Both the position numbers and the translations under genes were made by a program. This document shows, one piece after another, positions 1-64,000 of a stretch of DNA of 64,000 nucleotides. The DNA is from an uncultured Syntrophaceae bacterium (GTDB lineage: Bacteria; Desulfobacterota; Syntrophia; Syntrophales; UBA5619): contig CAZWTL010000001.1 of the NCBI GenBank assembly GCA_964637025.1, positions 9,394 through 73,393 on the forward strand, read 5' to 3'. Position 1 is the stretch's first letter. Every line of letters begins with the position of its first letter. The notes below the pieces were generated by a model. The model was not told the origin of the DNA. It saw only the letters and a program-made list of their open reading frames with translations, and made no database searches.

Positions 1-291
1 GGGATCGAGGTGACCGATGAAACCATCGCGCTGGATGCTTACCGTCGCATAGGGCCGGGCGGCAATTTCCTGGCGGATCCGCATACGATCCAATGGATGC
101 GCCGCGAGCACTATCTGCCCCGGCTGAGCGACCGGCAGTTGAGGATCAACTGGGAAAAGACGGGAAGGATGACGGTGGGAGATAAGGCCCTGGCGATGGC
201 GAAGCGGCTTGTCCAGGAGCACCCGTCCCTGGGAATTGACGCGGAGCTCAACAACGCCCTGCGGGCCCAGTTTCCCGGGATCCGCCCATGA
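1..291 (+). CDS. MttB-superfamily corrinoid-dependent methyltransferase, C-terminal fragment (5' end outside window)
   Basis: Frame 1 is open from base 1 (the GTG at 10 is internal), with the stop at 289-291. The tail ...IALDAYRRIGPGGNFLADPHT...LSDRQ...W... resembles C-termini of trimethylamine/glycine-betaine:corrinoid methyltransferases. A corrinoid-protein gene follows directly. Confidence 0.6.
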   Translation, partial: GIEVTDETIALDAYRRIGPGGNFLADPHTIQWMRREHYLPRLSDRQLRINWEKTGRMTVGDKALAMAKRLVQEHPSLGIDAELNNALRAQFPGIRP

Positions 292-389
292 AGGCCTTGG
301 GGGCCCGGCCCGCGTGACTGGGAATCCGCTGGACGGTGTCGGGAATCGGTGTCATAAAAGGAGCAATCATCATCAAAGGAGAGGAACCG

Positions 390-1022
390 ATGGATCTGTT
401 GGATAGGATTTCGGATGAACTGCAGCACGGCAATTATGTCGATGTGCCCAAGATGACCCAGGAGGCCCTGGACAAGGGCATTGCGCCGGAAATGATCCTC
501 AGCGACGCACTGGTGGCCGGCATGGACGTGGTGGGAGAGAAATTCCGCCGGGACGAGCTCTTCATGCCCGAGGTCCTCATCGCGGCCAAGGCCATGCAGG
601 CCGCCATGGCGGTCCTGAGGCCCAAACTGGTCGAAACCGGGGCGAAGACCGCGGGATCCATCGTCATCGGCACCATCCAGGGGGACCTCCACGACATCGG
701 CAAGAACCTCGTGGGGATGCTGTTCGAGGGTGCGGGCTATCAGGTGATCGATCTGGGCGTGGACGTGGCCCCGAACCGTTTCGTCGAGTCCGTCAAGGCC
801 AACAAACCAGATTTCATCGGCATGTCGGCCCTGCTCACGACGACCATGCCGAGGATGAAGGAGGTTGTCGAATCCCTCGTCGAGGCGGGCCTGCGGGAGC
901 GGGTGAAGGTGATGGTGGGCGGGGCACCGGTAACGGAGCAGTTCGCCCGGGATATCGGGGCGGACGGCTATGCCCCCGACGCGGCCAGTGCCGTCGAGAA
1001 GGCCCGTACCCTGAAGGGCTGA
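390..1022 (+). CDS. Cobalamin-binding corrinoid protein (MttC/MtgC-like)
   Basis: It carries the B12-binding signature DLHDIGKN (DxHxxG), plus SALLTTT and MVGGAP motifs and an N-terminal helical cap. ATG 390 is preceded by AAAGGAGAGG; the ORF-track start at 336 is an upstream GTG. Confidence 0.85.
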   Translation: MDLLDRISDELQHGNYVDVPKMTQEALDKGIAPEMILSDALVAGMDVVGEKFRRDELFMPEVLIAAKAMQAAMAVLRPKLVETGAKTAGSIVIGTIQGDLHDIGKNLVGMLFEGAGYQVIDLGVDVAPNRFVESVKANKPDFIGMSALLTTTMPRMKEVVESLVEAGLRERVKVMVGGAPVTEQFARDIGADGYAPDAASAVEKARTLKG

Positions 1023-1045
1023 AAGGGCATCCGTATCCATTCATC

Positions 1046-3046
1046 ATGAGCGACACCATCGGCCTGGGGATCGATGTGGGGGGAACCAATACGGACTCCG
1101 TCCTCGTCGATCTGGATGACAAGAAAATCCTCTCCTTTTCGAAGGCGCCCACCACACGGGCGGACCTTGCCGCGGGGATCGCGGAAAGCCTCCGGGGGCT
1201 CGATCAAAGCCGTTTTCCCCATATCGCTCTGGTCGGCCTTTCGACGACCCTGGCGACGAACGCCATCGTTGAGGGGGCGCGGCGGCAGATTTTGGGCATC
1301 CTGATCGGCTACAGTCCCGATGAGGTTCCCTCCGGACTGGAGAAGGACACCGTCCTGATCCGGGGCGGCCACGACGTGCGGGGCGAGGAACAAGAGCCTC
1401 TGGATGCGGACGCCCTGCGGATGATCGTGGAAAAGACGCGGAACGCAATCGAGGCCTATGCCGTCTGCGGCTATTTCAGCGTCCGCAACCCCGACCACGA
1501 GCTTAGGGCCGCGGACATGGTCCGCCGGATGACCGGCCGCCCGGTGGTCTGCGGCCATGAACTCTCGCAGCGGCTCGATGCCGTCAAGCGGGCGGCGACG
1601 ACGATCCTCAACGCCCATCTGATTCCCGTCATCCATCATCTGCTCGATTCGGTCCAGAGGATATTCATCCGAAACCGGATCGCGGCGCCACTGATGATCG
1701 TCCGGTGCGACGGGAGCCTGATGGCGGCTCCAGCCATCATGAACCGGCCCATCGAGACGATCCTGTCCGGACCGGCCGCGAGCGCGATCGGCGCCCGGTT
1801 TCTGCTGGGGCGGGAAGAGGCGGCGGCAGATGCGGTGATCGTGGACATCGGGGGAACCACCACCGATATGGCGCTTCTCCGGGACGGGCGTCCCTGTCTG
1901 AATCCGGAGGGTGCCCGGATCGGCGCCTGGCAGACGAACGTCCAGGCAATCGACGTCAGAACGATCGGCCTGGGGGGAGACAGCCAGATCAGGATCGACG
2001 AAAACGGGTCCATTCATGTGGGGCCGAATCGGGTCGTCCCACTCGCCTTCCTGGGAGCCGGACATCCGGAAATCGAGGCTGAACTGGAGAGAATCCGCGA
2101 CCAGTGCGGCCACCTGCCTTTCCGGAGCGCCCCCGATTTCTGGATGGCCTGCGGACCACCTCCGGAAGGGGATGGAGAAAGAGCCGCCGAGAGGATTCGC
2201 GAGGCGCTCCGTCCGGGACCGCGGTCCCTTTTACAGCTTTCCGAAGCCGCGGATCTGGGGATGACCGATGTCCAGAGGCAGTTGGACCGGCTGGAGCATC
2301 AGGGTCTGGTGCAGCATTGTGGCGTTACGCCCACCGATTTTCTCCATACGGACGGTGTCTTCACCGCCTGGAACCGGAAGGCGGCCCTGCTGGCCGTGCA
2401 GATCCTCTGCGGTTGCCACCGCATCTCCCTCCCGGAGCTCCATGCGAAACTCTCCGGGGAGATGGAGCGGCAGATCGGCCTCCAGGTTCTGGAACTGGTC
2501 CTCGCCCAACAGGACCGCGGTGTCCGGCGGCCGGAGGCATCCAACCTCTGCCGCGATTTCTGGGATCGCTGTTTTTCGGCCGAGAGGCACAGCAACCATG
2601 TCCGGTTCCGGATTTCACTGAATAACCGCCTGGTGGGGATCGGTGCCCCTGTCCATGTTTTTCTCCCGCCGGTGGCACGGAAACTGGAGACAGCGGCGGT
2701 GGTGCCGTACCATGCGGGCGTGGCCAACGCCATCGGGGCGATCACCGGTGCCGTTGCCGCGACCGACGAGGCGCTCATTCGGCCTGCAGAGGGGCGTTTC
2801 AGGCTCCACACCGCACGTGGTGTAGAGGTCTTTACCGCTCTGGAAGAGGCGACCCAGAGGGGAAGGGATCTCCTTTCAGCGGCTGTACGGGCGAAGGCCA
2901 CCGCTGCGGGCGCGGGCGAGGTGGAGGTGAACGTGGAGGAGAGGGAACAGTGGGCGGCCTCCCGGGGCGGGGAGCCCCTTTTCCTGGAGAAGCGGCTGGT
3001 TGCCAGGGCGGTCGGCAGTCCCCGCCCGGGCCAGCACCGGCGCTGA
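1046..3046 (+). CDS. Hydantoinase/oxoprolinase-family ASKHA ATPase-like protein
   Basis: It has the N-terminal GIDVGGTNTD motif and a second DIGGTTTD phosphate-binding motif. The 666-aa length and layout fit hydantoinase A-type proteins. No N-terminal Cys cluster is present. Confidence 0.7.
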   Translation: MSDTIGLGIDVGGTNTDSVLVDLDDKKILSFSKAPTTRADLAAGIAESLRGLDQSRFPHIALVGLSTTLATNAIVEGARRQILGILIGYSPDEVPSGLEKDTVLIRGGHDVRGEEQEPLDADALRMIVEKTRNAIEAYAVCGYFSVRNPDHELRAADMVRRMTGRPVVCGHELSQRLDAVKRAATTILNAHLIPVIHHLLDSVQRIFIRNRIAAPLMIVRCDGSLMAAPAIMNRPIETILSGPAASAIGARFLLGREEAAADAVIVDIGGTTTDMALLRDGRPCLNPEGARIGAWQTNVQAIDVRTIGLGGDSQIRIDENGSIHVGPNRVVPLAFLGAGHPEIEAELERIRDQCGHLPFRSAPDFWMACGPPPEGDGERAAERIREALRPGPRSLLQLSEAADLGMTDVQRQLDRLEHQGLVQHCGVTPTDFLHTDGVFTAWNRKAALLAVQILCGCHRISLPELHAKLSGEMERQIGLQVLELVLAQQDRGVRRPEASNLCRDFWDRCFSAERHSNHVRFRISLNNRLVGIGAPVHVFLPPVARKLETAAVVPYHAGVANAIGAITGAVAATDEALIRPAEGRFRLHTARGVEVFTALEEATQRGRDLLSAAVRAKATAAGAGEVEVNVEEREQWAASRGGEPLFLEKRLVARAVGSPRPGQHRR

Positions 3047-3331
3047 CCGATGTGTCCGGTAAAGAGACCGTGTCATCCCGGCCTGCCCGGAAACGCCGAT
3101 CTGCGCTGCCCAGTACCTCGCGAATGAAACGTACAACGGCACCAAAAAACTGGACAAAAGGCCAAAAAGCGGATAGGATTCCCAAAAATGCCCTTAGACC
3201 CGCTTGCGCCCTGCAGGGGCCGGAAGACGCCGGCGGGTCCGTTCACCGTCGGCGGGCTGCCATATGGAAGCTGAATGCTGAACAGGGAATGAACGCGTCT
3301 CTCAAAGCGATTCATTCGGGGTAGGGGTGCT

Positions 3332-4288
3332 ATGTACGTCCGTTTCTGGGGAACGCGGGGTTCGGTGCCCGCAGCGGCAACAGCGCAGCAAATCCGGGAA
3401 AAGGTCTCCCGGGCCCTCCGGTTGTTCCGATCGAAGCATCCTGGCGCACAGGAGGATATCGAGGCCTTCATTGACAAGGACCTTCCCTTTGCCGACCGGG
3501 GGAGCTACGGGGTGAACACCTCATGCGTCGAGATCGGCGGTATGGAGGAATGCATCCTCTGCGACGCGGGTACGGGCATCCGGGATTTCGGCCACGCGTT
3601 CATGCATTCGGCAAAGGGCAGGACTCCGGCAGTTTTCCACATCTTTCTGTCTCACCTCCACTGGGACCATATCCAGGGGTTTCCTTTCTTCCCCCCGGCG
3701 TATCTTCCCGGTGAGCAGATCCATATCTATGGCGGCCATCGGGACATCCGGCAGGCTTTAACGCTCCAGCAGTCCCCCCCCTTTTTCCCTATTGCCTTTC
3801 AAGGGATGGGGGCAACGATCGATTTCACAACCCTTGAGCCGGGGCGACCGGTGAGCGTCGCCGGATTCGACGTCCAGATGTTTCCTCAAAATCACCCCGG
3901 GGGTTCCTTCGGATACAGTTTCGTCCGTGAGGGCACCAAGATCGTCTACTCCACCGACATGGAACATACGTCGGAAGCGGATCAGGAGAAATATCCCTAT
4001 GTCGACCGGTTCCGGGATGCGGATCTGCTCATTTTCGATGCCCAGTATTCCCTGGCGGATGCCAGCGGACCGAAGGAGGCCTGGGGCCACTCCAGCAACC
4101 TATCGGGCGTCGAACTGGCCGTGCGCGCCGGGGTCAGACGCCTCTGCCTCTTCCACAGCGAGCCGACGTGGGGGGACGAGGCCCTGGACCGGTTTCTCGC
4201 TGAAACCCGGGATTATCTGCAGAACTATTCCCCAGCCTCGTCGCTCCGGATCGATCTGGCATACGACGGCCTCGAGATCATGCTGTGA
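3332..4288 (+). CDS. MBL-fold metallo-hydrolase
   Basis: It contains the HLHWDH (HxHxDH) motif and downstream His/Asp ligand candidates; 318 aa. Confidence 0.75.
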   Translation: MYVRFWGTRGSVPAAATAQQIREKVSRALRLFRSKHPGAQEDIEAFIDKDLPFADRGSYGVNTSCVEIGGMEECILCDAGTGIRDFGHAFMHSAKGRTPAVFHIFLSHLHWDHIQGFPFFPPAYLPGEQIHIYGGHRDIRQALTLQQSPPFFPIAFQGMGATIDFTTLEPGRPVSVAGFDVQMFPQNHPGGSFGYSFVREGTKIVYSTDMEHTSEADQEKYPYVDRFRDADLLIFDAQYSLADASGPKEAWGHSSNLSGVELAVRAGVRRLCLFHSEPTWGDEALDRFLAETRDYLQNYSPASSLRIDLAYDGLEIML

Positions 4289-4935
4289 AGGAGCGCCGCC
4301 TCTTCCTGTTCGACTTTGACGGCGTGCTTGCGGATTCACTGGCGATTTACGAGCAGGCGGTGGCACGCTGCCTGGAACGGATCGGGACCCCCATCGTGAA
4401 GACCCGGGAGGACTACCTGGCGCTCTTCGACGGCAATCTCTACGAATCGCTGGCGGCCCGGGGAGTCAGCCTGGCCGATTATATCCGGGCGGCGAAGGAG
4501 ATCATGCCCGGCCTCGACTACGACGCCATGAAGCCCTTCGACGGCCTCGCTCCTGTCCTGGACCGCCTGCACAGGGACCATTGCCTGCTGGTGATCTCTT
4601 CGAACACCTCCAGGACCATCCGCAGGATGCTTGTCCGCTTCCGCTTCGACCCCTATTTCGACGAAATCCTGGGCGCCGACTTCAAGGCCAGCAAGAAGGA
4701 GAAGATCGACCATGCCCTGGCGACTTACGGCATGCCGCGCCAAAGCACCTTCTACATCGGCGACACGGCTGGAGACATCAAGGAGGCCCGGGCCGCGGGC
4801 GTTCGGTCGGTAGCCGTGGCCTGGGGGTGGCACGACCGGCAGAGGCTCGAGGCCGCGGTGCCCGATTTTCTGGTGGATACGCCGGAGGGACTGCTGGAGA
4901 TTGAATCCGGAGCCGCGGCGCCGATGCCGCTATAG
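4285..4935 (+). CDS. HAD-superfamily hydrolase (phosphoglycolate-phosphatase-like)
   Basis: HAD motif I is FDFDGVLADS, with ISSNTS and GDTAGDI motifs further on. The GTG start overlaps the upstream stop (GTGA). Confidence 0.8.
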   Translation: MKERRLFLFDFDGVLADSLAIYEQAVARCLERIGTPIVKTREDYLALFDGNLYESLAARGVSLADYIRAAKEIMPGLDYDAMKPFDGLAPVLDRLHRDHCLLVISSNTSRTIRRMLVRFRFDPYFDEILGADFKASKKEKIDHALATYGMPRQSTFYIGDTAGDIKEARAAGVRSVAVAWGWHDRQRLEAAVPDFLVDTPEGLLEIESGAAAPMPL

Positions 4936-5028
4936 CCTTTCCCTCCTTTCCCGGCATCCCTGTGGAACGCGAACGGATGCCGTGCCCGAATGAGTGTTCC
5001 GGCAGGAACCGCTTTCCAGGGCGGTTGT

Positions 5029-5057
5029 TTGACATTTGGGTGGGCATCCATTATAAA
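5029..5057 (+). promoter_or_regulatory. Candidate sigma70-type promoter (TTGACA-N17-TATAAA) upstream of the polyprenyl synthase gene
   Basis: TTGACA lies at 5029-5034, followed by a 17-nt spacer and TATAAA at 5052-5057, about 65 nt before ATG 5123. This is a pattern match only. Confidence 0.35.
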
Positions 5058-5122
5058 TGGGCCGCGCGATTTAAAAAATACGCCGATTCTGACCCCATGT
5101 TTCGGAAGCGAGGGGCAATGCC

Positions 5123-6091
5123 ATGCAGATACGGGATGTATTCCAATACTATGGAAACGACCTCAAGCGGGTCGAGGAACACATGGAGATGTACCTCCGC
5201 TCGGAAGTCCGCCTCATTCCGGAGATCATCAACCATCTGATCGGAAGCGGCGGGAAACGGTTTCGGCCCCTCCTGCTGCTGGCCACGGCGGATCTCTGCG
5301 GCTATCGGGGAGAACGCCGCTATCCCCTGTCCGCGATCATCGAGTTCATCCACACGGCGAGCCTGCTCCATGACGATGTGATTGACCGTGCCGAGACGCG
5401 CCGCGGAAAGGAGTCGGCCAACCGGGTCTGGGGCAATGCCGCCAGCGTGCTGGTCGGCGATTTCCTGTATTCCAAATCCTTCAAGCTGATGACGGACGAC
5501 GGGACACCGGCCATCCTCAAACTCCTCTCAACCGCGACGAACACGATGTCCGAAGGAGAGGTCTTTCAGCTCATGAAAGCCGGCGACGTGACCATCACCG
5601 AAAAAGAGTACCTCATGATCGTGGAGAAGAAGACCTCGATTCTGATTTCGGCGGCCTGCGCGATCGGCGGCATCCTCGGCGAAGCATCGGAGGGGCAGAT
5701 CGAGTCGCTGACCCGTTTCGGGATGAGGCTCGGCACGGCCTTCCAGATCACGGATGACACGCTCGATTACGTGGCCGAAGAGGAGGAGTTCGGCAAGTCG
5801 ATCGGACAGGATCTGGGGGAGGGAAAGCTGACGCTTCCCCTCATCAGGACCATGCGGAAAGGCACGCCGGAGGAAAAGGCCTTCATCCGGGAGGGGATCG
5901 AAAACAAGGACCGGAGTGCAGATGCCGGCATCAAGGGGCTGATTCAGCGTTATGACGGCATACCCTACGCACTGGGCAAGGCCAAGGCCTGCATCGAGGA
6001 GGCGAAGGGGGCCCTGACCCTTTTCCCCGATTCGGAGGCCAGGACCGCACTTGTGGCCATTGCGGACTACATCATCGAAAGGCGGCTGTAA
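5123..6091 (+). CDS. Polyprenyl diphosphate synthase (IspB/octaprenyl-type trans-prenyltransferase)
   Basis: Both Asp-rich motifs are present: LLHDDVID (FARM) and ITDDTLDY (SARM). 322 aa. Confidence 0.85.
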   Translation: MQIRDVFQYYGNDLKRVEEHMEMYLRSEVRLIPEIINHLIGSGGKRFRPLLLLATADLCGYRGERRYPLSAIIEFIHTASLLHDDVIDRAETRRGKESANRVWGNAASVLVGDFLYSKSFKLMTDDGTPAILKLLSTATNTMSEGEVFQLMKAGDVTITEKEYLMIVEKKTSILISAACAIGGILGEASEGQIESLTRFGMRLGTAFQITDDTLDYVAEEEEFGKSIGQDLGEGKLTLPLIRTMRKGTPEEKAFIREGIENKDRSADAGIKGLIQRYDGIPYALGKAKACIEEAKGALTLFPDSEARTALVAIADYIIERRL

Positions 6092-6276
6092 CGACAAAGG
6101 CTTCTCCCTGCATCGGGCCCCGAAACAACCGGACGCGGAATGCGGCCTGAGTGGGGCGGGCCGGTGCTGGCGTCACCGCAGGGATCTGTCCAGGGCGAAT
6201 CGGCGGATTCGCTTATCGGGTATGCGGTTGACGATGGAGGGCGCTGCGCCGGCAGCCGGGGCGTTAGATACGAGAT

Positions 6277-7494
6277 ATGGGGAACGACAGCGAGATCATG
6301 AGCCAACGGCATCTGGAGCGGTACGCCGATGTGCTGCTCTGGGGGATCCGGACAGCCCGGCAGGGGAGATTCCGCAAGGGGGACATCATCCTCGTCCAGT
6401 ACGACCGGGCGGCCCTGCCGCTGGCCGAGGTCCTCTACGAAAAGATCATTGCAGCGGGGATGCATCCCGTCCAGCGGATGGGGCTGACGATCGGTATGGA
6501 GCGCTCCTTTTACGGAAAATCCGGCGGCCGCCAACTCGTATTCCAGCCGCCGGGAGAGAGGGAGTTCTGCATGAACCTCAACGGGAGAATCTACCTCCAT
6601 GCACCCGATTCCCTGACCCACCTCAGAGACATTGATCCGGCCCGAATCTGTAGGGTTCTGGTGGCGCGCAAGCCGCTCCGCGATATTCTGGACAAACGCG
6701 AGCAGGAGGGACGGTATGGGTGGACCCTCTGCACCCTGCCGACCCCGGAACTTGCCGCGCAGGCCAGAACGACGCCGGCGATCTACCGGGATCAGATCAT
6801 CCGGGCCTGTTATCTGGATCGGAAGGATCCTGCCGGACAATGGGGAGAGATCAGGCGCCATTTGACCTCCATCAAACGGTGGCTGAACGGTATGAAAGCG
6901 AGCCGTTTCCATGTTGAATCCGAGCACTGCGACCTTTGGATCACGCCGGGTGAGCAGAGGCGATGGGCGGGGGTTTCCGGCCACAATATCCCCAGTTTCG
7001 AACTGTTCATCTCTCCGGACTGGCGCGGCACAGAGGGGAGATATTATGCCAATCTGCCTTCCTACCGGAGTGGCAATTATGTCGAAGGGGTTCGACTCGA
7101 CTTTGAGCGGGGCAACGCCGTGGAGGTCCGGGCCGAGACCGGGGAGGCGTTTGCCGTTCGGCAACTGGCCCTGGACGCGGGTGCGAAACGGATCGGTGAA
7201 TTCTCCCTGACGGACCGGCGCTTTTCACGGATTGACCGTTTCATGGCGGACACCCTGTTCGATGAAAATTTCGGCGGACCATACGGGAACTGCCACATCG
7301 CCGTCGGGGCATCCTATACCGACACCTTTGCCGGCGATCATGCCGAGATGAACGGCGCCCTCAAACGGCAACTGGGCTTCAACGATTCAGCCCTTCACTG
7401 GGATCTGGTGAACACGGAGAACAAGACGGTCACCGCGCAGGGAACCGCGGGGAAGAAGACGGTCATCTACGAGAACGGGTGTTTCCGTTACTGA
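6277..7494 (+). CDS. M29-family aminopeptidase (AmpS/PepS/aminopeptidase T-like)
   Basis: It is 405 aa with overall resemblance to thermophilic-type aminopeptidases, including the C-terminal ...GNCHIAVGASY...ALHWDLV... region. Confidence 0.7.
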   Translation: MGNDSEIMSQRHLERYADVLLWGIRTARQGRFRKGDIILVQYDRAALPLAEVLYEKIIAAGMHPVQRMGLTIGMERSFYGKSGGRQLVFQPPGEREFCMNLNGRIYLHAPDSLTHLRDIDPARICRVLVARKPLRDILDKREQEGRYGWTLCTLPTPELAAQARTTPAIYRDQIIRACYLDRKDPAGQWGEIRRHLTSIKRWLNGMKASRFHVESEHCDLWITPGEQRRWAGVSGHNIPSFELFISPDWRGTEGRYYANLPSYRSGNYVEGVRLDFERGNAVEVRAETGEAFAVRQLALDAGAKRIGEFSLTDRRFSRIDRFMADTLFDENFGGPYGNCHIAVGASYTDTFAGDHAEMNGALKRQLGFNDSALHWDLVNTENKTVTAQGTAGKKTVIYENGCFRY

Positions 7495-8191
7495 CAGGTC
7501 CGGCCGACTCCTCCTTTTCTCCACCGATGGACGAGATGAGATCGATGCGGGATCGGATCTCGGAGGCCCTGGCGGGCTGTCCCGATGTTTCATAGAGGCG
7601 GTGCAAACGCTCGAGCCAAGCCAGCAGCGCCGTCTTCCATCCGTTCTGCGAAGCGGCTTCCACGGCGGACTGGAGGAGCGCCTCCGTTTCCAGGCCATGG
7701 CGCACGGCCAGCCCCGACGCGATCAGGCGGGACAGGGGGTCTTCGATCGCGGCGACGGCGGCGGCCGTTCTTGCGGCGTCTCGGTCGCGTAGCGCCCCCC
7801 AAAAGGGACGGTAGGATGCCGCCAGCAGCAGCGGATCCACCGCGGCATGGTCTCCGACGAGAAAGCGATAATAGTTCCGATTCGCAGGGACAACCTCGAC
7901 CGCCTCGACCTTCGGGTAGTCGCCGCCATCCGGCTCCGACAGCACAGCAACCTGGAGCGCCATCCGCGTCAGCCATGCCTTGCCCAAGAGGTCCATGTCC
8001 CCCCCCTTTTGAATCTCCGCAACAGCCTCACGGAAGTGAATCTCCGTGATGCGCTGGTGGCCGGCGGTCAGGTAATGCTGTTTGAATGCCTCCAGTTGCC
8101 TGTGGCCCGCTGCGATCCACCCCGGCGCGGGTTTCGTGCCGCAACCGGCCAGCAAGAGAAACAGGAGCAGCAAAGGGGAGATCTTCCTCAT
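7463..8191 (-). CDS. Lipoprotein of unknown family, last gene of the Mla-like operon
   Basis: It has a signal peptide with the lipobox LLLAGC. Its ATG overlaps the mlaD-like stop (ATGA at 8188-8191). The sequence is Ala/Leu-rich and looks helical. Its 3' end overlaps the convergent aminopeptidase gene by 32 nt. Confidence 0.6.
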   Translation of the reverse strand: MRKISPLLLLFLLLAGCGTKPAPGWIAAGHRQLEAFKQHYLTAGHQRITEIHFREAVAEIQKGGDMDLLGKAWLTRMALQVAVLSEPDGGDYPKVEAVEVVPANRNYYRFLVGDHAAVDPLLLAASYRPFWGALRDRDAARTAAAVAAIEDPLSRLIASGLAVRHGLETEALLQSAVEAASQNGWKTALLAWLERLHRLYETSGQPARASEIRSRIDLISSIGGEKEESAGPVSNGNTRSRR

Positions 8192-9198
8192 GGCAATTGA
8201 ATCTCCGGCTCTGCCTTGAAGGGGATCTTGCGATCGATTTCGACCGCAAGGTTGCGGAGTTCCACGATCGTCTGATCCAGATTCTCCCGGAGCATCCTGA
8301 GATCCCGGGTCGCGTCGGCCGCTTCGGAACTGACCCTGTGGATGTTTTCCAGGGTGGCGTCGATCTTCCCTTCGGCTGCCTGGGAGCTGACCTTGCGGAA
8401 GTTTTCCAGGGTGGCGTCGATCACCGAAAGGTTAGCCCGCAGATCGCGGAGGAGGGTCCGGACCTGGGGCAGGACACCGTCCGGGCCGTAGAGCTCCTGA
8501 TCGGCCTGGCCGGCCATGGTGTCGACCCTCTGGAGGATCCCGTCCACCTTGGCCGTGATCTCTCCGAGCCTCTGGAGGGCCTCATGGATGGACCGGACGC
8601 TTCTCGGATCGCCGACAGCCATCTCCAGGATGGATTGTTTGCTGGCAAAACGGGCGATCAGCGTGTCCGTATCGCGGAGCACCCGGTTGACATTCCCTTC
8701 CGGATCCGCCAGGTTCGCGGTGATCTGGGCGACATTGGCCATGATCCGGTCGGCCTTGTCGATGATCGGCTGCGCCCGCTTGATGATTTCGTTGATGTCG
8801 TTGGATTCCGTGATCACGGGAATGGCATGTTCGGACAGGGGAGGGGCGTCGAGGTTGTTGGTCGTGACAATGATCCGGGGCGTGCCGATCAGAGGCTTGT
8901 CAAGGACGAATTTGCTGTCCGCCCTGATCATCCGGATATGACGCTCGGGGATCCGGATCCGGATGAGGACCGTTCCCCGCTCGTCCAGTTCCAGGGCGCT
9001 GACGCGGCCGATCGTGAACCCCCAGACGGTCACAGGCATCCCTTCGGTCAGATTCTCCCCTGTTTTCGAGGCGAGGGTGAAGGTGTGGACCTTGGAGAAC
9101 ATCCCTTTCTTGTATGCCACATAGCCGAGCGATGCCATGATCAGAAGGGATGCGATCGTGATGAACAGCCCCACCTTGAATTCAATCCGTTGCGCCAT
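8188..9198 (-). CDS. MlaD/MCE-domain protein (outer-membrane lipid asymmetry / MCE transporter substrate-binding subunit)
   Basis: An N-terminal TM helix (KVGLFITIASLLIMASLGYV) is followed by an MCE domain (...PVTVWGFTIGRVSALELD...) and a long helical C-terminus. I chose the start at MAQRIEF (ATG 9198). Confidence 0.8.
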   Translation of the reverse strand: MAQRIEFKVGLFITIASLLIMASLGYVAYKKGMFSKVHTFTLASKTGENLTEGMPVTVWGFTIGRVSALELDERGTVLIRIRIPERHIRMIRADSKFVLDKPLIGTPRIIVTTNNLDAPPLSEHAIPVITESNDINEIIKRAQPIIDKADRIMANVAQITANLADPEGNVNRVLRDTDTLIARFASKQSILEMAVGDPRSVRSIHEALQRLGEITAKVDGILQRVDTMAGQADQELYGPDGVLPQVRTLLRDLRANLSVIDATLENFRKVSSQAAEGKIDATLENIHRVSSEAADATRDLRMLRENLDQTIVELRNLAVEIDRKIPFKAEPEIQLP

Positions 9199-9658
9199 CC
9201 GATTCCCCGTAAAATCCTTTTTCCCGAGTATAATCGAAAATATGGACCTCTGCAATCAAATCATCAACCTTTTGCAGGGCGGCCAGGACAAACCGGCCAT
9301 CCCGGCCATCGGGCAGGATCCGGAAAGGCCTGTCCAGGACAACGGAGGCATCGCGGACCGTGGCCGCCCGGATCAGCATGGCGTAAAAGAGCTCCTCCGG
9401 TTTCAAGGAACAAATCTTCCGTTCGGCCATATCGGACATGTCGAAGCGCTCGAGCAGGCGCACCGCAAACGACATGGCGTCCGGCCACGGCTCATTCTCA
9501 TGGTACTGGCGAATCAGGGCGATGTTGCTCCACACCGGCAGATTCGAGATCAGGGGGACCTCCGGGGAGACTCTCGCGACCGGCGTGACCTGTTCCGACA
9601 GGAACTGCACCAAGTCTTTTTTCAGTGGCCCGTCATTTTCGAAGAGCCTTATATGAAT
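9182..9658 (-). pseudogene. Truncated, motif-dead MlaF-like ABC ATPase remnant
   Basis: It sits in the slot between the mlaE-like and mlaD-like genes, where an ATPase of about 250 aa is expected. Only about 130-155 codons are open, with no ATG and no Walker A. It aligns by eye to the C-terminal two-thirds of MlaF, but the signature is LKPEE (not LSGGx), Walker B is VVLDRP (catalytic Glu replaced by Arg) and the H-loop is FDY. Confidence 0.5.
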
Positions 9659-10488
9659 CTTATGATCGATGACAGCACCTCGATGGTCACGATGGCCATG
9701 AATACCCTGACCATGCCGTTTAGGATCGCAAGAGGGATATCCGCCAATTCTGCGGACGCGTTCAGGCCGGTCTGGATGGAAATGAGCGTGATGAAGAAGC
9801 CGAAGGTGGCGCACTTGCACAGCATGACGACGATATCCAGGAGATCGGTCGATTGCAGCAGCGCGTCGATATAGGCGTCCGCGCTGATTCCGAACAGAGG
9901 ACTGGAGATCACCAGCCCGCTTGAAACCACCACGAGGGCAAAGAGGCCGGTCAGCAGGACCATCGAAAGCATCCCGCTGAGGATCCGCGGGACGAAGAGG
10001 TAATGGATCGGGTCGATCCGGAAACTTTCAAGGGTGTTCAGCTCTCCGGAGACCTTCATGACGGCCATTTCCGCGTTGGTCACCGAACTGGAACGAAGCG
10101 CAATGAGCAGCACGGTGACGAAGGGAGAGAATTCCGTGACCACGAAACCCATCAGCAGCCGTCTCAAGGAATCCGCAAGCTCCGCGTGCTTGACGGCCTG
10201 GAAGGCCATGCCGTTGAAGAGGAAGCCGAAGATCAGCGCCACACAAAGAAACAGGGGGAGGATCTGAACCGATGTGGCATAAAGCTGCTGGGCAAACACC
10301 ATTCTGCAGGCGCTGTTGAACGTCCTGCGGTGGAAAAGTTTCAGGGAAACCCTCGCGGCAAGGGCAAGCGTTTCCAGGAGAGAATGGACGCTCAGAAGGG
10401 TTGCCTTGCCGATATGGTCGGTAAACGTGATCATAAGACCCAACAGCGACGCCTCGGGGAATGAATACGGGAACCCTTCATCGATCAT
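9649..10488 (-). CDS. MlaE-family ABC transporter permease
   Basis: It is a multi-TM protein with the conserved MlaE segment ...NAEMAVMKVSGELNTLESFRIDPIHYLFVPRIL.... I set the start at MIDEGF (ATG 10488); the 400-aa ORF-track version adds an Arg/Ser/Pro-rich non-coding-like extension. Confidence 0.8.
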   Translation of the reverse strand: MIDEGFPYSFPEASLLGLMITFTDHIGKATLLSVHSLLETLALAARVSLKLFHRRTFNSACRMVFAQQLYATSVQILPLFLCVALIFGFLFNGMAFQAVKHAELADSLRRLLMGFVVTEFSPFVTVLLIALRSSSVTNAEMAVMKVSGELNTLESFRIDPIHYLFVPRILSGMLSMVLLTGLFALVVVSSGLVISSPLFGISADAYIDALLQSTDLLDIVVMLCKCATFGFFITLISIQTGLNASAELADIPLAILNGMVRVFMAIVTIEVLSSIIRFI

Positions 10489-10660
10489 CGCCTGTCCCGC
10501 GCTCCGACGGGGAATAGAGGGAAGGGTCAGGAAGGGCCAAGCAGCCCCTAGCGACGAATCTTTTGTAACACAATATGGTTCGGCGCGCAAACGGGATTCA
10601 ACGAAGGATTTCTTTTTTGCGAGGAAACTGGTATATAAACGAAAAAAACAGGGAGAACTC

Positions 10661-11464
10661 ATGAAGATCGTGCGTTTTTTAACCGAAGACGGGGAGGTCC
10701 GCATGGGGTCGATCGACGAGGATCGGCCCGGAGAGGCCCGAATCGTGCGGGGCGATCTTTTCGGAAGGTTGGAGCCCACCGAACAGAGGGCCCGGATCCG
10801 GCGACTCCTGGCCCCGTTGACGCCGTGCAATATCCTTGCGGTCGGACTCAATTACGGCGGTCATGCCGCGGAAACGAAAATCAGCCGGCCTGAAAGCCCG
10901 GTCCTGTTCCTTAAAGCGACCACGTCGGTGATCGGACCGGGCGATGTGATCCTACTACCGTCGGTGGGACCCGATCGGGTCGATTACGAGGCGGAATTGG
11001 CCGTGGTCATCGGACGCAGGGCCAAGAACGTGAGCCGTCAAGAGGCCCTCGATGTGGTGCTGGGGTACACCTGCGCCAATGACGTCAGCGCGCGCGACTG
11101 GCAGATCGATAAACAGAAGCGGCAGTGGGCGCGGGGAAAGAGCTTCGATACCTTCTGTCCCCTGGGCCCCTGTCTTGTGACCCGGGATGAGATACCGGAT
11201 CCGAACAGGCTCGGCCTCCGGGCGATCCTCAACGGGCAGATCATGCAGGATTCCCACACCTCCGATATGATTTTCGACGTGCGGTCGCTCATTGCCGACC
11301 TCAGCCGTTCCTTGACGCTTCTTCCGGGCACCGTCATCCTGACCGGGACGCCCGAAGGGGTTGGTTTTACGAGAAATCCGCCGGTTTATCTCCAAGAAGG
11401 GGATGAGATCACCATTGAAATCGAGGGGATCGGAAGCCTTACCAATCCAGTCGGACGGGAGTGA
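10661..11464 (+). CDS. Fumarylacetoacetate hydrolase (FAH)-family protein
   Basis: It starts MKIVRF... and carries GLNYGGHAAE, DYEAELAVVIG and GTPEGVG motifs typical of FAH/2-keto-4-pentenoate-hydratase-like enzymes. The ATG at 10661 follows GGGAGA. Confidence 0.85.
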   Translation: MKIVRFLTEDGEVRMGSIDEDRPGEARIVRGDLFGRLEPTEQRARIRRLLAPLTPCNILAVGLNYGGHAAETKISRPESPVLFLKATTSVIGPGDVILLPSVGPDRVDYEAELAVVIGRRAKNVSRQEALDVVLGYTCANDVSARDWQIDKQKRQWARGKSFDTFCPLGPCLVTRDEIPDPNRLGLRAILNGQIMQDSHTSDMIFDVRSLIADLSRSLTLLPGTVILTGTPEGVGFTRNPPVYLQEGDEITIEIEGIGSLTNPVGRE

Positions 11465-11740
11465 TGTGATAGACCGTTGATGCGACGCGGTGCGTTCCGA
11501 TCGTATTCCCCCCAAAAGGATGGGTTGTCTGCGGCATCGGACAAAATCCCGGGGCTCTCAAGCCTTAACCGGCGCCGCCAGCAAGGCGCAATGCCCCGAT
11601 CCCGCCACAACTGGATACTTTGTAGCCGACTGGATGGGAGGAACGGATAATTGCGATCCATCTTTTCCGGGGGAACGGGACGAAACAGAATCAATATGCA
11701 TATAACATAATGATCGCATAAAGATAAAAATAAAAAGCTT

Positions 11741-11756
11741 TGGCACGTCCGTTGCT
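11741..11756 (+). promoter_or_regulatory. Sigma54 (RpoN) -24/-12 promoter element TGGCACGTCCGTTGCT
   Basis: It matches the TGGCACG-N4-TTGCW consensus exactly. An A/T-rich tract (11715-11740) lies immediately upstream. It is about 220 nt upstream of the htrA-like ATG. Confidence 0.5.
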
Positions 11757-11849
11757 ATCATGAAGCCGTGGGAAGATTCTCTGGAACGGCTCCGTTTGGA
11801 GGTCGCTCAGCAGAATCCAGGGTGTGCCTGAAATGAACGGGCACGGGCA

Positions 11850-11877
11850 TTGACAAATACCAAAATACCTTTATAGT
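11850..11877 (+). promoter_or_regulatory. Candidate sigma70-type promoter (TTGACA-N16-TATAGT)
   Basis: TTGACA is at 11850-11855 and TATAGT at 11872-11877, about 95 nt before ATG 11973. This is a pattern match only. Confidence 0.35.
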
Positions 11878-11972
11878 ACGGAATCTGATTCGGAAACCCT
11901 GCGGGCAGCACAAACAAAATGAACTGCGGGTGTTTTCGGAAGTCAAGATACCGATGGTTCAGGAGGCAGATC

Positions 11973-13454
11973 ATGAGTCGGGATAACAAGGGACGAAAAA
12001 CTTTCATAATGTTTCTGTTGGCTTTTTTGATCGGATTTTTCGTCGTTTCCGTTGTAGAGGTGCTTCGATCGTCCTTTGCACCTTCGGGACCCGGTCCGGA
12101 TGTGCAGGTGGCGTCGGCGGTTTCCACCGTCGATCTGGCGCGTCCGCCTCTCTCTCTTGCGGATCTCGTTGACAAACTCAAACCCTGTGTCGTCAACATC
12201 AGCACGACCAAAACGGTACGCAGCGGCGGGTTCCGTTCTCCTTTCGGACAGGGAGCGCCTTTCGGTCCTTTCGGAGGGGATGATTTTTTTGAGCGGTTTT
12301 TCGGCGACAGCCCGCAGCGTCAGTTTAAACAGAAGAGCCTTGGCTCGGGATTCATCATCAGCAATGACGGCTATATCTTCACGAACAACCACGTCGTGGA
12401 ACAGGCAGACGAAATTCTGGTAAAACTTTCCGATGGAAAAGAATACAAGGCCAAGGTCATCGGAAAGGATGCACAGACCGACATTGCCTTGATCAAGATC
12501 AAACCGAGCAACAGCCTGCCGGTAGCGGAAACGGGCGACTCGGAGAAACTCAGGGTGGGCGAATGGGTGGTGGCCATCGGGAACCCCTTCGGCCTGGAAC
12601 AGACCGTAACCGCTGGAATTGTGAGCGCAAAGGGCCGTGTGATCGGTGCGGGTCCCTTTGACAATTTCATCCAGACCGATGCCTCCATCAACCCCGGAAA
12701 CAGCGGCGGGCCGCTTTTCAACACGGAGGGCAAGGTGGTCGGCATCAACACCGCGATCGTGGCCCAGGGCCAGGGGATCGGGTTTGCCATTCCGATCAAC
12801 ATGGCCAAAAGCATCCTGCCGGATCTCAAGGCCAAGGGCAAGGCGACCCGGGGATGGCTCGGGGTTTCCGTGCAGGACATCAGCGAGGATATCGCCAAGA
12901 CCATGAAGATCAAGGACCGAAACGGCGTCCTGATCTCCGATGTCTTTGAAGGGGATCCGGCCGACAAGGCCGGGATCAAATCCGGGGATATCGTGACCGA
13001 GATCGACGGGAAGCCCGTGAAGGACACGCATGAGTTGCTCCTCGTGGTTTCAAGCCTTTCCATCGGAGAGACGGTAAAGATCAAGATCATTCGGGACGGC
13101 CAGGAAAAGATCCTTCCCATAACGATTGCGGAAAGAACGGACAAGGCGGAGATCGCCTCTTCCCAGCAGACTGGAGAGGCCTTCGGGATGACGGTCCAGG
13201 AGATTACTCCGGAGATTGCCAGCCATCTCGGGCTTGGGACGAAGAAGGGGATCATCGTGGTCGATGTCCAGGAGGGAAGCGCTGCGGATGAGGTGGGAAT
13301 CCAGCCTCAGGACATCATTCTCCAGGTGAACAAGGTCAAGGTGACGACCATGAAGGAGTATCAGAAGGAGCTCTCAAAAGCGGGGGAGAAGGGCAGCCTG
13401 CTCCTGCTGATCCAGCGCGGGAAACAGCGCTTCTTCGTACCCCTGACGAAATGA
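11973..13454 (+). CDS. HtrA/DegP/DegQ-family periplasmic serine endoprotease with two PDZ domains
   Basis: The catalytic triad contexts are TNNHVV (His), DIALIKI (Asp) and GNSGGPL (Ser), followed by two PDZ-like repeats and preceded by an N-terminal TM/signal segment. AGGAGG lies 6 nt upstream of ATG 11973. Confidence 0.9.
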   Translation: MSRDNKGRKTFIMFLLAFLIGFFVVSVVEVLRSSFAPSGPGPDVQVASAVSTVDLARPPLSLADLVDKLKPCVVNISTTKTVRSGGFRSPFGQGAPFGPFGGDDFFERFFGDSPQRQFKQKSLGSGFIISNDGYIFTNNHVVEQADEILVKLSDGKEYKAKVIGKDAQTDIALIKIKPSNSLPVAETGDSEKLRVGEWVVAIGNPFGLEQTVTAGIVSAKGRVIGAGPFDNFIQTDASINPGNSGGPLFNTEGKVVGINTAIVAQGQGIGFAIPINMAKSILPDLKAKGKATRGWLGVSVQDISEDIAKTMKIKDRNGVLISDVFEGDPADKAGIKSGDIVTEIDGKPVKDTHELLLVVSSLSIGETVKIKIIRDGQEKILPITIAERTDKAEIASSQQTGEAFGMTVQEITPEIASHLGLGTKKGIIVVDVQEGSAADEVGIQPQDIILQVNKVKVTTMKEYQKELSKAGEKGSLLLLIQRGKQRFFVPLTK

Positions 13455-14128
13455 CGGGACCACGAAAAGCCGGGATGGGCTACGGTGAAGATCTGCTGAA
13501 GATCTATCGACTGCTGAACGGATATTTCGGCGATCTTCACTGGTGGCCCGCCTCGGATCCCTTCGAGGTCATGGTCGGGGCGATCCTGACCCAGAATACC
13601 GCCTGGACCAATGTCGAAAAGGCAATCCAAGCGCTGCGGGCGAAGCAGCTTCTCGCTCCCGCGGCGCTTTTGTCTGTGCCGGAGGAAGAATTGGCCCGGA
13701 TGATCCGTCCCTCCGGCTATTATCGTCTCAAGGCCGGGAGGGTCAAGTCCTTTGTCCGGTTCATGATGGCGGAATATGGCGGACGGGTGGAAGCCATGAA
13801 GTTGGAAGAGCAGTCGAGGCTCCGCAACAAACTGCTCGGGGTCAGGGGCATAGGGCCGGAAACGGCCGACAGCATCCTGCTGTATGCTTGCGAAAAGCCT
13901 GTTTTTGTCGTTGATGCCTACACCAAGAGGCTTCTTTGGCGCCACGGCATGATCGGAGGTGACGCCGATTATGGATCGATTCAGAAACTTTTCATGGATC
14001 ATCTGCGGCCGGATGTCGCTCTTTTCAATCAGTATCACGCCCTGATCGTGAACGCCGGGAAGTTCTTTTGCCGGAAGACGGCGTTGTGCGAGGCCTGCCC
14101 GCTCGCCAGTTTGCCGACCGCACCATAG
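13451..14128 (+). CDS. Endonuclease III-related HhH-GPD family protein
   Basis: It has ILTQNTAW, a helix-hairpin-helix (LLGVRGIGPETAD) and a following Asp, and a C-terminal Cys cluster CRKTALCEAC. The start overlaps the htrA stop (ATGA). Confidence 0.75.
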   Translation: MTGPRKAGMGYGEDLLKIYRLLNGYFGDLHWWPASDPFEVMVGAILTQNTAWTNVEKAIQALRAKQLLAPAALLSVPEEELARMIRPSGYYRLKAGRVKSFVRFMMAEYGGRVEAMKLEEQSRLRNKLLGVRGIGPETADSILLYACEKPVFVVDAYTKRLLWRHGMIGGDADYGSIQKLFMDHLRPDVALFNQYHALIVNAGKFFCRKTALCEACPLASLPTAP

Positions 14129-14157
14129 GGGCACGCGCGCGGACAAGGGTTGTCAGC

Positions 14158-15222
14158 ATGAATTTGAAAGACTACACCGCCGTCATCCACGTCCATTCTG
14201 CCTATTCGTTCGACGGCCGCACGACCGTTACGGCCATTCTGAAAGCGGCGAGGAGGAGCGGCATCGATATCCTCCTGCTCACAGACCACTCGACGCTCCG
14301 GGCCCGTGAAGACGGATTCGAAGGATGGCAGGACGGCGTTCTGGTGGTCGTAGGCGAGGAAATAGCGCCGCGTTTCAACCATTATCTGGCGTTCGGCCAT
14401 GATCGCGCCATTGATTGCGCGGAAAAAGAGCCAAACCTCCCCCCGCAGGCCTACATTGACCGGGTGAAGATGAGGGGCGGGATGGGTTTCATCGCCCATC
14501 CGGACCACACCGGGGCCCCGCTGTTTCACGTGAAACATTATCCCTGGATCGACTGGTCGGTCGCCGGATACGCGGGGATGGGCATCTGGGATTTTATGAC
14601 GGACTGGCAAAGCGGCCTTTCCAGTCCTCTCCGGGCCCTGATGGGCTATGCCTTCCCCGCCCTTTTGCTCCGGGGCCCGCTGCCGCAAACGTTTGCCCGC
14701 TGGGACCGTCTGACGCAGGAGCGGCGGGTCGTCGGGATCGGCGAACTGGACAACCACAACAGCCTGAGACGACATTGGGGGATCCCTGTCTCCGTATTTC
14801 CCTTTGGCAGGGTCTTCAATCTCATCAGGACGCACGTCGTGATCGAGAAGCCCCTTTCGGGCGATGGACGTTCCGACATCGCCACGATTCTCGAGGCGTT
14901 GCGCAGGGGCCGCGCGTACGTTTCCCTGGACCATTTCCAGCCGGCCAAGGGATTCTCGCTCATCCTGGAGGCAGACGGCGGACCATACACCCTGGGAGAT
15001 GAGGCCGTCCTCCGCCATACCGCGGAGTTCCGAGTCCGGTGTCCCCACCGGGCACGGATTCGGCTGATCCGGAACGGCATCTTGTTCCATGAGTGCAATG
15101 CGGATGCTTTTCGGATAACGGTCCAGGAACCGGGTGTTTACCGCGTCGAAGCCGACTTGAAGGCCTTCGGGCGGTATCGCCCGTGGATATATTCCAATCC
15201 CATTTATCTCATCCGTCCCTGA
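14158..15222 (+). CDS. PHP-domain (CehA/McbA-like) metallohydrolase
   Basis: The N-terminus VIHVHSAYSFDG...LLLTDH is typical of PHP/polymerase-histidinol-phosphatase folds. I set the start at MNLKDY (ATG 14158). Confidence 0.65.
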   Translation: MNLKDYTAVIHVHSAYSFDGRTTVTAILKAARRSGIDILLLTDHSTLRAREDGFEGWQDGVLVVVGEEIAPRFNHYLAFGHDRAIDCAEKEPNLPPQAYIDRVKMRGGMGFIAHPDHTGAPLFHVKHYPWIDWSVAGYAGMGIWDFMTDWQSGLSSPLRALMGYAFPALLLRGPLPQTFARWDRLTQERRVVGIGELDNHNSLRRHWGIPVSVFPFGRVFNLIRTHVVIEKPLSGDGRSDIATILEALRRGRAYVSLDHFQPAKGFSLILEADGGPYTLGDEAVLRHTAEFRVRCPHRARIRLIRNGILFHECNADAFRITVQEPGVYRVEADLKAFGRYRPWIYSNPIYLIRP

Positions 15223-15227
15223 GGACG

Positions 15228-16709
15228 ATGAACCATAAGGAGACTGAAAAAGAAGAGATGCGAGATTTCATGAAGGAGGGACCTGCCTGTCCCGTAAAGA
15301 TTCAGGACAACACCTTTCGCGATGGTCACCAGTCCATCTACGCGACCAGGATGCGAACGGAGGATATGCTGCCTATTGCCGAACAGATGGATGAGATGGG
15401 ATTTTGGGCCATGGAGGTCTGGGGGGGCGCAACCTTCGACGTCATGCACCGTTTCCTCGGAGAGGACCCATGGGAGCGGCCGAAGGCGCTCAAAAGATAT
15501 ATCAAAAAAACCCCGTTCACGATGTTGCTCCGCGGGCAGAACCTCGTGGGTTATCGCAACTATCCGGACGATGTGGTCCGCGCGTTCGTGGACAAGTCCT
15601 GCGAAGTCGGGATCGATGTCTTCCGGGTTTTCGACGCGTTGAACGACATCCGGAATTTCGAGACCTGCGTGGAGCGGATTAAGGCCAACAAGAAACATTT
15701 CGAAGGGGTGATCTGCTATTCTCTGACCCAGCCCCATCTGGGGGGCGACGTGTTCAACATGAATTACTATCTGCGGATGGCCAGGGCGCTGGAGGCGATG
15801 GGCGCCGACAGCATCTGCGTCAAGGACATGGCCGGAATCATCTCCCCCTACGACATTTACGACTTGGTGACCGAGCTGAAGAAGATCATCAGGGTCCCGC
15901 TGCATCTCCATACCCATTATACCAGCGGCATGGCCTCCATGTCCTACCTCAAGGCGATCGAGGCGGGCATCGACATCGTCGATACCTGCCTGGCTCCCTA
16001 TGCCCTTCGGTCATCGATGCCTGCTGTCGAGCCCTTGGTCGTGTCGCTTCAGGGGACGAAACGGGATACGGGCCTGGATTTGCGCAAACTGCTTTCCCTG
16101 GGAGAACACCTTGAGAAAATTGCCCCCAAATACCGGGAACACCTGGCAAACCATACCCTCTCCCTGATCGATGCGGGGGTGCTGGCCCACCAGATCCCGG
16201 GCGGGATGATTTCGAACCTCGTCAGCCAGCTCAGGGAGATGAACGCCCTGGATCGCCTGAACGATGTTTATGCCGAAATTCCCAGGACGAGGAAAGAGGC
16301 CGGCACGCCTCCCCTGGTCACGCCGACCTCCCAGATCGTCGGTGCACAGGCGGTCATGAACGTGGTTGCGGGCCGTTACCGGATGGTGAACAACCAATTC
16401 AGCGACCTCATTTACGGGCTCTATGGAAAAACACCGGCACCTATCGATCCCGAGGTGCAGCAGACCGTTTTGAAGCGCAACAAACGCGGTCAGACACCCG
16501 TTGCCGGCAGGCCGGCCGATTACCTTGAACCGGAACTGGAGGAAGCCCGCAAGAGGATAGGCAGCCTCGCCAAAACGGAAGAAGATCTTTTGATCTATGC
16601 CCTCTATCCAACGACTGGGGAGCAGTTTCTGAAACGGAAGTACGGGATGGAAGCCGCACCGGACCCGATGTGCCCCTTGGCCGCGCATGAGGGGGTCGTC
16701 GGCCAGTGA
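15228..16709 (+). CDS. Carboxyltransferase subunit, transcarboxylase 5S / oxaloacetate decarboxylase alpha / PycB-like, without biotinyl domain
   Basis: It contains the ...IQDNTFRDGHQS... pyruvate carboxyltransferase (HMGL-like) domain plus the conserved C-terminal PYC_OADA region. It ends ...AAHEGVVGQ with no MKM biotin-attachment motif. Confidence 0.8.
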   Translation: MNHKETEKEEMRDFMKEGPACPVKIQDNTFRDGHQSIYATRMRTEDMLPIAEQMDEMGFWAMEVWGGATFDVMHRFLGEDPWERPKALKRYIKKTPFTMLLRGQNLVGYRNYPDDVVRAFVDKSCEVGIDVFRVFDALNDIRNFETCVERIKANKKHFEGVICYSLTQPHLGGDVFNMNYYLRMARALEAMGADSICVKDMAGIISPYDIYDLVTELKKIIRVPLHLHTHYTSGMASMSYLKAIEAGIDIVDTCLAPYALRSSMPAVEPLVVSLQGTKRDTGLDLRKLLSLGEHLEKIAPKYREHLANHTLSLIDAGVLAHQIPGGMISNLVSQLREMNALDRLNDVYAEIPRTRKEAGTPPLVTPTSQIVGAQAVMNVVAGRYRMVNNQFSDLIYGLYGKTPAPIDPEVQQTVLKRNKRGQTPVAGRPADYLEPELEEARKRIGSLAKTEEDLLIYALYPTTGEQFLKRKYGMEAAPDPMCPLAAHEGVVGQ

Positions 16710-16997
16710 ATGGCCGCATCTCTGAACGGATCCGCGGGCCGAAGTGTCCCGGAAGGGGCATCCCGGCCATGGAGGGGGTTAGAGCCGGCTTCGTTTTGAA
16801 CTTTTCCTGGAACGGCAAAGATGATATAGCTTTCCCGAAGCCGGGGCATGTCGGATGCGGGGGTGACTGTCGGACCGCCATGGGCGGATCGCCTTCCGCG
16901 TGCGGGGATTCCGGCCAAAAGCTGCCGCAAGACGGATGGTTCCAGGGGCAGGGCCCCCATGGTCCTCCGATCCCATCCGTAACCCATCCATTTTACG

Positions 16998-17684
16998 ATG
17001 ATCAAGACGGTTTCCAGGATTGCTATACACTACGGTCTGATCTCCGTTGTCTACGGCCTACTTAAGCTGTACCTTTGCCTCGTGCGCGTCCGTTCGGAAC
17101 GCGAGGAGAGGATTCTGGATCATGTCCGCAAAGGCGGGGGGGGCATCGTTGCCCTCTGGCACCAGCGGATCCTTCTGGTCCTCCGTTACGCCGAACGTTT
17201 CGGACATCTTCGTCCCGCGGTCATGATCAGCCAGAGCCGGGATGGGGACCTGATCGCCGGCTTGGTTCGCCGCTTCCATTTTCGTCCCGTACGCGGATCC
17301 AGTTCCAAAGGGGGCCGGGAGGCGCTGGCCAGGATGATTGCGGAGCTTTCCGCCCATCCTTTTGCCGTTCATGTTTTGGACGGTCCCCAGGGACCGAGAG
17401 GTCTGGTCAAGGCGGGCCTTGTCCGCATGTCCCAGAGCTCGGGCGCCCCGATCATCCCGATTTACGTATCCGTCAACCGGGCCTGGGTCCTGCGAAGCTG
17501 GGACCGCTTCCTGATTCCGAAGCCGTTCAGCACCGTTCGGATTCGTTGGGACGAACCGATTTCCGTGCCCGCGGAACTGGATGCCGCTGCCTTCGAGCGC
17601 ATTCGGATCGAGATTGAGCAGAGGATGCGGGACCATCAGGAACGGGATGACCGGGAAAACGGCTGGGATCGCACCCTCTTCTAG
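16998..17684 (+). CDS. DUF374 / lysophospholipid-acyltransferase-like protein
   Basis: It has an N-terminal TM segment and the ALWHQR...ISQSRDGDLIA... motifs typical of DUF374. Confidence 0.65.
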   Translation: MIKTVSRIAIHYGLISVVYGLLKLYLCLVRVRSEREERILDHVRKGGGGIVALWHQRILLVLRYAERFGHLRPAVMISQSRDGDLIAGLVRRFHFRPVRGSSSKGGREALARMIAELSAHPFAVHVLDGPQGPRGLVKAGLVRMSQSSGAPIIPIYVSVNRAWVLRSWDRFLIPKPFSTVRIRWDEPISVPAELDAAAFERIRIEIEQRMRDHQERDDRENGWDRTLF

Positions 17685-17917
17685 TACCGTGGCGATCATC
17701 GTAAGGCCCATCGGAAGGGTGGCGGCACCCTGAAGAACCCTTCGCGGCCCGAAGGGTGGCCCACAGGTATTGCGGAAACGTGCGGGACCCGACCTGAACC
17801 GCCCGTGAGCTCATCCCCTTCGTCGGGTGTGGCCAGCCCTCCCGATGCAGCAACATTCCCATGAATGGTGCCGCACCGCCGTCTGGAGAAGCAGCGCCTG
17901 TTTTCGGCCTTGACCGG

Positions 17918-18676
17918 TCAAGCCAGCATGCCGCCGTCCACTGTGAGGCAGATTCCCGTGGTATAGGAGGCGGCTCCGGAGACCAGGTAGAGAACGGCGC
18001 CGGCCATCTCCCCCGGACTCGCAATCCGCCCCATGGGGATCATCGGCAGCACCGCCTTCATGATGTCCGGGTTCTGCGTGAGCGCGGCGGTGAATCGGGT
18101 ATCCGTCAATCCGGGAAGCAGGGCGTTCACGCGGATGTGATATGGTGCGAGCTCCTTGGCGAAGGACTTGGTCATCGCGATGATTCCGGCCTTGGTGATG
18201 GAATAGACCCCCTGGAGGAGCGCCGGACGGACGCCATTGACCGAAGCGACGTTCACGATCGCTCCGCCGCCGGATTGCTGCATGAGTTTCGCGGCATTCT
18301 GGCTCATGAAGAAACAACCTTTCAGATTCACATCGCAGGTCTTGTCCCAGGCCTTCTCGTCCACGCCCAGGAGGTCTCCGAGAAAGGGATTGGTGCCGGC
18401 ATTGTTGATCAGGATATCGAGACGGGGATGGTTGTCGATTATTTTCTTAAACAAATCGTTAATCTGAATCAGATACCCGACGTTGCACACCATTGATTCC
18501 GCCGTTCCTCCGTTCCGGACGATCTCCTCCTCCACATGTTTCAGGGCCTCCACTTTCCGGCCGGCCAGGAGGACGTGAGCGCCGTGCAGCGAGAGGATTT
18601 TCGCGATCGCCTCACCGATTCCGCGGCTGGCACCCGTGATCAATGCAGTTTTCCCTTTAAGATTGAATAGTCCCAT
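17918..18676 (-). CDS. SDR-family oxidoreductase
   Basis: It carries the TGASRGIG cofactor motif, NNAG, and a catalytic S...YxxxK context (YSITKAG); 252 aa. Confidence 0.85.
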   Translation of the reverse strand: MGLFNLKGKTALITGASRGIGEAIAKILSLHGAHVLLAGRKVEALKHVEEEIVRNGGTAESMVCNVGYLIQINDLFKKIIDNHPRLDILINNAGTNPFLGDLLGVDEKAWDKTCDVNLKGCFFMSQNAAKLMQQSGGGAIVNVASVNGVRPALLQGVYSITKAGIIAMTKSFAKELAPYHIRVNALLPGLTDTRFTAALTQNPDIMKAVLPMIPMGRIASPGEMAGAVLYLVSGAASYTTGICLTVDGGMLA

Positions 18677-18685
18677 GCACTTCTC

Positions 18686-19744
18686 CTATTTTCCGATGAT
18701 CTTCCGGACGGCTTCGTCGAGCACGTGAACCGCCACGATCATCAACTTGAACCGTTCGTCCCCGGTTTGCCGGTGGAAGAATCGGTAGTAGATCTGCTGG
18801 GCAATGACGGCCAACCGGAATAGACCAAAACAGTAATAATATGATATATTTGAGATTGATATCCCCATGCGCTCCGCATACCGTCGACTAAAATCCTCCC
18901 GTGAAAGCATTCCCGGAAGATGGGTCGGAACCATCCGGATCGCCTGCACGGGCGGTGGGTCATCCCGGTTCACCCAGTAGGCGAGCGCCGCGCCGAGATC
19001 CATCAGCGGATCTCCGATCGTCGCCATCTCCCAATCCAAGACCCCGATGACGCGGAAGGGGTCCACGGGATTCAGGACCACATTGTCGAAGCGGTAGTCG
19101 TTGTGGATGACCGATGCACGGGGGGAATCCGGCGGCATCGCCTCGTAAAGCCAGGACATGACGCCTTCGAAATCCGGGGCGTCCGGCGTCCGGGCCGCCC
19201 GGTAGCGTTCACTCCATCCCTCCACCTGCCGCTGGACATAACCCGATGGCCTCCCGAATCCTTCCAATCCGATCTTTCCATAATCGATGCGGTGGAGTTC
19301 GACAAACACATCGATCAGCCTCTCGCAGAGAATCCCGGCCTGGGCCGGCGTAAAGGCGAGCCCTTCCGGCAGATCCCTCCTGAGGATCATCCCGCGGATC
19401 CTTTCCATGACATAGAAGGGACATCCGATAATGGACTCATCCTCCGCATAGACGAGCGGGTCTGGACAATAGGGGAAGACGGGCCGCAAGGCCCTGAGGA
19501 TGCGGTATTCCCGCCCCATGTCATGGGCCGTCTTCGCCTTGCGGCCGAAGGGCGGGCGACGCAGCACCAACTCCCGGTTCCCGCATCGGATCAGATAGGT
19601 CAGATTGGAATGGCCTCCGGGAAATTGCTCGACCCTGATATCCCCTTCCAGCCCGGGGATGCAATCCCGAAGAAACGGCTCCACTTTGCCGAGGTCCAAA
19701 TCTTCGCCCTTCCGCACCGGTCTCGTCCTGTCCGTCCAATCCAT
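18686..19744 (-). CDS. APH-fold phosphotransferase of the ACAD10/11-N-terminal / LvaA-like branch
   Basis: Motifs are EQFPGGHSNLTYLI near the N-terminus, the catalytic loop VIHNDYRFDNVV, and VLDWEMATIGDPLMDLG. Confidence 0.8.
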   Translation of the reverse strand: MDWTDRTRPVRKGEDLDLGKVEPFLRDCIPGLEGDIRVEQFPGGHSNLTYLIRCGNRELVLRRPPFGRKAKTAHDMGREYRILRALRPVFPYCPDPLVYAEDESIIGCPFYVMERIRGMILRRDLPEGLAFTPAQAGILCERLIDVFVELHRIDYGKIGLEGFGRPSGYVQRQVEGWSERYRAARTPDAPDFEGVMSWLYEAMPPDSPRASVIHNDYRFDNVVLNPVDPFRVIGVLDWEMATIGDPLMDLGAALAYWVNRDDPPPVQAIRMVPTHLPGMLSREDFSRRYAERMGISISNISYYYCFGLFRLAVIAQQIYYRFFHRQTGDERFKLMIVAVHVLDEAVRKIIGK

Positions 19745-19816
19745 GGTCGACCCCAGTTCCCCTGCCCTTGAAGGGGGCGTCCCATCATTCGTTCCGCGAC
19801 AACAAACGCCCGCCCG

Positions 19817-20590
19817 TCATGGTTCTGAAGCCGCCAGGGCGGCTGCACCGACGGCCCCGACCACCTGGGCGTTGGATGAGACGACCAGCGGCAGGCCGAT
19901 CGCCTTTTCCAGCGCCCGGACAACGCCTGCATTGCGCGCCACCCCACCGGTCATCATCACGGGTGCCGTCAGTCCGACGCGGTTCGTCATCGCCGCCACC
20001 CGGAAGGCGATCGCCTCGTGGATCCCGGCGATGATGTTTTCACGCGGTTCGCCGCTGGCGATCAGGGAAACCACCTCCGACTCCGCAAACACGGTGCAGA
20101 GGCTGCTGATCTTTGCCGGGCGCTCTGCCCGGAAGGCAAGCGCGCCGAAGTCGTCGAGATCCGCTTCGAGGGCGCGCGCCATCACTTCAAGGAACCGTCC
20201 CGTACCGGCCGCGCATTTGTCGTTCATCGAAAAATTGGTGACCCGTCCCCTCTCGTCCATGGCCACCGCCTTGCTGTCCTGTCCTCCGATATCGATCAGC
20301 GAACGGATCGAAGAATCGAAAAAACGGGCTCCGGCTGCGTGGCCCATGATCTCAGTCACCGCCTTATGGGCCATCGTTATGCTTTTGCGGCCGTACCCGG
20401 TCGCCACGATCCGGAAGAGGTCGCCGGGCATCAGACCCAGTTCCGAAAGCAATTCCTCGAGCACGCGTCGTCCCGCCGCCTCGGCATTGTATCCGGTGAA
20501 GATCACTCTGGCCCCGAGCATTTTGCCGTCCTTCAGTACGGCCGCCTTGGCGGTGATGGAGCCGATGTCGATCCCGGCCGTGATGCTCAT
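19817..20590 (-). CDS. BcrAD/BadFG/HgdC-type [4Fe-4S] ATPase (CoA-substrate-specific enzyme activase)
   Basis: Motifs are GIDIGSITAKA and IDIGGQDSK, plus both cluster-bridging Cys contexts (NDKCAAGTGRF and SLCTVFAESEV); 257 aa. The start overlaps the upstream SDR stop. Confidence 0.85.
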   Translation of the reverse strand: MSITAGIDIGSITAKAAVLKDGKMLGARVIFTGYNAEAAGRRVLEELLSELGLMPGDLFRIVATGYGRKSITMAHKAVTEIMGHAAGARFFDSSIRSLIDIGGQDSKAVAMDERGRVTNFSMNDKCAAGTGRFLEVMARALEADLDDFGALAFRAERPAKISSLCTVFAESEVVSLIASGEPRENIIAGIHEAIAFRVAAMTNRVGLTAPVMMTGGVARNAGVVRALEKAIGLPLVVSSNAQVVGAVGAAALAASEP

Positions 20591-21351
20591 ATGGCCGAAG
20601 CCCCCCCGTCCACAGTGATCGTCTGGCCGGTGATGTAGTCCCCGTAACGGGAGGCGAGGAGCAGGACGATGGGGACGAGGTCCGCAGGCTCGGCGATACG
20701 ACCTGCGGGAATCGCCTTGACGACCTGGTCGTGAATGGCCGGCGTCGACCAGAAGGGTTTGCTGAAATCGGTGCGCACCATCCCCGGGGCCACAGCATTG
20801 ACCTGGATGTTCGCTGGGGCAAGCTCCGCCGCGAGGACCTTCGTCAGCATGTCCAGTCCGGCCTTTGCGACCCCATAGATGCCCATGGCCGGTGCTGCCC
20901 TGGAGCCTGCAGTCGATGAGATGCTGATGATTTTTCCCCTTTTCCGTTCGCGCATGATGCGGGCGGCCTGCCTGGCACAGAGAAAAGCCCCGGTCAGGTT
21001 CCCTTCGATGATCTTGTTCCAGACTGCCGGCTCGGCGTCCACAACGGATGCGGTCAAGAGGTTCATCCCGACATTGTTGATGAGAATGTCCAAAGAACCG
21101 TACCGGCGCACGGCAGTCTCAAAAAGGTTAGCCACATCGTTCTCTCTGGCCACATGGCAGGCAACGGCGACAAGACGTTCCCCGGCATTCAGGGTATCCA
21201 CCGCCGCCCTGAGGTTTTCCTCTTTCCGGCCGCAAATGACCACCCGGCCGCCCTGCAGGAGAAAGTTTCGGGCCAATTCCAGGCCGATCCCCCGGCTTCC
21301 CCCCGTCACGACGACCACCCGGTCCTCCAAACCATACGAGATGCCCATCAT
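20587..21351 (-). CDS. SDR-family oxidoreductase
   Basis: It carries TGGSRGIG, NNVG and YGVAKAG motifs; 254 aa. Confidence 0.85.
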   Translation of the reverse strand: MMGISYGLEDRVVVVTGGSRGIGLELARNFLLQGGRVVICGRKEENLRAAVDTLNAGERLVAVACHVARENDVANLFETAVRRYGSLDILINNVGMNLLTASVVDAEPAVWNKIIEGNLTGAFLCARQAARIMRERKRGKIISISSTAGSRAAPAMGIYGVAKAGLDMLTKVLAAELAPANIQVNAVAPGMVRTDFSKPFWSTPAIHDQVVKAIPAGRIAEPADLVPIVLLLASRYGDYITGQTITVDGGASAI

Positions 21352-21587
21352 CCCTTCCCTCCCATGACAGATCCGTTTCGCACCCTTCGGCTGCTTTCAT
21401 GGCGCACCGAGGACACCCGTTGCCTGTCCGAAAACGGCGACGAGGTGCAACGGACAAATCCTCGTCCGGGGCAGGCGGTCTCACTCCCCCACGTCACGCA
21501 ATCGGTCGAACAAGGGCCTTCATCCGGGCCGGTGAAACGGAAACATCCTTTACACGACGACGATTCTATGCGAGGATTTTCCCCGCT

Positions 21588-22328
21588 TCACCGGCCACGG
21601 GGGTGGATCGGCGTGGGCTGGATCCAGCGCTCTTTATCGCCCTCGTAAAACCACTTGTCCGAGAAACCCCGATGACGGATGAATACCGGGTTCTCGGCCC
21701 AGCGGATCAGATCTTCATAAGCTTGATGGATCTTCCGGAACATCACTGCATCCCCCCCGAGATCGGGATGGTGCATCTTGGCCTGACGCCGGTAGGCGCC
21801 CCGGATGATCTTCCGGAGTTCGGGAGAGTCGAGGTTTGACTTCTCCAGATTCAGATAGATGAGGGACGCCGGCTTGATGTCGGGCGTGTGGAGGATTTTA
21901 GGCTTGACGGCTTGGGGGGGCACGAGGTTTCGGGCCGCCTGGTTGAGGACATGAAGCGTGGCGCAATACCGTTTCTTGGTCCGCCGCTGTTCCGCCCACC
22001 AGGTTTCACCCAAGATGTCCGCCATCCTTCCGAAATCCTCGCCAGGGTTTTTCCCGGGCGTACGGGGATAGAAAAAGCTTCGGATCTCCTTATAGCCGTA
22101 AGGGAGGACATCCATGATGATCATCAGGTCCGAAAAATAGAAGGTGGCATATCGGGTGTTGAGGGCCTGCATGAGGCCGCAACGCATGTCCAGCCGCTGG
22201 CGCAGTTTCTGCCGGCACTCGATGCTGCAGTAACGCCGACGGCCGAGATTTTCCGTCGTCCCGCAGGACAGGCACCTCCTCGGTTCTTGCTCCCCGACGG
22301 GAACAGGCAATAGGTTCATGATGCGCAT
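21588..22328 (-). CDS. Atypical J-domain protein (N-terminal zinc-ribbon-like CxxC...CxxxC, C-terminal J domain)
   Basis: The HPD motif sits in ...YRRQAKMHHPDLGGD...FRKIHQAYEDL. The N-terminus has CLSCG...YCSIEC. The start could be MRIM (22328) or MNLL (22319). Confidence 0.65.
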   Translation of the reverse strand: MRIMNLLPVPVGEQEPRRCLSCGTTENLGRRRYCSIECRQKLRQRLDMRCGLMQALNTRYATFYFSDLMIIMDVLPYGYKEIRSFFYPRTPGKNPGEDFGRMADILGETWWAEQRRTKKRYCATLHVLNQAARNLVPPQAVKPKILHTPDIKPASLIYLNLEKSNLDSPELRKIIRGAYRRQAKMHHPDLGGDAVMFRKIHQAYEDLIRWAENPVFIRHRGFSDKWFYEGDKERWIQPTPIHPRGR

Positions 22329-22471
22329 GATCCGATCTTCCGCTGCACGGCCCTTTGCCGTTCGGCGGCAAAAAAATAGAACAAGTCCATCCTATCACAA
22401 CAGAAAACAGAAAGGAAAGGGGGATTCCGGCCATCGATGGATATGCCCTGGAATCCTCAGCATTTCGAGTG

Positions 22472-23446
22472 ATGCTCAGCATCCTTGACCGCATTTACGC
22501 CAGCCGATCGAACCGCCGCCTATTTTTCAGGGAAGGCTGGGGGGAACTTGCCCGCATCCGTGAGATTCACCGCGCCGGAGATCATCCCGGACCGCCGCGA
22601 CCGGTCGAGATCCGATGGGAAGACGCCATGGAAAACGGGACCATGGTCCTGCGCCGGGGCATCTTCGCATCCCCGTATACCGACCTCCCCCTGCCGCCGG
22701 AGAGCCGGATGGCCTGCTTCGAACTGATCATGCCGCGGGGTGGCTGTAAAAGCACCCCTGTCTGCGTCCATTTTGCAGCGACCGGGGACGAGGGATTCGA
22801 TCGACGCCGCCGGGTGCTGGCATTGCCCCTGCTCCGGCACGGGATCGGTTCGCTGATCCTGGAAAATCCATATTACGGGCGCCGCCGTCCGCCGGGACAG
22901 CACCGGAAGATGCTGAACCGCTTCAGCGACCTCTGGGCCATGGGCGGCGCCGCCGTGGAAGAAGGCCGCTCCCTGATGCAATGGCTCCGCCGGGAAGGGT
23001 ACAGGCGGCTCGGGGTGTGCGGCATCAGCATGGGAGGGAGCATGGCGGCACGGGTCGCCATCCTCGAAAACGAACCGGTTGCCATGATCGGCTGCGTCAC
23101 CGCCCATTCGGCAAGCGCCGTTTTCACCGACGGAATCCTGAAGCACTCCCTCGACTGGGGGGTGCTGAACCGGGAACTCGATGGCCGGGAACCGGCGGCC
23201 GCCCTGATGCGGGAACTCCTGGACCTGACGGATCTGCGCAGGTCCCCGCCCCCGCGGCGGCCGGAGGCGGCCTTTCTCGTCGCCGCGAGACGAGACGCCT
23301 ATATACCGCCGGCTTCGGCGGCCATGTTGCATGCCCATTGGTCCGGATCGACCATGCGTTGGCTCGATACCGGCCACGTGGGGGCTTTTCTGTTTCATCA
23401 GGGGGATTTTCTGGCGGCGATTCGGGAGGCCTTTGACCGTCTTTAA
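22472..23446 (+). CDS. Alpha/beta hydrolase (ABHD18/DUF2048-like)
   Basis: It has the nucleophile-elbow GISMGG and upstream ...ILENPYYGRRRP..., as in ABHD18-type hydrolases. I set the start at MLSILDR (ATG 22472). Confidence 0.55.
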   Translation: MLSILDRIYASRSNRRLFFREGWGELARIREIHRAGDHPGPPRPVEIRWEDAMENGTMVLRRGIFASPYTDLPLPPESRMACFELIMPRGGCKSTPVCVHFAATGDEGFDRRRRVLALPLLRHGIGSLILENPYYGRRRPPGQHRKMLNRFSDLWAMGGAAVEEGRSLMQWLRREGYRRLGVCGISMGGSMAARVAILENEPVAMIGCVTAHSASAVFTDGILKHSLDWGVLNRELDGREPAAALMRELLDLTDLRRSPPPRRPEAAFLVAARRDAYIPPASAAMLHAHWSGSTMRWLDTGHVGAFLFHQGDFLAAIREAFDRL

Positions 23447-23556
23447 TCCCGGTGGCCGCGACCATGATGGTCATGCAGCCGATTTTCGGCTATTCTGAAT
23501 GCAACGGGATCATGGCGTCCGAGGGGAGGCTCGATCCGCGTCCCAAGGGGGGACCG

Positions 23557-24684
23557 ATGACCGTGTACGTTCGCCATGCGACCTATGAAAACGACGTCCT
23601 GAGGCCTTTGATATTCGGGATGATGGATGCGATGGGGGGAGGCGAGATCCGGAAGGGGAGCCGGGTCCTGGTGAAACCGAATCTGCTTTCTCCCGCGTTT
23701 CCTCGCCAGGCCGTGCTCACGCATCCCGGCGTCATCAAGGCTGCTGTCGAATACTGCATCGATCGGGGCGCCCGGGTGCTCGTTTCCGACAGCCCCGCGA
23801 TCGGTTCGTTCCATCTCATCCTCCGCAGGAACGGAATCCGCATGGCCCTCAGGGACCTCGACTGCGAATGCCGTCCATTTCAGAAATCCGTGCGGCTGGA
23901 TATCGGCGCCCCTTTCGGCGAGATCGAGATCGCGGAGGATGCCGCCCGGGCGGATTTCATCGTGAATCTGCCCAAGCTGAAGACCCACAGCCAGATGCTT
24001 CTCACTCTGGCCGTCAAGAACCTCTTCGGCTGCGTCGTCGGCGTTCGCAAACTGGAGTGGCACATGAGGGCCGGGATTGACCGGCAGGCTTTTGCACGGC
24101 TGATCGCCCGGATCGGCCTCAGCCTCAGCCCGGCCTTCAATATTCTTGACGGCGTCCTGGCCATGGAAGGACAGGGACCGGGCAAGAGAGGCATCCCGCG
24201 GGAGCTGTGCGTCATGCTCGCCGCCAGCGATCCTTTTGCCCTTGATCAGGCCGTGTGTCGGATGATCGCGCTGGATCCGGCAGCGGTTCCGGTCCTCAAG
24301 GCGGCTGGAGAACTGGGGTTCCCCATCCCGGAGGCCCGCATCGATGGCGTCCTCCCTGAAATCCACGACTTCCGCCTTCCCCGCAGGACCTCCCTGGTCT
24401 ATGGCCCGAAATTTACACACCGCTTCATTCGGCGGCAGGTTCTCCAGCGGCCGGTCTGCGATCCCGCCCTCTGCCGGCAGTGCGGTCAGTGCTTGTCGAT
24501 CTGTCCGGCTGGCGCGATCGTCCCTGAGGAGAAGCCGATTGACTTCGACTACGACCGGTGCATCCGCTGCTATTGCTGCATTGAAGTGTGCCCCTTCGGG
24601 GCAATCGACATTGGAGAGACCATGGTCAGCCGGATCATCCGCAGGGCCGCTTCCCTCATCCCGCAGTCAGTCAGGAAGAGATAA
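23557..24684 (+). CDS. DUF362-domain protein with C-terminal 2x[4Fe-4S] ferredoxin domain
   Basis: DUF362-like segments are VLVKPNLL... and ...LPKLKTH.... The C-terminus has CRQCGQCLSICP and CIRCYCCIEVCP. I set the start at MTVYVRH (ATG 23557). Confidence 0.7.
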   Translation: MTVYVRHATYENDVLRPLIFGMMDAMGGGEIRKGSRVLVKPNLLSPAFPRQAVLTHPGVIKAAVEYCIDRGARVLVSDSPAIGSFHLILRRNGIRMALRDLDCECRPFQKSVRLDIGAPFGEIEIAEDAARADFIVNLPKLKTHSQMLLTLAVKNLFGCVVGVRKLEWHMRAGIDRQAFARLIARIGLSLSPAFNILDGVLAMEGQGPGKRGIPRELCVMLAASDPFALDQAVCRMIALDPAAVPVLKAAGELGFPIPEARIDGVLPEIHDFRLPRRTSLVYGPKFTHRFIRRQVLQRPVCDPALCRQCGQCLSICPAGAIVPEEKPIDFDYDRCIRCYCCIEVCPFGAIDIGETMVSRIIRRAASLIPQSVRKR

Positions 24685-24973
24685 AAGGATTTACCTTTGC
24701 CATATTTTATGTTAGCAGACACTTGGACCGCAAGGCTGCACCGGGAACGGATCTCCTGTTTCGCCGAGCGGTCCGACGCATTCCGCTTCCACTCCCGGGA
24801 AGAGGGAGGATCGTCCCCAACGGGTTTCCACGGGCGAAAACGGATCAACCTCAAGCCGACGGTCCTGCGTTGGCTATTCCGCAGCCGTTGCGCGAAGGGC
24901 TCCGGACGCCGGAAATGAAATTCTTCTCGGGCCGTTTCCGGGATGAAATACGGCCCGGCTGCAAAAGGATGAC

Positions 24974-25690
24974 ATGGCAGATCAATTTGTCGAAGGATTG
25001 TCCGCCTATCTGCAGGGATCGGTTTCACTGTCTTTGCTGGCCGCTTATTTGGGAGGGGTGCTGATCAGCTTCACCCCTTGCGTCTACCCCGTGATTCCCA
25101 TCACCGCCGCATACATCGGCGCCCGCGGGGGCGGATCCAAGGGACGGGCGCTTCTCCTGTCCGTGGTCTATGTGACCGGCATGGCCGCAACCTATACGGT
25201 TCTCGGCGCCGCCGCCGCCCTTTCCGGAAAGCTGTTCGGCCAGGTCCAGAGCAACCCCTGGACCTATTTTCTGATCGGGAACCTTTGCGTGCTCATGGGA
25301 TTGTCGATGCTCGGCGTATTCCACTTTGCCGTCCCTACGCCGGACTTTGTGGCAAAGACGCAGACCCGCAACAAGGCAAAAGGGGTAGCAGGCAGTTTTC
25401 TGGTGGGGGCGGCCTCCGGACTCGTGATGGGTCCATGCACGACACCGGTTCTCGCCGTTCTTCTCGGCTATGCGGCAACGCGGCAGAATCTGGTCTTTGC
25501 GTCGAGTTTGATGTTTGTGTTTGCGTTCGGGATGGGCACCCTGCTCGTCCTGGTGGGTACCTTTGCCGGCTTTCTTTCGGCTATCCCCAAATCGGGTGTC
25601 TGGATGACCCGGATCACGACGATTTTCGGCTGGGTTCTACTGGGAGCGGGGGAGTATTTTTTGATCCATGCCGGAATGCTTTGGATATAA
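24974..25690 (+). CDS. ccdA: Cytochrome c biogenesis / thiol:disulfide electron-transfer membrane protein CcdA (DsbD-beta family)
   Basis: It is multi-TM with both conserved Cys contexts (SFTPCVYPVIP and GPCTTPV). Confidence 0.85.
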   Translation: MADQFVEGLSAYLQGSVSLSLLAAYLGGVLISFTPCVYPVIPITAAYIGARGGGSKGRALLLSVVYVTGMAATYTVLGAAAALSGKLFGQVQSNPWTYFLIGNLCVLMGLSMLGVFHFAVPTPDFVAKTQTRNKAKGVAGSFLVGAASGLVMGPCTTPVLAVLLGYAATRQNLVFASSLMFVFAFGMGTLLVLVGTFAGFLSAIPKSGVWMTRITTIFGWVLLGAGEYFLIHAGMLWI

Positions 25691-25700
25691 GGGGTAACTC

Positions 25701-26285
25701 ATGTTCTATTCGATGATGCGAAAACAGATCCTTTGCATCCCGGGTTCGAATGCGGGCAGCCTGCTGAACGCCGGCATGCGGTGGCTTGCCGCAGTGGCGA
25801 TGATGGCGGCGGTTCTGGCCTTCCCCCAGGACGGCCGCGCCGCCGGTCCACAGCCCCTGGTTACCGCCAAGACGGCCGTCGCCGACAGAGCCCCGGATTT
25901 CGTGCTCCGAGACTTGAAAGACCAGAGATTCCGCCTGAGCGACTTCAAGGGGAAAAACCCGGTCCTCATTATTTTCACGGCTACGTGGTGCACCTTCTGC
26001 AAGGATGAGATCCCCCGTTTCAAGTTCATCCATGAGACCTATGCAAAGCGGGGGTTGGAGATCGTCAACATCGACATCCAGGAATCGAAGGAAAGGGTGG
26101 CGCGCTTTACCGCCAAATATGGCATTCCCTACCGTGTGCTGCTCGATGAGGACGGCATCGTGAGCGGCATATACGGCATCCGGGGCGTGCCGTCGATGGT
26201 TTTGGTCGGCCCGGACGGGAACATCCTCTGTCGCCAGTGCCAGGGGGTGGAGCCCCTCATCGAGCCACTCCTGAAAAAGAGGTGA
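25701..26285 (+). CDS. TlpA/ResA-like periplasmic thioredoxin-fold thiol:disulfide oxidoreductase
   Basis: It has a signal/anchor segment, a WCTFC active site and the redoxin fold motif ...GVPSMVLV.... The exact start is uncertain (an internal MRWLAAV is possible). Confidence 0.8.
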   Translation: MFYSMMRKQILCIPGSNAGSLLNAGMRWLAAVAMMAAVLAFPQDGRAAGPQPLVTAKTAVADRAPDFVLRDLKDQRFRLSDFKGKNPVLIIFTATWCTFCKDEIPRFKFIHETYAKRGLEIVNIDIQESKERVARFTAKYGIPYRVLLDEDGIVSGIYGIRGVPSMVLVGPDGNILCRQCQGVEPLIEPLLKKR

Positions 26286-26306
26286 GATGGAACGGAGGTT
26301 GTCCTG

Positions 26307-26600
26307 ATGAGCGTGCTGATCCATTTTTCGATTTTTCCCACGGACAAGCAGACGGGTGTAAGTTCCTATGTCGCCAGGGCCGTCCGCATCATCCGCGACA
26401 GCGGCCTTCCCTACAAACTCGGTCCCATGAGCACGGCCGTCGAAGGAGAGTGGGAAGAAGTGATGGCCGTCGTTGAGCGTTGCTTCCGGGAACTCCGGAC
26501 GGATTGCGGCCGGATCTACATGACGCTCCAAATGGATTACCGGGAGGCCTCTCAGAACCGTATCGAGGGAAAGATCAAGTCGGTCGAGACGAAACTCTGA
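26307..26600 (+). CDS. MTH1187/YkoF-family (DUF77) thiamine-binding-like protein
   Basis: It is 97 aa, starts ...IHFSIFP and contains ...GLPYKLGPMSTAVEGEW.... GGAGG lies upstream of the ATG. Confidence 0.75.
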   Translation: MSVLIHFSIFPTDKQTGVSSYVARAVRIIRDSGLPYKLGPMSTAVEGEWEEVMAVVERCFRELRTDCGRIYMTLQMDYREASQNRIEGKIKSVETKL

Positions 26601-26615
26601 GAAAATCGGCAATCC

Positions 26616-27479
26616 CTATTTCTGGCAGATCAAGCAGATCCAGGTTCCCCGGCCCCCCATGTTGATGCGCTCAATGCGTCCTCCGCAACGCCTGCAGGGC
26701 GCCCCCTCCCGCGCGTATACCTCGAGATGGTCCTGATTCGTTCCGCGTCGGCCGAAGAGATCCCTCCAGTCGGAAACCGTTGTGCCCCGGCAGTCCACAG
26801 CCCGTTGCAGGATGACGGGGGCCGCTTCCGCGATCTTCCTCCATTCGGCGGCCTTCAGACTGCCGGCCGTCCGGCGGGGATCGATTCCTGCGGCAAAAAG
26901 AATCTCGCAGGCATAGATGTTTCCGATTCCGGCGACGAGATCCTGATCCATGAGGAAGGCTTTTACCGAACGCCGACGTGTCCCGGCGACCTTGTAAAGC
27001 CGCCGGGCCGATAGCCCGTCCATGGGGTCATCCGGAATGGCCGGGACCTTCGCTTCCGGATTCACCGTAAAGGTGGCAAAACGGCGCGGATCGATCAGCA
27101 GCAACGTTCCGGAGGAGCAACCGATGACCATGCGGCAATGTGGGGTCGTTCGGCCGGCCGGGGGCGTATCGGCCGGCCTGTAAAGCAGCCGCCCGGACAT
27201 CCGGAGGTGGATGGCCGCCGTCATGCCTCCCTCCATCTGCAAATGGATGCTCTTCCCCCTGCGAGTCACCTTGGAGATGCGGCGTCCAATCAGACCCGCG
27301 GGCTGATCCACCCCGGGGCTTTCCGGACCGGAGACCGGGAAAGACGCCACGCCTTTTTCCCGTTCCTGCCCGGTTTTTCGCAGACGCGAATCGAGGATTG
27401 CGATCCGGTGAATGATCCCGCCCCGAAGCACGCTGTTCAACTGGCGGCAAAGGGTCTCGACCTCTGGAAGTTCCGGCAT
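26616..27479 (-). CDS. mutM: Formamidopyrimidine-DNA glycosylase
   Basis: It has the N-terminal MPELPEVE and the C-terminal zinc finger CRRCGG...CLICQ. I set the start at ATG 27479, not the upstream ORF-track start. Confidence 0.9.
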   Translation of the reverse strand: MPELPEVETLCRQLNSVLRGGIIHRIAILDSRLRKTGQEREKGVASFPVSGPESPGVDQPAGLIGRRISKVTRRGKSIHLQMEGGMTAAIHLRMSGRLLYRPADTPPAGRTTPHCRMVIGCSSGTLLLIDPRRFATFTVNPEAKVPAIPDDPMDGLSARRLYKVAGTRRRSVKAFLMDQDLVAGIGNIYACEILFAAGIDPRRTAGSLKAAEWRKIAEAAPVILQRAVDCRGTTVSDWRDLFGRRGTNQDHLEVYAREGAPCRRCGGRIERINMGGRGTWICLICQK

Positions 27480-27671
27480 GACGGCTTTCCCAATCGGCCG
27501 CGCGGCTCGGGATCCGGATCGTCCCGAACGGCGCTCGCGGCGCCATTGATTTTGCAACGACTCTCATTGATGGCGGCGCCCTGTCAAGCAAAAAAGTGTC
27601 GCTTAAAATCAGACCTTTCAGTTCTTTTATTTCAAAAACGGGAACAATCAGTTCTTTAATAATTTAACTTT

Positions 27672-27683
27672 ATATTGCAATAT
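27672..27683. promoter_or_regulatory. Perfect 12-bp palindrome ATATTGCAATAT in an AT-rich divergent control region
   Basis: I read it directly from the sequence. It lies in the most AT-rich 60 nt of the window. Confidence 0.3.
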
Positions 27684-27736
27684 GTTAAATGAATTTTTTC
27701 AGAAAAATATAAGGTTACTATCGATTTACAATTTTA

Positions 27737-27759
27737 GACCGGAACAAGAAATTCCGGTC
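27737..27759. promoter_or_regulatory. Hairpin GACCGGAA-N7-TTCCGGTC (8-bp perfect stem)
   Basis: I read it directly from the sequence. No flanking U-tract is present, so its function is unassigned (operator or RNA structure). Confidence 0.3.
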
Positions 27760-27915
27760 CGAAAAGGACGTTTATGTAAAAAGCCCATGGTTATCATTGA
27801 CTTTCCTCATTGGCATGGATATTCCATTAATTTGAAGCTGTGCGTCCGATCGATGATTTGATGGATGTCTCGATCCGCGACACAGGCAACGGACGAGTGG
27901 CAAGGATGAGGCGGC

Positions 27916-28164
27916 ATGGCTCTTTCCACGAACAAAACAGTCACCCTGACGGGAATCGTCATTCCGGCGGACTGGAACGACCAACAGGAGGTGGTCGCCG
28001 CAGCCCTCGCAACAGCGGACGAACGGGAATACCGGATTGCAGGGAATAGAAAAGGCAAAGAGCTGTTGGACGCGCTTCAGCGACAGGTTGAGGCCGCCGG
28101 AGTGGTGGGGCGCGATGAAAAAGGAAGGGACGTCATCACCGTCAAAAGATATGTCGTGAAGTAA
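27916..28164 (+). CDS. Small hypothetical protein (82 aa)
   Basis: This is an ATG-initiated ORF with a purine-rich stretch (AAGGATGAGG) upstream and a normal, non-repetitive composition. It is the only plausible ORF in this interval. I did not recognise a family. Confidence 0.45.
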   Translation: MALSTNKTVTLTGIVIPADWNDQQEVVAAALATADEREYRIAGNRKGKELLDALQRQVEAAGVVGRDEKGRDVITVKRYVVK

Positions 28165-28244
28165 GGCGAAAGGCTGCAACGGTTCGGTACGGAGGGTGTT
28201 TTTTTATTGACAGACCTTGCCAAAAGGAGTAAAGGCCGACGAAA

Positions 28245-28306
28245 ATGCAAAGCAGGATTGCATCGTGATGTTCGTGTCTGTCCTGAAGGGTTTCCGAACC
28301 ATCACG
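28245..28306 (+). promoter_or_regulatory. Structured leader: two hairpins preceding an intrinsic terminator upstream of kamA
   Basis: The first hairpin is ATGCAA/TTGCAT (28245-28263). The second is CGTGATGTTCG/CGAAcCATCACG (28264-28306), 11 bp with one bulge. Confidence 0.35.
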
Positions 28307-28318
28307 AGGATTATCGAT

Positions 28319-28346
28319 AAAAAGAGAGGTCGCGTCCTCTCTTTTT
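28319..28346 (+). terminator. Rho-independent terminator (AGAGAGG-TCGCGT-CCTCTCT + T-run; A-run upstream makes it potentially bidirectional)
   Basis: A 7-bp GC-containing stem and 6-nt loop are followed by TTTTT. It sits 16 nt before the AGGAGG RBS of the kamA-like gene. Confidence 0.6.
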
Positions 28347-28377
28347 GAGCATTCAGAATATCAGGAGGCATTGACAA

Positions 28378-29679
28378 ATGGAAAGCGAGTCACTTTTTAC
28401 CGAGGAGGCGGAACCTCCAGGTCGTGGGACCGGCAACGGTCAATCCTACGATGGACATGCCGGTTCAACCATGAACATCCTTTACACCCCCCCGGCCCTG
28501 CCGGCGAGGCCGGCTCCGGCCTTATCCGCTTGCAAAGATGGCCGGGCACGGGCCTTCCGGAAACGTTTTTTCCCGAACACCCCCCTCAAGGAATGGAACG
28601 ATTGGCAATGGCAGCTTCGCAACCGCATCCGCGACGCGGAGACGCTGGGGAGAATGGTTCGCCTGTCGGAGGACGAACTCCACGCCATGATCGGCGCGGC
28701 GGGCTCGCTCCCCCTCGCCATCACCCCGTATTACATGAGCCTGATCGATCCTTGGAATCCACGCCAGGCTTTGCGCCGGACGGTCGTACCCACCGTGCAT
28801 GAGCACTTCCGTAGCAGCGGTGAGGCGGACGATCCGCTGCACGAGGATGAAGACAGCCCGGTTCCCGGCATTGTGCACCGCTATCCGGACCGTGTGTTGT
28901 TTCTGGTTACGGGGATCTGCTCCACCTATTGCCGTTACTGCACCCGGTCGCGTATGGTTGGACACCACGGCAACCGGTGCCTCAACACGGACCAGTGGGA
29001 AAAGGGAATCGCCTACATCGCGGCGCACCCGGAGGTGCGGGATGTCCTTCTGTCCGGAGGAGACCCCCTGACCCTGGCCGATGGGCAGCTGGAATGGCTG
29101 ATCGCCCATCTGCGTCGGATTCCCCACGTGGAGCTGATTAGGATCGGCACCAAGGCGCCGATCGTCCTTCCGCAGCGGATAACGCCCGCCCTGGTCCGGA
29201 TGCTGAGGCGCTACCATCCCCTCTGGATAAGCATCCATGCGACCCACCCGGACGAGCTGACGCCGGAAGCGTCCAGGGCGTGCCAGCGCCTGGCGGATGC
29301 CGGCATCCCCCTCGGCAGCCAGACGGTCCTGCTGGCGGGGATCAACGACGACGTGGGGACGATGACGCGCCTTATGCACGGGCTGCTGAAGATCAGGGTG
29401 AAGCCCTATTATCTGTACCAGTGTGATCCGATACCCGGCTCCTCCCATTTCCGGACGCCGGTGGCAAAGGGGCTGGAGGTCATCCGGGGCCTGAGGGGGT
29501 TCACCACCGGCTATGCGGTGCCGACCTATGTCATCGACGCACCCGGCGGCGGCGGCAAGATTCCGATCCTTCCCAAGTACGTCGAGGGACGCGAGGAAGG
29601 CGATCTGCTCCTGCGCAACTACGAAGGCAAGGTCTTCCGCTATCCGGATTGCCCGTCCGTGGAAGGCGTCATTCACTGA
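28378..29679 (+). CDS. kamA: Lysine 2,3-aminomutase (KamA/AblA family radical-SAM, PLP enzyme)
   Basis: Motifs are the CSTYCRYC radical-SAM triad, DPLHEDEDSPVPG, HRYPDRVL, the PLP-Lys context APGGGGK, and Asp residues in YQCD and VIDAP. AGGAGG lies 9 nt upstream of ATG 28378. Confidence 0.85.
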   Translation: MESESLFTEEAEPPGRGTGNGQSYDGHAGSTMNILYTPPALPARPAPALSACKDGRARAFRKRFFPNTPLKEWNDWQWQLRNRIRDAETLGRMVRLSEDELHAMIGAAGSLPLAITPYYMSLIDPWNPRQALRRTVVPTVHEHFRSSGEADDPLHEDEDSPVPGIVHRYPDRVLFLVTGICSTYCRYCTRSRMVGHHGNRCLNTDQWEKGIAYIAAHPEVRDVLLSGGDPLTLADGQLEWLIAHLRRIPHVELIRIGTKAPIVLPQRITPALVRMLRRYHPLWISIHATHPDELTPEASRACQRLADAGIPLGSQTVLLAGINDDVGTMTRLMHGLLKIRVKPYYLYQCDPIPGSSHFRTPVAKGLEVIRGLRGFTTGYAVPTYVIDAPGGGGKIPILPKYVEGREEGDLLLRNYEGKVFRYPDCPSVEGVIH

Positions 29680-29760
29680 ACCCGGGGACAGCGCGTCATT
29701 CCATGTTGAACCCCGCGCGAACGGGGGGAACGATGGCCGCTGTCCCCGATTAAATTCGCC

Positions 29761-30744
29761 ATGATGATCGGCATTACATACGATCTGCGGGACGACTACC
29801 TCGCCGAAGGTTACGGAGAGGAAGAAACGGCGGAGTTCGATCATCCGCGGACCATCGCCGCGATCGAGGAGACCCTGCAATCTCTCGGTTACGAAACGGA
29901 TCGGATCGGTCACCTCCGGGCGCTGGTCCGGCGGCTCGCAGCGGGAGACCGGTGGGATCTCGTTTTCAACATCGCCGAGGGGCTCCGGGGTTTTGGCCGC
30001 GAGGCCCAGGTTCCGGCCCTTCTGGACGCCTGGGAGATCCCTTACACCTTCTCCGATCCGCTTGTGCTGTCGCTCACCCTCCACAAGGGGATGACGAAAC
30101 GCGTCGTTCGCGATCTCGGAATCGCGACCCCGGATTTCGCCGTCGTCGGAACGCCGGAGGAGGCCGCAGCGGTGGATCTGCCCTTTCCGCTTTTTGCCAA
30201 GCCGGTTGCGGAAGGAACCGGGAAAGGGGTCACCGCCGCATCGAAGATCACAGATCGAAACGAACTCACCCGGATCTGCCGGAATCTGCTCGCCACATTC
30301 CATCAGCCCGTACTGGTTGAAACCTTTCTTCCGGGGCGCGAATTCACCGTCGGGATCATCGGGACCGGTGCCGAGGCATTCGTTCCCGGGGTGCTCGAGG
30401 TTTTCCTGACGGCCAAGGCGGAGAAAGAGGCCTATTCCTACGCGAACAAAGAGGACTGGCACGGGCGAATCGAATACCGCCTCGCTGACGACGCGATGGC
30501 CCTGGCGGCCCGGGAGGCGGCCCTGGCGGCTTGGCGGGGCCTCGGCTGCCGGGACGGGGGAAGGATCGATCTGCGCGCTGATGCGGATGGAACGCCAAAC
30601 TTCATCGAGGTGAATCCCTTGGCGGGCCTCCGGCCCGGCCATTCGGATCTCCCGATCCTCTGCGAGCTCGCCGGCATGCCTTACCGTGATCTCATCGACG
30701 GGATCATGCGTTCCGCGCTGAAACGCATCGGAAACCATCCATGA
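29761..30744 (+). CDS. ATP-grasp ligase, D-alanine--D-alanine-ligase-like family (paralogue 1)
   Basis: It is 327 aa. The N-terminus is IGITYDLRDDYL...EEETAEFD.... ATP-grasp core elements are LFAKPVAEGTGKGV and REFTVGI, with a C-terminal ...IEVNPLAGL.... Confidence 0.75.
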   Translation: MMIGITYDLRDDYLAEGYGEEETAEFDHPRTIAAIEETLQSLGYETDRIGHLRALVRRLAAGDRWDLVFNIAEGLRGFGREAQVPALLDAWEIPYTFSDPLVLSLTLHKGMTKRVVRDLGIATPDFAVVGTPEEAAAVDLPFPLFAKPVAEGTGKGVTAASKITDRNELTRICRNLLATFHQPVLVETFLPGREFTVGIIGTGAEAFVPGVLEVFLTAKAEKEAYSYANKEDWHGRIEYRLADDAMALAAREAALAAWRGLGCRDGGRIDLRADADGTPNFIEVNPLAGLRPGHSDLPILCELAGMPYRDLIDGIMRSALKRIGNHP

Positions 30745-31730
30745 AAATCGCCGTCGTCCATGGAGAGGTGGCCGCCGGTGCAGGCCGCGACGAACAGGAT
30801 GTCCTCGCGCAGGTGGACTGCGTCTCCCGCGGGTTGACCGCCCTGGGGCATGAAGCCGTTGCCGTTCCCGCTTCCATAAATCTCGATGCCCTCGCCCGCG
30901 CGCTGGCAGATATCCGCCCCGTGAAGGTCTTCAATCTCGTGGAGACGCTTGCAGGCAGGGGAGCCCTCATCCATCTTGTTCCCTCCCTCCTCGATGCCTT
31001 GAAGGTGCCCTATACGGGCGCCGGGGCGGACGCGATGTTCCTGACGTCGAACAAAATTCTCGCAAAGCGCCTCCTGGCCGCTGCAGGTCTTCCGACGCCG
31101 GGGTGGCTGTCGGCGGCGGACCGGCAAGGAACCCTGCCCATCGATGGGGCATGGCTTGTCAAGTCCGTCTGGGAGCATGCCTCCATCGGTCTCGATGAGG
31201 ATTCCGTTCTCTTGGCAACGGACCAAACCCGGCTTTTCGCGGAAATGGACGCCCGCCGGGAGGCATTGGGCGGGGCCTGCTTCGCGGAAGCCTATGTCGA
31301 CGGCAGGGAATTCAACCTTTCGATCCTGGACGGTCCCGAGGGGCCGCAGGCGCTTCCCCCTGCCGAGATCCGGTTCGATGCCTATCCGCCGGGCAAGGTC
31401 CGCGTGGTCGGCTATCGGTCGAAATGGGAGGAGGAGAGCTTCGAATTCGTCAACACCCCCAGGACGTTCGATTTCTCCGACGAGGATGCCCTTCTGCTGG
31501 CGCATCTCAAGGAAATGGCCCTTCGATGCTGGAACCTTTTCGATTTGCGCGGATATGCCCGGGTCGATTTCCGGGTCGATCGGCAGGGAAGACCCTGGAT
31601 TCTCGAAATCAACGCCAACCCCTGCCTTTCGCCGGATGCGGGTTTTCCCGCGGCTTGCCACCGGGTGGGATTGAGCTTTACGGATCTTCTGAACCGAATA
31701 TTGCATACGGGGGACCGGCGACCGGCCTGA
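30741..31730 (+). CDS. ATP-grasp ligase, D-alanine--D-alanine-ligase-like family (paralogue 2)
   Basis: It is 329 aa with motifs ...SNKILAKRLL..., WLVKSVWEHASIG, REFNLSIL and ARVDFRVD...PWILEINANP. The start overlaps the upstream stop (ATGA). Confidence 0.75.
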   Translation: MKIAVVHGEVAAGAGRDEQDVLAQVDCVSRGLTALGHEAVAVPASINLDALARALADIRPVKVFNLVETLAGRGALIHLVPSLLDALKVPYTGAGADAMFLTSNKILAKRLLAAAGLPTPGWLSAADRQGTLPIDGAWLVKSVWEHASIGLDEDSVLLATDQTRLFAEMDARREALGGACFAEAYVDGREFNLSILDGPEGPQALPPAEIRFDAYPPGKVRVVGYRSKWEEESFEFVNTPRTFDFSDEDALLLAHLKEMALRCWNLFDLRGYARVDFRVDRQGRPWILEINANPCLSPDAGFPAACHRVGLSFTDLLNRILHTGDRRPA

Positions 31731-31807
31731 ACCCTCCGGCCTTCCCCCAGGGGCGGTGCAGCGCTGCGGGCGCTGTGCCGATTCATATGACGAGGAAATG
31801 CAGAACC

Positions 31808-32155
31808 ATGTTCAAACCGCTTATCCTGTTAACCTTATCCAACCTGTTCATGACGTTTGCTTGGTACGGCCACCTCAAGACCATGAACGGCAAACCCCTC
31901 ATCCTGATCATCCTGCTAAGCTGGGGAATCGCCTTCTTTGAATACGTGCTCCAGGTACCCGCCAATCGCATCGGCATCCATTATTTTAATCTGGGTCAAC
32001 TCAAGGTCATCCAGGAGATCATCACGATGATCGTATTCGCCGGCTTCGCCGTCCTCTATATGAGACAGCCCCTGAAGATGGACTATCTCTGGGCCGGCTT
32101 CTGTCTCATCGGCGCCGCCTATTTCATTTTCCGGGGAGGCGCACCCCATGCCTGA
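31808..32155 (+). CDS. Half-size DMT-superfamily membrane protein (DUF486-like, about 4 TM)
   Basis: It is 115 aa and starts MFKPLILLTLSNLFMTFAWYGHLK, with ...FFEYVLQVPANRIG... further on, as in DUF486 DMT-family proteins. Confidence 0.65.
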   Translation: MFKPLILLTLSNLFMTFAWYGHLKTMNGKPLILIILLSWGIAFFEYVLQVPANRIGIHYFNLGQLKVIQEIITMIVFAGFAVLYMRQPLKMDYLWAGFCLIGAAYFIFRGGAPHA

Positions 32156-32663
32156 AAGCCCTTGGGCGTCTGTTCCGTGCTTCCGCGAGGAGGTTTCTCC
32201 GCAGGACAGCCAGAAGGTCGAACGCCTCGTCCGCGCGACAGGTTTTTTTTCGGAGGAGGAAATCGGCATCGCCGTCGAACTCGTCGAGGAGGGGCTGGCC
32301 AGAGGGAATGCGAGCGGCTACTGGTTTGTCTTCGCCGAAGCGGAGAACCGCCTGCTGGGTTACGCCTGTTTCGGCCCGATTCCCGGCAGCGTGCACAGCT
32401 TCGATCTGTATTGGATCGCCGTCGATCCCGGGGCACAGGGACGCGGGATCGGGCGGTTGCTGATGAAGGCCGCGGAACGGCGGATGGCTGAGCGGGGCGC
32501 GCGGCGGATCTTCGCGGATACCTCGTCCCGCCCCCAGTATGAGCCGACCCGCGCCTTCTACCGCGCCTGCGGTTATCTCGAAGAGGCGCTCCTGTCCGAT
32601 TTCTACGCCCCGCAGGACGGCAAGGTCATTTTCGCGAAGACACTCTCCGTTCCCACGGATTAG
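32148..32663 (+). CDS. GNAT-family N-acetyltransferase
   Basis: It has the acetyl-CoA binding loop AQGRGIGRLLM, with ...FYRACGY... at the C-terminal end. The start overlaps the DMT gene by 8 nt. Confidence 0.8.
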   Translation: MPESPWASVPCFREEVSPQDSQKVERLVRATGFFSEEEIGIAVELVEEGLARGNASGYWFVFAEAENRLLGYACFGPIPGSVHSFDLYWIAVDPGAQGRGIGRLLMKAAERRMAERGARRIFADTSSRPQYEPTRAFYRACGYLEEALLSDFYAPQDGKVIFAKTLSVPTD

Positions 32664-33103
32664 CCATTTCCATATATCCCGTTGCCCCTGAAAACTACTC
32701 AATGGGTGCAAACGGGGTTGAGACAGACTGTTCATTCGACAACGTTTCTCGTCCGTCACCTGTCGACTATTATGGTGTAGCCTGGCTGCCGTTCAAAGAT
32801 CGCATGAAGTTTGGTCGACAGCGTCGTTCCCGCCTTGAAAGTCTTCAGGGGCTCAGCGGGCAGATTTCAACTCTGTCCTGCCCCAGAAGGCGACGCCATC
32901 CAATCGGGGGCGAGGAATCGAAGGGCAGTTCATGTTGCACGTGGTCGAAGCAGTGAAGGTTTGTCAATAAGCTTTTTACGGGAACGGCTGACTTCAAACT
33001 CGCCATCTTGGTGGGGATCCATGAAGAATCAGCACGATGACGGAGGGGGCCGAGGCAATGCGAAACGGCTCCATGCGCCATGCTGGCCGATCCGGTGGTG
33101 GAG

Positions 33104-33811
33104 CTATCGCGTCAGCAGACTCAAGAGATTTACGATGACAGGTGCAATCACCAGGGCCGGCAGGAAGTTGCCCACCCGGATTCTTTTAAGTTCCAGGATG
33201 CTGCTGATTCCGATGCCGATCAGCAAAATCCCGCCCGTGGCCGTCATCTCGTTCATCATCGCCGTATTGACGACGGCGCTCAACCGTACCGCCAGAAGGC
33301 TGATCGCGCCCTGATAGACGAATACCGGAAGGGCTGAGAATGCGACCCCAATCCCCATGGTTGAAGCAAAGGCGATTGAAAGAAAACCGTCCAGGACGGA
33401 TTTGATCGCAAGGGTCAGGTAATCGCCGCTCATACCGTCGCTGATCGATCCCAGGATGGCCATCGGTCCTGTGCAGTACAGCACGGATGCGGCCAAAAAA
33501 CCGCGGACAAACAAACCGGTGGCACCCTGCGTCGAGCCGCCGGTAATCCGTCTTTCAAGCCAGATTCCCAGATTCTGCAACCCATCCTCGATCCTCATCC
33601 ACTCACCTAAGAGCGCCCCCATAATCAACGCACCCAGCACAACCAGCGGATTTTCCGTTTTGAGGAACATCTGCATGCCCACTGCAGCGGTGAATATCCC
33701 CATTCCCCCAAGCACGGCGGATTTGAGCTGATCGGACAGGCGCGGGCCAAAGAGCAGGCCGATGCCACTGCCTGCCAGGATTGAGATGACGTTGATAACC
33801 GTTCCGGTCAT
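33104..33811 (-). CDS. DUF554-family membrane protein
   Basis: It starts MTGTVINVISILAGSGIGLL, is a Gly-rich multi-TM protein, and is 235 aa from ATG 33811. Confidence 0.75.
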   Translation of the reverse strand: MTGTVINVISILAGSGIGLLFGPRLSDQLKSAVLGGMGIFTAAVGMQMFLKTENPLVVLGALIMGALLGEWMRIEDGLQNLGIWLERRITGGSTQGATGLFVRGFLAASVLYCTGPMAILGSISDGMSGDYLTLAIKSVLDGFLSIAFASTMGIGVAFSALPVFVYQGAISLLAVRLSAVVNTAMMNEMTATGGILLIGIGISSILELKRIRVGNFLPALVIAPVIVNLLSLLTR

Positions 33812-34232
33812 TTTCCCCAGGTCGCTCCTGCTGATGAGCCGGCGTGCCGGTTGTTGATCAATGCGCGTGCAACGCAAGAAACATGACGGCTGGTGAAAAA
33901 TGGAACGCAGGGCCCATGTCCCGCTTTTCATCGGAGATTTCGCCCATCATAGCAGGCTGACGGGTGCAGCCCATGAGCGTGCGTTTCAGTATCGCCCCTC
34001 TCCTGAATGGATTTCGGTTGGCAAGATGTAATTTTGGGCGCATTCGCTTGACTTTTCCAGGATCGGCGTATAGCAGGTCCGATTTTGCATTTCAAGCACC
34101 ATTCGCCTTGCCAGGTCCATTTGTTCCATATATGAAAACTCATAATCTAACATACAGAACATTCAGCTTGACATTGATTTTCCATATGCTAAAAAAAAAT
34201 CCCAATATACGGAACAATAATTATGGCGGGGA

Positions 34233-35045
34233 ATGGCCGTGAAGCGATTACCGTCAAGCCTCCAGAACCCATTGAATCCCGAAAATAAATACCGGGTGAC
34301 CTCACTCGACAAGGCGCTCTTGATTCTCGAACTGCTGATCGACCAGGGCCGGGATCTTTCCATCACGGAGATTTGTCAGAAACTCGGCATGGTCAAGGGA
34401 ACGGTGCATCGCGTCTTGGCCACCCTCGTGATGCGGAAATTTATCCAGCAGAACAGCAGAACCAAAATGTATGGCCTGGGCGTGCGGACGCTGGAGATCG
34501 GCATAGACTCCAAAAGAGAGAGGGTCCTCCGCATCGCCATGGCTCCCTTTATGATGGACCTCTATGAGCAGTGCGGCGAGACGATCAATGCCGCCGTATG
34601 GGAATACAACGGGATTCGCTACATCTACCGTTTGGAATCGGAGGCCTTACTGCGAATCTCCACGGTGGGGGGCGCGAGATTCCCGGGCTACTGCTGCGCC
34701 ACAGGTAAGGTCCTACTGTCCTACTTCAGCAACGAGGATATCCGGCAGATTTACAGTCTGAGCAATTCCTTGAAGAAGTTCACCCGGAACACGATCACCT
34801 CAATCGACAAATTGATTCAGGAAATCGAGGAAGTCCGGATCCAGAAACTGGCGGTCGACGATGAAGAGGCCCTGATTGGGGTCTACTGCGTAGCCGCGCC
34901 CATCTTGAACCCAAAAGGTGAATGTGTGGCCGCCATCAGTATTTCGGCGCCGAAGGAGCGGGCATCCGCAAATACGCGGGACACGCTCATGCAACTGGTT
35001 TCCGAAACGGCTGCAAAAATATCGAGTTCCTTAAGTACGCACTGA
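34233..35045 (+). CDS. IclR-family transcriptional regulator
   Basis: The N-terminal wHTH is SLDKALLILELL...LSITEICQKLGMVKGTVHRVLATL, followed by a C-terminal IclR effector domain. Confidence 0.85.
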   Translation: MAVKRLPSSLQNPLNPENKYRVTSLDKALLILELLIDQGRDLSITEICQKLGMVKGTVHRVLATLVMRKFIQQNSRTKMYGLGVRTLEIGIDSKRERVLRIAMAPFMMDLYEQCGETINAAVWEYNGIRYIYRLESEALLRISTVGGARFPGYCCATGKVLLSYFSNEDIRQIYSLSNSLKKFTRNTITSIDKLIQEIEEVRIQKLAVDDEEALIGVYCVAAPILNPKGECVAAISISAPKERASANTRDTLMQLVSETAAKISSSLSTH

Positions 35046-35081
35046 ATTTGGAAACACCATTCGAACTGTGGGGATGACGAT

Positions 35082-35654
35082 ATGATTGGGATTCGGTTTC
35101 ATGGCAGAGGGGGACAGGGAGCTGTCGTCGCATCAAAAATTCTGGCCCATGCCTATTTCAAACAGGGGTTCTATGTTCAAGCTTTTCCATCGTTCGGCAT
35201 GGAGAGGAAAGGGGCCGCGGTTTCCGCGTTCGTCAGACTCGATGACGCTCCCATTGTCGAGCGTGGAGAGATCAGGAATCCTTCAGCCATCATCGTGCTT
35301 GATTCTTCGCTGCTGCGCAAAGTGGATGTGACCCATGGCGTCAAGCCGGATGCGCTGATCCTGATCAATTGGCGGGAAAATGAAAAACAGAATCCCATCA
35401 AGGGTTCCCTTCGGGTGGCTGGAGTGGACGCCGTCAAAATAGCACTCCAGCATGGGTTGGGCTCGAAGACGGCCCCCATCATCAACACCGTCATCCTCGG
35501 GGCCTATGCCAGGGTTTCCGGAGATCTCGCGCTTGCAAACCTTCTGGAGGCCATTGAAACGGGTGTGCCGGTGAACCAAAAGCAGAACATGGCCGCCGCT
35601 GAAGCGGCATATCAGAGCGTATTCATGATCTCAGGAGATGTGAATGCAAACTAA
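35082..35654 (+). CDS. 2-oxoacid:ferredoxin oxidoreductase, gamma subunit
   Basis: It contains ...IRFHGRGGQGAVVASKILA... (the GRGGQG motif of POR/VOR gamma subunits); 190 aa. Confidence 0.85.
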   Translation: MIGIRFHGRGGQGAVVASKILAHAYFKQGFYVQAFPSFGMERKGAAVSAFVRLDDAPIVERGEIRNPSAIIVLDSSLLRKVDVTHGVKPDALILINWRENEKQNPIKGSLRVAGVDAVKIALQHGLGSKTAPIINTVILGAYARVSGDLALANLLEAIETGVPVNQKQNMAAAEAAYQSVFMISGDVNAN

Positions 35655-36846
35655 AACCATCATCAAGAGATTGTTGGAACTACCCACCGCGCCGACCACG
35701 ATTGGCACCATGGCCTGGAATCTGACGGGCGACTGGCGCTACGTCACGCCGCTGGTCGCCGATAAGCTGGCGCCCTGCAGCCAGAGCTGCCCGGCGGGCA
35801 TTCCGATTCCACGCCATCTGGGCGCTGTGAGCCACGGGGACTTTGAAGGCGCACTTACCCTGTTGTTTGCCCATAACCCTTTGCCCGGCCTGACCGGTCG
35901 CCTATGTTATCACCCCTGCCAGACCCAGTGTGTTCGCCGGAAAATCGACCGGATGATACCGATCCAGGAGTTGGAACGGTTTTTGGGTGATCTCGCTACA
36001 GACATAAGCATTGAGAAGGGTGACAAGACGTGTCTACGGGTCACGTTTATCGGGTCCGGTCCTCTGGGGCTCTCCTGTGCCTTCTATTTGGGTTGTCAGG
36101 GATACGAAGTCACCATTCTGGACCCATTCCAGAAGGCGGGGGGAGGGCTTGCCGCTCTTCCGCCGGAGAAGATTGAGCCGCGGGTGCTGTCGCACGAAAT
36201 CGACCGTTTGATCCGCCTTGGCGGTATCAGGTATGAAGCCAACGTAGCGATCGATTCCACCGACCTCGGTCAAGCGACATCAAAAGCGGACCTGGTCATT
36301 CTGGACCCGACGGGACTTTCTGCCGACTTTTGTCAACCTGCCGGTACGGTCGCCTGTGACCCTTTTGACGATGAGGTCGTCACCGGCGGGATGGTCTCCG
36401 TCCAATTGCCCAAAATCCTCACACCCTTTAAGGCGCCTATGATCGCCCACTACATTGCAGCAGGACGCTTAATGGCCCGGAAGGTGGTCGATGGTTTGAA
36501 CCTGGAAGGGTCCGAAAAGCCGATCCCAAAACCTCCCCTCCGGGCCGTGGAGATTGAAAATATCCGAATCGACCGTTTTTGCGCCGTTGGTCCTCCCATT
36601 GAGGAGGCCGCCGAGCAGGATGGAATAAGGGACCGGAAGTGGGCGACGCGTGAAGCCGGGCGCTGCCTCTCCTGCGGGACCTGCAACCTCTGTCTGCAAT
36701 GTGTCACCTATTGTCCCGATGCCAGTATCCGGCAGGATGGAGAGAAAGCCACGGTTGCGGTCGACTTGGACCACTGCAAGGGATGCGGCATCTGTGCCTA
36801 TGAGTGCCCCCGGGGGGTCATTACCATGGAGGATATGAACCTATGA
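35644..36846 (+). CDS. OFOR delta-type 2x[4Fe-4S] ferredoxin fused to a truncated GltD-like Fe-S/FAD module
   Basis: The N-terminus has CSQSCPAGIPIP...CYHPCQTQC (a GltD/DPD-type cluster domain). It has a single dinucleotide motif, FIGSGPLGLSCA...ILD. The C-terminus has CLSCGTCNLCLQCVTYCP and CKGCGICAYECP. It occupies the porD slot between the gamma and alpha genes. Confidence 0.7.
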   Translation: MQTKTIIKRLLELPTAPTTIGTMAWNLTGDWRYVTPLVADKLAPCSQSCPAGIPIPRHLGAVSHGDFEGALTLLFAHNPLPGLTGRLCYHPCQTQCVRRKIDRMIPIQELERFLGDLATDISIEKGDKTCLRVTFIGSGPLGLSCAFYLGCQGYEVTILDPFQKAGGGLAALPPEKIEPRVLSHEIDRLIRLGGIRYEANVAIDSTDLGQATSKADLVILDPTGLSADFCQPAGTVACDPFDDEVVTGGMVSVQLPKILTPFKAPMIAHYIAAGRLMARKVVDGLNLEGSEKPIPKPPLRAVEIENIRIDRFCAVGPPIEEAAEQDGIRDRKWATREAGRCLSCGTCNLCLQCVTYCPDASIRQDGEKATVAVDLDHCKGCGICAYECPRGVITMEDMNL

Positions 36847-38006
36847 AGAAAGTCATGATGGGGACCGAAGCCGCTACGATGGCCGCGAAACTGGCCCGTG
36901 TGCAAGTGGTTTCGGCGTATCCGATCACCCCACAGACCGTCATCGTCGAGAGCCTCGCCGACATCATCGGCCGGGGGGAACTGAAGGCCAAATACCTGCC
37001 TGTGGAGTCCGAGCACACGGCCATGTCCGCCTGCATGGGCGCGGCCCTGGCGGGCGCCAGGGCCTTTACGGCCACCTCCTCGCAGGGGCTGGCCTACATG
37101 CATGAAATGCTTCATTTTACCGCCGGCGAGCGGGTCCCGGTTGTCATGGCCAACTGCAACCGCGCCATGGCCCCCCCCTGGAACCTCTATTGCGATCATA
37201 CGGATTCGCTTTCCCAGCGGGATACGGGCTGGATCCAATATTACGCCGCCGATGCACAGGACGTGCTTGACGCCATCTTGATCGCCTATGCGGTTGCCGA
37301 AGAGGCGCTGTTGCCGGTCATGGTCAACCTGGACGCCTTCTATTTGACCCACACCTCCGAGCTTCTAGACGTGCCGGATCAGGAAACGGTGGATCTTTTT
37401 CTTCCCCCCTATCAGGCGCCGACCAAGGTGGATGTGCACGATCCCAAGACCTTCAGCATCGTATGCGGAGCGGATCTCTTCAGCTCCATCAAGTACAAGC
37501 GCCAGATCGATACCCTGGCGGTGCCGCGGCTCTGGGACCAGACCGCTGAAAGATTCAACCGCCACTTCAACCGGCTGCACAAGACCGTGGAGGCGTACCG
37601 CATGGAAGATGCCGAACTGTGCATCATCAGCATCGGTACGGCCGCCGGCACCATTCGCTTGGCGGTCGATCGGTTGCGGGAAGAGGGATTGAAGATCGGC
37701 AGTCTGCGGCTTGCGATGATCCGGCCTTTTCCGGTTGAAGGTTTGCAGCAGGAGACGGCAAGGGTCAAACATGTGGTCGTCATCGATCGCGATGTCTCAT
37801 TCGGTGCGGAAGGGATCGTGGCCCAGGAGGTGAAAGCGGCCCTCTTCGAGCGCCGGGGGGATCTGAAAGTCACAGGCTTTGTGGCGGGTGTCGGCGGGAA
37901 TGACGTCACTGCCGATACGATCATTCCCCTGGTGCAACAGGCGATATCCGGAAACGGAAACGCCGTCGAAGCCGGGACATCGCTATGGGCGGAGGTGTTG
38001 CCATGA
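36843..38006 (+). CDS. 2-oxoacid:ferredoxin oxidoreductase, alpha subunit
   Basis: It contains ...VVSAYPITPQT... and has typical POR/VOR alpha layout. The start overlaps the upstream stop (ATGA). Confidence 0.85.
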   Translation: MKKVMMGTEAATMAAKLARVQVVSAYPITPQTVIVESLADIIGRGELKAKYLPVESEHTAMSACMGAALAGARAFTATSSQGLAYMHEMLHFTAGERVPVVMANCNRAMAPPWNLYCDHTDSLSQRDTGWIQYYAADAQDVLDAILIAYAVAEEALLPVMVNLDAFYLTHTSELLDVPDQETVDLFLPPYQAPTKVDVHDPKTFSIVCGADLFSSIKYKRQIDTLAVPRLWDQTAERFNRHFNRLHKTVEAYRMEDAELCIISIGTAAGTIRLAVDRLREEGLKIGSLRLAMIRPFPVEGLQQETARVKHVVVIDRDVSFGAEGIVAQEVKAALFERRGDLKVTGFVAGVGGNDVTADTIIPLVQQAISGNGNAVEAGTSLWAEVLP

Positions 38007-38887
38007 GTGAACAGATCCAGGCCAAGAGAGAACTGTTCGTGCCGGGCCACTACGGGTGTCCCGGATGCGGCGCCACCGTGGCCATGAAGCAGACGCTGGA
38101 GGCGCTCGGCGAGGATACGATCGTGGTGATGACGGCCGGATGCTGGTCGAGTCTGATCGGGATTTATCCCTACACTTGCCTGACCGTGCCGGTGGTTTCA
38201 GTCGCCTTTGGAGCCACAGCCTCCGTCGCCGCCGGGATCAAGGCCGGGCTGACCATTCTGGGAAACGATCACACGACGGTCCTGGCCTTTGCCGGCGATG
38301 GCGGCACCTTCGATATCGGATTTCAGCCGCTTTCGGGGGTGGTGGAACGAAACGACGACATCCTTTTCGTCTGCTACGACAACGAAGCCTACATGAACAC
38401 GGGCATCCAGCGCTCCTCGGCGACACCGGCCGGCGGATGGACCACTACGACACCGGATTCGGCCCGGAAGGGCCAACGGAAGAAAAACATGGTGGAAATC
38501 ATGGCGGCCCACCGAATCCCCTATGCGGCTACGGCCAGCATCGGCGCACCCGAGGATCTCAAAGAAAAACTTCAAAGGGCAAAAGAAATAAAAGGTTCAC
38601 GCTTCATCCACCTGTTTGCTTCCTGCCCAACGGGTTGGAGACACGCCACGGAACTCTCCATCGAGGTTGCAAGGCAGGCCATCAAAACCCGCGTGTTTCC
38701 GCTTTACGAGGTGTTCGACGGGGAGACCTGGAAGCTCAGTGCCATGCCCGAAAAGGAGGAGGTGGGCGGTTACCTGAAACCCCAGGGCCGGTTCAGGAAG
38801 ATGTCCATCGAGGAACAGAAAATATTCCAGAAACAGGTGGACGATGACTGGCAACGACTGGTGAAAAAGTCCGGCTCCACAGGATGA
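38003..38887 (+). CDS. 2-oxoacid:ferredoxin oxidoreductase, beta (TPP-binding) subunit
   Basis: It has CPGCG near the N-terminus and GDGG...YDNEAYMNTG (the TPP motif). The start overlaps the upstream stop (ATGA). Confidence 0.85.
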   Translation: MSEQIQAKRELFVPGHYGCPGCGATVAMKQTLEALGEDTIVVMTAGCWSSLIGIYPYTCLTVPVVSVAFGATASVAAGIKAGLTILGNDHTTVLAFAGDGGTFDIGFQPLSGVVERNDDILFVCYDNEAYMNTGIQRSSATPAGGWTTTTPDSARKGQRKKNMVEIMAAHRIPYAATASIGAPEDLKEKLQRAKEIKGSRFIHLFASCPTGWRHATELSIEVARQAIKTRVFPLYEVFDGETWKLSAMPEKEEVGGYLKPQGRFRKMSIEEQKIFQKQVDDDWQRLVKKSGSTG

Positions 38888-38900
38888 GAGGGATACGATC

Positions 38901-40376
38901 ATGATGACAGCGCAGCAGTACGAGGAGAGCCTCAGGAAACTGAAACTGGAAGTGTACCTGTTTGGACGGAAGATCACGAATGTGGTGGACGATCCGATTA
39001 TCCGGCCCTCGATGAATGCCGTAGCCGCCACCTACGAACTGGCCCAGCGGCCGGATTGTGCGGAACTGATGACCGCCGTATCGCATCTGACCGGCAAGAG
39101 GATCAACCGTTTCTGCCATATTCACCAGAGCGTTGATGACCTGGTCAAGAAAAGCAAGATGGGACGGATGCTGGGAGGCCACACGGCCTGCTGCTTCCAG
39201 CGCTGCGTGGGGATGGACGCGCTCAACGCGCTTTCCATCGTCACGTATGACATCGACGCCAAATTCGGCACGAAATACAACGAGCGCTTCCTCAAATTCC
39301 TGGCCTATGTGCAGGAAAACGATCTGACCTGCGACGGCGCCATGACGGATCCCAAGGGGGACAGAAACCTCGCCCCCCACCAGCAGACCGACCCGGATCT
39401 GTATCTGCATGTGGTGGAGGAAAGATCCGACGGCATTGTGGTGAGCGGGGCGAAGTCTCACCAGACCGGCGCGGTGAACTCCCATGAAATCATCGTCATG
39501 CCGACCATCGCCATGCGTGCGGATGACAAGGACTATGCGATTTCCTTTGCCTTACCGAGCGATACGCAGGGGATCGTTTATATCATCGGACGGCAGTCCT
39601 GCGACACCCGGAAACTCGAAGCGGGCCGCATGGATATCGGCAACCCGTTCTTCGGCGGGCATGAGGCGCTGGTGGTCTTCGACCGGGTGTTCGTTCCCTG
39701 GGAGAGGGTCTTCATGTACAAGGAGTACGAGTTTGCCGGGTCCCTGGTAGAAAAATTCGCCTCCTACCACCGCCAGAGCTATGCCTGCAAGGTCGGGGTC
39801 AGTGACGTGCTGATCGGCGCGTCGCAGACCATCGCCGAATATAACGGGGCAGCCAAGGCGTCCCACATCAAGGACAAGATCGTTGAGATGAACCAGTTGA
39901 ACGAGACGCTCTATTGCGGCTGCATCGCCTGCGCCTCGGAGGGTTGCCGGGAGCCCAGCGGAACCTACTGCGTGGATCCGCTTCTGGCGAACGTGCACAA
40001 ACAGAACGTCACCCGGTTCCCCTACGAGATCGCCCGCCTCGCCCAGGACATCGCCGGGGGCCTGATGGTCACTCTGCCTTCGGAGGCGGATCTCCGTTCG
40101 CCGGAGGTCGGAAAGTGGGTTGAGAAGTTCTGCAAGGGCGTCGAGGGCGTCCCGGTTGAGGACCGGATGCGCATCCTGCGGCTGATCGAAAACCTCACGC
40201 TGGGGACCGCCGCCGTGGGCTACCTCACAGAATCGATGCACGGCGCCGGTTCCCCCCAGGCCCAGCGGATCATGATCGCCCGCCTGGTCGACCTGAAGGC
40301 CAAGCAGCGCAAGGCCAAGAGGCTCTGCGGCATCGGTGAGGAATCCAGTGGGATCCAAATTGAGGCCAAGCCTTGA
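38901..40376 (+). CDS. 4-hydroxybutyryl-CoA dehydratase/vinylacetyl-CoA isomerase (AbfD)-like protein of the HpaB/AbfD family
   Basis: It is 491 aa, with a CCFQRC (CxxxC) motif and downstream YHRQSYAC His/Cys candidates consistent with the AbfD Fe-S branch rather than flavin monooxygenases. Confidence 0.7.
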   Translation: MMTAQQYEESLRKLKLEVYLFGRKITNVVDDPIIRPSMNAVAATYELAQRPDCAELMTAVSHLTGKRINRFCHIHQSVDDLVKKSKMGRMLGGHTACCFQRCVGMDALNALSIVTYDIDAKFGTKYNERFLKFLAYVQENDLTCDGAMTDPKGDRNLAPHQQTDPDLYLHVVEERSDGIVVSGAKSHQTGAVNSHEIIVMPTIAMRADDKDYAISFALPSDTQGIVYIIGRQSCDTRKLEAGRMDIGNPFFGGHEALVVFDRVFVPWERVFMYKEYEFAGSLVEKFASYHRQSYACKVGVSDVLIGASQTIAEYNGAAKASHIKDKIVEMNQLNETLYCGCIACASEGCREPSGTYCVDPLLANVHKQNVTRFPYEIARLAQDIAGGLMVTLPSEADLRSPEVGKWVEKFCKGVEGVPVEDRMRILRLIENLTLGTAAVGYLTESMHGAGSPQAQRIMIARLVDLKAKQRKAKRLCGIGEESSGIQIEAKP

Positions 40377-40640
40377 TAAGCAGTTTGATCCGCTGAACAG
40401 CTATCCTGACGGGTGTGATTGAAGATTATATCATGGGAGGTTTGAAAGAAAAGTTGCATTTACACTGATATCTTCTGAATCGAGGCGGCTCATCGCAAAA
40501 GGTATTTTTCGTTCCTGATGGTTTTCTTGGAAGATACGAAAAGAACAGATAACGACCCGGTACCGGAAGGGCATCGTTTATCGCATATCGGAAGAGATCA
40601 AGGGGATATTCCCTGTAAATAAAAGCAAAGGATTGATTAG

Positions 40641-41942
40641 ATGCCTCAGCTGCAGACGGGATTGCTGGATCCGGCCGTAAAAGATGAATTGTCCCGTTGC
40701 CTGCACTGCGGCATGTGTCTGCAGTTCTGTCCGACATACCACATTTACGGCACGGAAATGGATTCTCCCCGGGGGCGCATCGCCCTGATGCGGGCCGTTG
40801 CCAAGGGACGGTTGAAGGTGGACGACCTGCCGCCGTCTTTCACCCGCCACATCGAGCTTTGCCTGGGGTGCCGGGCCTGTGAAACGGCCTGCCCCTCCGC
40901 GGTAAAGTACGGCCACCTGATCAAGGCGGCCCAAGCGACCATTCGCGAGCAGAGGAAAGAGAGCTGGCTGGCGCAGAGGATGAAATGGCTGGGTTTCAGA
41001 CAGCTGATGCCCTTTCGCGAACGCCTCAAGGTATTGGCTTCGGTGCTCTGGCTGTATGAGAGCAGCGGTTTGCAGACCCTCTTTCGATCTCTGCGCTTCA
41101 TGCCGGAGTCGCTGCGGCAGATGGAACGGCTCCTGCCCCCCATATCCCGGGAATATTTCGATTATGCCATTCCTGCACCGGCCATGGGCAAAAAGCGGGG
41201 TAAGGTGGCCTTCTTTATCGGCTGCGTCCAGGAGGCCTTTCTGGCCAAGGCCAACCGCGCCACCATCCGCGTTCTGCAGCGTAACGGCTACGAGGTGCAT
41301 TTCCCGGCCCAGCAGACCTGTTGCGGGGCCGCGCAGCTGCACCTGGGCGAATTCGATTTTGCGCGCGAGCTGGCCCGCAAGAACATCGACGCTTTTCTGG
41401 ACCAGGGTTTTGAAGCGGTGATCAGCAATGCCGGCGGGTGCGGCGCCACCCTGAAAGAGGAGTACGAGTCGCTCTTTTCGGCAGATCCGGCCTCTGCGGC
41501 GCGGGCCGCCCGTTTTTCGGCCCTGGTGCAGGATTTCAGCGAATTCATGCTGGATCACCTGCACGAACCTCCCGCCGGGATGGTCAAGGCCTGCGCCGTC
41601 TATTCCGATTCCTGCCACCTCCGCCACGTTCAGAAGGTCAAGAAGCAGCCACGCCAATTGCTCCGGATGATTCCCGGGCTGGCGCTGGTGGAGCTGCAAC
41701 ATCCCGATCTTTGCTGCGGTTCTGCCGGGGTCTACAACATCATGCACCCGCAAACCGCCAACCCCATCCTCGATCTGAAGATGGCGGAGATCAGGGCGGC
41801 CAAAGCCGATCTCCTGATTGTGAGCAACACGGGTTGCCACATGCAGCTGATCGCGGGTAGCGAACGGTCTAACTACCCCATAAGGGTGCTCCATATCGCC
41901 GAAGTTATGGAAGAATCTTACACCATGGGAAGCCGGGGATGA
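40641..41942 (+). CDS. GlcF/LutA-like iron-sulfur protein (2x 4Fe-4S motifs + two CCG domains)
   Basis: It has CLHCGMCLQFCP and CLGCRACETACP, followed by Cys-rich CCG-type repeats (...QTCCGA..., ...DLCCGSAG...). Confidence 0.8.
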   Translation: MPQLQTGLLDPAVKDELSRCLHCGMCLQFCPTYHIYGTEMDSPRGRIALMRAVAKGRLKVDDLPPSFTRHIELCLGCRACETACPSAVKYGHLIKAAQATIREQRKESWLAQRMKWLGFRQLMPFRERLKVLASVLWLYESSGLQTLFRSLRFMPESLRQMERLLPPISREYFDYAIPAPAMGKKRGKVAFFIGCVQEAFLAKANRATIRVLQRNGYEVHFPAQQTCCGAAQLHLGEFDFARELARKNIDAFLDQGFEAVISNAGGCGATLKEEYESLFSADPASAARAARFSALVQDFSEFMLDHLHEPPAGMVKACAVYSDSCHLRHVQKVKKQPRQLLRMIPGLALVELQHPDLCCGSAGVYNIMHPQTANPILDLKMAEIRAAKADLLIVSNTGCHMQLIAGSERSNYPIRVLHIAEVMEESYTMGSRG

Positions 41943-44467
41943 GTCAACCTGAGGATCACATCGCATCTTTAATGAGTCTGTTCCCGGCCGGTCAGGTGAT
42001 CGCCGATCCGGTGGAACTGATCACCTACGAAGTCGATGCCGGCGTGGATCGGCAAAAGCCTTTGGCGGTCGTGTTTCCGGCCGCGACAGAGGATGTCGTT
42101 CGCGTCGTGGCGTGGTGCCGCGACCACGGGATCTCCATCGCGGCCCGCGGCGCGGGGACCTGTCTTTCCGGGGGGGCCATTTCGGCAAAGGGTGGGCTGA
42201 TCCTAGAATTTTCGCGGATGAAGGAGATCCAGCAAATCGATGAAACGGGTCTGCGGGCGCGATTCCAGCCCGGTGTGATCACGCAATTTTTCTCTAACGC
42301 CGTCGCCGAGAAGGGTTTGTATTACCCTCCCGACCCGGGTAGCGACCGTTCGGCGACCCTCGGCGGGACCATCGCGGAAAACGCCGGCGGGCCTCACTGT
42401 CTCAAGTACGGGGTCACAACCAACTACGTGATGGGGATGGAAGCGGTCCTTTCGGATGGCGAATGCGTCACCCTGGGGGGGCCTGCGCTCGATGTTCCGG
42501 GGATCGACCTGCCCGGCCTGCTGACCGGCAATGAAGGCACATTGGCGATGATCACCAGCGCCACGGTCCGGCTGCTCAGGAAGCCGCCCGCGGTGATGAC
42601 CATGATGGCGGCTTTCGGTTCCGTGGATCTGGCCTGTGCGGCGGTCTCGGCGATCATTGCCAGCGGCATCATTCCGGCCACGCTGGAGTTGATGGATCAG
42701 AAGATCATGGAGATCCTGGAGGCCTATACGCATGCGGGTCTGCCCGTACAGGCCGGAGCGGCGTTGATTATCGAAGTGGACGGCTATGGGGCTGGCCTGC
42801 AGCCCCAGATCGATCAGATCATCGCCATCATCGAGCGATTCAACGCCTTTGGCTTGCGCAGCACACAGGAGGAAGAGGAAAGGGCGGCGATATGGTTTGC
42901 CCGGAAAAGCACGGCCGGTTCCATGGCCAGACTGGCACCCGCTTTTTTGGCGGTGGATCCCACCGTCCCCCGATCCCTGCTGGGGGAAGCCCTGTGTCGC
43001 ATGACGAAGATCTGTGAAGCAAGGGGCCTGCCGGCCTATTACGTTTCCCACGCCGGGGACGGCAATCTCCATCCCCATATCCTCATCGCCGATGCCGACG
43101 ATGAGAAGCTCTTGGATCATGTTCGTGAAACAGGAAGACTCATGATGCAGGAAGCGGTCCGTATGGGCGGCACCATATCGGGCGAGCACGGCGTCGGGGT
43201 TGAAAAGCGCGAATTCATGAATTTCATGCATACCCCCGACGAGCTTTCGGCGATGAGGGACCTCAAGGCCGTATTCGATCCGCAGAATCGATTCAACCCG
43301 GACAAAATGTTCCCGACCACGGAGCCGGAGCCGGATCTCATCCCGCAACGCCAGGTTCTCCCGGCCGTACAGGCCATGGCGGATCAGATCCGGATCGCGG
43401 CCCAATCCGTTCCCCCGGCCAGGGTGCACCTTGGCCGGATGCCTGCGCCCGACGGCGTTTCGGCTCCCGGGGATCTGCTCCTCTCAAGTCAGACCCTGGA
43501 CGGCGTCATATCCTTTGTCCCGGATGACATGTACGTCGTTGCGGGCGCCGGTACATCGTTGCAGGGGTTGCGCCGATTTCTCATAGCAAAGGAGCGGTAT
43601 CTTCCCCTGATTTCCCCCTGGGACGAGACAACCCTCGGCGGGCTTGTGGCCGCCAACCTCAACGCCCCGCTGCGCACCCGTTATGGGGGGATCAGAGACC
43701 TCCTGCTCTGCCTGACCGTGATCCTGCCGGACGGGCGGGTCATCGATGCCGGGAAACCGCTGGTCAAGAATGTTGCCGGCTACGATTTGCCAAAATTGTT
43801 TGTCGGGTCCTTCGGCTCCCTGGGGATGATCGCGAGCGTGACGTTCAAGGTGCGTGCGTTCCCCAAAGCCCGGGTCACCTGGTCCATCCCTGTTGAGGAT
43901 CCAGCCGAGGCGATCCGGATGGGGTTGTCCCTGTACCGACAAACCATCAACGCTTCGGCCATCCTCTGGATCAAGGAGCAAGGGTCGCTGCCGGGGAAGT
44001 TGATCTGCACCTTCGAAGGGCTGCCTGAAGATATCCGAATCGAGGAGGAGCTTCTTCGACAAATATCATTGGCCCATCACCCTGCAGCCGTTGATGCCGT
44101 CGGGGACCGGGATGGGTCATCGCTCTGGGCGGATTGGGTCCGTTCCGGCTGTGATGCGGGGCCGCTGGTCAAATATGGTGTAGCTCCGGGAGACCTGCTT
44201 GAATTGATCCGCAACCGACCCGATGAAATGGCGTCTAATGCGCTGCTCATCGATATGGCCAACGGCTGTCTTTATCTCGGCGGCGACGACCGGGCCTGTC
44301 TTGCCGGCAGGGCCCTTAAGCGGAATGGCTATGCCATCGACATCAGCAAAACGCCACCCGATCCGAACCGTGTTTTCAAGGAGCCAAGCGGGGCCCGTTT
44401 ATTGTCGGCACTGAAGCGACGCTGGGACTCCTCGGGCAGCTTCAATCCGGACGGGCCGTTGCTTTGA
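41939..44467 (+). CDS. FAD-linked oxidase, fused GlcD-like and GlcE-like modules
   Basis: It is 842 aa. The N-terminal roughly 460 aa is a PCMH-type FAD-binding oxidase (...AARGAGTCLSGGA...GEHGVG...). The C-terminal roughly 360 aa is a second FAD_binding_4-like module (...VVAGAGTSL...GGIRD...). The start overlaps the glcF-like stop. Confidence 0.75.
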   Translation: MSQPEDHIASLMSLFPAGQVIADPVELITYEVDAGVDRQKPLAVVFPAATEDVVRVVAWCRDHGISIAARGAGTCLSGGAISAKGGLILEFSRMKEIQQIDETGLRARFQPGVITQFFSNAVAEKGLYYPPDPGSDRSATLGGTIAENAGGPHCLKYGVTTNYVMGMEAVLSDGECVTLGGPALDVPGIDLPGLLTGNEGTLAMITSATVRLLRKPPAVMTMMAAFGSVDLACAAVSAIIASGIIPATLELMDQKIMEILEAYTHAGLPVQAGAALIIEVDGYGAGLQPQIDQIIAIIERFNAFGLRSTQEEEERAAIWFARKSTAGSMARLAPAFLAVDPTVPRSLLGEALCRMTKICEARGLPAYYVSHAGDGNLHPHILIADADDEKLLDHVRETGRLMMQEAVRMGGTISGEHGVGVEKREFMNFMHTPDELSAMRDLKAVFDPQNRFNPDKMFPTTEPEPDLIPQRQVLPAVQAMADQIRIAAQSVPPARVHLGRMPAPDGVSAPGDLLLSSQTLDGVISFVPDDMYVVAGAGTSLQGLRRFLIAKERYLPLISPWDETTLGGLVAANLNAPLRTRYGGIRDLLLCLTVILPDGRVIDAGKPLVKNVAGYDLPKLFVGSFGSLGMIASVTFKVRAFPKARVTWSIPVEDPAEAIRMGLSLYRQTINASAILWIKEQGSLPGKLICTFEGLPEDIRIEEELLRQISLAHHPAAVDAVGDRDGSSLWADWVRSGCDAGPLVKYGVAPGDLLELIRNRPDEMASNALLIDMANGCLYLGGDDRACLAGRALKRNGYAIDISKTPPDPNRVFKEPSGARLLSALKRRWDSSGSFNPDGPLL

Positions 44468-44622
44468 TCCGCTCGGCACTGCCTGGTTGAGAAAGAACAG
44501 AGGGAAAGGAGGCGATCGGCTATTTCTTGGGGAGTGTAGGGGGAAAAGCAGAAGGGATGGAGAGGGTTCGTCCCGAAGTGCGATTTTGTCAAACCAAATC
44601 CAACAGCAGGAGGGAGGAAGGT

Positions 44623-45765
44623 ATGATCAGTCTAAAGCGAATCTCATCGGTTACTTTCTTGTCCATCATGGTTGTGACCCTTTTCGGCAGCGGCATGGCG
44701 GCGGCAGCTGACGACATCCGGATCGGATTCACCCCCCCCATCACCGGGGTCCACGCGGCCGGCGGATCGCTCCAGCTCAAGGCGATCAAGCTCGCCCTCA
44801 AGGAGATCAACGGCGCCGGCGGCATCAACGGCAGGAAGATCGACCTGCGGGTCGTGGACAACCAGTCCACGAATCCCGGCGCGCTCGCGGCCCTGCAGAA
44901 GGCCGTGGAGCAGGAGAAAGTGCTGGCTCTGATGGGCTACCTCTACAGCACCCAGGTCTTTGCCACGGCGGACGCCATCAAGAACTACGGCATCCCCACG
45001 ATTATCGGCGCCACCAACGTCAACATCACCAAGCAGGGGAACCCCTGGCTCTTTCGCGTGCGGCCCGACGACTCCGTCGCCGCCGGGGCCATGGTCAAAT
45101 ACATCAAGGAAGACACCAATTTCACCAAGATCGGACTCATCCACGATTCGGACGCCTTCGGTACCGGCGGTGCGGACCTCGTTGAAAAGGGCGCCAAGGA
45201 ATTGGGGCTGACCGTGGTCAAACGGGAGAAGTCCTCGACCGGGGCAAAAGATTTCACCGCCGAGCTTTTGGCCATGAAGAACGCCGGCGCCCAGATCCTG
45301 ATCTTCTACGGCCACCAGGAAGCCACGGCCGTCCTCCAGCGGCAGCTGCGCCAGCTCGGCTCCCCCTTCAAATTCCTCGGCTCTCCCAGCAGCGCTTCGA
45401 AGGACGCCCTGAACCTCGCCAAGGAGGCTTCCGAGGGGATCTGGGCCGTGGTCGATTTCGTGCCGGGACAGACCGCGGAGAACAAGCGCTACGCCGAGGC
45501 CTACAGGAAGGAATACAACGAAAACTACGACAGCCTCGCCGCCTGGACCTATGACGGGCTCAAGATCCTGGTCGAAGCCATCAAGAAGGCCGGGGAGGAT
45601 CGCGGCAAGATCCGGGAAGCGATCCTGGCCATGCAGGGATACAAGGGCGTCCAGGGCAATTTTGCCTTTACGCCCAACGGTGACGGCCTGAGCGAGGTGA
45701 GCATCGTCCAGATCGAGAAGGGCGAGCCGAAACTCCTGAAGATCGTGAACCTGGGCGCCAAATAG
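44623..45765 (+). CDS. ABC transporter periplasmic substrate-binding protein (LivK/branched-chain amino acid family)
   Basis: A signal peptide (...GSGMAAAADD) precedes a type-I PBP fold, ...IRIGFTPPITG...NQS.... AGGAGGGAGG lies upstream of ATG 44623. Confidence 0.85.
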   Translation: MISLKRISSVTFLSIMVVTLFGSGMAAAADDIRIGFTPPITGVHAAGGSLQLKAIKLALKEINGAGGINGRKIDLRVVDNQSTNPGALAALQKAVEQEKVLALMGYLYSTQVFATADAIKNYGIPTIIGATNVNITKQGNPWLFRVRPDDSVAAGAMVKYIKEDTNFTKIGLIHDSDAFGTGGADLVEKGAKELGLTVVKREKSSTGAKDFTAELLAMKNAGAQILIFYGHQEATAVLQRQLRQLGSPFKFLGSPSSASKDALNLAKEASEGIWAVVDFVPGQTAENKRYAEAYRKEYNENYDSLAAWTYDGLKILVEAIKKAGEDRGKIREAILAMQGYKGVQGNFAFTPNGDGLSEVSIVQIEKGEPKLLKIVNLGAK

Positions 45766-45846
45766 ACGCCCCCAGCGCATGGATGATGCAGCAGGCATCC
45801 GGTCCCGACGGCATGCCGGGACCGGATGCCAAGGAGGGATTCTTAA

Positions 45847-46728
45847 ATGGATTGGTCTACAAATCTTCAAATGGTCGCCGCGGGCCTGGCCATGGGCTCC
45901 ATTTACGCCCTCGTGGCCCTGGGGTTCGTCCTGATCTTCAACGCGGTCAACGTCGTCAATTTTGCGCAGGGGGAATTCGCCATGGTCCCGGCCTTCGTGG
46001 CCGTGTGGCTGATGAACAGCCTGAACACCCCCTTCGCCCTGACCTGCGTGATCACCGTGGTTTTCATGGGGATATTCGGCATCATCTTCCAGCGCATCGC
46101 CTATTATCCCCTGCGCCATCGGAGCTTCCTGCCCGTGGTGATCAGTACCATCGGTGTGGGCATCTTTCTCAAGAACGGGGCACAACTTGTCTTCGGCGCC
46201 GAACCGCTCTCCATGTCCCGACCGACCTCCGCGACGGCCCTGAACATCTTTGGAGTGTTTGTGGACCCCCAGTACATCGTGATCATCCTGTGCACCCTGA
46301 TCCTGCTGGGCTTCCAATATTTTTTATTTGAAAAGACCCTGCTGGGCAAGAAAATGCTCGCCATCGCCCAGGACAAGCAGATGGCGCGGCTTCTGGGTAT
46401 TCCCGTGGCGCAGATGATCGCCATCACCTTTGCCTACAGCTCTATTCTCGGGGCTGCCGCCGGAATCCTGGTCGGGCCTATCTTCTTCGTGACCAAGGAC
46501 ATGGGGGCCATGATCGGGCTCAAAGCCTTCTGCTCGACCATCGTGGGGGGATTCGGGAGCGTCCCCGGTGCGATCCTGGGGGGTCTCTTTTTGGGCGTGA
46601 TCGAGGTCTTTGCCTCGTATTACATCTCGACCGCCTATCGCGACGCCTTCGCCTTCATCATCCTGATCCTCGTTCTCCTTCTGCGTCCGCAGGGGTTCTT
46701 CGGCGAGAAGATCGCCGAGAAGGCATAG
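45847..46728 (+). CDS. ABC transporter permease (LivH family)
   Basis: It is a 293-aa multi-TM protein with ...NFAQGEFAM... and other typical LivH motifs. Confidence 0.85.
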   Translation: MDWSTNLQMVAAGLAMGSIYALVALGFVLIFNAVNVVNFAQGEFAMVPAFVAVWLMNSLNTPFALTCVITVVFMGIFGIIFQRIAYYPLRHRSFLPVVISTIGVGIFLKNGAQLVFGAEPLSMSRPTSATALNIFGVFVDPQYIVIILCTLILLGFQYFLFEKTLLGKKMLAIAQDKQMARLLGIPVAQMIAITFAYSSILGAAAGILVGPIFFVTKDMGAMIGLKAFCSTIVGGFGSVPGAILGGLFLGVIEVFASYYISTAYRDAFAFIILILVLLLRPQGFFGEKIAEKA

Positions 46729-46739
46729 GGGGTGCGCCG

Positions 46740-48575
46740 ATGAAGATTCGAAGCAAGAACCTGCTCGTAGCTGTCGTCCTGGTCGCCGTCGTGGTGTTTC
46801 TCCCCCGGTTCATCACGAGCAACTACTGGCTCAACCTCATCAACCTCGCCATCAGTTTTTCGATCGCGTGCTTGGGGCTGAACATCGTGCTGGGATTCGC
46901 GGGGCAGCTCTCGCTGGCCCAGGCGGCCTTCTGGGGGGTCGGGGCCTACACCTCGGCCATCCTCACCACCCAACTGGGTCTGCCCGTGTGGGCCGGGATG
47001 TTCGCCGCGTTTTTCGTCGCGGCGTTTTGCGGAGTGCTCCTGGGCATCCCCACGCTCAAGCTCTCCGGCCACTACCTGGCCATGGCCACGATCGGGTTCG
47101 GGATCATCCTCCAGCTCATCCTGGTCAATGAAATCTGGCTGACCAAAGGGTCCGACGGTATCACCACGATTCCCTCGCCCTGGATCGGTCCTTTGGAGCT
47201 CAAAGATCCGGGCGCCTTCTTCTACGTGGCGGCGGTCTCACTGATCCTCCTGACCTGGGGCGCCATCCACCTCAAGGACTCCCGCGTGGGCCGCGCCTTC
47301 ATGGCCATCCGGGAAAACGAGATGGCGGCCGGGGCTACGGGGGTGGACACGACCTATTACAAGATCATGGCCTTCGCGCTTTCGGCAGGGTATGGCGGCT
47401 TCGGGGGCTGGATGTTTGCCCACAGCGGCTCGCACTACATCAGCCCGGACACCTTTTCCTTCGATCAGTCGGTGATCCTCCTGGTGATGACCGTGCTGGG
47501 TGGGAACGGCTCCCCCATCGGCTCCATCGTGGGCGCGACGCTCCTGACGATGCTGCCCGAGGTCCTGCGGTTTTTGAAGGACTCCTACATGATGGTCTAC
47601 GCCGCCGGTATCGTGGCGATCATGATCTTCATGCCCAGCGGCATCGCGGGCCTGGTCCAGAGCATGCCCTTGAGTGTCCGGTTGAGGGGTTGGTGGAACG
47701 CCGACTCGACGGCGGCCCGGCAGGTCGCGGCTGCCGTAGCCTCCGGAGAGAATCGCGGCGAAAGCCGGAAGACCTTCAAACCCGAGGACTGCGCAGCATC
47801 GGGCGAGGTGCTGCTCACCGTCAAGGGGCTGGCCAAACACTTCGGGGGCCTCAAAGCCGTGGACGGGGTGGACATGGTGGTCAGGCGGGGCGAGATCCAG
47901 GCCCTCATCGGCCCGAACGGCTCCGGAAAGACGACGATCCTCAACATGTTGAGCGGCCTTTACGTCCCCACCGCCGGGGAGATCACCCTGGGCAGCGCCG
48001 CAATCGCCGGGAAGAAGCCCCACCTCATCACCTCCCTGGGCATGGCCAGGACCTTCCAGAACATCCGCCTCTTCGGCGAGCTCACTGTGCTCGACAACGT
48101 GCTGATTGGCCGCCATTGCCACTGCCGGACGGGGCTTTGGGCCAGCATCCTCCATCTGCCCTCCCAGAGGGACGAGGAGTCCGCGATACGGGCCAAGGCG
48201 CTGGAGATGCTGGAATTCGTCGGCCTCAAGGGCAAGGAGTTTGCCCAAGCCAACAGCCTGCCCTACGGTCAGCAGCGGCTGCTCGAGCTGGCGCGGGCCC
48301 TGGCCTCGGAACCCCAGCTCCTGCTCCTGGACGAGCCGGCAGCGGGATTGAATGCCGCCGAGACCGAGGCGCTGGTGGGGCTCCTGTTCCAGATCTGCAC
48401 CCGGGGTGTCACGATCCTTCTTGTCGAGCACGACATGAACCTGGTCATGAACGTTTCCGACCACATCACGGTCTTGAACTTCGGTAAGAAGATCGCCGAA
48501 GGGTCGGCGGAAACGATCGAAAAAAACCGGGAAGTGATCGACGCCTATCTGGGAACGGAGGTGGGAAATGCTTAA
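46740..48575 (+). CDS. Fused ABC permease (LivM-like) and ATPase (LivG-like)
   Basis: The N-terminal roughly 330 aa is a multi-TM LivM-like segment (...GQLSLAQAAFWGVGAY...). The C-terminal half has Walker A GPNGSGKTT, the signature YGQQRLLELARAL, and Walker B LLLLDEP. Confidence 0.8.
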   Translation: MKIRSKNLLVAVVLVAVVVFLPRFITSNYWLNLINLAISFSIACLGLNIVLGFAGQLSLAQAAFWGVGAYTSAILTTQLGLPVWAGMFAAFFVAAFCGVLLGIPTLKLSGHYLAMATIGFGIILQLILVNEIWLTKGSDGITTIPSPWIGPLELKDPGAFFYVAAVSLILLTWGAIHLKDSRVGRAFMAIRENEMAAGATGVDTTYYKIMAFALSAGYGGFGGWMFAHSGSHYISPDTFSFDQSVILLVMTVLGGNGSPIGSIVGATLLTMLPEVLRFLKDSYMMVYAAGIVAIMIFMPSGIAGLVQSMPLSVRLRGWWNADSTAARQVAAAVASGENRGESRKTFKPEDCAASGEVLLTVKGLAKHFGGLKAVDGVDMVVRRGEIQALIGPNGSGKTTILNMLSGLYVPTAGEITLGSAAIAGKKPHLITSLGMARTFQNIRLFGELTVLDNVLIGRHCHCRTGLWASILHLPSQRDEESAIRAKALEMLEFVGLKGKEFAQANSLPYGQQRLLELARALASEPQLLLLDEPAAGLNAAETEALVGLLFQICTRGVTILLVEHDMNLVMNVSDHITVLNFGKKIAEGSAETIEKNREVIDAYLGTEVGNA

Positions 48576-49344
48576 GGTCGAAGGAATCGAAACCTGGTAC
48601 GGCGCCATTCAGGCCTTGAAGGGGATCTCCCTGGACGTCAAGGAGGGGGAGATCGTGGCGCTGCTGGGTGCCAACGGCGCGGGCAAGAGCACGACCATCA
48701 TGACCATCACGGGTATGCTCAAGCCCGCCAAGGGGCGGATCGAGTTCTGCGGACAGGACATCGCGGGAATGAAAGCGGAGCGCATCGCGGAGGCCGGGAT
48801 CGCCTGTGTGCCGGAGGGACGGCGCATCTTTCCGGGGCTCAATGTGATCGACAACCTGATGCTGGGGGCGACCGCGAGGAAGCGCGCATCCAGGGCGGAA
48901 ATCCAGAAGGACCTGGAACGCGTCTTCACCATCTTTCCGCAGCTCGCGGAATTCAAGGGGCGGTTGGGCTGGCAGCTCTCCGGAGGCCAGCTCCAGATGC
49001 TGGCCATCGGCCGGGGGCTCATGGCCAACTCCAAGATCCTGCTTCTGGACGAGCCTTCCCTGGGGCTGGCGCCGGTCGTGGTGCAGGAAGTGTTCAGGGT
49101 CATCAAGGAGATCAACAGGGCCGGGACGACAATCCTGCTCGTGGAGCAGAACGCCCGGATGGCCCTTTTGATCGCGAACCGCGGTTTCGTGCTGGAGACA
49201 GGCAGGGTGATGCTGGCCGATACGGCGGCAAATCTCCTGGCCAACGAAGAGATGAAGGCCCACTACCTGGGGGCCCACGCCCACGTCAAGGAGGCGCGCC
49301 AGCGCCGGCGCGAAGCGAAGGCGGCGTCGCAGTTACAGGCTTGA
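48568..49344 (+). CDS. ABC transporter ATP-binding protein (LivF family)
   Basis: It has Walker A GANGAGKST, the signature LSGGQLQMLAIGRGL, and Walker B ILLLDEPS. It overlaps the upstream gene by 8 nt. Confidence 0.85.
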   Translation: MLKVEGIETWYGAIQALKGISLDVKEGEIVALLGANGAGKSTTIMTITGMLKPAKGRIEFCGQDIAGMKAERIAEAGIACVPEGRRIFPGLNVIDNLMLGATARKRASRAEIQKDLERVFTIFPQLAEFKGRLGWQLSGGQLQMLAIGRGLMANSKILLLDEPSLGLAPVVVQEVFRVIKEINRAGTTILLVEQNARMALLIANRGFVLETGRVMLADTAANLLANEEMKAHYLGAHAHVKEARQRRREAKAASQLQA

Positions 49345-49395
49345 CGGGCCTCCGGGGCTTGCCGAGCGGGCATCGTGGAAAGGGAATGAGCATCG

Positions 49396-50889
49396 ATGGA
49401 CGTGATTCAGATCAACGAGAGAGATCTGGTGGCCGTCGCGCCGACGGGGCTGCGCAAGGGACAGTCCGTCAAGGCCGCCGGACGGGAGATCCTGGTTCTC
49501 GACGACATCCCGGCGTGTCACAAAATAGCGGTTAAGGAAATTGCCGCCGGTACCGGGGTGGTGAAATACGGTTGCCGCTTCGGGGTTGCCACCGAAGATA
49601 TCCGGCAGGGTCAGTGGGTGCACACCCATAACGTACGCTCGGAACTGGGAGGGACAGCGTCCTACCGGTACGAGCCCGAACTGGAGGGCGCCAGGAACGG
49701 CGAGGAGGAAGAAGCCTATTTCCGTGGTTATTGGCGCCAGGACGGCCAGGCCGGGATCAGGAACTATGTCTTTGTGATCCCCACGGTCCAGTGTGCCAAC
49801 GCCTCGGCGCAGAAGATCGCGGCCCGGGCCAACGCGCTCTTTCCCGCATCGGAGGATTTCGACGGCTTCGTCGTGTTGCCCCACGCCTACGGCTGCTGCC
49901 AGGCGGGTGACGACCTCTCGAACTTGCAGAAGATCCTGGCGGGCCTGGCGCACAATCCCAATGCCGCCGGGACCCTGTTTGTGAGCCTGGGCTGTGAAGT
50001 CAACGCCCCTTCGGTTTTCGAGCCGATCCTCGGGAATGTGGACCCGGAAAGGGTCAAGATCCTCATCATGCAGGAGGTGGGCGACGAGATTGAAGAGGGG
50101 ATCAGGCGCTGCGGCCAGATCCATCAGACCGTGAGCGGCTTCCGGCGCACCCCGGTCCCCTTTTCCAAGCTGGTGGTCGGGGTGAACTGCGGCGGATCCG
50201 ACGGCCTGTCGGGGATCACGGCGAATCCCCTGGTGGGCGAGCTGAGCGGCATGATCATCCGCCGGGGCGGCAGCGTGATCATGACCGAGGTTCCCGAGAT
50301 GTTCGGGGCAGAACAGTTTCTGATGAACCGCGCCCGGGACGAAAAGGTCTACAGCGCGATCGTCCGGATGATCGACGACTACAAGGCCTATTTTGAAAGC
50401 CACGGTGAATCGGCGGCCGGCAATCTGACCCAGGGCAACCAGGCCGGAGGACTCACGACGCTGGAGGAAAAGTCGCTGGGATGCATCCAGAAGGGCGGCA
50501 CGGCGGTCGTGACCGACGTGCTCAGTTCCGGCGAACGGTTCCGCAAGCCGGGGTTGGTGTTGCTCAGCAGCGCGGGCAACGATTTCATCGGGGTCACGTC
50601 GCAGATCGTCGCGGGGTGCAACCTCATCGTCTTTACCACCGGACGCGGCACGCCCGGCGGGTTTGCCGCGCCGACTTTCAGGATCTCTTCCAATACAGCG
50701 ATCCATGAGCACAAGCCGCATTGGATCGACTTCAACGCGGGCGTTCTGCTGGAGGGGAGAGGGCTCCGGGAGACGGCGGCCGGCCTGTATGACAAGGTCA
50801 TGGAGACGGTCAATGGGCAATACCGTGCCCGCAACGAGGTGAACGGGTATTTCGAGATCGGGATCTTCAAGCAAGGCATCACGATCTAG
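49396..50889 (+). CDS. UxaA-family hydro-lyase (altronate/galactarate dehydratase-like, SAF + UxaA_C)
   Basis: An N-terminal SAF-like beta-clip (...IPACHKIAV...GQWVHTHN) is followed by the large UxaA C-terminal domain (...GCEVN..., ...TGRGTPGG...); 497 aa. Confidence 0.75.
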   Translation: MDVIQINERDLVAVAPTGLRKGQSVKAAGREILVLDDIPACHKIAVKEIAAGTGVVKYGCRFGVATEDIRQGQWVHTHNVRSELGGTASYRYEPELEGARNGEEEEAYFRGYWRQDGQAGIRNYVFVIPTVQCANASAQKIAARANALFPASEDFDGFVVLPHAYGCCQAGDDLSNLQKILAGLAHNPNAAGTLFVSLGCEVNAPSVFEPILGNVDPERVKILIMQEVGDEIEEGIRRCGQIHQTVSGFRRTPVPFSKLVVGVNCGGSDGLSGITANPLVGELSGMIIRRGGSVIMTEVPEMFGAEQFLMNRARDEKVYSAIVRMIDDYKAYFESHGESAAGNLTQGNQAGGLTTLEEKSLGCIQKGGTAVVTDVLSSGERFRKPGLVLLSSAGNDFIGVTSQIVAGCNLIVFTTGRGTPGGFAAPTFRISSNTAIHEHKPHWIDFNAGVLLEGRGLRETAAGLYDKVMETVNGQYRARNEVNGYFEIGIFKQGITI

Positions 50890-51021
50890 CGTTGGGCGGC
50901 TGCGCGGCCCGGAGGGGGCGGAGCGCGGACGCCTGATGATGGCGAAGGACGGGGATGCACTGACGCCCCGGTGGTTGTGGACAACAAAATGTGCCTATCG
51001 GTGAAAGGAGGAGCAGAGAAC

Positions 51022-51915
51022 ATGAAAAAAGCGTGGAGGAAGTTTGTCTTGCTGTTGGTGGTGGCCATCGGTGTACCCCTGACGTTCTCGGGGTTTCTGT
51101 ACGCAGCGGATTCGGGGTCGGATAAGATCGTCCAGAGCGGGACGATCCTGACGGTGGCCGAATCCAAGAGGCTGATCGGCAAGGCTGTGGCGCAGATGCC
51201 GATCGTCAAGAACGCCCTGGCAAACGGGATGGTGATCATCATCAAGGGGACGACCAATGCCTACGTGGCAGAGGAAATCACCGGGACGAAAGTCAAGCAT
51301 GGAGAATTTGTGACGGGAAGGGTTGAACCCGAGAAAGGGGCAAAACTGCTCCCCGTAAACGCTGCCGCTCCCCACCTCGTTTTGGAGAAAGGCAAGGTCG
51401 TAAATCTCTCGCTTCCCGATGCCGCGAAGAAGCTCAAGCCGGGCGACGTGGTGATCAAGGGGGCCAATGCCCTGGACTACAAGAACAAGGTGGCGGCGAC
51501 CAATATCCTGGACCCGTTCGGCGGAACGCTGGGGGCCACGTGGCCCATTTCGATCGCAAGGAAGGTTCATGTCGTCATCCCGGTCGGTCTCGACAAAGTG
51601 GTTGCCGGGGATGTGGTGGATCTGACCTTGAAAATGCGTGAGCCAATTGAGACGTTGACTGCCCCCGCCGGCACTCCGCCCTTGCCATTTCCCGGTGATG
51701 TTATTCCCTCCATGTGGCTCCTCACGGGTGAGATTGTCACGGAGCTGGAGGCCATTAACATCCTGACCGGAGCAACGGCCTTTCAGTCCAGTGGTGGAGG
51801 TATCAGCGGTGCGGAAGGGGCCGTGTGGATCGTTTTCAGGGGAACCAGGGATCAGGTCCAGAAGGCCTTGGATTTGACGAGATCCATCCACGGGGAACCG
51901 CCATACACGGAATAG
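51022..51915 (+). CDS. Exported/anchored hypothetical protein (weak LUD/DUF162-like segment)
   Basis: AAAGGAGGAG lies upstream of ATG 51022. The N-terminus MKKAWRKFVLLLVVAIGVPLTFSGFLYA/AD looks like a Sec signal or anchor. The segment VVIKGANALDY...ARKVHVVIPVGLDKVV only loosely recalls LUD-domain proteins. Confidence 0.5.
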   Translation: MKKAWRKFVLLLVVAIGVPLTFSGFLYAADSGSDKIVQSGTILTVAESKRLIGKAVAQMPIVKNALANGMVIIIKGTTNAYVAEEITGTKVKHGEFVTGRVEPEKGAKLLPVNAAAPHLVLEKGKVVNLSLPDAAKKLKPGDVVIKGANALDYKNKVAATNILDPFGGTLGATWPISIARKVHVVIPVGLDKVVAGDVVDLTLKMREPIETLTAPAGTPPLPFPGDVIPSMWLLTGEIVTELEAINILTGATAFQSSGGGISGAEGAVWIVFRGTRDQVQKALDLTRSIHGEPPYTE

Positions 51916-51931
51916 AGAACAAGAGAGTCGG

Positions 51932-53230
51932 ATGAACGGACCAGCCCCTCCAATAAACCCATTCCGGGGGGCTGGTCATCTCCATACCCTGACCGGGAGC
52001 AGCAGAGGATCGGCCGTGAGTGATGATGCGAAAAAATCCGCTTACCGAGGACTTTTTATCATCAATTTTCTAATTTCCCTTGGCTTTGGAATCGTCGATC
52101 CTTTCTTCTCGGTTTACGCTTTCAGCGCCGGCGCCACGGCATTTCACATTGCCCTGATCTTTTCAGCCTATGCCGTTGCCAAAATGGTCATGTCGCCGCT
52201 CATCGGATGGTGGTCCGACCGTCGGGGACGCCGCGAACTGATCATCGCCGGTCTTTGTGCCTGCCTGTTGGTTTCCCTGTGCTACCTCCTCGAACCGGGG
52301 CCACTGGCCTTGATAGCCCTCAGGATCATTCAGGGAATCGGCGCTGCCCTGATCCGGCCGATTGCCCTGGCATTCATCGGGGATATGGCGCCGGCAAGCA
52401 GAGAGGCCCGGGCCATGGGGACCTTTGATATTTCCTATTTCAGCGCACAGGCCGTCGGCCCTGTCATCGGGGGGGCGCTAAAGGATGTTGCCGGTTTCCC
52501 GGGCCTTTTCCTGAGTCTCGTTGTGCTCTGCTTCATGTCGCTCCTTTGGGCCTTGTGTTTTGGGATGATTTCTCCCGTCAAGGTTCAGGCAGCCAGGGTG
52601 ACCTGGAGCCGGTTCCATCCGGGTGGTCTGGGAATGGGCAGAATGGTTGTCGGTCTTTCGGGCTTCATTTTCACGAGATCTTTCTCTATTGTGCTTTTTA
52701 CCATATTCATTCCGATTTTCATGTATGACCGCTTGAAACTCACAGGGGTGGAAATGGGCATCGTCATGGGGGCCGGCACGGTGATCACCGCGCTCCTCTT
52801 GCGGCCCATGGGCATCCTTTCCGATCGATTGAACCGTCGGTGGCTGGTCATCTGCGGCGGTTCCATGACGGCCCTCCTGACCTTTTGCCTTCCCCTGGCC
52901 CAAAGTTTCGGTCACCTGCTGTCTCTGAGTATTGCCATCGGCATATTCAGGGTGGTATCATTGCCTGCCAGTTCAGCCCTTCTGGTCCATGAGGGGAATC
53001 TCCACGGGATGGGGTTTTCCATGGGCGTCTTTTACGGCGCCATGAACTTCGGCACGGTTCTGGCCCCACTGGCAGGCGGCTTTGCCTTGGGTTTTGGGGG
53101 AATCGAGACCATTTTCCAGGGAGCGGCCATCCTGGGGCTGATCGGCATCGCTTTCTTCTGCCTCTGCTCGTGGCCGGTCGCAACCCTGGAAAAAATGGAG
53201 AAGGAAGTGTCTGCCTGCACATCCCCGTAA
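51932..53230 (+). CDS. MFS transporter
   Basis: It has about 12 predicted TM segments and the MFS signature GWWSDRRGRR. The start is uncertain (ATG 51932 or an internal GTG near 52016). Confidence 0.75.
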   Translation: MNGPAPPINPFRGAGHLHTLTGSSRGSAVSDDAKKSAYRGLFIINFLISLGFGIVDPFFSVYAFSAGATAFHIALIFSAYAVAKMVMSPLIGWWSDRRGRRELIIAGLCACLLVSLCYLLEPGPLALIALRIIQGIGAALIRPIALAFIGDMAPASREARAMGTFDISYFSAQAVGPVIGGALKDVAGFPGLFLSLVVLCFMSLLWALCFGMISPVKVQAARVTWSRFHPGGLGMGRMVVGLSGFIFTRSFSIVLFTIFIPIFMYDRLKLTGVEMGIVMGAGTVITALLLRPMGILSDRLNRRWLVICGGSMTALLTFCLPLAQSFGHLLSLSIAIGIFRVVSLPASSALLVHEGNLHGMGFSMGVFYGAMNFGTVLAPLAGGFALGFGGIETIFQGAAILGLIGIAFFCLCSWPVATLEKMEKEVSACTSP

Positions 53231-53258
53231 TGGAGAGAATGTTGAACAAATCAGGTGA

Positions 53259-54536
53259 ATGATGAAATGCCTGGATTTAAAACAGTTTCCCGCTATCGAC
53301 CTTCCCAGGTTCCTCAGAGCGAAACAGCATTTTGAGAAGAAGCGCATCGACGATATTGCTCATGAGGTCGAAATGAAACTGGCGCCTCACTTGAGGCGGG
53401 TCCGGGGCAAAAGGATCGCCATCGGGATCGGCAGCAGGGGCATTGCCAACCTCAGCAAGATTGCCAAGAGCCTCATCGGTGAACTCGTTGCCGCGGGCGC
53501 CGAACCTTTCATCATCCCCTCCATGGGAAGCCATGGCGGGGCGACGGCCTCGGGACAGGCGGCGATCCTCGCATCGTACGGGATTACGCCGGAGAGCATG
53601 GGGGTGCCGGTTGAAGCCTCCATGGAAGTGGCGGGCATTGGGGAGATCGAACCCGGAATGCCCGTTTCCATCGCCAAAAGCGCCCTGCAGGCAGACGGCA
53701 TGGTCGTGATCGCCCGTATCAAGCCTCACACCGCTTTCCGGGGTCCGATCGAAAGCGGCGTGGCCAAAATGCTGACGATTGGCCTGGGGAAGCAGATCGG
53801 GGCCGATCGCATCCACCATGAGGGGTTTCCCCGCTTCGCAGAACTCATTCCCCGGATGGCGAGGATGGTTGTCGAAAGGACCCCCATTCTTTTTGCCTTG
53901 GGGGTGGTTGAAAATGCCTATGAACAGACCTACCGGATTGAGGCCTTCTCCCGGCAGGAGATCCTGTCCATGGAGAAGGAGGCGGCCCTGCTCGAGGAGA
54001 GCAAGCGGATCATGGGACGGCTCCTGTTTCCCGAGTTCGACGTGCTGGTGATCGAGGAGATCGGCAAAGACATCAGCGGGGACGGTCAGGATCCCAACGT
54101 CACGGGCCTCTATCTGACCCAGTGCTGCCATGGCGGTCCCAGCTTTCAAAAGAGCGTGATCTTTGACTTGTCCGCTGAAGCCCATGGGAATGCCAACGGC
54201 ATGGGATGCGTCGACATCATCACGCGAAACCTGTTCGACAAGATCGATTTTGTGAGCACCTATACCAACGCCCTCACCCACACGGAGTTTTTGGCGGTCA
54301 AGATTCCCCTGGTCGCGGCAAGCAAGGAGGATGCCCTCCGGATCGCCCTTAAGACCTGCAACGGGACGGCTCCGGGGAAGCAGAAGGTCGTATGGATCAA
54401 GAACACCTGTATGCTGGAGGAGATCGTGATCAGTGAACCCCTGTTGGAAGAGGCGAAGTCCCATCCCCAGATCGAAGTGTTCGATCCCATCGGTGACGTT
54501 GCCTTTCCGCAAGGGGAACCGGTATTCCCGTGGTAG
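53259..54536 (+). CDS. Conserved protein, possibly LarA_N/DUF2088-related (lactate-racemase-domain-like)
   Basis: It is 425 aa. The motifs SMGSHGGATASGQ and IARIKPHTAFRGPIESGVAKMLTIGLGK recall proteins annotated as lactate racemase domain-containing. This assignment is from memory only. Confidence 0.4.
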   Translation: MMKCLDLKQFPAIDLPRFLRAKQHFEKKRIDDIAHEVEMKLAPHLRRVRGKRIAIGIGSRGIANLSKIAKSLIGELVAAGAEPFIIPSMGSHGGATASGQAAILASYGITPESMGVPVEASMEVAGIGEIEPGMPVSIAKSALQADGMVVIARIKPHTAFRGPIESGVAKMLTIGLGKQIGADRIHHEGFPRFAELIPRMARMVVERTPILFALGVVENAYEQTYRIEAFSRQEILSMEKEAALLEESKRIMGRLLFPEFDVLVIEEIGKDISGDGQDPNVTGLYLTQCCHGGPSFQKSVIFDLSAEAHGNANGMGCVDIITRNLFDKIDFVSTYTNALTHTEFLAVKIPLVAASKEDALRIALKTCNGTAPGKQKVVWIKNTCMLEEIVISEPLLEEAKSHPQIEVFDPIGDVAFPQGEPVFPW

Positions 54537-54560
54537 CGGGGACAGGAACAGGAATCGAGC

Positions 54561-56519
54561 ATGGTCGTAAGAGCAGTAATGAAGCGAATGAACAGGGTCG
54601 GGGGCTGCATCGCGGCCTTCCTCCTGCTCATGGGTGTCGTTCTGTCTTGGCCCGGCTGGGCCGAGGACGGTGTTCACCCGGATATCTGGCTGAAGAACGA
54701 ACAGGGAGACCGGATCGCCCCGGTTGACAACCGGACAGATCCCTACAGTCCAAGGCATACCTGCGGCGGATGCCATTCCTATGCGACGATCACGCAGGGG
54801 TACCATTTTCAGCAGGGCTTCGACGTGATGAGCGATCATTTCGACGCCAAAAGGCCCTGGGTCCTGTCGCCGGGAATGTACGGGAAATGGCTTCCCTATG
54901 CGGCGGCGGGACTTCTGGCCTCTAAAACCAACAGCGCTCAGAGGCAGATGGACCTCTCTGCCTATGACTGGATCGGCGGCGGCAAACTCAATACCGCAAA
55001 AAAAATCCGTTCGCCTGCCTGCGGCTGGTGTCATCCCGGCGGCGGTCCGCTCGAATACGGCAGGACCCCGGAGGGGCAGGCCGATCTCTCACGGAACCTG
55101 ACCCTGGCGGAGACGGGAAAGGGAAATCCTCTGGATGGGGATTTCAGCTCCCGCTTCACCCCCGATGGCCTGAGCCATTTCCGCGCAAGCGGCGTTGTCG
55201 AGGCGGATTGCCTGATCTGCCATATGGCCGGCTACCAGATGGAGAGGCGCAGCGGACAACTCGCGTCGCGCAATTACCGCTGGGCCGCCACCGCTGGCGC
55301 AGGGCTCGGCCGGATCCAGGGGGCGGTCTTCACCCATACCGATCCCGCCGCGGGTCCCGATCACCCCCGGTTCTCCTCTGGAAACTGGAATTTTGCCCTG
55401 CGGCCGAAGGTGTCCTACTTCTGGAACGATCGGAAACTTTTCTCGGAGAGGGGAAAACTTCGGGGTATGATTGTCCGCAAGGGCGTCGGATCGGAGAACT
55501 GCCTCCAATGCCATGGCGAGGCGGACTGGAAGAATACCGGGACAATCAATACCGCGCCGCACGACGCCCACGCCAAAGCCGGTCTTGCCTGCACCGACTG
55601 CCATCCCCTTGTCGGAAAGTCGGCCCAGGAACGACTCCGCCACCAGATCGCAAAGGGGGATTATCCGCAGACCAGTGTCCGGAACGATCTCGATGGCATG
55701 GAGATGCAAACCTGCATTGGCTGCCACAAGGAGGGAAGGTACCGGCCGAGCCGCCCCGGGGTGCCCAAGTCGGCCCCGAATCCGGATCGCACGCATGCCG
55801 CGAGATTTCCGGGCGGGGCTTTACACTTCACGCGAATTGCGTGCAATGCCTGTCATTCAACGGCCCAAACGGCGCGGGGAATGGCCCTGCTGGATCTGAG
55901 TGCCGGACGGGAACAGGGTTTCACAGCCGAAGCGGACGAGGCGGTAACCTGGGCCGCCGATTACGAACAGGCGCGGGCGCCCTGGCAGCCCTGGATCATC
56001 CATGCCAAGACAGGAAAAGGGGACATCGAGATCCTCCTTCCCCATGTTCCCAAGCGGCTCCAGTGGTTCGGGGAGAGGAGCAGCACCGGCGATGTCAGGC
56101 CGATTCCGCTTCACCGGGTCAAGGCGGCCTTTGGCGCCCTTCCGAAAAGACCTGCCATCGACACGGTCCGGACGGACGGGACAAAGGTGAAAATTCCTTC
56201 CGTCCGGTCGGATGAGGACATCCTCCGCATGATCGACGCCCTGACCAAGTCGGGTTTCCGGGATGTCGTGCTCCTGGATGACCGGCTCTATGAGATGTCC
56301 GGCGGGAAGCTGATTGCCGGAAAGGATCTGATTGCCGCGGATTCCTACCCCGTGGCCCATGGCGTCGTCCCGCTCGAAAGGAAAGCGGTTTTGGGGCAAA
56401 AAGGGCAGTATGAGGGATGCAATGACTGTCACGACAAGGGGGCGCCTTTCTTTACAAAGCCCCAGATCGTGAATATCCGCGAGCATCTCCGGCAATACCC
56501 GGAATACAAGGGGCCATAG
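54561..56519 (+). CDS. Periplasmic octaheme c-type cytochrome
   Basis: A signal peptide (...VLSWPGWA/ED) is followed by eight CxxCH motifs: CGGCH, CGWCH, CLICH, CLQCH, CTDCH, CIGCH, CNACH and CNDCH. Confidence 0.8.
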   Translation: MVVRAVMKRMNRVGGCIAAFLLLMGVVLSWPGWAEDGVHPDIWLKNEQGDRIAPVDNRTDPYSPRHTCGGCHSYATITQGYHFQQGFDVMSDHFDAKRPWVLSPGMYGKWLPYAAAGLLASKTNSAQRQMDLSAYDWIGGGKLNTAKKIRSPACGWCHPGGGPLEYGRTPEGQADLSRNLTLAETGKGNPLDGDFSSRFTPDGLSHFRASGVVEADCLICHMAGYQMERRSGQLASRNYRWAATAGAGLGRIQGAVFTHTDPAAGPDHPRFSSGNWNFALRPKVSYFWNDRKLFSERGKLRGMIVRKGVGSENCLQCHGEADWKNTGTINTAPHDAHAKAGLACTDCHPLVGKSAQERLRHQIAKGDYPQTSVRNDLDGMEMQTCIGCHKEGRYRPSRPGVPKSAPNPDRTHAARFPGGALHFTRIACNACHSTAQTARGMALLDLSAGREQGFTAEADEAVTWAADYEQARAPWQPWIIHAKTGKGDIEILLPHVPKRLQWFGERSSTGDVRPIPLHRVKAAFGALPKRPAIDTVRTDGTKVKIPSVRSDEDILRMIDALTKSGFRDVVLLDDRLYEMSGGKLIAGKDLIAADSYPVAHGVVPLERKAVLGQKGQYEGCNDCHDKGAPFFTKPQIVNIREHLRQYPEYKGP

Positions 56520-56576
56520 GCCTGCGGTTCGGGGGCTGGATGTGGGACAGACCCTCGGCAAAAGGGTGAGAATGGG

Positions 56577-57335
56577 ATGAGTCGAACGAAGTGGATAGGC
56601 ACAGCGGCACTGCTGTCGGCGCTTCTTGCGGCATCGCCGGCGTCGGCGTCGGCGCCGAACGTGATTGAGCCGGCGTTGCTGAGACAAATGATCCGGCAGG
56701 GGGAAGATTTTACCCTTGTCAACGCCATGAGCCGCTTGGAGTGCATGGACCACAGCATTCCCGGTTCGATGTGCGTCGCGGGCGAGGAGTTTCCCGGGAC
56801 GGCACCCAAACGCTTTCCGGACAAGAAGCGGTTGCTGGTCTTCTACGACGAGGGCCATCAGGGCGCCCTGGGCGAAAAGACGGCTGCGATGGCCATGCAG
56901 CACGGTTATACGCGGGTATCGGTGCTGCGCGGCGGCATTGAAGCCTGGAAAAAGGCGGGGTTCGATACGGTTTCCCAGGTGCGGATTCCCCGGGTTCCCT
57001 CGGAGTCGATCAAAGCGGAGCAGCTTGCCCAATGGCTGTCGGAGAAGAAGGATCTGTTGATCCTCGATATCCGCGAAGAGGCCCTTTTCCGGGAAGATCA
57101 TCTCCCGGGATCGATCCACATCCCCTTCCACCGCCTGCACGAGCGGTATCCCGAGATTCCGCTGAACCGAAGGATCCTGGTCGTGGACGAGCAGGGACTG
57201 CGCTCCTTCCTTGCATGCTCCTATCTCATCCGGAAGGGGATCATCGACGTGAAGAGGCTCTTCGGCGGGATGGCGCGATGGCGGGACTATCTTGCCGCGA
57301 CGCATGGAAAACGGAAGGTCGCCGGGGACAGATGA
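56577..57335 (+). CDS. Periplasmic tandem rhodanese-homology-domain protein lacking catalytic cysteines
   Basis: A signal peptide (...ASPASASA/PN) is followed by two rhodanese-like modules. Their active-site loops read FYDEGHQG and VVDEQGLRS, with Asp where Cys is expected. Confidence 0.7.
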   Translation: MSRTKWIGTAALLSALLAASPASASAPNVIEPALLRQMIRQGEDFTLVNAMSRLECMDHSIPGSMCVAGEEFPGTAPKRFPDKKRLLVFYDEGHQGALGEKTAAMAMQHGYTRVSVLRGGIEAWKKAGFDTVSQVRIPRVPSESIKAEQLAQWLSEKKDLLILDIREEALFREDHLPGSIHIPFHRLHERYPEIPLNRRILVVDEQGLRSFLACSYLIRKGIIDVKRLFGGMARWRDYLAATHGKRKVAGDR

Positions 57336-57348
57336 AGAAGGAAACGCC

Positions 57349-59214
57349 ATGGGTTTCAGGATTCGGATCATTTTGAGGGCCGCCCTTCTGATGGGGTGTT
57401 GCCTTGTTGTGCCGGCGGCGCCGGCAGCGGTATCTTCTCCGGCCGGGCCGGATCAACGCTGCACGGACTGTCACGATGACGGGAGATTCCACTCCCGTTT
57501 CGATGTTTCGGTGCACGGCAACAATCGTTGCACGAGCTGTCACACCGGCATCCGGGATATCGCCGCCCACAGCGACGGCGAGGAAAAGCCGAACCCGGTG
57601 AACTGCGGGAGCTGTCATCAGGAGGTTGCACGGTCCTTCAGGAGCAGCTTCCATTCCCTCAATCAGGATTTCCGCTGCACCGATTGCCACCGGGACATCC
57701 ATACACGGGAACGCGCCGATGCCCGCCAAAAAGAAGCCGTGATCCGCAAGTGCACGGAGTGCCATGCCAACGAGGAATACGTCGCCTCCGGCCATGGCGA
57801 ATCCGTCCTCAAGGGAAATCAGGGTTCGGCGGCCTGCTCGGATTGCCACGGCCTGCACGACACGCGGGCCTTTCACACGTCCCTATCGGCCTATCCCGCC
57901 GAAGCGCGGGAGTTCTATACGCAAAAATGCAAGAAATGCCACGAGGACAGGGAACTCATGGGCCGCAGCGGCCTGTCCGCCGACATCGTGAAACAATACG
58001 AGATGACCTATCACGGCAAGGTGGGAAGCATCGGCAATCCTTCGCGGGTGGCCGGCTGCGCGGACTGTCATGCCTCGCACAACGTGCTGCCGAAATCGGA
58101 CACCCGTTCCTCCATCCACCCGAACAACCTGATCACCAATTGCGGGCGCTGCCACAGCTCTTTCCATCCCCGCTTTGTCTCGTTCAAGGCCCATCCGGAT
58201 TTTCATGACCGGAAGAATCAACCCGCTCTTTTCTGGACTTTCGTTTTCATGTCGGTTCTGCTGATCGGCACTTTCCTGTTCTTCTGGGTCCATACCGTGC
58301 TGTGGTGGCGAAAGAGCTACTGGGAAAAGCACAAGCGGGAAACGCTCGATTTTCATGATGCCTGTCCGGTACCGGGGGGCGAGGAATCGGTGCCGGTCGA
58401 ACGGTTTACGCTGCAGGAACGGATCATCCACGTGCTCCTGGCGATATCGTTCATGACGCTCGTCATGACAGGTTTCCCCCTCAAATACCACGTGTCTCCC
58501 TGGGCCGGACCGCTGCTGAGTCTATGGGGCGGGGTGGACTGGGCGGGAACCTTCCACCGCATGGCGGCGGCGCTGCTTACCATCCTCTTCCTCTATACGC
58601 TTTGGCTCTCTTTCCGGTTTCTCTTCCCGCCCGGCCAGGGGACGAAGGGCTGGGTCCGGCGCCTCTTCGGCCCGGATTCCCTCTGCCCGAACATGAAGGA
58701 TATCAATGACCTGGTGGGGATGTTCCGCTGGTTCTTCGATCGGGGAGAGATGCCGAAGTTCGACCGCTGGACCTATTGGGAGAAATTCGATTTTCTCGCC
58801 GTTTTCTGGGGAATGCTCTTCATCGGCGGATCCGGGTTCCTGTTGTGGATTCCCGAGTGGTCATCCTGGATCGTGCCCGGATGGGTGCTCAATGTCGCGA
58901 TACTGGTGCATTCGGATGAGGCGCTGCTGGCGGCGCTGTTTATCTTCACGGTTCATTATTTCAATACCCACTTCATTCCGACGAAATTTCCGATGGATCC
59001 GATCATCTTCACAGGGCGTTACCGTTTGGGGGAGATGCGGAAGCACAAGCCGCTCCAGTACGAACGCCTCACGGCGAATGGCAGCATCGAAACCCTCAAA
59101 CGAACACATCCGGGAATTCCGCTCAAGGTGATCTCGGGGATCTTTGGTTTGGCCATGCTGCTGCTCGGCCTGCTTCTGGCCGTCCTCATTCTCTGGGCCA
59201 TCTTGTTCGAATAG
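57349..59214 (+). CDS. Nine-heme c-type cytochrome fused to a FdnI/HydC-type cytochrome b membrane domain (CbcL-like quinol oxidoreductase)
   Basis: A signal/anchor segment precedes nine CxxCH motifs: CTDCH, CTSCH, CGSCH, CTDCH, CTECH, CSDCH, CKKCH, CADCH and CGRCH. These are followed by about 5-6 TM helices with conserved His (IIHVLL, FHRMAA, VHSDEA, VHYFNTH). I set the start at MGFRIRI (ATG 57349). Confidence 0.8.
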   Translation: MGFRIRIILRAALLMGCCLVVPAAPAAVSSPAGPDQRCTDCHDDGRFHSRFDVSVHGNNRCTSCHTGIRDIAAHSDGEEKPNPVNCGSCHQEVARSFRSSFHSLNQDFRCTDCHRDIHTRERADARQKEAVIRKCTECHANEEYVASGHGESVLKGNQGSAACSDCHGLHDTRAFHTSLSAYPAEAREFYTQKCKKCHEDRELMGRSGLSADIVKQYEMTYHGKVGSIGNPSRVAGCADCHASHNVLPKSDTRSSIHPNNLITNCGRCHSSFHPRFVSFKAHPDFHDRKNQPALFWTFVFMSVLLIGTFLFFWVHTVLWWRKSYWEKHKRETLDFHDACPVPGGEESVPVERFTLQERIIHVLLAISFMTLVMTGFPLKYHVSPWAGPLLSLWGGVDWAGTFHRMAAALLTILFLYTLWLSFRFLFPPGQGTKGWVRRLFGPDSLCPNMKDINDLVGMFRWFFDRGEMPKFDRWTYWEKFDFLAVFWGMLFIGGSGFLLWIPEWSSWIVPGWVLNVAILVHSDEALLAALFIFTVHYFNTHFIPTKFPMDPIIFTGRYRLGEMRKHKPLQYERLTANGSIETLKRTHPGIPLKVISGIFGLAMLLLGLLLAVLILWAILFE

Positions 59215-59443
59215 CCGGTGACCCATTCACGGACTTCGGGACATGAGGCGCGCACCGTTGATTGATTCAACGGACCGGTGCCGAGATCCATATGCCGGAA
59301 AACGCAGAGGATGCAATCCTGCGAACGGCCATAGCCCATCTCTTCGAGAGCGAGCCGGACATCCGGGAGTTGATCAAGGGGTCGGGGTCGGCGCAACGTC
59401 CCCTGTCTCCGTCGTGCTTCACCCCCTGCTGACGATCCGTGAG

Positions 59444-60493
59444 TCACACCTTTGCAGCCCGGTAAAACTCCCCGTACATATCCCAGAGGGCGATCAGGAG
59501 CGAGGTGATGACGGGGCCGATGACGAAACCGGAGAAACCGAAGAGGACGATGCCCCCGAGCGTCGAGAGAAAGATGAGCAGCGGGTGCATTTCAACGTCC
59601 TTGCCGATCATGAGAGGCCGCAGCAGGTTGTCCACGGTGCTGATGACCACGAAGCCGAAGACGAGAATGAGCATTCCCTCCCAGAGGTGACCGCCCAGGA
59701 GCATCAGGACGCCGGCGGGACCCCAGATGATGGAACAGCCGACCGCCGGAATGATGGCCGCCAGGACCATCAGGAAGCCCCAGATCAGCGCCCCCTCGAT
59801 GCCCGTCACGAAAAAGACGAGCCCTCCCAGTATCCCCTGAATGCCGCCGATGATCAGCGTGACCTTCAGCGTCGAGCGCGCCGTGGCGATGAAACGCTCG
59901 TAGAGAAACGTCTCCCTTCCCATCCCCATCGGCAGGTGCCTTATCACGGTCTGGAGAAACCGATCCCCGTCACGGATAAGGAAAAAGAGGGCGTAGAGCA
60001 TGATCGCGAATTTGACCAGCAGCCCGAGGGTGTTCTGCGTCAGGCTCTTGAGATGGGACAGGATGAAGCTGACGATTCCCTGCGCGACCTCGGTTGCCTT
60101 TGAAACCACCACGGCCTTCTCGATGTTGAGGAGGCGGAGGACGGAGTTTCCGGAGATCGTGTCGATGAAGCGATGGAGGCTCTGGTCCATGTTCTGCGTA
60201 TCCGGCGCCAGGGCCGCGTAGAGCCGCACGGATTCGTTGAAGGCCATCTTTCCGATGATCCCGGCGGGCAGCAGCACGATCAGCGCGATCATCATGAAGA
60301 GAATCAACGTGCTCAGGTTCGGGCGGTGCAATTTGCCGTTGATCCTGCGGTAGAGGGGCCTGAACACGCCGGCGATGACGACGGCCCAGAAAAGCGGAAA
60401 GAAAAAAGGCTTCAGCAGATAGAGGAACAGGAGCGTCACGAGCCCCAGGACGACAAAAAACGGGATATTGCGATCTTTGCTGTTTCCAGTCAT
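59444..60493 (-). CDS. AI-2E family transporter (PerM/UPF0118)
   Basis: It is a 349-aa multi-TM protein with ...VDNLLRPLMIGKDVEMHPLLIFLSTLGG..., typical of the family. I set the start at MTGNSKD (ATG 60493); the longer ORF-track version adds an Arg-rich extension. Confidence 0.8.
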   Translation of the reverse strand: MTGNSKDRNIPFFVVLGLVTLLFLYLLKPFFFPLFWAVVIAGVFRPLYRRINGKLHRPNLSTLILFMMIALIVLLPAGIIGKMAFNESVRLYAALAPDTQNMDQSLHRFIDTISGNSVLRLLNIEKAVVVSKATEVAQGIVSFILSHLKSLTQNTLGLLVKFAIMLYALFFLIRDGDRFLQTVIRHLPMGMGRETFLYERFIATARSTLKVTLIIGGIQGILGGLVFFVTGIEGALIWGFLMVLAAIIPAVGCSIIWGPAGVLMLLGGHLWEGMLILVFGFVVISTVDNLLRPLMIGKDVEMHPLLIFLSTLGGIVLFGFSGFVIGPVITSLLIALWDMYGEFYRAAKV

Positions 60494-60675
60494 ATGATGG
60501 CCTGCCGGGTCCGTTCCCCGAGCCTGCGGCCGGCGGGGACGGTTGCAGGCCGCCGGTTTCTTGCAGGCGCGTTTCGCGAAATCTACACAATCCCGCTTCC
60601 GAAAACAAGCCCTTTTCAGGGGAAGGACGCTCCAGGTCCAGGGCTTCGGCAAGGGGCGGCCGTTCGACAGGGATT

Positions 60676-61473
60676 TCAGGCAGCAGCGGGCGGCATTCCG
60701 ACAATGTCGCCGACGCCGTCGAGAACGAAGGCGGGACGGTAGGGGAAACGGTCCATCTCTGCTCTTGATGTGACCCCGCTCAGGACGAGCAGCGTATCGA
60801 TCCCCGCCTCGATTCCGGCGACGATATCCGTATCCATCCGGTCCCCGATGACCAGGGTCTCCTCTCGACTGCACCCGATTTGTGTGAGGGCATGCCGCAT
60901 CATGAGGGGATTCGGTTTCCCGATGTAGTAGGCCTTCTTGCCCGTGACCAGTTCGATGGGGGCGACCAGGGCCTGGGTGGCAGGGACGATCCCCTCCTCG
61001 AACCGATCCGTCAGGTCGGGATTGGTGCCGATGAGCCTTGCCCCCTGAAGGACGCAGTGGACGGCCCGGGTCATCTTTTCAAAACTGTACGATTTGGTTT
61101 CGCCCACGATGACGTAATCGGGATTGATTTCGTTCATCGAAAAGCCCGCATCGTAGAGGGCGTTCGTCAACCCCGTCTCCCCGATCACATAGGCGCTGCC
61201 CCCTGGACACTGGCCGGCCAGAAAGCTTGCCGTTGCCAATGCGCTCGTATAAAAGGCGCCCTCTTCGACTTCGATGCCCAGGCGCGCGAGCTTCTCCCTG
61301 AGCTCGCGCGGCGATCGTTCGCTGGAGTTGGTGAGAAAACAGAACCGTTTCCCCTCCCGCTGCAGCCAGGCCACGAATGCCTTCACCCCCGGGAGCAGCC
61401 GGTTGCCGTGGTAGAGAACCCCGTCCATGTCGCAGATGAAGCCGCGCTTGTTCCGAATGATCTGCTCGTCCAT
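60676..61473 (-). CDS. HAD-IIA subfamily hydrolase (NagD/sugar-phosphatase-like)
   Basis: Motifs are FICDMDGVLYHG, FLTNSS and GDRMDTDI. The start could be 61473 (MDEQ) or 61488 (MYRV). Confidence 0.8.
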   Translation of the reverse strand: MDEQIIRNKRGFICDMDGVLYHGNRLLPGVKAFVAWLQREGKRFCFLTNSSERSPRELREKLARLGIEVEEGAFYTSALATASFLAGQCPGGSAYVIGETGLTNALYDAGFSMNEINPDYVIVGETKSYSFEKMTRAVHCVLQGARLIGTNPDLTDRFEEGIVPATQALVAPIELVTGKKAYYIGKPNPLMMRHALTQIGCSREETLVIGDRMDTDIVAGIEAGIDTLLVLSGVTSRAEMDRFPYRPAFVLDGVGDIVGMPPAAA

Positions 61474-61771
61474 GGGAACCCTATACATGGATGCACGGCC
61501 GAATGCAACAAGCCGTGCGGCGGCGGGCAGCCGCTTTTTTTTCTTGTGTCTCCCAAACATTGCATGCTATAGGCAAACCCGGGATTCTCAGGCTCTTCTT
61601 CATGCCGAAGGATCTTGCCCGAAATCCCTTCTCGGAAGCAACATCAAACAAGATTCGATCCCTTCACGAACATCCCCTGCGATGCCCAAGTGAAGCAACG
61701 GGACGTTCCGACGGGAACAGGCTGCTGCCCGGTACCATAACGATTTCAAGTCACGGAAGGAGAGTGGGAAC

Positions 61772-63031
61772 ATGGGAATGACCATCACGGAAAAAATTCT
61801 CGCCAGACACACCGATCTTGCTGAGGTGAAACCCGGGATGCTGATCAACGCCCGGGTGGACATTGCCCTTGGCAACGACATCACGGCGCCGATCGCCATC
61901 GAGGCGTTCAGGAAGGCAGGCGGGCAGAAGGTGTTCGATCGCGAAAAGGTGGTTCTCGTTCCGGACCATTTTGCGCCCAACAAGGACATCGCCTCCGCCG
62001 AACAGTGCAAGGTGATGAGAAATTTTGCCAGAGAACAGGGCATCACCCACTATTATGAAGTGGGAGAGGCGGGGATTGAACATGCCCTGCTGCCCGAAAA
62101 GGGGGTGGTGCTGCCGGGGGATCTGGTGATCGGCGCCGACAGCCATTCCTGCACCTACGGGGCGCTGGGCGCGTTCGGCATCGGCATCGGGAGCACGGAT
62201 CTTGCCGCGGCCTTCCTGACCGGCGAAATCTGGCTGATCGTGCCCGAAACCATGAAATTCGTGCTGCATGGGAAACTCAACCGATGGGTCTCGGGGAAGG
62301 ATTTGATCCTCTACATCATCGGCAAGATCGGCGTGGACGGCGCCGTCTATCGCGCGATGGAATTCACCGGGGATGCCGTCCGGAACCTGGGCATGGCCGA
62401 TAGGTTCACCATGGCCAACATGGTCATCGAAGCCGGCGCGAAAAACGGCATCTTCATTCCCGACGAGATCACGGTATCCTACGTGAAGGACCGGGCGGAA
62501 CGGGAGTTTACGCTCTATGATTCCGATCCGGATGCCGCCTACCACTCGGTCATCGACATCGACGTCTCGGCCATCGAGCCCCAGGTCGCCTTCCCGCCGT
62601 TGCCGTCCAATACGCGGAACATCGGACAGGTCGGTGACATCCGCATCGACCAGGCGGTGATCGGATCCTGCACGAACGGCCGGATCGAAGACCTGAGGGT
62701 GGCCGCCGGCATTCTCAAAGGCCGAAAGGTGGCCCCCTTTGTCCGCCTGATCGTCATCCCCGCGACGCCCGACATGTACAGGACCGCCATGCAGGAGGGG
62801 CTGCTCGACATCTTCCTGGCCGCAAACGCCGTGATCAGCCCCCCCACCTGCGGACCCTGCCTCGGTGGCTACATGGGCATTCTGGCGGACGGGGAAGTGA
62901 CCGTATCCACGACCAACCGGAATTTTATCGGACGCATGGGACACCGGAACAGCTCGGTGTATCTGTCCAGCCCGGCCGTGGCCGCGGCATCGGCCGTGCT
63001 GGGAAGAATCGGCAGCCCGGATGAATTGTAA
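61772..63031 (+). CDS. leuC: 3-isopropylmalate dehydratase large subunit (LeuC, short type)
   Basis: It starts [11 protein letters not shown] and has the aconitase-family Cys ligand contexts ([27 protein letters not shown]); 419 aa. Confidence 0.9.
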
Positions 63032-63088
63032 CTTCGGAACAGGGATCCCTTTTCCCGCATTGCCTATCACATCAGAGAGGTTTGAAAC

Positions 63089-63598
63089 ATGAACTTTACA
63101 GGAAACGTATGGAAATTCGGCGACGACATCGACACGGATCTCATCATCCCCGCCCGTTATCTCACGACATCGGATCCCAAAATTCTGGACGGGCACTGCA
63201 TGGAGGATGCCGATCCCGGATTCATCGGCAAGATCCAGAAGGGCGACATCATGGTCGCCGGGAAGAATTTCGGCTGCGGCTCCTCGCGCGAACATGCCCC
63301 GATCTCGATCAAGGCGGCCGGGATTGCCTGCGTCGTTGCCAAGAGCTTTGCCCGCATCTTCTACAGAAATGCCTTCAACATGGGCCTGCCGATATTCGAG
63401 GCGCCCACCCTGTGGGACCGGGTTTCAAACGGCGACCGGATCACCGTGAATGCGGATGAGGAATGGGCCAGGATCGAGAGGAACGGCGGGGAAACGCACC
63501 GTTTCAAGCCGATTCCACCCTTCATGCGGGAGCTGATGAATGCGGGCGGCCTGATGCAGTTCCTCTCCCAACGTCAGTCCGGAGGGGATGCAAGATGA
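63089..63598 (+). CDS. leuD: 3-isopropylmalate dehydratase small subunit (LeuD)
   Basis: It contains ...[14 protein letters not shown]...[14 protein letters not shown]..., the swivel domain; 169 aa. Confidence 0.9.
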
Positions 63599-64000
63599 AA
63601 TCCTATCGGATCGCAGTCCTGCCGGGCGACGGCATCGGCCCGGACGTCATGCGGGAAGCCCGGAAAGTCCTGGATGCCGTGTCGGCGCGGGCCGACGTCC
63701 GCTTCGAGATGGAGGAGGGGCTGGTCGGAGGCGCCGCATACGACCGCTTCGGAACCCCGCTTCCCCAACCGGTCATGGACCTTGCGCTTTCGAGCGATGC
63801 CGTTCTGCTGGGCGCCGTGGGAGGACCCCAATGGGAATCCCTTGACTACAGCGTGCGGCCGGAGCGGGGGCTGCTGGGACTGCGGTCTGGTCTCGGCCTC
63901 TTTGCGAATCTCCGTCCGGTGGTCGTCTTCGAGGACCTGATCGACGCCTCGCCCCTCAGGAACGAGGTCGTCCGGGGGATCGATCTCCTCTTCGTCCGGG
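63595..64000 (+). CDS. leuB: 3-isopropylmalate dehydrogenase, N-terminal fragment (3' end outside window)
   Basis: ATG 63595 overlaps the leuD stop (ATGA). My translation is [29 protein letters not shown]...LLGAVGGPQWE...GLFANLRP.... This ORF is not in the ORF track because no stop lies within the window. Confidence 0.85.
   Translation, partial: MKSYRIAVLPGDGIGPDVMREARKVLDAVSARADVRFEMEEGLVGGAAYDRFGTPLPQPVMDLALSSDAVLLGAVGGPQWESLDYSVRPERGLLGLRSGLGLFANLRPVVVFEDLIDASPLRNEVVRGIDLLFVR

Follow-up and report, generated by a model that had tools for sequence, protein, structure and literature searches.

A conserved operon predicted to pair a lysine 2,3-aminomutase with two Ddl-like ligases and an acetyltransferase in diverse bacterial phyla

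Organization and conservation of the operon

A conserved operon found in more than 12 bacterial phyla is predicted from sequence to pair a lysine 2,3-aminomutase (KamA) with two Ddl-like ligases and an acetyltransferase. In the window (the whole 64,000-nucleotide stretch of DNA analysed here), the ORF listing gives five co-directional genes on the + strand: kamA (28378–29679, 433 aa), ATP-grasp ligase 1 (29761–30744, 327 aa), ATP-grasp ligase 2 (30741–31730, 329 aa), a DMT_6/DUF486 membrane protein (31808–32155, 115 aa), and a GNAT N-acetyltransferase (32148–32663, 171 aa). The tight junctions described in an earlier note on this DNA were all confirmed by direct reading of the sequence. They comprise an 81-nt gap between kamA and ligase 1, an ATGA overlap between the two ligase genes (30741–30744), a 77-nt gap before the DMT_6 gene, and an 8-nt overlap between the DMT_6 and GNAT genes (32148–32155). 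The ribosome-binding site of kamA (AGGAGG) is located at 28363–28368. Every motif quoted in that note (CSTYCRYC, YQCD, VIDAPGGGGK, and QGRGIG) was found, and the profile search that it had recommended for all five proteins was run against Pfam and NCBIfam, giving Radical_SAM plus LAM_C, Dala_Dala_lig_C twice, DMT_6, and Acetyltransf_1.

A survey yielded 294 relatives, and the gene order was examined in the best 80 related loci. The core consists of four genes (kamA, ATP-grasp 1, ATP-grasp 2, and GNAT), whose order is kept in 54 of these 80 loci and spans at least 14 phylum-level groups. Carriers include Thermodesulfobacteriota, Myxococcota, Acidobacteriota, Planctomycetota, Bacteroidota, Proteobacteria, Spirochaetota and others; among the cultured carriers are Desulfovibrionaceae, including Desulfovibrio, and most carriers are metagenome-assembled genomes from freshwater or anaerobic digesters. 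With dozens of distantly related genomes sharing this order, the arrangement is not attributable to chance. Ligase 1 is the most conserved partner of kamA and adjoins it in about 75 of the 80 loci, ligase 2 is present in 66 or more, and both KamA and ligase 1 show 60–70% identity across phyla. Natural fusions join KamA to ligase 1 (P0375) and ligase 1 to ligase 2 (P0361, P0362, and about 20 more two-domain representatives). Conservation of the neighbourhood, which had been set beforehand as a test, thus holds for the kamA–ligase 1 pair and the full core alike, with the fusions in addition. The GNAT gene is missing from 8 loci and ligase 2 from 6, so that the end product may vary by lineage; a minimal module of kamA and ligase 1 without GNAT occurs in 6 loci. 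The earlier note knew of no characterised example, and a search likewise found no characterisation of this operon type in the searchable literature.

The aminomutase

KamA, a radical-SAM/PLP enzyme by family, aligned with the lysine 2,3-aminomutase of C. subterminale (CsLAM; PDB 2A5H) with an E value of 6.5e-139 and passed the KamA family model TIGR00238 (363.8 bits, cut-off 199.2). In the 2A5H alignment its motifs map to the Cys triad, D293, D330, and the PLP-binding K337 of CsLAM, and R134 is kept too. The equivalents of all these residues are invariant in 71 of 71 KamA orthologues, including those for lysine specificity, namely D293 and D330, which bind the epsilon-ammonium group, and R134, which binds the carboxylate (CsLAM numbering). 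In agreement with the earlier assignment on the basis of D293 and D330, the enzyme is predicted to be a lysine-type aminomutase that makes beta-lysine. Scores below the cut-off were obtained with the AblA equivalog TIGR03820 (481.2 against 525.4, model positions 4–362 of 417) and the models for glutamate aminomutase (421 against 650), arginine aminomutase (388 against 600), and EpmB (TIGR03821; 257.9 against 369.3 bits).

The alignment ends at CsLAM residue 367 of 416 and covers positions 1–56 of 127 of Pfam LAM_C, indicating that the C-terminal ~45–55 residues are missing from KamA. At the other end KamA has an extension of ~65 residues, which is absent from CsLAM: when the two are aligned (2A5H), CsLAM has only a few residues ahead of the core that both proteins share. 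From these alignments KamA is assigned to an N-extended, C-truncated aminomutase subfamily. Nearly all cluster-linked orthologues across phyla, including that of Desulfovibrio, carry in this extension a motif of the form [acidic]n-E-P-P-[G/S], which in the window protein is E-E-A-E-P-P-G at residues 9–15 (28402–28422, + strand). The KamA–ligase 1 fusion has a degenerate form of it, VEPS.

A role in EF-P beta-lysylation, as for EpmB, had been thought unlikely. That judgement is borne out by the EpmB score and by a tblastn search with EF-P, which found no efp in the window and none in the 83 loci searched. The argument that KamA is a full-length LAM was wrong, because its C-terminus is truncated, like that of EpmB. 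A Syntrophales genome with a separate yjeK-efp pair has been reported (PMC2821294).

The two ATP-grasp ligases

Both ligases contain the Dala_Dala_lig_C domain (PF07478; E values of 5e-23 and 1.7e-18 for ligases 1 and 2) and are 28% identical to each other, which fits their earlier description as diverged paralogues of the Ddl branch. Foldseek retrieved only Ddl structures for ligase 1, and ligase 2 gave weak matches to TTL and RimK profiles. Active site residues were compared in 81 ligase-1 and 67 ligase-2 sequences using the numbering of E. coli DdlB, the sequence of which was verified against 1IOV/2DLN. No sequence of either set departs from K97, K144, E180, E187, K215, R255, D257, or N272. 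E270 is fixed in ligase 1; in ligase 2 this position holds Glu in 64 of 67 sequences and Asp in the other 3. By this residue comparison, both ligases keep the full ATP/Mg catalytic residue set of ATP-grasp carboxylate-amine ligases, in which D257, E270, and N272 are the Mg ligands.

The substrate pockets are altered according to the DdlB sequence alignment, the N-terminal domain of which is only weakly aligned; the AF2 model is of mediocre quality (pLDDT 63.5; active-site loops <50). In ligase 1, S150 is replaced by Thr, Y216 is absent, and L282 is replaced by Asp, each invariantly, with S281 staying Ser, and in ligase 2, Y216 is replaced by Trp and G276 by Cys, both invariantly, S150 by Ala or Gly, and L282 by Gly in 63 of 67 sequences, while the position of S281 is mostly Ala (Ala in 46, Ser in 10, and Gly in 6 of the 67). 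Against the Ddl models NF002378 and TIGR01205 (cut-offs 243 and 245.65 bits), ligase 1 scored 136.7 and 102.8 bits and ligase 2 scored 114.5 and 93.1 bits. Given these scores and the departures from the D-Ala-binding set of S150, Y216, S281, and L282, neither protein was accepted as a D-Ala-D-Ala ligase or as an orthologue of cell-wall Ddl, a possibility raised in the earlier note. Annotation pipelines label both proteins D-alanine--D-alanine ligase.

The acetyltransferase and accessory proteins

The GNAT matched PF00583 with 68.1 bits (cut-off 20.7; E 1e-18). As the earlier note had recognized, QGRGIG forms its acetyl-CoA loop; the two Gly residues are kept in 49/53 and 53/53 sequences. The score against the AblB model TIGR03827 was 15.6 bits (cut-off 205.1), and RimI was the best NCBIfam match, yet with 44.8 bits it remained below the cut-off of 86.4. 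The GNAT also matches PDB 2R7H over 160 residues (E 2e-41), a crystal structure without assigned function that is titled 'putative D-alanine N-acetyltransferase of GNAT family', and the gene for a protein with 99% identity to 2R7H sits in the same kind of four-gene cluster. These matches place the GNAT in a distinct family, orthologous to 2R7H. In about 15% of the clusters a gene for an APAH-like (acetylpolyamine-amidohydrolase-like, HDAC-type) deacetylase is added. The protein is nearest to the acetylpolyamine amidohydrolases 9GKZ, 6PHR, and 3Q9B (E 1e-68 to 1e-62), and in three loci (L058, L070, and L032) it is fused to the cluster GNAT.

The DMT_6 protein matched PF04342 with 154.2 bits (cut-off 25; E 1.4e-45) over model positions 2–104 of 104. 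To our knowledge, this family (DUF486) has no known function. The listed ORF begins at 31424, and its start was assigned to the ATG at 31808 based on the Pfam match, the orthologues, and a ribosome-binding site (GAGGAA, 31792–31797). The gene occurs in 11 of the 80 loci, all from Syntrophales/Smithella relatives. The small membrane protein had been proposed as a part of the pathway; from this distribution it is a lineage-specific accessory outside the core. Transporters are occasionally linked, such as DMT_6 in the window and an AzlC-like protein in L031, and most loci are without one. A lysA-like gene lies downstream in the Smithella loci.

Upstream region

The elements upstream of kamA were absent from the earlier note, as were the KamA N-terminal motif, the APAH-like deacetylase, and the GNAT crystal structure. 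An 82-aa ORF (27916–28164, + strand) is conserved on the same strand upstream of kamA in 13 or more loci, with identities in distant loci of 42% (L018), 34% (L026), and 31% (L024). Its 192 homologues are all 'hypothetical' and contain no Pfam domain, and the AF2 model of the protein is poor (pLDDT 48). The ORF is missing from most phyla that have the core, and in Thermodesulfobacteriota it is probably the first gene of the unit.

A sigma-54-type −24/−12 promoter-like element, TGGCATGGATATTCCA (27811–27826, + strand), lies 105 nt upstream of the small ORF. Every Syntrophales locus carries the same element, in a TGGCACGGATCTTCCA-like form, ahead of its small ORF, and sites with the consensus TGGCAC-N5-TTGC lie upstream of the small ORF or kamA in L018, L024, L026, L054, and L083. 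Since the window has TTCC instead of TTGC in the −12 part of the element, its function as a sigma-54 element is putative. A sigma-70-like promoter region (28207–28246, + strand), identified by promoter scan and conservation in 12 Syntrophales loci, includes TTGACA (28207–28212) and the scan match TTGCCA-18-GAAAAT (28217–28246). The kamA leader contains a terminator-type hairpin (28319–28346, + strand) with the arms AAAAAGAGAGG and CCTCTCTTTTT and the loop TCGCGT, which ends 16 nt before the ribosome-binding site. It is conserved in 13 sequences, with a compensatory AU to GC change at one base pair, and its 3' arm resembles an anti-SD sequence. The hairpin is a candidate attenuator; an Rfam search gave no match at E ≤ 1.

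Proposed pathway and alternative explanations

From the observed gene content, conservation, fusions, and residue patterns, we infer with slightly better than even confidence that the operon makes a beta-lysine-derived, amide-linked, N-acetylated small molecule. A product of this kind had been predicted in the earlier note, whose reading is partly supported. For the substrates beyond lysine, the sequence of reactions, and the function in the cell we propose the following. KamA would convert L-lysine to beta-lysine, as suggested by the full conservation of its catalytic and lysine-binding residues. Ligase 1 would then form the first amide bond of beta-lysine via an acyl-phosphate intermediate, and the invariant Asp at the position of Leu282 in its nucleophile site suggests that a cationic amine is held there, for example the second amino group of beta-lysine. 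Ligase 2 would add a second amide bond; because its nucleophile site is without the carboxylate-binding Ser-Leu pair in most orthologues, this enzyme may accept as partner an amine that has no alpha-carboxylate. Finally, the GNAT would acetylate one of the primary amines still free, most likely that at the epsilon position, and where an APAH-like enzyme is encoded the acetyl group could be removed again. Such a product is probably a nitrogen-rich solute of the cytoplasm or a polyamine-like metabolite. Its synthesis would be regulated, in several lineages by a sigma-54 promoter that has its own enhancer-binding protein and in the window by a terminator-type leader. In Syntrophales, the DUF486 protein may carry the product across the membrane. 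Points that count against this pathway include the following: the freshwater or digester habitat of most carriers gives no obvious call for an osmolyte, and a plain small-molecule route leaves the E-P-P motif of KamA and the 82-aa ORF unexplained.

Both features would have a place if the ligases attached beta-lysine or a short isopeptide to a protein carboxylate or amine, which we consider unlikely. The target would be the E-P-P tail of KamA, the 82-aa protein, or another protein, giving a post-translational modification or a LysW-like carrier, and the GNAT would write and the HDAC-type enzyme erase an acetyl mark. Consistent with such a system, the acidic motif sits on a flexible extension in nearly all orthologues and is degenerate where KamA is fused to ligase 1, the conserved small ORF is predicted to be co-transcribed in several lineages, each of the four enzyme types has relatives that modify proteins (EpmB, RimK/TTL-type ATP-grasps, RimI, and HDACs), and KamA is without the LAM C-terminal region, as is EpmB (PMC2821294). 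However, the characterised Ddl-branch ligases act on small molecules, as do the nearest relatives of the deacetylase, the small ORF is missing from most core-bearing phyla and its C-terminus is not conserved like a carrier tail, and no efp lies nearby, nor, according to the earlier note, an EpmA-like gene. That the KamA tail (or the 82-aa protein) is itself the covalent acceptor or carrier for a ligase-built beta-lysine isopeptide is quite doubtful. If true, a radical-SAM enzyme would itself work by LysW-like amino-group-carrier logic, or there would be a new protein modification made reversible by the GNAT and the HDAC-type enzyme; the system would be under sigma-54 control and spread over more than a dozen phyla.

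It is also unlikely that the product is a cationic oligo-beta-lysine or beta-lysyl-polyamine of antimicrobial or competitive function that is N-acetylated in the producer, exported, and activated by deacetylation. In analogy to streptothricin acetyltransferases, N-acetylation would protect the producer from the compound. The streptothricin N-acetyltransferase STAT is among the weak matches of the GNAT (E 1.2e-5), but this similarity is weaker than that to RimI. The acetyltransferase/deacetylase pair suits a pro-drug logic, and the patchy cross-phylum distribution suggests horizontal transfer; on the other hand, the identity of 60–70% and the uniform, compact four-gene layout resemble a physiological pathway more than a diversifying secondary metabolism. 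Exporter-type proteins are sometimes linked (DMT_6, the AzlC-like protein, and a MATE pump in a Nostoc operon described below), whereas most loci are without transporters.

An ablAB-like osmolyte route to N-epsilon-acetyl-beta-lysine alone, with ligases of unrelated function such as cell-wall D-Ala-D-Ala synthesis, follows the aminomutase plus acetyltransferase logic of methanogens (PMC3543383 and references therein) and the pipeline annotation of the ligases, but it is scarcely credible, and the cut-off scores together with the fusions already refute most of it. The GNAT is not AblB by its score, and the ligases miss every Ddl cut-off and have altered D-Ala-binding residues. The ligase genes separate kamA from the GNAT gene in 54 loci, some genomes encode a ligase as a fusion with KamA or with the other ligase, and kamA plus ligase 1 is found without any GNAT.

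Comparison with known systems

The preferred small-molecule pathway shares with AblA/AblB of methanogens and some bacteria a lysine 2,3-aminomutase having the same lysine-binding residues and co-transcribed with a GNAT. It differs in the two inserted ATP-grasp ligases, in the GNAT family, and in a KamA that scores below the AblA cut-off, is C-truncated, and carries the N-terminal E-P-P extension. DdlA, DdlB, and VanA are the best structural and sequence matches of the ligases, with the same fold and identical ATP/Mg and acyl-phosphate-stabilising residues. In contrast to Ddl, the ligases here show 21–27% identity in the structural matches, score about half of the family cut-offs, are altered at S150, Y216, G276, S281, and L282, and neighbour kamA rather than mur/fts genes. 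An ATP-grasp ligase and a GNAT also cooperate in the Ngg/AsnO pathway, which builds the dipeptide osmolyte N-acetylglutaminylglutamine amide, and a Ddl-like ligase, MysD, acts in mycosporine-like amino acid synthesis. By their descriptions, these systems use other amino-acid building blocks and no aminomutase, and the Ngg ATP-grasp subfamily is different. As in EpmB/EpmA, a KamA-family enzyme without the LAM C-terminal region would supply beta-lysine to a ligase, which here is an ATP-grasp enzyme and not a LysRS paralogue.

In lichen-associated Nostoc, an operon of LAM, SET, and 'D-Ala-D-Ala ligase type 3' with a MATE pump nearby has been described (PMC5987646, supplementary file 2). Like the present operon, it is described as combining a lysine 2,3-aminomutase and a non-canonical Ddl-like ligase in one transcription unit; it differs in having one ligase and a SET methyltransferase in place of the GNAT. 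The Nostoc operon is itself uncharacterised, and its authors predicted the transfer of modified beta-lysine to an unknown acceptor, a prediction made independently and of the same kind as the present one (PMC5987646).

Gene organization and flanking regions

The cluster comprises five genes on the forward strand of the window: kamA (28378–29679), ATP-grasp 1 (ligase 1; 29761–30744), ATP-grasp 2 (ligase 2; 30741–31730), a gene for a 115-aa DMT_6 (DUF486) membrane protein (31808–32155) and a GNAT gene (32148–32663). ORF analysis and direct reading of the sequence reproduced the exact positions and the four junctions given in an earlier note on this DNA. The junctions are an 81-nt gap between kamA and ligase 1, an ATGA stop/start overlap at 30741–30744 between the two ligases, a 77-nt gap with a GAGGAA ribosome-binding site between ligase 2 and DMT_6, and an 8-nt overlap at 32148–32155 between DMT_6 and GNAT. 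An AGGAGG sequence is located 5' of kamA at 28363–28368. Pfam and NCBIfam assigned the products, in gene order, to Radical_SAM plus LAM_C, Dala_Dala_lig_C (twice), DMT_6 and Acetyltransf_1. GNAT is the end of the operon, because the first downstream gene, encoding a DUF554 protein (33104–33931), is on the reverse strand.

The genes on both sides look unrelated to the cluster. The upstream flank (23452–27557) encodes a DUF362 Fe–S protein, a CcdA-like membrane protein, a thioredoxin-like protein and a member of the thiamine-binding-protein family, followed by Fpg/MutM on the reverse strand, while the downstream flank (33104–38006) contains the DUF554 gene, an IclR regulator and a 2-oxoacid:ferredoxin oxidoreductase-like gene set. 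Four of these names (DUF362, thiamine-binding protein, DUF554 and IclR) rest on a Pfam check and the others on a reading of the translations. PADLOC matched none of six proteins to a defence system, and tblastn gave no match to ligase 1 among the plasmids in PLSDB.

Conservation, distribution and gene fusions

A scan with ligase 1 at one genome per species yielded 294 relatives, and the gene content of the best 80 of these loci was scored by tblastn with the five window proteins. The neighbourhood on which the earlier proposal of a beta-lysine conjugate operon relied proved to be conserved, with the complete kamA–ligase 1–ligase 2–GNAT core in 54 of the best 80 of 294 loci. Within the same 80, eight loci lack GNAT but keep the other three genes, six have kamA and ligase 1 only, and two or three have ligase 1 by itself; kamA is directly 5' of ligase 1 in essentially all loci with enough flanking sequence. 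The carriers are Syntrophales (the lineage of the window), other Thermodesulfobacteriota, Myxococcota, Acidobacteriota, Planctomycetota, Bacteroidota, Alpha- and Gammaproteobacteria, Spirochaetota, Fibrobacterota, Verrucomicrobiota, Bacillota and several candidate phyla. The best Syntrophales loci show 86–90% identity. KamA and ligase 1 maintain 60–70% identity across the carrier phyla, and ligase 2 and GNAT diverge more (34–57%).

An exhaustive HMMER search with ligase 1 against 1.84 billion cluster representatives gave 756 proteins at E ≤ 1e-30; this is an upper bound, as related ligase families are included in the set. Many of the top matches are proteins of 640–730 aa with two Ddl-like modules. 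Among the protein-cluster representatives, P0361 and P0362 are clear ligase 1–ligase 2 fusions, and P0375 (746 aa) is a KamA–ligase 1 fusion with Radical_SAM, LAM_C and Dala_Dala_lig_C domains. These two types of fusion are strong evidence that KamA, ligase 1 and ligase 2 serve a common pathway. Three other representatives (P0380, P0388 and P0398) form a separate family of ~700-aa proteins in which two ligase-1-like ATP-grasp modules stand in tandem; identity is about 40%, and WSDL replaces HSDL.

KamA

KamA was aligned to lysine 2,3-aminomutase of Clostridium subterminale (CsLAM; PDB 2A5H) with an E value of 6.5e-139, and the Cys triad, Arg134, Asp293, Asp330 and Lys337 (CsLAM numbering) were all matched. 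All of the motifs quoted in the earlier note were found, and the alignment places those of KamA at catalytic or lysine-binding positions. In particular, the two Asp residues that the note had assigned to the epsilon-ammonium site are the equivalents of Asp293 and Asp330. Lysine is the expected substrate of KamA because the triad and these four residues are kept in 71/71 orthologues. The enzyme is not the full-length LAM that had been supposed, as the alignment stops at residue 367 of the 416 in CsLAM and only the first 56 of the 127 LAM_C positions are covered. It scores above the KamA-family cut-off of NCBIfam and below all equivalog cut-offs, including those for AblA of the N-epsilon-acetyl-beta-lysine pathway (481 vs 525 bits), glutamate aminomutase (421 vs 650 bits) and arginine aminomutase (388 vs 600 bits).

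The N-terminus of KamA is about 65 residues longer than that of CsLAM, and this extension, absent from CsLAM, bears an acidic EEAEPPG motif (residues 9–15; 28402–28422). The pattern [acidic]n-E-P-P-[G/S] is present in nearly all cluster-linked KamA orthologues, from Bacteroidota to Desulfovibrio, and is degenerate in the KamA–ligase 1 fusion P0375. The simplest guess is that the motif is a docking site for ligase 1; it may also be a covalent acceptor.

The two ATP-grasp ligases

In agreement with the earlier description of the ligases as diverged paralogues of the Ddl branch, the two share 28% identity, each has a Dala_Dala_lig_C domain, and solved Ddl structures (21–27% identity) are their only structural neighbours. 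We aligned 81 ligase-1 and 67 ligase-2 sequences with E. coli DdlB, whose sequence was verified against 1IOV/2DLN. Lys97, Lys144, Glu180, Glu187, Lys215, Arg255, Asp257 and Asn272 (DdlB numbering) are invariant in both families, while Glu270 is invariant in ligase 1 and Glu or Asp in ligase 2. Both ligases are probably active enzymes, because the ATP, Mg and transition-state residues are all retained in both families.

The specificity positions are unlike those of Ddl and also unlike each other. Ligase 1 has S150T, lacks Tyr216 and has an invariant Asp at the position of Leu282. In ligase 2, Tyr216 and Gly276 are invariantly replaced by Trp and Cys, Ser281 is mostly Ala, and Leu282 is Gly in 63/67 sequences. 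The Asp of ligase 1 could possibly anchor a cationic group of the nucleophile, and the frequent loss of the Ser–Leu carboxylate clamp in ligase 2 hints at a nucleophile without an alpha-carboxylate; both readings of the pockets are tentative, as the alignment to DdlB is weak over the N-terminal domain. The AlphaFold2 model of ligase 1 (pLDDT 63.5) has disordered active-site loops, and a Foldseek search of the PDB with this model gave Ddl structures only and was uninformative on specificity. Identity with the cell-wall Ddl, which the earlier note had raised as a possibility, was rejected on cut-off scores, pocket residues and genomic context.

GNAT and accessory genes

GNAT scores only 15.6 bits against the AblB cut-off of 205, and its best curated match is RimI, under the cut-off. 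It matches PDB 2R7H over 160 residues at about 50% identity (E = 2e-41), an entry deposited as a "putative D-alanine N-acetyltransferase of GNAT family" and mentioned in the searched literature only in an unrelated context. A protein 99% identical to 2R7H is encoded in a cluster of sigma-54 activator, KamA, Ddl-like, Ddl-like and GNAT genes, and in Desulfovibrio mangrovi, whose genome is complete (CP104208.1, cluster region 3553749–3570258), the same gene order is followed by a GNAT–HDAC protein. A GNAT matching 2R7H is carried by an Oleidesulfovibrio strain. The pathway is thus accessible in cultured sulfate reducers.

The small membrane protein that the earlier note had included in the pathway is indeed encoded in the window; DMT_6 is not a core component, however, because it is present in only 11 of the best 80 of 294 loci, all from Syntrophales or Smithella relatives. 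A protein of ~580 aa adjoins the cluster in 12–13 loci (~15% of related clusters; e.g., L058 7996–10269, L070 8044–10353, L024 8321–9799 and L083 8629–10386, in locus coordinates) and is fused to the cluster GNAT in three; the window has no copy. Its N-terminal domain is weakly GNAT-like and is combined with an HDAC-family domain, and its closest solved relatives are acetylpolyamine amidohydrolases (APAHs; E = 1e-68 to 1e-62). APAHs act on small N-acetylated aminoalkyl compounds, and the relationship fits the predicted acetylation of a beta-lysine moiety at its epsilon-amine. In four Smithella relatives (L021, L022, L025 and L044), a lysA-like diaminopimelate decarboxylase gene is located downstream at about 10.7–12.0 kb in locus coordinates; it scores 293 bits against a cut-off of 297.9 and may supply lysine. 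One Bacillota locus has an AzlC-like transporter gene.

Proposed pathway and alternatives

On balance, we regard a small-molecule pathway as the probable function of the cluster. KamA would convert lysine to beta-lysine, after which the two ligases, ligase 1 first, would each form one amide bond by acyl-phosphate chemistry, and GNAT would acetylate the leftover primary amine, reversibly where the APAH-like enzyme occurs. These steps would yield an N-acetylated pseudo-di- or tripeptide of beta-lysine or else a beta-lysyl-amine conjugate, which might act as a regulated, nitrogen-rich solute or as a polyamine-like metabolite.

A modification linked to a protein or carrier is a rather unlikely alternative, and we are similarly doubtful that the product is an exported cationic compound masked by acetylation. 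That the cluster is an ordinary ablAB pathway with unrelated ligases is highly improbable and was rejected: the cut-off scores contradict it, GNAT belongs to a different family, and natural fusions join the ligases with KamA or with one another. EF-P modification, already thought unlikely in the earlier note, is improbable as well and was rejected on the poor score of KamA with the model of EpmB, the EF-P beta-lysylation enzyme (258 vs 369 bits), and the absence of efp from the window and from each of the 83 loci searched. Syntrophus aciditrophicus is reported to have a separate yjeK–efp pair (Bailly and de Crecy-Lagard; PMC2821294).

Relation to known systems

The cluster shares the logic of an aminomutase plus an acetyltransferase with AblA/AblB; its proteins fail membership in each of the AblA, AblB, EpmB and Ddl families. 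In its other half it resembles small-molecule ligation by ATP-grasp enzymes, for which MysD and Ngg are precedents. Four uses of beta-lysine are known from bacteria and archaea: it is a precursor of osmolytes, modifies EF-P, arises as an intermediate in fermentation and forms the side chain of antibiotics; the operon would add a fifth, taxonomically far broader. Among its carriers are syntrophs, sulfate reducers, Bacteroidota, Planctomycetota, Acidobacteriota and Myxococcota, all dominant groups in anoxic sediments and digesters.

The earlier note knew of no characterized example, and none was found within the searchable literature, where no paper with both "aminomutase" and "ATP-grasp" describes the cluster; the 2009 Iyer/Aravind amidoligase survey, outside this scope, may list the neighbourhood. 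The nearest published remark found comes from supplementary text to a genome paper on Nostoc, which reports a LAM–SET–"Ddl type 3" operon with a MATE pump and predicts transfer of modified beta-lysine to an unknown acceptor (PMC5987646); that operon is also uncharacterized and differs in composition from the cluster.

The cluster is real, very widespread, misannotated and experimentally tractable. All these genes are currently annotated as "D-alanine–D-alanine ligase" or "RimI-like", which misleads the annotation of cell-wall and resistance functions. Once identified, the product would establish a new class of metabolites, provide the orphan structure 2R7H with a function and assign substrates to two new families of Ddl-like ligases. 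The presence of the cluster in cultured Desulfovibrio, D. alaskensis G20 included, makes the question directly testable.

Upstream ORF and candidate regulatory elements

An ORF of 82 aa (27916–28164, forward strand) upstream of kamA is conserved in all Syntrophales loci and occurs in three distant lineages at 31–42% identity. Its product has no Pfam domain, 192/192 homologues are annotated as "hypothetical", and the AlphaFold2 model (pLDDT 48) was not usable. The ORF follows a sigma-54-type −24/−12 promoter-like element (27811–27826, forward strand), and this 16-mer, related to the sigma-54 consensus, is kept in all Syntrophales loci. Desulfovibrionaceae and several other lineages have, directly 5' of the cluster, a gene for a sigma-54-dependent enhancer-binding protein (L081 2874–4310, L083 2857–4293, in locus coordinates, and also L018, L024, L026 and L054), and no such protein with a GAFTGA motif is encoded within the window. 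Wherever the activator gene is adjacent, the consensus TGGCAC-N5-TTGC is found 5' of the 82-aa ORF or of kamA; the ORF itself is preceded by a consensus promoter in the distant loci L018, L024 and L026. The adjacent activator implies dedicated transcriptional control of the cluster. The sigma-54 regulome paper on D. vulgaris Hildenborough mentions neither an aminomutase nor a ligase, and a 2025 sigma-54 survey mentions LAM for Bacilli only.

The interval between the 82-aa ORF and kamA also holds a conserved promoter-like stretch. No RNA family was detected in the whole window at Rfam gathering thresholds or in 27500–33200 at E ≤ 1. Just 5' of the ribosome-binding site, the conserved kamA leader (28247–28377) contains a terminator-type hairpin of 11 bp with a U-run (28319–28346), which is shared by 13 Syntrophales sequences, shows a compensatory change in one pair and has a 3' arm (CCUCUCU) complementary to the Shine–Dalgarno sequence. 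It looks like a candidate attenuator or riboswitch, and its ligand, if any, would be informative.
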